From Flavobacteriaceae bacterium (GTDB lineage Bacteria; Bacteroidota; Bacteroidia; Flavobacteriales; Flavobacteriaceae), in contig OZ245049.1 of assembly GCA_965224465.1 (NCBI GenBank), forward strand, positions 4,560,001-4,592,000: a DNA stretch of 32,000 nt, given 5' to 3'. The position numbers and the translations under genes were made by a program. The notes beneath the pieces are model-generated. The model was not told where the DNA came from, did not search any database, and saw only the letters and a program-made list of their open reading frames with translations. Positions 1-32,000 of this stretch are shown in pieces; position 1 is the first letter of the stretch; the number at the start of each line of letters is the position of its first letter.

Positions 1-1383
1 CTTAAAAGAATGGTTTTCGGGTCTAAAAGCGAACGTTTTATCCCTGTTGACACAAATCAATTGTCGCTTTTCGGAAAAATAATAGCTGAGAAAGAAGAGG
101 CATACAAAAAACATATTGTAATCTACGAAAGAAAACAAAAGAAGAAAGGAGAGAAAAAACCTGTTCGCTCTTCTATACCTGCGCATTTTCCGCGAGTAGA
201 AGAGATTATAGAGCCTAAGCACATAGAAGAAGGAGCTGTAAAAATAGGAGAAGAAGTTACAGAACTTTTAGAAATAACGCCTCTTTCCGTTTTTGTAAGA
301 CGAATTGTAAGACCTAAATATGCACTTCCGGAAGAAAAAGGCGTTGTTATAGCAGAATTACCAAGCTTACCGATACCTAAAGGAAATGCATCAGCAAGTT
401 TATTGGCCTTTATACTTATTTCAAAATTTGTAGACCATTTACCACTTTACAGATTAATTCAAATTTTTAAACGACAAGATTTAAAAGTAAGTAAATCAAC
501 AATTGGAGGATGGGTATCTAAAAGTTCGGAGCTTATCGCTCCTTTATACGATACATTTAAGGCTCAGTTTTTAGAAAATGCCAATTATATTCAAGCAGAC
601 GAATCTCCTATAAAGGTTTTAGATAAAGACAAGAAAAAATCAACACACAGAGGGTATATGTGGGTGTATCGAAATCCTGTTAAAAATTTAGTTCTTTTTG
701 AATACAATAAAGGGAGAGGAAAAGTTGTTCCAGAAGAGTTTTTTAAAGATTTCAATGGGACACTACAGTCCGATGGGTATGCTGCATACCAAAACTTAAC
801 AACAAAAGGAGAAATTACTCTTTTAGGTTGCATGGCTCATGCTAGGCGGTATTTTGAGAAGGCGCTGGATAATGATCCTAAAAGAGCGGATGTTGTTTTG
901 TTGGAAATTCAAAAGCTATACAAGATAGAACGTAAAATAAAAGAACAAGAATTAACTATTGAGCAAACTAAAGCATATAGAGAAAAACATGCATCACCTG
1001 TTTTAGACGGAATAGAAATTTATCTTACAAAAGAGCGAAAAAACGTACTGCCTAAAAGTGCCATAGGAAAAGCAATTGCTTATACTCTTAAAATATGGCA
1101 AAACCTAAAACTATACATCGATGATGGCAGGTTTGAAATAGACAACAATAATATAGAAAATGCCATAAGACCTTTAGCTATTGGCAGAAAAAATTATCTC
1201 TTTGCTGGCAGTCATGAGTCCGCACAAAACATAGCTCTATTTTATAGCTTTTTTGCTACTTGCAAAAAGAATAACGTAAACCCACATACGTGGCTATGTG
1301 ATGTCCTTAATAGATTACCAGAACATAAGGCTAATAAACTTTCGGAGTTACTGCCTCAAAATTGGAAGCCTGTTGATAAATAA
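1..1383 (+). CDS. IS66-family DDE transposase (TnpC-like), 5' end cut by the window edge
   Basis: The frame is open from nt 1 (LKR precedes the listed Met). Conserved IS66 motifs are present: FGSKSERF, IQADESPIKVL, LQSDGYAAY, CMAHARRYF, IDNNNIENAIRPLAIGRKNYLFAGS. Confidence 0.9.
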   Translation, partial: LKRMVFGSKSERFIPVDTNQLSLFGKIIAEKEEAYKKHIVIYERKQKKKGEKKPVRSSIPAHFPRVEEIIEPKHIEEGAVKIGEEVTELLEITPLSVFVRRIVRPKYALPEEKGVVIAELPSLPIPKGNASASLLAFILISKFVDHLPLYRLIQIFKRQDLKVSKSTIGGWVSKSSELIAPLYDTFKAQFLENANYIQADESPIKVLDKDKKKSTHRGYMWVYRNPVKNLVLFEYNKGRGKVVPEEFFKDFNGTLQSDGYAAYQNLTTKGEITLLGCMAHARRYFEKALDNDPKRADVVLLEIQKLYKIERKIKEQELTIEQTKAYREKHASPVLDGIEIYLTKERKNVLPKSAIGKAIAYTLKIWQNLKLYIDDGRFEIDNNNIENAIRPLAIGRKNYLFAGSHESAQNIALFYSFFATCKKNNVNPHTWLCDVLNRLPEHKANKLSELLPQNWKPVDK

Positions 1384-1411
1384 TCAAGGGTGTACTTTAC
1401 CGTACGCTTAC
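1..1411 (+). mobile_element. IS66-family insertion sequence, right-hand part (left end lies upstream of the window)
   Basis: Contains an IS66-type transposase ORF. 28 nt after its stop the element ends ...cgtacgcttac (1401-1411). The reverse complement begins GTAAGCG, the usual start of IS66-family terminal inverted repeats. Homology to intact family-B genes (e.g. 13398 onward, cataaaaaatacgcaatgaat) resumes exactly at 1412. Confidence 0.85.
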
Positions 1412-2248
1412 CATAAAAAATACGCAATGAATATACCAAAAAAACAATATTTTCTAAACTTTGAGTTATTTATGTCTTATGAAATATATATAAATGACAT
1501 GAAAATAGCAAATAACATTCAATCTGGACCAGTATCTGGATTACGATATTTGAATGATTACATTCTGAATTCGGGAAAACAAACAATAACATTAATTGAC
1601 CGTGATTTAAAACCTAATTCTAATATGCCAAATGATATATTTAAAAAAATAAGTTTAGAAATTTATAGTGCAGATGAAAATGATGAAAACACAAAGTTGG
1701 AAAAGAAGTTTGATTTCCCTGATATACCAACTCCAAGACCATATTATTATAAAAACACATGGGAGTTTGATGCTGAAGTTCCTTACACCGTAGACGGATG
1801 GAAAGATGGGCAAGATTTATCAAAAATAGATCAAAAAGAGTTGAAGAAAATGGTGGTAGCGAAATTTCAACACTTAAGAACAATTTTAAATCAAGGAAAA
1901 GTAGATCAATTTATGGAAGAAAACGCCAAAGGATATAAGGAATTTGTTATTACCAACTATTATCAAAAAAAATGGCATGAATTTGACGAAAACATTAGAG
2001 AAACTATAGGTAATCAAAAGGGAATTATGCTTCCTTTAGAGCATTATAAAATGAAAATAGTTGCAAATGGTCAATTGGTAACCTTAGAAAGAATTAACCT
2101 CCCTTATAAAGGACAAAGTGCATTGTTAGCAATCAATGAAAAATAAAATACGATATACACTGATTATATTCATTTATATATGCCAAAAGGAAAAACAAGC
2201 TTAGAGCCAATACGTCTGAATATAGAATATGAGGTTGCTCATTTTTAA
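1412..2248 (+). pseudogene. Family-B lipoprotein paralog, 5'-truncated by the IS66 insertion and carrying a premature TAA
   Basis: Matches intact 307-aa copies from residue ~31 (HKKYAMNIPKKQYF...), so the signal peptide and lipobox are missing. At 2144-2146 TAA replaces the GAA seen in the 22471 copy (aatgaaaaaTaaaatacg versus aatgaaaaaGaaaatacg). The same frame continues to the normal end ...EYEVAHF with stop at 2246-2248. The N-terminus of listed ORF 1298..2146 simply reads through the IS end. Confidence 0.85.
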
Positions 2249-2471
2249 AAACAACAACTTTACAACAGATTAATCATCAATGATAAAAAGGCTGCTATCT
2301 GGTTTAAGAATTCAAAAACGAGAGGAACATCCTGGCAGCCTGTTTATACCAAATACATTTCCAAGAGACGGTTTAGAAATGGAATTATTTTTTGTTTTAC
2401 TCTCGTTCTGTTTTTTAACAACGCTAGCACGTAAAACAACCTATTTATATCGGTTATTTTGGATTGTAATT
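2249..2471 (+). repeat. Unit-boundary sequence, the same DNA that heads every orphan cassette, with a ~50-nt extra segment
   Basis: 2249-2393 matches the sequence after each family-B stop (e.g. 23395-23540). 2394-2445 is extra. 2446-2471 (tatatcggttattttggattgtaatt) matches again, then diverges into unique DNA. It contains a degenerate out-of-frame relic of a family-A 3' end: ggctgctatctggtttaagaattcaaaaacgagaggaacatcctggcagcctgtttata versus gctgctatctggtttgagaatccagaaacgggagggacatcctggcagcctgtttata. Confidence 0.7.
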
Positions 2472-2990
2472 CGCCTTATTTTATTGACGATTTTTTTAGG
2501 GTGAGGATGCACCCAAATTTAAAATCCCATCGGGTATATCTCACCCTTTAAATAAACCGAAATTTTCATCGTGATAAACAGCTACTTGTGATTCTTTTTT
2601 CAGTACATTTACATCAAATTAAGTTTTAAATTACAAATTAGATATCCCCACATGTCTCCGAGAATGGCTAGTCGCTCAATTTATAGACCAGCTTTTAATT
2701 TTCTCGTTGTTAAAAAATAGATCCATCGCTACGGCTGTCCGTTGTTTTTTTGTCAAGAAAAACAAATTAGGTTCGTACGTATATGATGGGATACACTATT
2801 TTTAAACAGTCATTTGGAGATGTGTTATGCGTGTTCTTTTTTGCAAATCAAACGGATTTCCTTTGTGGTTTATAAGGAAATATAAAATTTTAATACACTA
2901 TTAAAAACACCTATCACAGGAAAAGCAAGACCGATTGCTGCTTCCTGAAATAGAATAATAATTGCGAAATTAAAAAGTAAAAAAAAACGT

Positions 2991-4757
2991 ATGGCATTAC
3001 AAAGCATCACTTCTATTTGGATAGGATCAACAGAGATATCCTATTTTAAATCATTAGAATTACATCAAAATATAAAAGACCATCACCACCTAAAATTAGT
3101 TTGTCGCATGGATGTTTTAGAGGGTTTTGAAGAAGAACAAGCAAAGAGCAGCAAGGATTTTTTAGGTCAGGTTATCAGCTTAGAAATAAGTCCCTCTATA
3201 GGGTTTGAAGGCGCCAAAGAACTCCTTTTTAAAGGGGTTGTAACGGGCGTGCAAAGCATAAAGGGCTTTGAGGCAGGTGATGGCGATGAAGTGATTATTA
3301 GCGCAAAGAGTCCTACTGTTTTAGCTAGCGATGGCGCACATTTCACTTCGTACAACGATGTTTCTTTGTCTGATATTATATACGATAATTTTCAGCTTTA
3401 CGACACCTCAAAGCTATCCGTTTTAACACGCTTACAAAACGACCCTACCATACATTATTCGGTACAGCACAACGAAAGTTCTTTTGCCTATGCAAGTAGG
3501 TTAGCGGCTATGCATGGAGAATGGATGTACTACGATGGAATCCAATTGGTCTTTGGAAAACCAGATCAAACAGAAGTTGCATTAACCTACGGATTTGATT
3601 TAAAAGAATACGAGTTAAAGCTAGAGCCACAATCTAGTAATTACACCTATTTTGCAAACGATTATTTAACAGACCAGGTATATGAGCAATCGGCAGCTAA
3701 TATAAATACAGGACTGCGAGGATATGGCGATTTTGTATCAGGTAAATCCGCACATCTATTCCATAAGGAAACTAAAATTTGGCATAATTTACACAACAGT
3801 CCACAAACGCAACAACGCTTAGACAGGGCTACAGAAATACAAATAAAAGCGATTGCTTTACAACAAGTAATTGTCCGTGTCACAAGCGACAATACAGGGG
3901 TAAAACTGGGAGGTATTGTAACAATAGAAGGCAATAAATACAGGGTTGTAAAAATTACACATACCAATACAGAAACAGGCGAATACCTCAATAAATTTGA
4001 AGCCATTACCACAGATATAAATACATATCCGTATACAGATATAAACGCATTTCCAAAAAGTAAAAGTCAAACAGCTGTTGTAAAACACAACGATGATCCC
4101 GATGGTTTAGGGCGTGTAAAAGTACAGTTTGTTTGGCAAAAAATCACAGGAGAAATAAGTCCATGGATACGAATGGTACAGCCACATGGGGGAGCAGATA
4201 AGGGCTTTTATTTTATTCCAGAAATAAACGAAGAAGTATTGGTAGGTTTTGAAGGTGGGAATGCAGAGTATCCCTATGTCCTTGGGAGTCTCTACAATGG
4301 AAGTCAAGGTGCAGGTGCTTTTCAATCAAAAAACAACGATATTAAAGCGATTAAAACCCGTAGCGGACATACTATTGAGTTTAATGATAAAGAGGGTGCA
4401 GAAAGCATTACTATAAAAGATAAAAAGAATAATAGTGTTTTTATTGATACCGCAAATAATAATATAACGATATCGGCAAATGAAACAATGACTTTTAAAG
4501 CTAAAAACATTGAGATTAACACTACAGAAAATCTAAATATATTTGTAGGAAAGGACAAAAACGAAAGCATTGCAAAAAAACAAACTTTAACAGCAAAAAA
4601 CAGCACCATCTTAATTGAAGAAAAAGCAGAAATTCAAGCTAAAGAGTATCTTAAAAATGCGCAAAAAATAACAATAAATAGTACCAAAGAAAACCTAGAA
4701 CTTTCAAGTGCGAAACAAGTAGTGAGTAATAGTGCTGAAAAAAATATTTTAAGTTAA
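2991..4757 (+). CDS. vgrG: VgrG/TssI-like T6SS spike protein (588 aa)
   Basis: gp5-like OB-fold signature: GRVKVQFVWQ...WIRMVQPHGGADKGFYFIPEINEEVLVGFEGGNAEYPYVLGSLYNG. This is followed by beta-helix-like repeats (IKTRSGHTIEFNDKEGAESITIKDKKNNSVFIDTANNNITISANETMTFKAKNIEINTTENLNIFVG). The N-terminal half has gp27/phage late control D-like length. Confidence 0.9.
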   Translation: MALQSITSIWIGSTEISYFKSLELHQNIKDHHHLKLVCRMDVLEGFEEEQAKSSKDFLGQVISLEISPSIGFEGAKELLFKGVVTGVQSIKGFEAGDGDEVIISAKSPTVLASDGAHFTSYNDVSLSDIIYDNFQLYDTSKLSVLTRLQNDPTIHYSVQHNESSFAYASRLAAMHGEWMYYDGIQLVFGKPDQTEVALTYGFDLKEYELKLEPQSSNYTYFANDYLTDQVYEQSAANINTGLRGYGDFVSGKSAHLFHKETKIWHNLHNSPQTQQRLDRATEIQIKAIALQQVIVRVTSDNTGVKLGGIVTIEGNKYRVVKITHTNTETGEYLNKFEAITTDINTYPYTDINAFPKSKSQTAVVKHNDDPDGLGRVKVQFVWQKITGEISPWIRMVQPHGGADKGFYFIPEINEEVLVGFEGGNAEYPYVLGSLYNGSQGAGAFQSKNNDIKAIKTRSGHTIEFNDKEGAESITIKDKKNNSVFIDTANNNITISANETMTFKAKNIEINTTENLNIFVGKDKNESIAKKQTLTAKNSTILIEEKAEIQAKEYLKNAQKITINSTKENLELSSAKQVVSNSAEKNILS

Positions 4758-4761
4758 GTGT

Positions 4762-5706
4762 ATGTTTGATTTTATAACAGACACAGAACGTAACGAGAAG
4801 GCTTTTAAAAACAATGACCTTAATTTGGACGGTCGTGACACTTTAAATATTCGCCCCATAATTGGGGTACATACCTATGCGGTCTCTATAAAACATCTGG
4901 ATGCTGAAACCGAAAAACGACTTGACTATACAATAACTGTTGAATTTTTAGAGACCAATGATAAACTAGAATATCTTTTTAGAATTGATAAATCAAATTT
5001 TTTTATCAATCAAAAACAACCATCTCTAATTATAGAACAGTTAAGTTGCGAAATAGCCAAAAGCTTTTACCCTATTGAGGTTTTAACAAATTATAAAGGA
5101 AAAATCATCGAAGTAACTAATATAACATCTATTAAAAACAAATGGGAAACGCAACGGATTAAGTTACAAAAAGAATACAAAGGAGCGGTAATTACAACTA
5201 TTATAAAACATATAGATCAGAAAGTAAACAGCCTATCTGAAATTGAAAATTCTTTAAATATAGACCTGTTTTTTAACCTGTTTTTTGCTGGGAATTATGT
5301 CAGTTACAATACGCTTCTTACAATACCTCATAAAATGATATTTGCCTATGATCCCAATAAGACACCTGTTGTTTTTGAAGGGACAAATACATTAAACCCT
5401 ATGCGTACAGAGCAAAGTACAATTGAAGTACGCTTTAAGGGAGAAAATAAGCAACCTACAAAAGAAGCATTTTTAGAAGTGGATTATGATTTTGACTACA
5501 AAACGCGTATGCCTGTATGGATACATTCTACTTGTGTTATAAATGACGTAAAAAATAAAAGCCTCCAAAAAAACATTGAAATACAGATTGTGTTAGAGAA
5601 ACAAAAAAAAGAAATAAAAAATGTTCTCTTAGATCAAGATGATGAAGATACTAAACGAGCAATAAAAAACAAAAAAAAATGGTTTCACGTTTTACATAAA
5701 TCTTAA
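4762..5706 (+). CDS. Hypothetical protein (314 aa), possible VgrG/effector accessory or adaptor
   Basis: Long ORF starting 4 nt after the vgrG stop and ending 4 nt before the next ATG. No signal peptide and no motif I recognise. The adaptor role is inferred from position only. Confidence 0.7.
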   Translation: MFDFITDTERNEKAFKNNDLNLDGRDTLNIRPIIGVHTYAVSIKHLDAETEKRLDYTITVEFLETNDKLEYLFRIDKSNFFINQKQPSLIIEQLSCEIAKSFYPIEVLTNYKGKIIEVTNITSIKNKWETQRIKLQKEYKGAVITTIIKHIDQKVNSLSEIENSLNIDLFFNLFFAGNYVSYNTLLTIPHKMIFAYDPNKTPVVFEGTNTLNPMRTEQSTIEVRFKGENKQPTKEAFLEVDYDFDYKTRMPVWIHSTCVINDVKNKSLQKNIEIQIVLEKQKKEIKNVLLDQDDEDTKRAIKNKKKWFHVLHKS

Positions 5707-5710
5707 TGTT

Positions 5711-6271
5711 ATGAGTCAAAAAAAATTAGTTTGCCATGGAGCACTTTGTAAATGTAAGTTTGGATTTACACCAGACACACTTGCCGTACTTACACAACAA
5801 AAAGTATATATAAACGACCATAGCGGAAGTCAAAAACTTGTGGCAACCAATAAAGATATAGGCATGCCTTTTCAGGCAAAAACTTTTGGACAATGTAAGT
5901 TACAACCTACTTCTACTAGTTATTTACCTTGTATTCCTAGCATTACTGCTTGGGATGGTTTCCATGAGAAGACACAGATAAAAAGCAATCAAGGTGCTCC
6001 TCTGCTAGAAGACAGTAAAGCTACTTGTGCAATAGCAGGTGCTCCCTGTGTAGAAATAGTATTTCATGGACAAACTGGAAGCCCCTCAGTACAAAACTTA
6101 GAGAATACAGACGATGAAATTATAAGTCAAGTTGTTCCTATCCTATCAGTAAAAGAAATTAAAAACCCGTCTCCTTATCATTGTATAAGCGTTACAGTGC
6201 AAGACAATGGTTCTGAAGAAAAAAAAGGAAAGGTAAAGCGAGGAATTCTCCAAAAACTCCATTTAAAATAA
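5711..6271 (+). CDS. DUF4280 (PAAR-like) domain protein with a ~65-aa C-terminal extension
   Basis: Cys/Gly pattern typical of DUF4280: VCHGALCKCKFGFTP...FGQCKL...YLPCIPSITAWDG...GAPLLEDSKATCAIAGAPCVEIVFHGQ. Located directly downstream of vgrG. Confidence 0.75.
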   Translation: MSQKKLVCHGALCKCKFGFTPDTLAVLTQQKVYINDHSGSQKLVATNKDIGMPFQAKTFGQCKLQPTSTSYLPCIPSITAWDGFHEKTQIKSNQGAPLLEDSKATCAIAGAPCVEIVFHGQTGSPSVQNLENTDDEIISQVVPILSVKEIKNPSPYHCISVTVQDNGSEEKKGKVKRGILQKLHLK

Positions 6272-6444
6272 TGGGAGCATGTTTGTATTATAAAAGGAAA
6301 TTCAAAAATATTGTTTTTGACACAGCCCTTACTACGAGTCTTAACACTAGGGGGGTAGGTATTTTCTATACAAAAATGGATGCCTCTTCGGGTAAATTAA
6401 CTCAAAACATGTACATCTTACAGGTACCAAAAAATCAGCACTAA
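6271..6444 (+). CDS. Possible small ORF (57 aa, MGACLYYKRKFKNIVFDTALTTSLNTRGVGIFYTKMDASSGKLTQNMYILQVPKNQH)
   Basis: Hand translation. Its ATG overlaps the DUF4280 stop (TAATG) and its stop lies 5 nt before the effector ATG. It therefore fills the only gap in an otherwise 4-nt-spaced operon. It is below the size cutoff of the supplied ORF track and has no recognisable motif. Confidence 0.3.
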   Translation: MGACLYYKRKFKNIVFDTALTTSLNTRGVGIFYTKMDASSGKLTQNMYILQVPKNQH

Positions 6445-6449
6445 AAAAC

Positions 6450-9407
6450 ATGAAAAAAGTGAAACCAGAAACTGTTAAAACCAAAGCAGTAGATATAATC
6501 CGTATTGGATCGGACGCCTCTCTATATACAATAAAAACAGGTGGAAAAAAGAGTTTTTCAGTTAAAAATAATAGTATCAAGTCTCAGAAATGGATAAATA
6601 TTTCTATGGAATATTTAGAAGAAGCTAAAAATATAGATCCCATGGTTGTTTTCCCCAAATGGAGGAACTGGCCGAACAAAGCAGATAAAAAACCAATAAA
6701 TAAATTTGGTATAGGAAAGCAATACGCAAAAGCAAGTACCGTTACACTTACAGTTGGTCTAGATAAACAGAACGAAGGTAAGGTTTATTATATTGAACAC
6801 TTCATCGATCAACCTACTCTTATAACAGGGGATTACATAGCTATTATTGACGAGCCTAAAATTTTATCTGCTTATTTTGCACGTTATAAAGATGAATTTT
6901 TATACCCAAATGAGACTAAAGGAAGCAGTGTTTTTACCTACAAAGGAAGTGTACAACTGTATATTTTAGGGCATCTTTTGCCAAATTATACGGTTTCATT
7001 TCATAATTTTGCGCTATTTGAAATTGATATTTATGATGATCTGAACAACAAAGTAACAAAAAAACCTTTGCGGTATTTTCAAAGAACAAGAATCAATGAG
7101 TTTACGGTAAATACATTAACATCTGTTACTATCTTTATAGATGAAGCTTGGAGAGGAGAAAGTAAACAAAAAGAAAAAGTAAAAACATATCATGCTACAA
7201 TAAAAACAACTTTATACGCCAATAAAGATTCTTTTACAGGTAAAGAAGTGGACTATGTAAGAGAAGGATTAATTATTAATGATAAAGAAAATCGTAATAG
7301 CAATAATTTTACAAACAAATTTAAAAGCGTTGCTCCTAACGGAGAGGTAATTGGAGTCACTTATACAAGCGAAGATGAAATGATTAGCAATAGTGGTTAC
7401 GGGAGACATGTACAATATGGTATAGATAACGCTCGTAAATACACCAAAACTGCTTTAAAAGAGATATACGATACAAAAAATAATGGTTTTGTCCTGGAAG
7501 GGCAGCAAGTATCTTTTCAGGTAAAAGATGATACGATGGATGTGATATTAGAGAAATACGAAGCGGGAAAAAATAATATGTTGGCTGTTGTAGGTGATGT
7601 AGAATACAGCTCAAAAGAAACAGGATCTTGTAAATTCTCTAAATTACAAATAGAACATAAAAGTAGAAAGAAACCATTTGTACTTTTTGACGAAGAGAAG
7701 ACGACTCAAAAACCAATAGACCATACCAATTTAGCCTTTTCCATTATAGCAGCAACAAAGAAAGAAACGATTAAGATTACAGCCATTGGCTTAGCCATAC
7801 AAAACTATCAAGATAAAGGAGAACGAAAACCAAAATGTTATGGTATTACCACCGCAAAAAAGATAAAAGAAGGCATTCTGACGGATAAAAAAATAAAACA
7901 TAAAAGACAATTAGATTTTAAGCACAACTCCATTAAAGATGTGTTTCCTATGGAAGACGCTTATATATTATACCCAGATGCTATAAGTAATGTATCTACT
8001 GCTATTGTAGAGACAGACGGTACAGGTACAATTAATATAGAAGAACAAAACCTCGAATACACCTATCTCAAAAATGGTATAGAACTAAAGGTTGGGTATT
8101 TTTACAATAAGACTTTTGATACTTCTGTAGAAAAAATAATTGGACTAAAAATAGGAGAATGGACGAATGATTTTATTGATAAAGCTTGGATTTTAAGATA
8201 CTTTTTACTCAGAGATAATCAAGCACAAACCTATTTTATCCCTGTTGGAACTTGTAGGTACCCGAATCAAACCGTTGTCATAAAAATATATCCAGACATA
8301 AATTGGTCTATTTCATTTTCTTTTGGGAAGGTAGATCCAAAACATAAAGAAGATTGGCAAAGTGGCTTGTCCGAAAAAAAAGCAGCACTAATAAATAAGT
8401 ATAAAGAAGAAATATCCGAAACAAAAGCAGCACTAATAAATAAGTGTAAAGAAGTAATTTTTAGAAGTAAACAGCTCTCCGTAGAAGAAAAGAAAAAAAA
8501 AGAAGTATTAAAAAAAATCAACTTCTCACTTGGTATAGCCGCTGCTTATGGTACAAATAAAATTAATTTAACACCTGATTTAGGTAAAAAAATACATGAC
8601 CTAATATATGAGTTTGCCAAAGCCAAAAACTTAATTGATTCTATAAGTGGAAATTCTGTTAGTAAAGAAAAACAAAATTCATTATACAAAAATCGGATAA
8701 AAAATCTTGGTGGAAAATGGATGAAAAAACTAGACAAACTACCTGTTACCATAACAGTGTATCAACCCAGTTTTTCAGCTGGTTTTGCATGGGGTAGGAA
8801 AACATTGGAATCACAAACAAATTGCAATGCTCCTATAACATATGATGTGTTTTTAAAAGCAGATCCTTTATTTAAAATGGAAGGAAGCCTAGATTTAATT
8901 ACCTGTGCTACTTTTATGCCTGTTATTGGACAGGTAATAAAAGTAGTTGATATTGTATTAAATGTTGCTGGAATAGAGCCTGTATTGAAGCTTACTGCCA
9001 TGGGGGAAATTAAATTATCACTAATAGGTACAATAAAAGTTGACGGCGACACCAATGAGAAAAAACTAGAAACTAAAATGAGTGCAGGACTCAAAATGAC
9101 TATAGAAGCAAGTATTACTATAGGAGATGGACTGGTAGGATTTATGTTTGCTGGTGGTGATATTATTGGCACTGTGACAAAGAAGACCTATACCGCCTAT
9201 GCGGAAACAGGATTTGAATTAAACCTATCCACTGGCGTTACGGCTCATAAAGGCCCCTATGTAGGAGTGAAACTAGAATTCCTAGGTCTTATTGCTGCAG
9301 GGAAATTAGAAACAAAAATCAACAAAAAGGGAGAGGCTTCCGAAGAACCTTTTAAGTATATTATTATAGAGAAAACTACTTTTATAGATAAAACTTTTTA
9401 CTTTTAA
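6450..9407 (+). CDS. Putative T6SS effector (985 aa): unknown N-terminal ~630 aa, Lys/Glu-rich hinge, unknown beta-rich/Gly-rich C-terminal domain
   Basis: Largest ORF, last in the vgrG-DUF4280 operon, followed 4 nt later by a lipoprotein gene. Its C-terminal third (from 8356) is the segment duplicated five times downstream. The hinge holds a direct repeat aaagcagcactaataaataagt at 8379-8400 and 8414-8435 (KAALINK x2). Confidence 0.8.
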   Translation: MKKVKPETVKTKAVDIIRIGSDASLYTIKTGGKKSFSVKNNSIKSQKWINISMEYLEEAKNIDPMVVFPKWRNWPNKADKKPINKFGIGKQYAKASTVTLTVGLDKQNEGKVYYIEHFIDQPTLITGDYIAIIDEPKILSAYFARYKDEFLYPNETKGSSVFTYKGSVQLYILGHLLPNYTVSFHNFALFEIDIYDDLNNKVTKKPLRYFQRTRINEFTVNTLTSVTIFIDEAWRGESKQKEKVKTYHATIKTTLYANKDSFTGKEVDYVREGLIINDKENRNSNNFTNKFKSVAPNGEVIGVTYTSEDEMISNSGYGRHVQYGIDNARKYTKTALKEIYDTKNNGFVLEGQQVSFQVKDDTMDVILEKYEAGKNNMLAVVGDVEYSSKETGSCKFSKLQIEHKSRKKPFVLFDEEKTTQKPIDHTNLAFSIIAATKKETIKITAIGLAIQNYQDKGERKPKCYGITTAKKIKEGILTDKKIKHKRQLDFKHNSIKDVFPMEDAYILYPDAISNVSTAIVETDGTGTINIEEQNLEYTYLKNGIELKVGYFYNKTFDTSVEKIIGLKIGEWTNDFIDKAWILRYFLLRDNQAQTYFIPVGTCRYPNQTVVIKIYPDINWSISFSFGKVDPKHKEDWQSGLSEKKAALINKYKEEISETKAALINKCKEVIFRSKQLSVEEKKKKEVLKKINFSLGIAAAYGTNKINLTPDLGKKIHDLIYEFAKAKNLIDSISGNSVSKEKQNSLYKNRIKNLGGKWMKKLDKLPVTITVYQPSFSAGFAWGRKTLESQTNCNAPITYDVFLKADPLFKMEGSLDLITCATFMPVIGQVIKVVDIVLNVAGIEPVLKLTAMGEIKLSLIGTIKVDGDTNEKKLETKMSAGLKMTIEASITIGDGLVGFMFAGGDIIGTVTKKTYTAYAETGFELNLSTGVTAHKGPYVGVKLEFLGLIAAGKLETKINKKGEASEEPFKYIIIEKTTFIDKTFYF

Positions 9408-9411
9408 AATT

Positions 9412-10356
<945 letters not shown>

Positions 10357-10367
10357 TAAAAGAAAGT

Positions 10368-11270
10368 ATGAATAGAATTTTATTGATTTCGTGGGGCTGT
10401 ATTTTTTTCTGTTGTTCAGTGTATGGACAACAGAAAAAAAACATGAATACCCAAACCAGCCAACAGAACAATTACCCGTATAAAAACGACAGCCGACCTG
10501 GTTATTATTTACAAATAAATAATCAGAATTGTTATTACGAATTGAGAATTAATGATTTTAATGGGGGTAAATATTTTGATATGTACCCATCATATTCAGT
10601 ACGAATCCCCTTAAATTTACGAATATTAAAAAGTGGAAAACAAAATATTTCCCTAAAAATAGTTCCTTATAAAGGTGACACCCTGTCTCCAAAAGCCAAC
10701 CTACAAATGCGTTTGATAAAATATGCAGACATGACAGATTTAGAAAACGAATATGGAGGAAGTACCGTATTGTGGAACTGGGAAATGCCAGATATTGAGA
10801 ATCAAAAACTACCCTTATTTGTTTATGATACTGTATTTAATGCAGAGGTGCCCTATACAATTAATACACTTGACACCAAGGCAGTTGATTTATCTAAAAT
10901 AGACAAAGACATACTGCTAGAGAAAGTACTTACAGAATTTACTAGAATAAGAGCATCTGTTATTAATAAAACACAAGATAAAAAAGATTTAATAAGGGGG
11001 ATAAGACGTCCGCTTATTCAGTTATATAAGGGAGAAAAACTTAAAGACGAGGTGATTGATGGTATGATAAATCTTGGAGACGGAAAAGAACCGCAACCCT
11101 TAGAAAATTTTGAAATGCACTTGTATTATCACAATAGAATTGTAACTCTTCTAAAAAAAGTTGATAAAGAGTCTGCTATCTGGTTTGAGAATCCAGAAAC
11201 GGGAGGGACATCCTGGCAGCCTGTTTATATATACATAGATAAGGTTACTGGGAAATGGGTGCGATGGTAA
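10368..11270 (+). CDS. Family-A paralog, MNRILL leader form (300 aa from the internal ATG)
   Basis: I prefer the ATG at 10368 (MNRILLISWGCIFFCCSVYGQQKK, a signal-peptide-like start 11 nt after the previous stop) over the listed 10341 start, which overlaps the previous gene. Patch 1 is RINDFNGGKYFDMYPSYSVRIP and patch 2 is KKDLIRGIRRPL. Confidence 0.8.
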   Translation: MNRILLISWGCIFFCCSVYGQQKKNMNTQTSQQNNYPYKNDSRPGYYLQINNQNCYYELRINDFNGGKYFDMYPSYSVRIPLNLRILKSGKQNISLKIVPYKGDTLSPKANLQMRLIKYADMTDLENEYGGSTVLWNWEMPDIENQKLPLFVYDTVFNAEVPYTINTLDTKAVDLSKIDKDILLEKVLTEFTRIRASVINKTQDKKDLIRGIRRPLIQLYKGEKLKDEVIDGMINLGDGKEPQPLENFEMHLYYHNRIVTLLKKVDKESAIWFENPETGGTSWQPVYIYIDKVTGKWVRW

Positions 11271-11281
11271 TAAAAGAAAGT

Positions 11282-12184
11282 ATGAATAGAATTTTATTGA
11301 TTTCGTGGGGCTGTATTTTTTTCTGTTGTTCAGTGTATGGACAACAGAAAAAAAACATGAACACCCAAACCAGCCAACAGAACAATTACCCGTATAAAAA
11401 CGACAGCCGACCTGGTTATTATTTACAAATAAATAATCAGAATTGTTATTACGAACTGAGAATTAATGATTTTAATGGAGGTAATTATTTTGGTATGTAC
11501 CCATCATATTCAGTACGGATCCCTTTAAATTTACGAATATTAAAAAGTGGAAAACAAAGTCTTTCTTTAAAAATAGTTCCTTATAAAGGTGATACCCTGT
11601 CTCCCAAAGCCAACCTACAAATGCGTTTGATAAAATATGCAGACATGACAGATTTAGAAAACGAATATGGAGGAAGTACTGTATTGTGGAGCTGGGAAAT
11701 GCCAGATATTGAGAATCAAAAATTACCCTTATTTGTTTATGATACTGTATTTAATGCAGAAGTGCCCTATACACTTGATAGACTTGACACCAAGGCAGTT
11801 GATTTATCTAAAATAGACAAAGACATACTGCTAGAGAAAGTACTTACAGAATTTACTAGGATAAGAGCATCTATTATTAATAAAACACAAGACAAAGAAG
11901 CTTTATGTGATTTTATAGATTGTGCACTTATACAATTATACAAAGGAGAAAAACTTAAAGACGAGGTGATTGATGGTATGATAAATCTTGGAGATGGAAA
12001 AGAACCACAACCCTTAGAGAATTTTGAAATGCGCATGTATTATCACAATAGAATTGTAACTCTGGTTAGGAAAGTTAATAAAAGGTCTGCTATCTGGTTT
12101 GAGAATCCAGAAACAGGAGGGACATCCTGGCAGCCTGTTAATCTATACATAGATAAGGTTACTGGGAAATGGGTGCGATGGTAA
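11282..12184 (+). CDS. Family-A paralog, MNRILL leader form
   Basis: 914-bp tandem period. Patch 1 is RINDFNGGNYFGMYPSYSVRIP and patch 2 is CDFIDCAL. The tail reads QPVNLYID. Confidence 0.8.
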   Translation: MNRILLISWGCIFFCCSVYGQQKKNMNTQTSQQNNYPYKNDSRPGYYLQINNQNCYYELRINDFNGGNYFGMYPSYSVRIPLNLRILKSGKQSLSLKIVPYKGDTLSPKANLQMRLIKYADMTDLENEYGGSTVLWSWEMPDIENQKLPLFVYDTVFNAEVPYTLDRLDTKAVDLSKIDKDILLEKVLTEFTRIRASIINKTQDKEALCDFIDCALIQLYKGEKLKDEVIDGMINLGDGKEPQPLENFEMRMYYHNRIVTLVRKVNKRSAIWFENPETGGTSWQPVNLYIDKVTGKWVRW

Positions 12185-12195
12185 TAAAAGAAAGT

Positions 12196-13098
12196 ATGAA
12201 TAGAATTTTATTGATTTCGTGGGGCTGTATTTTTTTCTGTTGTTCAGTGTATGGACAACAGAAAAAAAACATGAACACCCAAACCAGCCAACAGAACAAT
12301 TACCCGTATAAAAACGACAGCCGACCTGGTTATTATTTACAAATAAATAATCAGAATTGTTATTACGAACTGGATACAAATGGTTTAAGTAGTGCAGAGT
12401 ATTATGGCGAATACCCTGCTTATTCAACAAGAATACCTCTAAATCTTCATATCTTAAAAAGTGGAAAACAAAGTCTTTCCTTAAAAATAGTTCCTTATAA
12501 AGGTGACACCCTGTCTCCAAAAGCCAACCTACAAATGCGTTTGATAAAATATGCAGACATGACAGATTTAGAAAACGAATATGGAGGAAGTACCGTATTG
12601 TGGAACTGGGAAATGCCAGATATTGAGAATCAAAAACTACCCTTATTTGTTTATGATACTGTATTTAGAGCAGAGATGCCCTATACAATTAATACACTTG
12701 ACACCAAGGCAGTTGATTTATCTAAAATAGACAAAGACATACTGCTAGAGAAAGTACTTACAGAATTTACTAGAATAAGAGCAACTATTATTAATAAAAC
12801 ACAAGACAAAGAAGCTTTATCTAAAGCTATAAAACGCCCACTTATACAATTATACAAAGGGAAAAAACTTAAAGACGAGGTGATTGATGGTATGATAAAT
12901 CTTGGAGATGGAAAAGAACCACAACCCTTAGAGAATTTTGAAATGCGCATGTATTATCACAATAGAATTGTAACTCTGGTTAGGAAAGTTAATAAAAGGG
13001 CTGCTATCTGGTTTGAGAATCCAGAAACGGGAGGGACATCCTGGCAGCCTGTTTATATATACATAGATAAGGTTACTGGGAAATGGGTGCGATGGTAA
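12196..13098 (+). CDS. Family-A paralog, MNRILL leader form
   Basis: 914-bp tandem period. Patch 1 is DTNGLSSAEYYGEYPAYSTRIP and patch 2 is SKAIKRPL. Confidence 0.8.
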   Translation: MNRILLISWGCIFFCCSVYGQQKKNMNTQTSQQNNYPYKNDSRPGYYLQINNQNCYYELDTNGLSSAEYYGEYPAYSTRIPLNLHILKSGKQSLSLKIVPYKGDTLSPKANLQMRLIKYADMTDLENEYGGSTVLWNWEMPDIENQKLPLFVYDTVFRAEMPYTINTLDTKAVDLSKIDKDILLEKVLTEFTRIRATIINKTQDKEALSKAIKRPLIQLYKGKKLKDEVIDGMINLGDGKEPQPLENFEMRMYYHNRIVTLVRKVNKRAAIWFENPETGGTSWQPVYIYIDKVTGKWVRW

Positions 13099-13309
13099 TA
13101 AAAAAAGTTAAAATTTGATTACCCACGGTATTTTACATAGAGTCTGATTTTTCGACGGATTTTTATTTTTCAGGAGTCACCATTTTTGTTAAATTTCAAG
13201 GAGGGAGAAAGAAAAAGGATAAACCCTCTACTTTTTCCATAATCGACGATTTAAGCACTTCTTTTGATATTTTAAAAAAGAAAGGAGAATTCAAATAAAA
13301 TAATAAAAA
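13099..13309 (+). other. Conserved ~211-214-nt A-to-B spacer, the only sizeable non-coding stretch in each unit
   Basis: Repeated at 17229-17442, 22257-22470, 27280-27490 and 30502-30713 in two allelic forms: ...gagaaagaaaaaggataaaccctctactttttcc... and ...gagaaaaaaagagggtaaagcagactctacttttcac.... It holds a 60-codon open frame without ATG (13119-13298) ending 11 nt before the family-B ATG. It could be a promoter region or a gene relic. Confidence 0.5.
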
Positions 13310-14242
13310 ATGAAAGCACAAAAACACCTCATACTAAGCATTGCAATGCTAGTACTTGTTAATTGTAAAGGACAAGAAAGTAAAAAAACAAACGATCATA
13401 AAAAATACGCAATGAATATACCAAAAAAACAATATTTCCTGAACTATGAGCTATTTATGTCTTATGAATTATATATAAATGATGTAAAATTAACCAATTA
13501 CATTCAATTGGGACCAGTATCTGGTATGGAGTATTTGAATGATTACATTCTGAATTCGGGAAAACAAACAATAACATTAATTGACCGTGATTTAAAACCT
13601 AATTCTAATATGCCAAATGATATATTTAAAAAAATAAGTTTAGCAATTTATAGTGCAGATGAAAATGATGAAAACACAAAGTTGGAAAAGAAGTTTGATT
13701 TCCCTGATATACCAACTCCAATACCATATTATTATAAAAACACATGGGAGTTTGATGCCGAAGTTCCCTACACAATAGATGGATGGAAAGATGGACAAGA
13801 TTTATCAAAAATAGATCAAAAAGAGTTGGAAAAAATGGTGGTAGCTAAATTTCAACACTTAAGAACAATTTTAAATCAAGGAAAAGTGGATCAATTTATG
13901 GAAGAAAACGCCAAAGGATATAAGGAATTTGTTATTGCCAACTATTATCAAAAAAAATGGCATGAATTTGACGAAAATATTAGAGAATTAGTAGAAGATC
14001 AAGAAGGTTTTATGCTTCCTTTAGAGGATTATAAAATGAAAGTAGTTGCAAATGGTCAATTGGTAACCTTGGAAAGAATTAACCTTCCTTATAAAGGACA
14101 AAGTGCATTATTAGCAATCGATGAAAAAGAGAATACGATATACACTGATTATATTCATTTATATATGCCAAAAGGAAAAACAAGCTTAGAGCCAATACGT
14201 CTGAATATAGAATATGAGGTTGCTGATTTTTCAAAAAAATAA
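13310..14242 (+). CDS. Family-B lipoprotein (310 aa), distant paralog of family A; putative immunity-type protein
   Basis: Leader MKAQKHLILSIAMLVLVNC (Cys19). It shares blocks with family A: FDAEVPYTIDGWKDGQDLSKIDQKELEKMV versus FNAEVPYTINTLDTKAVDLSKIDKDILLEKV, and ILNSGKQTITL versus ILKSGTQSLSL. This copy ends ...EVADFSKK. Confidence 0.85.
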   Translation: MKAQKHLILSIAMLVLVNCKGQESKKTNDHKKYAMNIPKKQYFLNYELFMSYELYINDVKLTNYIQLGPVSGMEYLNDYILNSGKQTITLIDRDLKPNSNMPNDIFKKISLAIYSADENDENTKLEKKFDFPDIPTPIPYYYKNTWEFDAEVPYTIDGWKDGQDLSKIDQKELEKMVVAKFQHLRTILNQGKVDQFMEENAKGYKEFVIANYYQKKWHEFDENIRELVEDQEGFMLPLEDYKMKVVANGQLVTLERINLPYKGQSALLAIDEKENTIYTDYIHLYMPKGKTSLEPIRLNIEYEVADFSKK

Positions 14243-14264
14243 TTTTACAACATATTAATCATCA

Positions 14265-15365
14265 ATGATAAAAGGGCTGCTATCTGGTTTAAGAATTCAA
14301 AAACGGGAGGGACATCCTGGCAGCCTGTTTATACCAAATACATTTCCAAGAGACGGTTTAGAAATGGAATTATTTTTTATATCGGTCATTTTGGATTGTA
14401 ATTGGTATCATATATACATAGATAAGGTTAAAGGGCAAAGTGGCTTGTCCGAAAAAAAAGAAGTATTAAAAAAAATCAACTTCTCACTTGGTATAGCCGC
14501 TGCTTATGGTACAAATAAAATTAATTTAACACCTGATTTAGGTAAAAAAATACATGACCTAATATATGAGTTTGCCAAAGCCAAAAACTTAATTGATTCT
14601 ATAAGTGGAAATTCTGTTAGTAAAGAAAAACAAAATTCATTATACAAAAATCGGATAAAAAATCTTGGTGGAAAATGGATGAAAAAACTAGACAAACTAC
14701 CTGTTACCATAACAGTGTATCAACCCAGTTTTTCAGCTGGTTTTGCATGGGGTAGGAAAACATTGGAATCACAAACAAATTGCAATGCTCCTATAACATA
14801 TGATGTGTTTTTAAAAGCAGATCCTTTATTTAAAATGGAAGGAAGCCTAGATTTAATTACCTGTGCTACTTTTATGCCTGTTATTGGACAGGTAATAAAA
14901 GTAGTTGATATTGTATTAAATGTTGCTGGAATAGAGCCTGTATTGAAGCTTACTGCCATGGGGGAAATTAAATTATCACTAATAGGTACAATAAAAGTTG
15001 ACGGCGACACCAATGAGAAAAAACTAGAAACTAAAATGAGTGCAGGACTCAAAATGACTATAGAAGCAAGTATTACTATAGGAGATGGACTGGTAGGATT
15101 TATGTTTGCCGGTGGTGATATTATTGGTGCTGTGACAAAAAACACCTATACCGCCTATGCGGAAACAGGATTTGAATTAAACCTATCCACTGGCGTTACG
15201 GCTCATAAAGGCCCCTATGTAGGAGTGAAACTAGAATTCCTAGGTCTTATTGCTGCAGGAAAAAAAGAAACAAAAATGGTTCAATTTGGAGGGGGGGCCG
15301 AAGAACTATTTAAGTATGTTATTATAAATAAAACTACTTTTATAGACAAAACTTTTTACTTTTAA
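14265..15365 (+). CDS. Orphan effector C-terminal cassette 1 (open 366-codon ORF)
   Basis: From 14434 onward it is near-identical to effector 8356-9407, minus an in-frame 120-nt segment. The first ~56 codons derive from boundary DNA, so a real N-terminus is doubtful. The tail patch is MVQFGGGA. Confidence 0.6.
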   Translation: MIKGLLSGLRIQKREGHPGSLFIPNTFPRDGLEMELFFISVILDCNWYHIYIDKVKGQSGLSEKKEVLKKINFSLGIAAAYGTNKINLTPDLGKKIHDLIYEFAKAKNLIDSISGNSVSKEKQNSLYKNRIKNLGGKWMKKLDKLPVTITVYQPSFSAGFAWGRKTLESQTNCNAPITYDVFLKADPLFKMEGSLDLITCATFMPVIGQVIKVVDIVLNVAGIEPVLKLTAMGEIKLSLIGTIKVDGDTNEKKLETKMSAGLKMTIEASITIGDGLVGFMFAGGDIIGAVTKNTYTAYAETGFELNLSTGVTAHKGPYVGVKLEFLGLIAAGKKETKMVQFGGGAEELFKYVIINKTTFIDKTFYF

Positions 15366-15369
15366 AATT

Positions 15370-16314
<945 letters not shown>

Positions 16315-16325
16315 TAAAAGAAAGT

Positions 16326-17228
16326 ATGAATAGAATTTTATTGATTTCGTGGGGCTGTATTTTTTTCTGTTGTTCAGTGTATGGACAACAGAAAAAAAAC
16401 ATGAATACCCAAACCAGCCAACAGAACAATTACCCGTATAAAAACGATAGCCGACCTGGTTATTATTTACAAATAAATAATCAGAATTGTTATTACGAAC
16501 TGGATATAAATGGCTTAAGCAGTACAGAGTATTATGGTGAATATCCTGCTTATTCAACAAGAATACCTCTAAATCTTCAAATATTAAAAAGTGGAACACA
16601 AAGTCTTTCCTTAAAAATAGTTCCTTATAAAGGTGATACCCTGTCTCCAAAAGCCAACCTGCAAATGCGTTTGATAAAATATGCAGACATGACAGATTTA
16701 GAAAACGAATATGGAGGAAGTACCGTATTGTGGAACTGGGAAATGCCAGATATTGAGAACCAAAAACTACCCTTATTTGTTTATGATACTGTATTTAAAG
16801 CGGAGGTGCCATATTCAATTAATACACTTGACACCAAGGCAGTTGATTTATCTAAAATAGACAAAGACATACTGCTAGAGAAAGTACTTACAGAATTTAC
16901 TAGGATTAGAGCATCTGTTATTAATAAAACACAAGACAAAGAAGCTTTATGTAATTTTATAGATTGTGCACTTATACAATTATACAAAGGAGAAAAGCTT
17001 AAAGACGAGGTGGTTGATGGTATGATAAATCTTGGAGACGGAAAAGAACCGCAACCCTTAGAGAATTTTGAAATGCGCTTGTATTATCACAATAGAATTG
17101 TAACTCTGGTTAGAAAAGTTAATAAAAGGTCTGCTATTTGGTTTGAGAATCCAGAAACGGGAGGGACATCCTGGCAGCCTGTTTATATATACATAGATAA
17201 GGTTACTGGGAAATGGGTGCGGTGGTAA
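16326..17228 (+). CDS. Family-A paralog, MNRILL leader form
   Basis: Patch 1 is DINGLSSTEYYGEYPAYSTRIP and patch 2 is CNFIDCAL. This is the same mature-region combination as the poly-Gln copy at 9412. Confidence 0.8.
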   Translation: MNRILLISWGCIFFCCSVYGQQKKNMNTQTSQQNNYPYKNDSRPGYYLQINNQNCYYELDINGLSSTEYYGEYPAYSTRIPLNLQILKSGTQSLSLKIVPYKGDTLSPKANLQMRLIKYADMTDLENEYGGSTVLWNWEMPDIENQKLPLFVYDTVFKAEVPYSINTLDTKAVDLSKIDKDILLEKVLTEFTRIRASVINKTQDKEALCNFIDCALIQLYKGEKLKDEVVDGMINLGDGKEPQPLENFEMRLYYHNRIVTLVRKVNKRSAIWFENPETGGTSWQPVYIYIDKVTGKWVRW

Positions 17229-17442
17229 TAAAAAAAGTTAAAATTTGATTACCCACGGTATTTTACATAGAGTCTGATTTTTCGACGGATTTTTATTTTT
17301 CAGGAGTCACCATTTTTGTTAAATTTCAAGGAGGGAGAAAAAAAGAGGGTAAAGCAGACTCTACTTTTCACATAATCGACGATTTAAGCACTTCTTTTGA
17401 TATTTTAAAAAAGAAAGGAGAATTCAAATAAAATAATAAAAA

Positions 17443-18366
17443 ATGAAAGCACAAAAACACCTCATACTAAGCATTGCAATGCTAGTACTTGTTAATTGTA
17501 AAGGACAAGAAAGTAAAAAAACAAACGATCATAAAAAATACGCAATGAATATACCAAAAAAACAATATTTCCTGAACTATGAGCTATTTATGTCTTATGA
17601 AATATATATAAATGACATGAAAATAGCAAATAACATTCAATCTGGACCAGTATCTGGATTACGATATTTGAACGATTATATTTTGAATTCGGGAAAACAA
17701 ACAATAACATTAATTGACCGTGATTTAGAACCTGATTCTAATATAGCAAATGATATATTTAAAAAAATAAGTTTAGAAATTTATAGTGCAGATGAAAATG
17801 ATGAAAACACAAAGTTGGAAAAGAAGTTTGATTTCCCTGATATACCAACTCCAAGACCATATTATTATAAAAACACATGGGAGTTTGATGTTGAAGTTCC
17901 TTACACCGTAGACGGATGGAAAGATGGGCAAGATTTATCAAAAATAGATCAAAAAGAGTTGAAGAAAATGGTGGTAGCGAAATTTCAACACTTAAGAACA
18001 ATTTTAAATCAAGGAAAAGTAGATCAATTTATGGAAGAAAACGCCAAAGGATATAAGGAATTTGTTATTACCAACTATTATCAAAAAAAATGGCATGAAT
18101 TTGACGAAAACATTAGAGAAACTATAGGTAATCAAAAGGGAATTATGCTTCCTTTAGAGCATTATAAAATGAAAATAGTTGCAAATGGTCAATTGGTAAC
18201 CTTAGAAAGAATTAACCTCCCTTATAAAGGACAAAGTGCATTGTTAGCAATCAATGAAAAAATAAACAGGCTATACACTGATTATATTCATTTATATATG
18301 CCAAAAGGAAAAACAAGCTTAGAGCCAATACGTCTAAATATAGAATATGATCTTGCTCATTTTTAA
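17443..18366 (+). CDS. Family-B lipoprotein (307 aa)
   Basis: Variant with YEIYINDMKIANNIQSGPVSGLRY, EPDSNIAND, INEKINRLYTDY and tail EYDLAHF. Confidence 0.85.
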   Translation: MKAQKHLILSIAMLVLVNCKGQESKKTNDHKKYAMNIPKKQYFLNYELFMSYEIYINDMKIANNIQSGPVSGLRYLNDYILNSGKQTITLIDRDLEPDSNIANDIFKKISLEIYSADENDENTKLEKKFDFPDIPTPRPYYYKNTWEFDVEVPYTVDGWKDGQDLSKIDQKELKKMVVAKFQHLRTILNQGKVDQFMEENAKGYKEFVITNYYQKKWHEFDENIRETIGNQKGIMLPLEHYKMKIVANGQLVTLERINLPYKGQSALLAINEKINRLYTDYIHLYMPKGKTSLEPIRLNIEYDLAHF

Positions 18367-18397
18367 AAACAACAACTTTACAACAGATTAATCATCA

Positions 18398-19497
18398 ATG
18401 ATAAAAAGGCTGCTATCTGGTTTAAGAATTCAAAAACGAGAGGAACATCCTGGCAGCCTGTTTATACTTAATACATTTCCAAGAGACGGTTTAGAAATGG
18501 AATTATTTTTTATATCGGTCATTTTGGATTGTAATTGGTATCATATATACATAGATAAGGTTAAAGGGCAAAGTGGCTTGTCCGAAAAAAAAGAAGTATT
18601 AAAAAAAATCAACTTCTCACTTGGTATAGCCGCTGCTTATGGTACAAATAAAATTAATTTAACACCTGATTTAGGTAAAAAATACATGACCTAATATATG
18701 AGTTTGCCAAAGCCAAAAACTTAATTGATTCTATAAGTGGAAATTCTGTTAGTAAAGAAAAACAAAATTCATTATACAAAAATCGGATAAAAAATCTTGG
18801 TGGAAAATGGATGAAAAAACTAGACAAACTACCTGTTACCATAACAGTGTATCAACCCAGTTTTTCAGCTGGTTTTGCATGGGGTAGGAAAACATTGGAA
18901 TCACAAACAAATTGCAATGCTCCTATAACATATGATGTGTTTTTAAAAGCAGATCCTTTATTTAAAATGGAAGGAAGCCTAGATTTAATTACCTGTGCTA
19001 CTTTTATGCCTGTTATTGGACAGGTAATAAAAGTAGTTGATATTGTATTAAATGTTGCTGGAATAGAGCCTGTATTGAAGCTTACTGCCATGGGGGAAAT
19101 TAAATTATCACTAATAGGTACAATAAAAGTTGACGGCGACACCAATGAGAAAAAACTAGAAACTAAAATGAGTGCAGGACTCAAAATGACTATAGAAGCA
19201 AGTATTACTATAGGAGATGGACTGGTAGGATTTATGTTTGCCGGTGGTGATATTATTGGTGCTGTGACAAAAAACACCTATACCGCCTATGCGGAAACAG
19301 GATTTGAATTAAACCTATCCACTGGCGTTACGGCTCATAAAGGTCCCTATGTAGGAGTGAAACTAGAATTCCTAGGTCTTATTGCCGCAGGGAAATTAGA
19401 AACAAAAATGGATGAATATGGAGGGACTTCCGAAGAACTATTTAAGTATGTTATTATAGAGAAAACTACTTTTATAGATAAAACTTTTTACTTTTAA
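18398..19497 (+). pseudogene. Orphan effector C-terminal cassette 2, frameshifted
   Basis: The A run at 18677-18682 has 6 A, whereas the other copies have 7 (ggtaaaaaaatacatgacc). This splits the ORF into 18398..18694 and 18811..19497. The tail patch is MDEYGGTS. Confidence 0.8.
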
Positions 19498-19501
19498 AAT
19501 T

Positions 19502-20428
<927 letters not shown>

Positions 20429-20439
20429 TAAAAGAAAGT

Positions 20440-21342
20440 ATGAATAGAATTTTATTGATTTCGTGGGGCTGTATTTTTTTCTGTTGTTCAGTGTATGGAC
20501 AACAGAAAAAAAACATGAACACCCAAACCAGCCAACAGAACAATTACCCGTATAAAAACGACAGCCGACCTGGTTATTATTTACAAATAAATAATCAGAA
20601 TTGTTATTACGAACTGGATATAAATGGCTTAAGCAGTACAGAGTATTATGGTGAATATCCTGCTTATTCAACAAGAATACCTCTAAATCTTCAAATATTA
20701 AAAAGTGGAACACAAAGTCTTTCCTTAAAAATAGTTCCTTATAAAGGTGATACCCTGTCTCCAAAAGCCAACCTGCAAATGCGTTTGATAAAATATGCAG
20801 ACATGACAGATTTAGAAAACGAATATGGAGGAAGTACCGTATTGTGGAACTGGGAAATGCCAGATATTGAGAACCAAAAACTACCCTTATTTGTTTATGA
20901 TACTGTATTTAAAGCGGAGGTGCCCTATTCAATTAATACACTTGACACCAAGGCAGTTGATTTATCTAAAATAGACAAAGACATACTGCTAGAGAAAGTA
21001 CTTACAGAATTTACTAGGATTAGAGCATCTGTTATTAATAAAACACAAGACAAAGAAGCTTTATGTAAATTGGTAAATCGTGGAATTATACAATTATACA
21101 AAGGAGAAAAACTTAAAGACGAGGTGGTTGATGATATGATAAATCTTGGAGATGGAAAAGAACCACAAGCCTTAGAGAATTTTGAAATGTGCATGTATTA
21201 TCACAATAGAACTGTAACTCTGGTTAGAAAAGTTAATAAAGGAGCTGTTATCTGGTTTGAGAATCCAGAAACGGGAGGGACATCCTGGCAGCCTGTTTAT
21301 ATATACATAGATAAGGTTACTGGGAAATGGGTGCGATGGTAA
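20440..21342 (+). CDS. Family-A paralog, MNRILL leader form
   Basis: Patch 1 is DINGLSSTEYYGEYPAYSTRIP and patch 2 is CKLVNRGI. Confidence 0.8.
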   Translation: MNRILLISWGCIFFCCSVYGQQKKNMNTQTSQQNNYPYKNDSRPGYYLQINNQNCYYELDINGLSSTEYYGEYPAYSTRIPLNLQILKSGTQSLSLKIVPYKGDTLSPKANLQMRLIKYADMTDLENEYGGSTVLWNWEMPDIENQKLPLFVYDTVFKAEVPYSINTLDTKAVDLSKIDKDILLEKVLTEFTRIRASVINKTQDKEALCKLVNRGIIQLYKGEKLKDEVVDDMINLGDGKEPQALENFEMCMYYHNRTVTLVRKVNKGAVIWFENPETGGTSWQPVYIYIDKVTGKWVRW

Positions 21343-21353
21343 TAAAAGAAAGT

Positions 21354-22256
21354 ATGAATAGAATTTTATTGATTTCGTGGGGCTGTATTTTTTTCTGTTG
21401 TTCAGTGTATGGACAACAGAAAAAAAACATGAACACCCAAACCAGCCAACAGAACAATTACCCGTATAAAAACGACAGCCGACCTGGTTATTATTTGCAA
21501 ATAAATAATCAGAATTGTTATTACGAACTGAGAATTAATGATTTTAATGGAGGTAATTATTTTGGTATGTACCCATCATATTCAGTACGGATCCCTTTAA
21601 ATTTACGAATATTAAAAAGTGGAAAACAAAGTCTTTCTTTAAAAATAGTTCCTTATAAAGGTGATACCCTGTCTCCCAAAGCCAACCTACAAATGCGTTT
21701 GATAAAATATGCAGACATGACAGATTTAGAAAACGAATATGGAGGAAGTACTGTATTGTGGAGCTGGGAAATGCCAGATATTGAGAATCAAAAATTACCC
21801 TTATTTGTTTATGATACTGTATTTAATGCAGAAGTGCCCTATACACTTGATAGACTTGACACCAAGGCAGTTGATTTATCTAAAATAGACAAAGACATAC
21901 TGCTAGAGAAAGTACTTACAGAATTTACTAGGATAAGAGCATCTATTATTAATAAAACACAAGACAAAGAAGCTTTATGTGATTTTATAGATTGTGCACT
22001 TATACAATTATACAAAGGAGAAAAACTTAAAGACGAGGTGATTGATGGTATGATAAATCTTGGAGATGGAAAAGAACCACAACCCTTAGAGAATTTTGAA
22101 ATGCGCATGTATTATCACAATAGAATTGTAACTCTGGTTAGGAAAGTTAATAAAAGGTCTGCTATCTGGTTTGAGAATCCAGAAACAGGAGGGACATCCT
22201 GGCAGCCTGTTAATCTATACATAGATAAGGTTACTGGGAAATGGGTGCGATGGTAA
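21354..22256 (+). CDS. Family-A paralog, MNRILL leader form
   Basis: The predicted protein is identical to the 11282..12184 copy in the ORF track. Confidence 0.8.
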   Translation: MNRILLISWGCIFFCCSVYGQQKKNMNTQTSQQNNYPYKNDSRPGYYLQINNQNCYYELRINDFNGGNYFGMYPSYSVRIPLNLRILKSGKQSLSLKIVPYKGDTLSPKANLQMRLIKYADMTDLENEYGGSTVLWSWEMPDIENQKLPLFVYDTVFNAEVPYTLDRLDTKAVDLSKIDKDILLEKVLTEFTRIRASIINKTQDKEALCDFIDCALIQLYKGEKLKDEVIDGMINLGDGKEPQPLENFEMRMYYHNRIVTLVRKVNKRSAIWFENPETGGTSWQPVNLYIDKVTGKWVRW

Positions 22257-22470
22257 TAAAAAAAGTTAAAATTTGATTACCCACGGTATTTTACATAGAG
22301 TCTGATTTTTCGACGGATTTTTATTTTTCAGGAGTCACCATTTTTGTTAAATTTCAAGGAGGGAGAAAAAAAGAGGGTAAAGCAGACTCTACTTTTCACA
22401 TAATCGACGATTTAAGCACTTCTTTTGATATTTTAAAAAAGAAAGGAGAATTCAAATAAAATAATAAAAA

Positions 22471-23394
22471 ATGAAATCACAAAAACACCTCATACTAAGC
22501 ATTGCAATGCTAGTACTTGTTAATTGTAAAGGACAAGAAAGTAAAAAAACAAACGATCATAAAAAATACGCAATGAATATACCAAAAAAACAATATTTCC
22601 TGAACTATGAGCTATTTATGTCTTATGAATTATATATAAATGATGTAAAATTAACCAATAATTTTCAATCGGGACCAGTATCTGGTATGGAGTATTTGAA
22701 TGATTACATTCTGAATTCGGGAAAACAAACAATAACATTAATTGACCGTGATTTAGAACCTGATTCTAATATGCCAAATGATATATTTAAAAAAATAAGT
22801 TTAGCAATTTATAGTGCAGATGAAAATGATGAAAACACAAAGTTGGAAAAGAAGTTTGATTTCCCTGATATACCAACTCCAAGACCATATTATTATAAAA
22901 ACACATGGGAGTTTGATGCTGAAGTTCCTTACACCGTAGACGGATGGAAAGATGGGCAAGATTTATCAAAAATAGATCAAAAAGAGTTGAAGAAAATGGT
23001 GGTAGCGAAATTTCAACACTTAAGAACAATTTTAAATCAAGGAAAAGTAGATCAATTTATGGAAGAAAACGCCAAAGGATATAAGGAATTTGTTATTACC
23101 AACTATTATCAAAAAAAATGGCATGAATTTGACGAAAACATTAGAGAAACTATAGGTAATCAAAAGGGAATTATGCTTCCTTTAGAGCATTATAAAATGA
23201 AAATAGTTGCAAATGGTCAATTGGTAACCTTAGAAAGAATTAACCTCCCTTATAAAGGACAAAGTGCATTGTTAGCAATCAATGAAAAAGAAAATACGAT
23301 ATACACTGATTATATTCATTTATATATGCCAAAAGGAAAAACAAGCTTAGAGCCAATACGTCTGAATATAGAATATGAGGTTGCTCATTTTTAA
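22471..23394 (+). CDS. Family-B lipoprotein (307 aa)
   Basis: Starts MKSQKH. It is a mosaic of the other B variants: YELYINDVKLTNNFQSGPVSGMEY, then EPDSNMPND, then ETIGNQKG. Confidence 0.85.
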   Translation: MKSQKHLILSIAMLVLVNCKGQESKKTNDHKKYAMNIPKKQYFLNYELFMSYELYINDVKLTNNFQSGPVSGMEYLNDYILNSGKQTITLIDRDLEPDSNMPNDIFKKISLAIYSADENDENTKLEKKFDFPDIPTPRPYYYKNTWEFDAEVPYTVDGWKDGQDLSKIDQKELKKMVVAKFQHLRTILNQGKVDQFMEENAKGYKEFVITNYYQKKWHEFDENIRETIGNQKGIMLPLEHYKMKIVANGQLVTLERINLPYKGQSALLAINEKENTIYTDYIHLYMPKGKTSLEPIRLNIEYEVAHF

Positions 23395-23425
23395 AAACAA
23401 CAACTTTACAACAGATTAATCATCA

Positions 23426-24526
23426 ATGATAAAAAGGCTGCTATCTGGTTTAAGAATTCAAAAACGAGAGGAACATCCTGGCAGCCTGTTTATACCAAAT
23501 ACATTTCCAAGAGACGGTTTAGAAATGGAATTATTTTTTATATCGGTCATTTTGGATTGTAATTGGTATCATATATACATAGATAAGGTTAAAGGGCAAA
23601 GTGGCTTGTCCGAAAAAAAAGAAGTATTAAAAAAAATCAACTTCTCACTTGGTATAGCCGCTGCTTATGGTACAAATAAAATTAATTTAACACCTGATTT
23701 AGGTAAAAAAATACATGACCTAATATATGAGTTTGCCAAAGCCAAAAACTTAATTGATTCTATAAGTGGAAATTCTGTTAGTAAAGAAAAACAAAATTCA
23801 TTATACAAAAATCGGATAAAAAATCTTGGTGGAAAATGGATGAAAAAACTAGACAAACTACCTGTTACCATAACAGTGTATCAACCCAGTTTTTCAGCTG
23901 GTTTTGCATGGGGTAGGAAAACATTGGAATCACAAACAAATTGCAATGCTCCTATAACATATGATGTGTTTTTAAAAGCAGATCCTTTATTTAAAATGGA
24001 AGGAAGCCTAGATTTAATTACCTGTGCTACTTTTATGCCTGTTATTGGACAGGTAATAAAAGTAGTTGATATTGTATTAAATGTTGCTGGAATAGAGCCT
24101 GTATTGAAGCTTACTGCCATGGGGGAAATTAAATTATCACTAATAGGTACAATAAAAGTTGACGGCGACACCAATGAGAAAAAACTAGAAACTAAAATGA
24201 GTGCAGGACTCAAAATGACTATAGAAGCAAGTATTACTATAGGAGATGGACTGGTAGGATTTATGTTTGCCGGTGGTGATATTATTGGCACTGTGACAAA
24301 GAAGACCTATACCGCCTATGCGGAAACAGGATTTGAATTAAACCTATCCACTGGCGTTACGGCTCATAAAGGACCCTATGTAGGAGTGAAACTAGAATTC
24401 CTAGGTCTTATTGCCGCAGGGAAATTAGAAACAAAAGCAGGTAGATATGGAGGGGCTTCCGAAGAATCTTTTAAGTATATTATTATAGAGAAAACTACTT
24501 TTATAGATAAAACTTTTTACTTTTAA
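23426..24526 (+). CDS. Orphan effector C-terminal cassette 3 (open 366-codon ORF)
   Basis: Same structure as cassette 1. The tail patch is AGRYGGAS. Confidence 0.6.
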   Translation: MIKRLLSGLRIQKREEHPGSLFIPNTFPRDGLEMELFFISVILDCNWYHIYIDKVKGQSGLSEKKEVLKKINFSLGIAAAYGTNKINLTPDLGKKIHDLIYEFAKAKNLIDSISGNSVSKEKQNSLYKNRIKNLGGKWMKKLDKLPVTITVYQPSFSAGFAWGRKTLESQTNCNAPITYDVFLKADPLFKMEGSLDLITCATFMPVIGQVIKVVDIVLNVAGIEPVLKLTAMGEIKLSLIGTIKVDGDTNEKKLETKMSAGLKMTIEASITIGDGLVGFMFAGGDIIGTVTKKTYTAYAETGFELNLSTGVTAHKGPYVGVKLEFLGLIAAGKLETKAGRYGGASEESFKYIIIEKTTFIDKTFYF

Positions 24527-24530
24527 AATT

Positions 24531-25451
24531 ATGAATAAAATTTTATTAATTGCTGTTGTTCTTATGCTAACTACAGCTTGCGCACAACAACAACAACAAC
24601 AACAACAACAACAGAAAAAAAATATGAACATCCAAGCCAACCTACAGAACAATTACCCGTATAAAAACGACAGCCGACCTGGTTATTATTTACAAATAAA
24701 TAATCAGAATTGCTATTACGAACTGGATATAAATGGTTTAAGCGGTACAGAGTATTATGGTGAATATCCTGCTTATTCAATAAGAGTACCTCTGAATTTT
24801 CTGTTATTAAAAAGCGGAAAACAAAACCTATCCTTAAAAATAGTTCCTTATAAAGGTGATACCCTGTCTCCAAAAGCCAACCTACAAATGCGTTTGATAA
24901 AATATGCAGACATGACAGATTTAGAAAACGAATATGGAGGAAGTACCGTATTGTGGAGCTGGGAAATGCCAGATATTGAGAACCAAAAACTACCCTTATT
25001 TGTTTATGATACTGTATTTAATGCAGAGGTGCCCTATACAATTAATGCACTTGACAGCAAGGCAGTTGATTTATCTAAAATAGACAAAGACATACTGCTA
25101 GAGAAAGTACTTACAGAATTTACTAGGATAAGAGCAACTATTATTAATAAAACACAAGACAAAGAAGCTTTATGTAAAGGCATGAACCGTCTACTTATTC
25201 AATTATACAAAGGAGAAAAGTTCAAAGACGAGGTGATTGATGGTATGATAAATCTTGGAGACGGAAAAGAACCGCAACCCTTAGAAAATTTTGAAATGCG
25301 CTTGTATTATCACAATAGAATTGTAACTCTGGTTAGAAAAGTTAATAAAAGGGCTGCTATCTGGTTTGAGAATCCAGAAACGGGAGGGACATCCTGGCAG
25401 CCTGTTTATATATACATAGATAAGGTTACTGGGAAATGGGTGCGATGGTAA
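24531..25451 (+). CDS. Family-A lipoprotein, poly-Gln leader form (306 aa)
   Basis: 10 Gln. Patch 1 is DINGLSGTEYYGEYPAYSIRVP followed by LNFLLLKSG, and patch 2 is CKGMNRLL. This is the most divergent A copy. Confidence 0.85.
   Translation: MNKILLIAVVLMLTTACAQQQQQQQQQQKKNMNIQANLQNNYPYKNDSRPGYYLQINNQNCYYELDINGLSGTEYYGEYPAYSIRVPLNFLLLKSGKQNLSLKIVPYKGDTLSPKANLQMRLIKYADMTDLENEYGGSTVLWSWEMPDIENQKLPLFVYDTVFNAEVPYTINALDSKAVDLSKIDKDILLEKVLTEFTRIRATIINKTQDKEALCKGMNRLLIQLYKGEKFKDEVIDGMINLGDGKEPQPLENFEMRLYYHNRIVTLVRKVNKRAAIWFENPETGGTSWQPVYIYIDKVTGKWVRW
24585..24614 (+). repeat. (CAA)9CAG microsatellite, 10 Gln
   Basis: Counted base by base. Confidence 0.98.
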
Positions 25452-25462
25452 TAAAAGAAAGT

Positions 25463-26365
25463 ATGAATAGAATTTTATTGATTTCGTGGGGCTGTATTTT
25501 TTTCTGTTGTTCAGTGTATGGACAACAGAAAAAAAACATGAACACCCAAACCAGCCAACAGAACAATTACCCGTATAAAAACGACAGCCGACCTGGTTAT
25601 TATTTACAAATAAATAATCAGAATTGTTATTACGAACTGGATATAAATGGCTTAAGCAGTACAGAGTATTATGGTGAATATCCTGCTTATTCAACAAGAA
25701 TACCTCTAAATCTTCAAATATTAAAAAGTGGAACACAAAGTCTTTCCTTAAAAATAGTTCCTTATAAAGGTGATACCCTGTCTCCAAAAGCCAACCTGCA
25801 AATGTGTTTGATAAAATATGCAGACATGACAGATTTAGAAAACGAATATGGAGGAAGTACCGTATTGTGGAACTGGGAAATGCCAGATATTGAGAACCAA
25901 AAACTACCCTTATTTGTTTATGATACTGTATTTAAAGCGGAGGTGCCCTATTCAATTAATACACTTGACACCAAGGCAGTTGATTTATCTAAAATAGACA
26001 AAGACATACTGCTAGAGAAAGTACTTACAGAATTTACTAGGATTAGAGCATCTGTTATTAATAAAACACAAGACAAAGAAGCTTTATGTAAATTGGTAAA
26101 TCGTGGAATTATACAATTATACAAAGGAGAAAAACTTAAAGACGAGGTGGTTGATGATATGATAAATCTTGGAGATGGAAAAGAACCACAAGCCTTAGAG
26201 AATTTTGAAATGTGCATGTATTATCACAATAGAACTGTAACTCTGGTTAGAAAAGTTAATAAAGGAGCTGTTATCTGGTTTGAGAATCCAGAAACGGGAG
26301 GGACATCCTGGCAGCCTGTTTATATATACATAGATAAGGTTACTGGGAAATGGGTGCGATGGTAA
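25463..26365 (+). CDS. Family-A paralog, MNRILL leader form
   Basis: Same as the 20440 copy except for one substitution (LQMCLIKY instead of LQMRLIKY). Confidence 0.8.
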   Translation: MNRILLISWGCIFFCCSVYGQQKKNMNTQTSQQNNYPYKNDSRPGYYLQINNQNCYYELDINGLSSTEYYGEYPAYSTRIPLNLQILKSGTQSLSLKIVPYKGDTLSPKANLQMCLIKYADMTDLENEYGGSTVLWNWEMPDIENQKLPLFVYDTVFKAEVPYSINTLDTKAVDLSKIDKDILLEKVLTEFTRIRASVINKTQDKEALCKLVNRGIIQLYKGEKLKDEVVDDMINLGDGKEPQALENFEMCMYYHNRTVTLVRKVNKGAVIWFENPETGGTSWQPVYIYIDKVTGKWVRW

Positions 26366-26376
26366 TAAAAGAAAGT

Positions 26377-27279
26377 ATGAATAGAATTTTATTGATTTCG
26401 TGGGGCTGTATTTTTTTCTGTTGTTCAGTGTATGGACAACAGAAAAAAAACATGAATACCCAAACCAGCCAACAGAACAATTACCCGTATAAAAACGACA
26501 GCCGACCTGGTTATTATTTGCAAATAAATAATCAGAATTGTTATTACAAACTGAGAATTAATGATTTTAAAGGAGGTTATTATTTTGGTATGTACCCATC
26601 ATATTCAGTACGAATCCCTTTAAATCTTCAAATCTTAAAAAGTGGAACACAAAGTCTTTCCTTAAAAATAGTTCCTTATAAAGGTGATACCCTGTCTCCA
26701 AAAGCCAACCTGCAAATGCGTTTGATAAAATATGCAGACATGACAGATTTAGAAAATGAATATGGAGGAAGTACCGTATTGTGGAACTGGGAAATGCCAG
26801 ATATTGAGAATCAAAAACTACCCTTATTTGTTTATGATACTGTATTTAATGCAGAGGTGCCCTATACAATTAATACACTTGACACCAAGGCAGTTGATTT
26901 ATCTAAAATAGACAAAGACATACTGCTAGAGAAAGTACTTACAGAATTTACTAGAATAAGAGCAACTATTATTAATAAAACACAAGACAAAGAAGCTTTA
27001 TCTAAAGCTATAAAACGCCCACTTATACAATTATACAAAGGGAAAAAACTTAAAGAAGAGGTGATTGATGGTATGATAAATCTTGGAGATGGAAAAGAAC
27101 CACAACCCTTAGAGAATTTTGAAATGCGCATGTATTATCACAATAGAATTGTAACTCTGGTTAGGAAAGTTAATAAAAGGGCTGCTATCTGGTTTGAGGA
27201 TCCAGAAACGGGAGGGACATCCTGGCAGCCTGTTTATATATACATAGATAAGGTTACTGGGAAATGGGTGCGATGGTAA
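26377..27279 (+). CDS. Family-A paralog, MNRILL leader form
   Basis: Patch 1 is RINDFKGGYYFGMYPSYSVRIP and patch 2 is SKAIKRPL. Confidence 0.8.
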   Translation: MNRILLISWGCIFFCCSVYGQQKKNMNTQTSQQNNYPYKNDSRPGYYLQINNQNCYYKLRINDFKGGYYFGMYPSYSVRIPLNLQILKSGTQSLSLKIVPYKGDTLSPKANLQMRLIKYADMTDLENEYGGSTVLWNWEMPDIENQKLPLFVYDTVFNAEVPYTINTLDTKAVDLSKIDKDILLEKVLTEFTRIRATIINKTQDKEALSKAIKRPLIQLYKGKKLKEEVIDGMINLGDGKEPQPLENFEMRMYYHNRIVTLVRKVNKRAAIWFEDPETGGTSWQPVYIYIDKVTGKWVRW

Positions 27280-27490
27280 TAAAAAAAGTTAAAATTTGAT
27301 TACCCACGGTATTTTACATAGAGTCTGATTTTTCGACGGATTTTTATTTTTCAGGAGTCACCATTTTTGTTAAATTTCAAGGAGGGAGAAAGAAAAAGGA
27401 TAAACCCTCTACTTTTTCCATAATCGACGATTTAAGCACTTCTTTTGATATTTTAAAAAAGAAAGGAGAATTCAAATAAAATAATAAAAA

Positions 27491-28414
27491 ATGAAAGCAC
27501 AAAAACACCTCATACTAAGCATTGCAATGCTAGTACTTGTTAATTGTAAAGGACAAGAAAGTAAAAAAACAAACGATCATAAAAAATACGCAATGAATAT
27601 ACCAAAAAAACAATATTTCCTGAACTATGAGCTATTTATGTCTTATGAATTATATATAAATGATGTAAAATTAACCAATTACATTCAATTGGGACCAGTA
27701 TCTGGTATGGAGTATTTGAATGATTACATTCTGAATTCGGGAAAACAAACAATAACATTAATTGACCGTGATTTAAAACCTAATTCTAATATGCCAAATG
27801 ATATATTTAAAAAAATAAGTTTAGCAATTTATAGTGCAGATGAAAATGATGAAAACACAAAGTTGGAAAAGAAGTTTGATTTCCCTGATATACCAACTCC
27901 AATACCATATTATTATAAAAACACATGGGAGTTTGATGCCGAAGTTCCCTACACAATAGATGGATGGAAAGATGGACAAGATTTATCAAAAATAGATCAA
28001 AAAGAGTTGGAAAAAATGGTGGTAGCTAAATTTCAACACTTAAGAACAATTTTAAATCAAGGAAAAGTGGATCAATTTATGGAAGAAAACGCCAAAGGAT
28101 ATAAGGAATTTGTTATTGCCAACTATTATCAAAAAAAATGGCATGAATTTGACGAAAATATTAGAGAATTAGTAGAAGATCAAGAAGGTTTTATGCTTCC
28201 TTTAGAGGATTATAAAATGAAAGTAGTTGCAAATGGTCAATTGGTAACCTTGGAAAGAATTAACCTTCCTTATAAAGGACAAAGTGCATTATTAGCAATC
28301 GATGAAAAAGAGAATACGATATACACTGATTATATTCATTTATATATGCCAAAAGGAAAAACAAGCTTAGAGCCAATACGTCTGAATATAGAATATGAGG
28401 TTGCTCATTTTTAA
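27491..28414 (+). CDS. Family-B lipoprotein (307 aa)
   Basis: Same variant as 13310 except for the C-terminal end (EVAHF). Confidence 0.85.
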   Translation: MKAQKHLILSIAMLVLVNCKGQESKKTNDHKKYAMNIPKKQYFLNYELFMSYELYINDVKLTNYIQLGPVSGMEYLNDYILNSGKQTITLIDRDLKPNSNMPNDIFKKISLAIYSADENDENTKLEKKFDFPDIPTPIPYYYKNTWEFDAEVPYTIDGWKDGQDLSKIDQKELEKMVVAKFQHLRTILNQGKVDQFMEENAKGYKEFVIANYYQKKWHEFDENIRELVEDQEGFMLPLEDYKMKVVANGQLVTLERINLPYKGQSALLAIDEKENTIYTDYIHLYMPKGKTSLEPIRLNIEYEVAHF

Positions 28415-28445
28415 AAACAACAACTTTACAACAGATTAATCATCA

Positions 28446-29546
28446 ATGATAAAAAGGCTGCTATCTGGTTTAAGAATTCAAAAACGAGAGGAACATCCTG
28501 GCAGCCTGTTTATACCAAATACATTTCCAAGAGACGGTTTAGAAATGGAATTATTTTTTATATCGGTCATTTTGGATTGTAATTGGTATCATATATACAT
28601 AGATAAGGTTAAAGGGCAAAGTGGCTTGTCCGAAAAAAAAGAAGTATTAAAAAAAATCAACTTCTCACTTGGTATAGCCGCTGCTTATGGTACAAATAAA
28701 ATTAATTTAACACCTGATTTAGGTAAAAAAATACATGACCTAATATATGAGTTTGCCAAAGCCAAAAACTTAATTGATTCTATAAGTGGAAATTCTGTTA
28801 GTAAAGAAAAACAAAATTCATTATACAAAAATCGGATAAAAAATCTTGGTGGAAAATGGATGAAAAAACTAGACAAACTACCTGTTACCATAACAGTGTA
28901 TCAACCCAGTTTTTCAGCTGGTTTTGCATGGGGTAGGAAAACATTGGAATCACAAACAAATTGCAATGCTCCTATAACATATGATGTGTTTTTAAAAGCA
29001 GATCCTTTATTTAAAATGGAAGGAAGCCTAGATTTAATTACCTGTGCTACTTTTATGCCTGTTATTGGACAGGTAATAAAAGTAGTTGATATTGTATTAA
29101 ATGTTGCTGGAATAGAGCCTGTATTGAAGCTTACTGCCATGGGGGAAATTAAATTATCACTAATAGGTACAATAAAAGTTGACGGCGACACCAATGAGAA
29201 AAAACTAGAAACTAAAATGAGTGCAGGACTCAAAATGACTATAGAAGCAAGTATTACTATAGGAGATGGACTGGTAGGATTTATGTTTGCTGGTGGTGAT
29301 ATTATTGGCACTGTGACAAAGAAGACCTATACCGCCTATGCGGAAACAGGATTTGAATTAAACCTATCCACTGGCGTTACGGCTCATAAAGGCCCCTATG
29401 TAGGAGTGAAACTAGAATTCCTAGGTCTTATTGCCGCAGGGAAATTAGAAACAAAAATGGATGAATATGGAGGGACTTCCGAAGAATCTTTTAAGTATAT
29501 TATTATAGAGAAAACTACTTTTATAGATAAAACTTTTTACTTTTAA
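28446..29546 (+). CDS. Orphan effector C-terminal cassette 4 (open 366-codon ORF)
   Basis: The tail patch is MDEYGGTS followed by EESFKYIII. Confidence 0.6.
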   Translation: MIKRLLSGLRIQKREEHPGSLFIPNTFPRDGLEMELFFISVILDCNWYHIYIDKVKGQSGLSEKKEVLKKINFSLGIAAAYGTNKINLTPDLGKKIHDLIYEFAKAKNLIDSISGNSVSKEKQNSLYKNRIKNLGGKWMKKLDKLPVTITVYQPSFSAGFAWGRKTLESQTNCNAPITYDVFLKADPLFKMEGSLDLITCATFMPVIGQVIKVVDIVLNVAGIEPVLKLTAMGEIKLSLIGTIKVDGDTNEKKLETKMSAGLKMTIEASITIGDGLVGFMFAGGDIIGTVTKKTYTAYAETGFELNLSTGVTAHKGPYVGVKLEFLGLIAAGKLETKMDEYGGTSEESFKYIIIEKTTFIDKTFYF

Positions 29547-29550
29547 AATT

Positions 29551-30501
<951 letters not shown>

Positions 30502-30713
30502 TAAAAGAAAGTTAAAATTTGATTACCCACGGTATTTTACATAGAGTCTGATTTTTCGACGGATTTTTATTTTTCAGGAGTCACCATTTTTGTTAAATTT
30601 CAAGGAGGGAGAAAGAAAAAGGATAAACCCTCTACTTTTTCCATAATCGACGATTTAAGCACTTCTTTTGATATTTTAAAAAAGAAAGGAGAATTCAAAT
30701 AAAATAATAAAAA

Positions 30714-31637
30714 ATGAAAGCACAAAAACACCTCATACTAAGCATTGCAATGCTAGTACTTGTTAATTGTAAAGGACAAGAAAGTAAAAAAACAAACGAT
30801 CATAAAAAATACGCAATGAATATACCAAAAAAACAATATTTTCTAAACTTTGAGTTATTTATGTCTTATGAAATATATATAAATGACATGAAAATAGCAA
30901 ATAACATTCAATCTGGACCAGTATCTGGATTACGATATTTGAACGATTATATTTTGAATTCGGGAAAACAAACAATAACATTAATTGACCGTGATTTAGA
31001 ACCTGATTCTAATATAGCAAATGATATATTTAAAAAAATAAGTTTAGAAATTTATAGTGCAGATGAAAATGATGAAAACACAAAGTTGGAAAAGAAGTTT
31101 GATTTCCCTGATATACCAACTCCAAGACCATATTATTATAAAAACACATGGGAGTTTGATGCTGAAGTTCCTTACACCGTAGACGGATGGAAAGATGGGC
31201 AAGATTTATCAAAAATAGATCAAAAAGAGTTGAAGAAAATGGTGGTAGCGAAATTTCAACACTTAAGAACAATTTTAAATCAAGGAAAAGTAGATCAATT
31301 TATGGAAGAAAACGCCAAAGGATATAAGGAATTTGTTATTACCAACTATTATCAAAAAAAATGGCATGAATTTGACGAAAACATTAGAGAAACTATAGGT
31401 AATCAAAAGGGAATTATGCTTCCTTTAGAGCATTATAAAATGAAAATAGTTGCAAATGGTCAATTGGTAACCTTAGAAAGAATTAACCTCCCTTATAAAG
31501 GACAAAGTGCATTGTTAGCAATCAATGAAAAAATAAACAGGCTATACACTGATTATATTCATTTATATATGCCAAAAGGAAAAACAAGCTTAGAGCCAAT
31601 ACGTCTAAATATAGAATATGATCTTGCTCATTTTTAA
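30714..31637 (+). CDS. Family-B lipoprotein (307 aa)
   Basis: Near-identical to the 17443 copy (tail EYDLAHF). Confidence 0.85.
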   Translation: MKAQKHLILSIAMLVLVNCKGQESKKTNDHKKYAMNIPKKQYFLNFELFMSYEIYINDMKIANNIQSGPVSGLRYLNDYILNSGKQTITLIDRDLEPDSNIANDIFKKISLEIYSADENDENTKLEKKFDFPDIPTPRPYYYKNTWEFDAEVPYTVDGWKDGQDLSKIDQKELKKMVVAKFQHLRTILNQGKVDQFMEENAKGYKEFVITNYYQKKWHEFDENIRETIGNQKGIMLPLEHYKMKIVANGQLVTLERINLPYKGQSALLAINEKINRLYTDYIHLYMPKGKTSLEPIRLNIEYDLAHF

Positions 31638-31668
31638 AAACAACAACTTTACAACAGATTAATCATCA

Positions 31669-32000
31669 ATGATAAAAAGGCTGCTATCTGGTTTAAGAAT
31701 TCAAAAACGAGAGGAACATCCTGGCAGCCTGTTTATACTTAATACATTTCCAAGAGACGGTTTAGAAATGGAATTATTTTTTATATCGGTCATTTTGGAT
31801 TGTAATTGGTATCATATATACATAGATAAGGTTAAAGGGCAAAGTGGCTTGTCCGAAAAAAAAGAAGTATTAAAAAAAATCAACTTCTCACTTGGTATAG
31901 CCGCTGCTTATGGTACAAATAAAATTAATTTAACACCTGATTTAGGTAAAAAAATACATGACCTAATATATGAGTTTGCCAAAGCTAAAACTTAATTGAT
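31669..32000 (+). pseudogene. Orphan effector C-terminal cassette 5, probably frameshifted; continues past the window end
   Basis: gctaaaacttaa at 31984-31995 has 4 A where the other copies have 5 (gccaaaaacttaattgat). This creates a TAA at 31993-31995. The head shares the LFILNTFP variant with cassette 2. Confidence 0.6.

Follow-up and report, generated by a model that had tools for sequence, protein, structure and literature searches.

How do several copies of one toxin tail, lying close together in a single chromosome, remain almost identical over most of their length and yet differ sharply in just eight codons? The question is raised by a 32,000 nt stretch of DNA (the window), which, judging from its gene content, is a type VI secretion (T6SS) cargo locus of an Aquimarina-like flavobacterium. 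It comprises genes for VgrG, a DUF4280 PAAR-like protein, a 985-aa effector and four orphan tails as well as arrays of lipoprotein genes of two families, A and B (Table 1). VgrG and DUF4280 are located directly upstream of the effector, and the same synteny is found in relatives; homologous loci of Tenacibaculum maritimum are located 3' of VgrG and of a gene for a ClpB-type AAA+ ATPase. No structural T6SS genes were found within the window. Delivery of the effector by the T6SS is suggested by this gene order. A Pfam search with the 314-aa protein encoded between VgrG and DUF4280 gave no match. At the left edge the insertion of an IS66-family transposase truncates a family B gene, as seen from the B homology, which begins at 1412.

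Table 1. Coordinates of the features within the window.
Feature	Position	Strand	Remarks
IS66-family transposase	10..1383	+	Pfam DDE_Tnp_IS66, E=1e-93
5'-truncated family B gene and 'orphan leader' copy, 5' of vgrG	1412..2393	+	94-98% identity to the B and leader segments ahead of each orphan tail
VgrG spike protein	2991..4757	+	Pfam Phage_base_V (1e-23), Phage_GPD; TIGR01646
Conserved 314-aa protein, possible adaptor	4762..5706	+	Syntenic between VgrG and DUF4280 in loci L005, L006, L001 and L008
DUF4280 (PAAR-like) protein	5711..6271	+	Pfam PF14107, E=4.5e-18
Full-length 985-aa effector (~680-aa N-terminal region and 303-aa C-terminal putative toxin tail)	6450..9407	+	Orthologs with the same synteny in Aquimarina
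Zero-difference tract in all five tail copies (homogenised recombination substrate)	8589..9149	+	0/561 nt in all 10 pairs
Hypervariable patch of the full-length effector, allele INKKGEAS	9318..9341	+	Tail residues 275-282; predicted beta-hairpin turn (AF2)
First family A lipoprotein, presumed cognate immunity, (CAA)n poly-Q tether	9412..10356	+	Signal peptide and lipobox; AF2 pLDDT 85
Immunity divergence island A-I	9627..9722	+	pi 0.2-0.25 vs background 0-0.08; pS 0.42, pN 0.17
Immunity divergence island A-II	10071..10118	+	pi 0.33-0.37; helix 180-191 and preceding loop (AF2)
Three further family A paralogs (10341-11270, 11255-12184, 12169-13098)	10341..13098	+	16-nt overlapping starts
Family B lipoprotein; presumably orphan immunity to a sister class of tails	13310..14242	+	32% identity to the protein encoded behind the L001 effector with the divergent tail
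Orphan tail cassette 1, patch MVQFGGGA 15276-15299	14265..15365	+	Leader is what remains of the 3' end of an A gene
Cassette 1 A, A, B genes (15370-16314, 16299-17228, 17443-18366)	15370..18366	+	
Orphan tail cassette 2, patch MDEYGGTS 19408-19431	18398..19497	+	Frameshifted at poly-A run 18677-18682
Cassette 2 A, A, A, B genes	19502..23394	+	
Orphan tail cassette 3, patch AGRYGGAS 24437-24460	23426..24526	+	
Cassette 3 A, A, A, B genes	24531..28414	+	
Orphan tail cassette 4, patch MDEYGGTS 29457-29480	28446..29546	+	Identical to database protein P0001
Cassette 4 A and B genes	29551..31637	+	
Fifth orphan tail, start only, runs past the window end	31669..32000	+	Same leader and ORF

For the effector, searches of Pfam, NCBIfam, PDB (by sequence) and PADLOC gave no matches. 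Its N-terminal region (~680 aa) is 52-58% identical to Aquimarina orthologs. The C-terminal domain behaves like a module of multidomain toxins: it is found by itself as well as joined to other N-terminal regions, and in 89 representative clusters it makes up the C-terminus of proteins of 750-1000 aa. While the earlier note on this DNA had put the tails at ~340 residues, the shared tail measures 303 residues (8496-9404). It is preceded, across a gap of ~117 nt, by a match of eight codons (QSGLSEKK), and tail identity reaches back to 8496 in cassettes 1, 3 and 4. The four complete orphans and the fifth one at the window edge are 5'-truncated, carry A genes of their own and share 650-810 identical nt with the main gene. 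All tails belong to the same domain rather than to different toxin domains, with 97-100% identity outside the patch. The leader of cassette 1 (14268-14333) matches the 3' end of an A gene (12992-13057) at 63 of 66 nt. Cassette 2 has lost one nucleotide in a poly-A run (A6 compared to A7 at 8586-8592), such that only 228 codons remain in frame. At least eight distinct tail-bearing proteins are encoded in the source genome.

Translation of the five tails reproduced the patch alleles of the earlier note letter by letter, 21 codons ahead of the stop codon, as well as the linked changes EEPF/EELF/EESF and GTVTKK/GAVTKN that it had listed. Except for cassettes 2 and 4, which share one allele, the patches differ from each other by 7-12 nucleotides per 24 nt (pN 0.33-0.54). 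For the final 231 nt excluding the patch, pS was 0.02-0.13 and pN 0-0.05 among the five tails. Nearly half of the variable columns in the last 255 nt (16 of 33) lie inside the patch, a clustering that never arose in a scan-statistic permutation (p<1e-5, 0/100,000), such that the proposed hotspot within homogenised sequence is genuine and non-random. Cassettes 3 and 4, for example, differ at 7 of 24 positions in the patch and at 2 positions in the 231-nt flank. The variable surface exceeds the eight residues: according to the hairpin register of the AF2 model, tail residues 226, 230, 271 and 285 adjoin the turn.

The alleles are distributed over the copies in a mosaic manner. MDEYGGTS is found in four different flanking backgrounds, and cassettes 2 and 4 are identical over 9255-9347 (effector numbering) and differ on either side. 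A further allele, IDKFGGTS, occurs in the same genome, and the patch alleles fit the pattern xxx[YFL]GGx[ST] of other species. The PHI test on the five tails alone was not significant (p=0.31), being underpowered with 12 informative sites. A metagenome search for close alleles with the exact 23-nt left flank found none, and a metagenome profile search (A1) returned only two contigs that were already known.

Surveying relatives for patch alleles, as had been proposed, proved informative: strains of T. maritimum vary chiefly in the homologous loop. Across 14 strain variants this loop contains 28 of 55 variable columns and at least ten alleles. In comparisons of three strains, 13-22 of 60 nt differ in the loop and 7-9 of 2847 nt in the remaining gene. 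This corresponds to a nucleotide divergence of 22-37% in the loop vs about 0.3% in the rest of the gene, i.e. a local excess of ~100-fold.

The genes next to the tails display a matching pattern. In every locus examined from Aquimarina, metagenomes and T. maritimum a family A homolog lies directly 3' of the tail, and we presume that the family A lipoproteins are the immunity proteins. Lipoprotein immunity in turn implies an extracytoplasmic target; the putative toxin would act in the periplasm or at the membrane. Each toxin-immunity unit contains three divergence islands, namely the tail patch (pi~0.25), A-I (~0.2-0.25) and A-II (~0.35), on a background of 0-0.08. Among the first A genes A-II is present as five alleles, and the three further paralogs behind the effector combine A-I and A-II alleles in a mosaic manner. 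A paralogs of the same genome share 50% identity at A-I and 94% elsewhere. Conversely, one A-I allele is trans-specific: it is 92% identical to that of Aquimarina longa vs 76% for the remaining protein. In the paralog arrays of A. longa and T. maritimum variation occurs at the same islands, and the first immunity gene of T. maritimum carries strain-specific island alleles in each strain. A comparison of the A genes also bore out the earlier observation that no two tails precede the same family A variant. This includes cassettes 2 and 4, whose following A genes differ at both A-I and A-II despite the same patch, which argues against a simple rule of one patch for one immunity protein. A strict 1:1 association of patch and immunity gene across the five pairs in the window, which are in any case too few, is contradicted by these two cassettes.

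The patch had been attributed to 'diversifying selection or patchy gene conversion'. The second part of this statement held up: the alleles are mosaic, and the A genes recombine (PHI p=0.0005), which fits patchy gene conversion. The first part, taken as dN/dS>1, did not, with synonymous divergence being raised as well. For the patch in the window dN/dS is ~1.3-3, calculated on only ~5 synonymous sites; for the T. maritimum loop it is ~0.5-0.6, again with elevated synonymous sites, and for A-I (~0.4) and A-II (~0.8) it is not clearly >1. Since synonymous sites are elevated inside all islands, the alleles look old and appear to have been shuffled by recombination while their flanks were homogenised. 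For the patch this elevation points to old recombining alleles rather than to recent positive selection on point mutations.

In the AF2 model of the tail the patch is located at the turn of a beta-hairpin between strands 253-275 and 279-291. The model reached a pLDDT of only 63, and the loop is of lower confidence still (55-65). A Foldseek search against the PDB gave no significant match for the tail (best E=0.017, TM<0.2) and none for the family A model. Sequence matches of the A protein to conotoxin and lipoprotein entries were spurious and originated from the signal peptide and the poly-Q region.

With confidence slightly better than even, we lean towards a joint explanation in which the hairpin tip is the hypervariable site of the toxin family, its alleles are old and recombining, and the loop decides family A binding. 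The patch would encode the tip of the hairpin and flanking residues near the C-terminus of an uncharacterised Flavobacteriaceae T6SS toxin domain. Its alleles would be old and act as small recombining units: gene conversion among the at least five tail copies would hold the flanks identical, and distinct loop alleles would persist and be shuffled between backgrounds. It is plausible that the patch loop sets which immunity protein neutralises the toxin. Together with neighbouring residues it would form the surface that chooses the family A variant to be bound, a contact suggested by the parallel islands. The A proteins would provide the matching islands A-I and A-II and would accumulate as mosaic arrays that broaden protection. 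With each orphan tail bringing its own A genes and sharing an identical tract of 0.65-0.8 kb with the expressed effector, homologous recombination could swap the expressed loop allele along with its immunity gene, in a putative switching of cassettes.

If the loop and the two islands are contact surfaces, this family would provide a small, naturally occurring chart of the way in which toxin-immunity specificity is encoded and becomes diverse, with some eight residues of the toxin facing two short segments of the immunity protein and dozens of natural alleles available in near-isogenic backgrounds. Colicin-style evolution of specificity would then also apply to T6SS effectors from marine members of the Flavobacteriaceae, among them the fish pathogen T. 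maritimum, and orphan cassettes could store fine-scale specificity variants instead of whole alternative toxins. The toxin domain (the 89 representative clusters) and the presumed immunity family both lack annotation and would suit structural and functional work.

Some of the same data would also suit a functionally neutral loop, i.e. an unconstrained hairpin tip whose divergence persists as recombination tracts stop at highly mismatched DNA. Family-wide the patch position has a high entropy and tolerates indels, which together with the modest pLDDT is expected for a weakly constrained loop and counts against a role in specificity. Likewise, synonymous divergence is raised as much as nonsynonymous divergence, and cassettes 2 and 4 combine one patch with different downstream A genes. 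We nonetheless regard neutrality as unlikely, since other loops that vary in the family (tail residues 183-186, 194-196 and 250-252) are invariant among the paralogs, and since the ~100-fold excess recurs with its many alleles in T. maritimum, which is without paralogous tails. Whole-patch transfer does occur, as seen for MDEYGGTS, and drift should therefore have removed neutral alleles. Neutrality also fits poorly with the parallel islands in the adjacent presumed immunity genes, one of which has an allele shared across species. These islands and the mosaic expansion of the A genes are left unexplained, too, if the loop provides specificity for a different partner, such as a receptor or membrane component of the target cell, if it serves oligomerisation or membrane insertion, or if it evades a non-cognate defence of the prey. 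The C-terminal half of the tail is predicted to form long amphipathic beta-hairpins, whose strands alternate between hydrophobic and polar faces, with a glycine-rich hydrophobic loop, and its weak Foldseek neighbours include pore-forming and barrel proteins. In beta-hairpin pore formers the tips of the hairpins point towards the far side of the membrane. However, none of these structural matches is significant, and we consider another partner distinctly unlikely.

Two further explanations concern the origin of the differences themselves. Localised programmed mutagenesis, e.g. by a diversity-generating retroelement or other targeted hypermutation, would produce extreme local divergence that hits synonymous sites equally, as is observed. 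It is nevertheless very improbable: among the ORFs of the window there is neither a reverse transcriptase nor a template repeat, and the substitutions are of mixed type (A>G 5, G>A 5, T>G 3 and others) rather than adenine-specific. Moreover, several copies share the same allele, and one allele of an immunity island has been conserved between species, which indicates inherited alleles and not de novo mutation. That the pattern is an artefact of assembling or sequencing a highly repetitive array is hardly credible. The array does consist of ~5-kb near-identical units, and the frameshift of cassette 2 in a homopolymer is typical of long-read errors. The patch differences, however, comprise several nucleotides, are in frame and follow the motif of other species; public databases contain the same proteins, and independent T. 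maritimum genomes show the same hotspot.

Beyond the favoured joint explanation, the array might be a working system of toxin loop variation, in which the orphan tails are silent donors and the expressed loop allele and the linked immunity gene are swapped together through homologous recombination in the identical tract upstream of the loop. We put this forward as a tentative and rather doubtful proposal. If true, a lineage would escape the immunity repertoires of its kin and yet stay self-protected, the family-wide hypervariable loop and the mosaic immunity arrays would oppose each other in a frequency-dependent arms race, and the system would be to toxins what antigenic variation is to pilins. 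In Neisseria pilE/pilS antigenic variation is based on silent cassettes. As in pilE/pilS, one complete expression gene is accompanied by several 5'-truncated copies, and in these potential donors conserved flanks surround a hypervariable mini-cassette that moves between backgrounds. In contrast to pilE/pilS, every silent copy has linked presumed immunity genes of its own, there is no sign of a dedicated initiation element or of high-frequency conversion, and the product is a putative toxin and not a surface antigen.

Orphan toxin-immunity cassettes are known from polymorphic toxin systems such as Rhs, CdiA and T6SS effector 'orphans' (Zhang et al. 2012, PMC3482391), and sequential displacement has been described for V. 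cholerae (PMC5361080). The present locus resembles these systems in that 3' toxin fragments lie behind a full-length effector, each accompanied by a presumed immunity gene of its own. The homology tract between cassette and main gene could mediate replacement, and downstream immunity genes accumulate. However, the cassettes there carry unrelated toxin domains, whereas the tails here are near-identical copies that differ mainly in one 8-residue loop. In agreement with the earlier view that a patch-only difference is atypical of orphans, the two orphan tails of the relatives examined (L001, L002) differ from the main effector in tail class.

By analogy, the logic of the system appears closest to the specificity of colicin DNases for their immunity proteins. 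As in colicin and pyocin DNases, the toxins are near-identical except for a small hypervariable surface, and in the neighbouring immunity gene a specificity region of low conservation adjoins conserved parts. Divergence is likewise centred on the toxin 3' end and the immunity gene, with a contact suggested here by the co-located islands. Older colicin work by Riley reportedly describes clustered divergence in immunity regions. The folds are, however, unrelated, the immunity proteins here are presumed lipoproteins, the toxin is T6SS cargo and not a released bacteriocin, and multi-copy arrays with orphan tails lie in one chromosome. Small variable subregions set partner specificity in the colicin/pyocin DNase-immunity pairs, where 'dual recognition' involves a hypervariable exosite of the immunity protein (PMC4548480), as well as in IdsD-IdsE of Proteus mirabilis (PMC4471559). 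There, strain-specific variable regions of a T6SS-exported protein and its partner determine allele-restricted binding (PMC4471559), and as in our locus these regions are short and embedded in otherwise conserved proteins. Unlike the toxin and its immunity protein, the Ids proteins constitute an identity signal and are present as one copy per strain; no relationship in sequence or fold was found. In Bacteroidales, arrays of orphan immunity genes provide acquired interbacterial defence (PMC12247911). Those arrays are recombinase-associated and contain unrelated immunity families, whereas here mosaic paralogs of one family stand beside their own effector. Cellulophaga algicola, checked for orphan tails, contained only an immunity-gene island, which represents an immunity-only version of such a mosaic family array.

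All genes of the window lie on the plus strand, and the effector is followed by orphan tails and by 13 family A and five family B lipoprotein genes, which presumably confer immunity. Sequence searches of Pfam, NCBIfam, PADLOC and PDB with the effector, A and B proteins gave no match. The nearest relatives, with identical gene order, were found in Aquimarina (A. longa, A. sp. RZ0, A. muelleri and an uncultured Aquimarina). Ahead of the vgrG operon, an IS66-family transposase has disrupted a family B gene (10-2393), such that the array formerly reached left of vgrG. The DUF4280 protein has only 186 aa here and precedes a 179-nt gap (region 5711-6449); in A. longa, A. sp. RZ0 and the uncultured Aquimarina it has 453-457 aa, with an additional 346-386-aa gene before the effector. 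The short form is shared by A. muelleri, T. maritimum and one metagenome contig.

Features of the toxin/immunity locus in the window
Feature	Position	Strand	Remark
IS66 transposase	10-1383	+	cuts into family B gene
Family B gene remnant and orphan leader copy	1412-2393	+	
VgrG	2991-4757	+	
Conserved 314-aa protein	between VgrG and DUF4280 protein	+	
DUF4280 PAAR-like protein	5711-6271	+	
985-aa effector	6450-9407	+	
Hypervariable patch of effector	9318-9341		21 residues before C-terminus
A-I island	near mature residues 35-60		family A
A-II island	near residues 177-194		family A
(CAA)n-CAG microsatellites	9466-9519, 15424-15477, 19556-19591, 24585-24614, 29605-29664		
Orphan leader copies	14243-14460, 18377-18593, 23405-23621, 28425-28641, 31648-31864; also 2257-2393	+	
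Four orphan effector tails	ends 15365, 19497, 24526, 29546	+	downstream of effector
Fifth orphan tail	start 31669	+	

We compared the effector's tail with those of orphan cassettes 1 to 4 in an ungapped alignment anchored at the stop codon. Identity begins at 8496 (cassettes 1, 3 and 4) or 8587 (cassette 2). The shared tail comprises 303 residues, not the approximately 340 of the earlier note, and is preceded, across a gap of about 117 nt, by an 8-codon match. Across 8589-9149 the five tails show zero differences, and all variation is confined to the final 256 nt. There the patch reads, as described before, INKKGEAS in the effector and MVQFGGGA, MDEYGGTS, AGRYGGAS and MDEYGGTS in cassettes 1 to 4. 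Its 24 nt hold 16 of the 33 variable columns (permutation 0/100,000), which confirms a hypervariable patch in near-identical tails. Within the patch pN was 0.33-0.54; for the flanking 231 nt, pS of 0.02-0.13 and pN of 0-0.05 were obtained. Cassettes 3 and 4 differ at 7/24 patch positions and at 2/231 flanking positions.

The homologous effector of T. maritimum (969-975 aa), which comes without orphan tails, varies at the same place: the patch-homologous loop holds 28 of the 55 columns that vary among 14 strain variants, and it has at least 10 alleles, one 6-residue indel among them. At three complete loci 13-22 of 60 loop nucleotides differ (pS 0.31-0.61, pN 0.20-0.31), whereas the other 2847 nt of the effector gene show 7-9 differences (pS 0.5-1%). 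This is an independent replication of the hotspot in the window. The T. finnmarkense loop varies too (6/8 columns), but the variation is more dispersed. The hypervariability of this loop is real and common to the toxin family, and neither an assembly artefact nor targeted mutagenesis is a likely source of its variation.

The 13 copies of the presumed immunity family A share 89-95% overall identity, but two sharp islands interrupt it. Sliding-window diversity along the tail and first A gene peaks at the patch (~0.25), at A-I (~0.2-0.25) and at A-II (~0.35) over a background of 0-0.08. Within the islands pS is 0.31-0.42 and pN 0.17-0.25, compared to 0.09 and 0.03 in the remaining gene. A-I and A-II alleles are combined differently among the copies, and a PHI test on A indicated recombination (p=0.0005). 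In a confident structure model of A (pLDDT 85), A-I lies in an N-terminal beta-sandwich and A-II in helix 180-191 of the helical/beta C-terminal part; a structural neighbour search with this model gave no significant hit. Behind each T. maritimum effector there are 6-9 A homologs in tandem. Their central ~135 residues are invariant, and their mosaic islands lie at positions equivalent to A-I and A-II and also close to the C-terminus. At each of the three complete loci, the immunity gene next to the effector was strain-specific. In another Aquimarina, the protein behind a tail of 30% identity resembles family B, which probably serves as orphan immunity against a sister class of toxins.

Consecutive A genes overlap by 16 nt, ATG versus stop (10341-10356 and every A-A junction). 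The same overlapping starts occur in the T. maritimum loci L013-L015, and their retention in Aquimarina and Tenacibaculum points to coupled translation or to a fixed register for recombination. The A gene directly behind each tail carries a perfect (CAA)n-CAG microsatellite (repeat number 10-20), encoding a poly-Q tether behind the lipobox cysteine; the remaining A paralogs are without it.

Other tails of the same genome revealed a further patch allele, IDKFGGTS, and MDEYGGTS in four different flanking backgrounds. Cassettes 2 and 4 are identical throughout 9255-9347, with differences on both sides. Different patch alleles within the genome share 1-4/8 residues, the remaining tail being 97-100% identical; compared with A. 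longa, 2-5/8 patch residues are shared at 80% identity of the remaining tail. One A-I allele of the window has 92% identity with one from A. longa (other protein parts 76%), same-genome A paralogs share 50% identity at A-I and 94% elsewhere, and three tandem A paralogs of A. longa differ at the same islands. Taken as a whole, these comparisons indicate that the flanks evolve in concert and that old allelic islands are kept and shuffled.

An exhaustive profile search for the tail domain returned 89 representative clusters, in most of which it occupies the last ~300 residues of proteins 750-1000 aa long. Named members come from Cellulophaga, Zobellia and Tenacibaculum, every one labelled 'hypothetical'. 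An AF2 model of the tail from a 30-sequence alignment (mean pLDDT 63, C-terminal half better) contains a hydrophobic helix (142-157), long amphipathic beta-hairpins and a glycine-rich loop (210-227). Foldseek found no significant neighbour for this model (best E=0.017, TM<0.2); the weak matches were pores and porins. The patch occupies tail residues 275-282, where the chain turns from strand 253-275 into strand 279-291. Judged from the hairpin register in the DSSP string, the minor variable residues 226, 230, 271 and 285 would adjoin this turn, such that the variable surface may somewhat exceed eight residues. Since the downstream proteins are lipoproteins and the tail has amphipathic hairpins, we infer a membrane-active or periplasmic target.

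Most likely the patch is a candidate specificity surface toward the adjacent presumed immunity proteins, with precedents in colicin/pyocin DNase-Im specificity (PMC4548480) and the IdsD-IdsE variable regions (PMC4471559). The specificity determinant proposed in the earlier note is partly supported: the hypervariable loop and its shuffled alleles favour it, but dN/dS is not clearly above 1 in the window patch, the A islands or the T. maritimum loop. Moreover, cassettes 2 and 4 have the same patch but different A genes after the tail, and the loop tolerates indels and is modelled with modest confidence. The loop may therefore be functionally neutral or provide specificity for a binding partner other than the immunity protein.

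If the patch does face the immunity proteins, multiple alleles would be kept by frequency-dependent selection, and orphan tails would act as a store of other loop-immunity combinations, which could replace the expressed one via recombination in the identical tract. Polymorphic-toxin orphan cassettes (PMC3482391, PMC5361080) and orphan immunity arrays (PMC12247911) are precedents. Typical orphan cassettes swap the whole toxin domain, whereas those described here, from an unannotated toxin/immunity family of Flavobacteriaceae, differ in a short specificity-type loop.

The common segment in front of all orphan tails, the orphan leader, is what remains of the 3' end of a family A gene (14268-14333 versus 12992-13057, 63/66 nt) joined at microhomology to the effector codons QSGLSEKK. 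An ATG-initiated frame is open across it in 5/5 orphan tail copies, and its first ~136 nt are found upstream of vgrG too. In cassette 2, a 1-nt deletion shortens a poly-A run to A6, against A7 in the five other copies, and breaks the tail (18668-18688, compare 8577-8598). The copy may be a true pseudogene, the tract may be prone to slippage, or the homopolymer may have been misread in sequencing. With two distinct 228-aa products in the same genome (P0135, P0140), more than one copy seems to carry the defect.

Elsewhere, an orphan tail of the uncultured Aquimarina (P0002; L001 10001-11065) matches the tail only to about residue 214 (63% identical), and its last ~60 residues resemble the family B C-terminus; apparently a deletion has produced a toxin-immunity fusion. 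In Cellulophaga algicola DSM 14237 (CP002453; L011/L012), about 15 tandem A/B-superfamily lipoprotein genes adjoin a DUF4280-effector operon, forming an immunity-only island without orphan tails that is interrupted by an IS1595 transposase. Outside the window, a second long effector copy of the same genome appears split into 285-aa and 487-aa products (P0134, P0139), probably by an insertion between ...DAYIL and YPDAIS..., and carries the patch allele IDKFGGTS.
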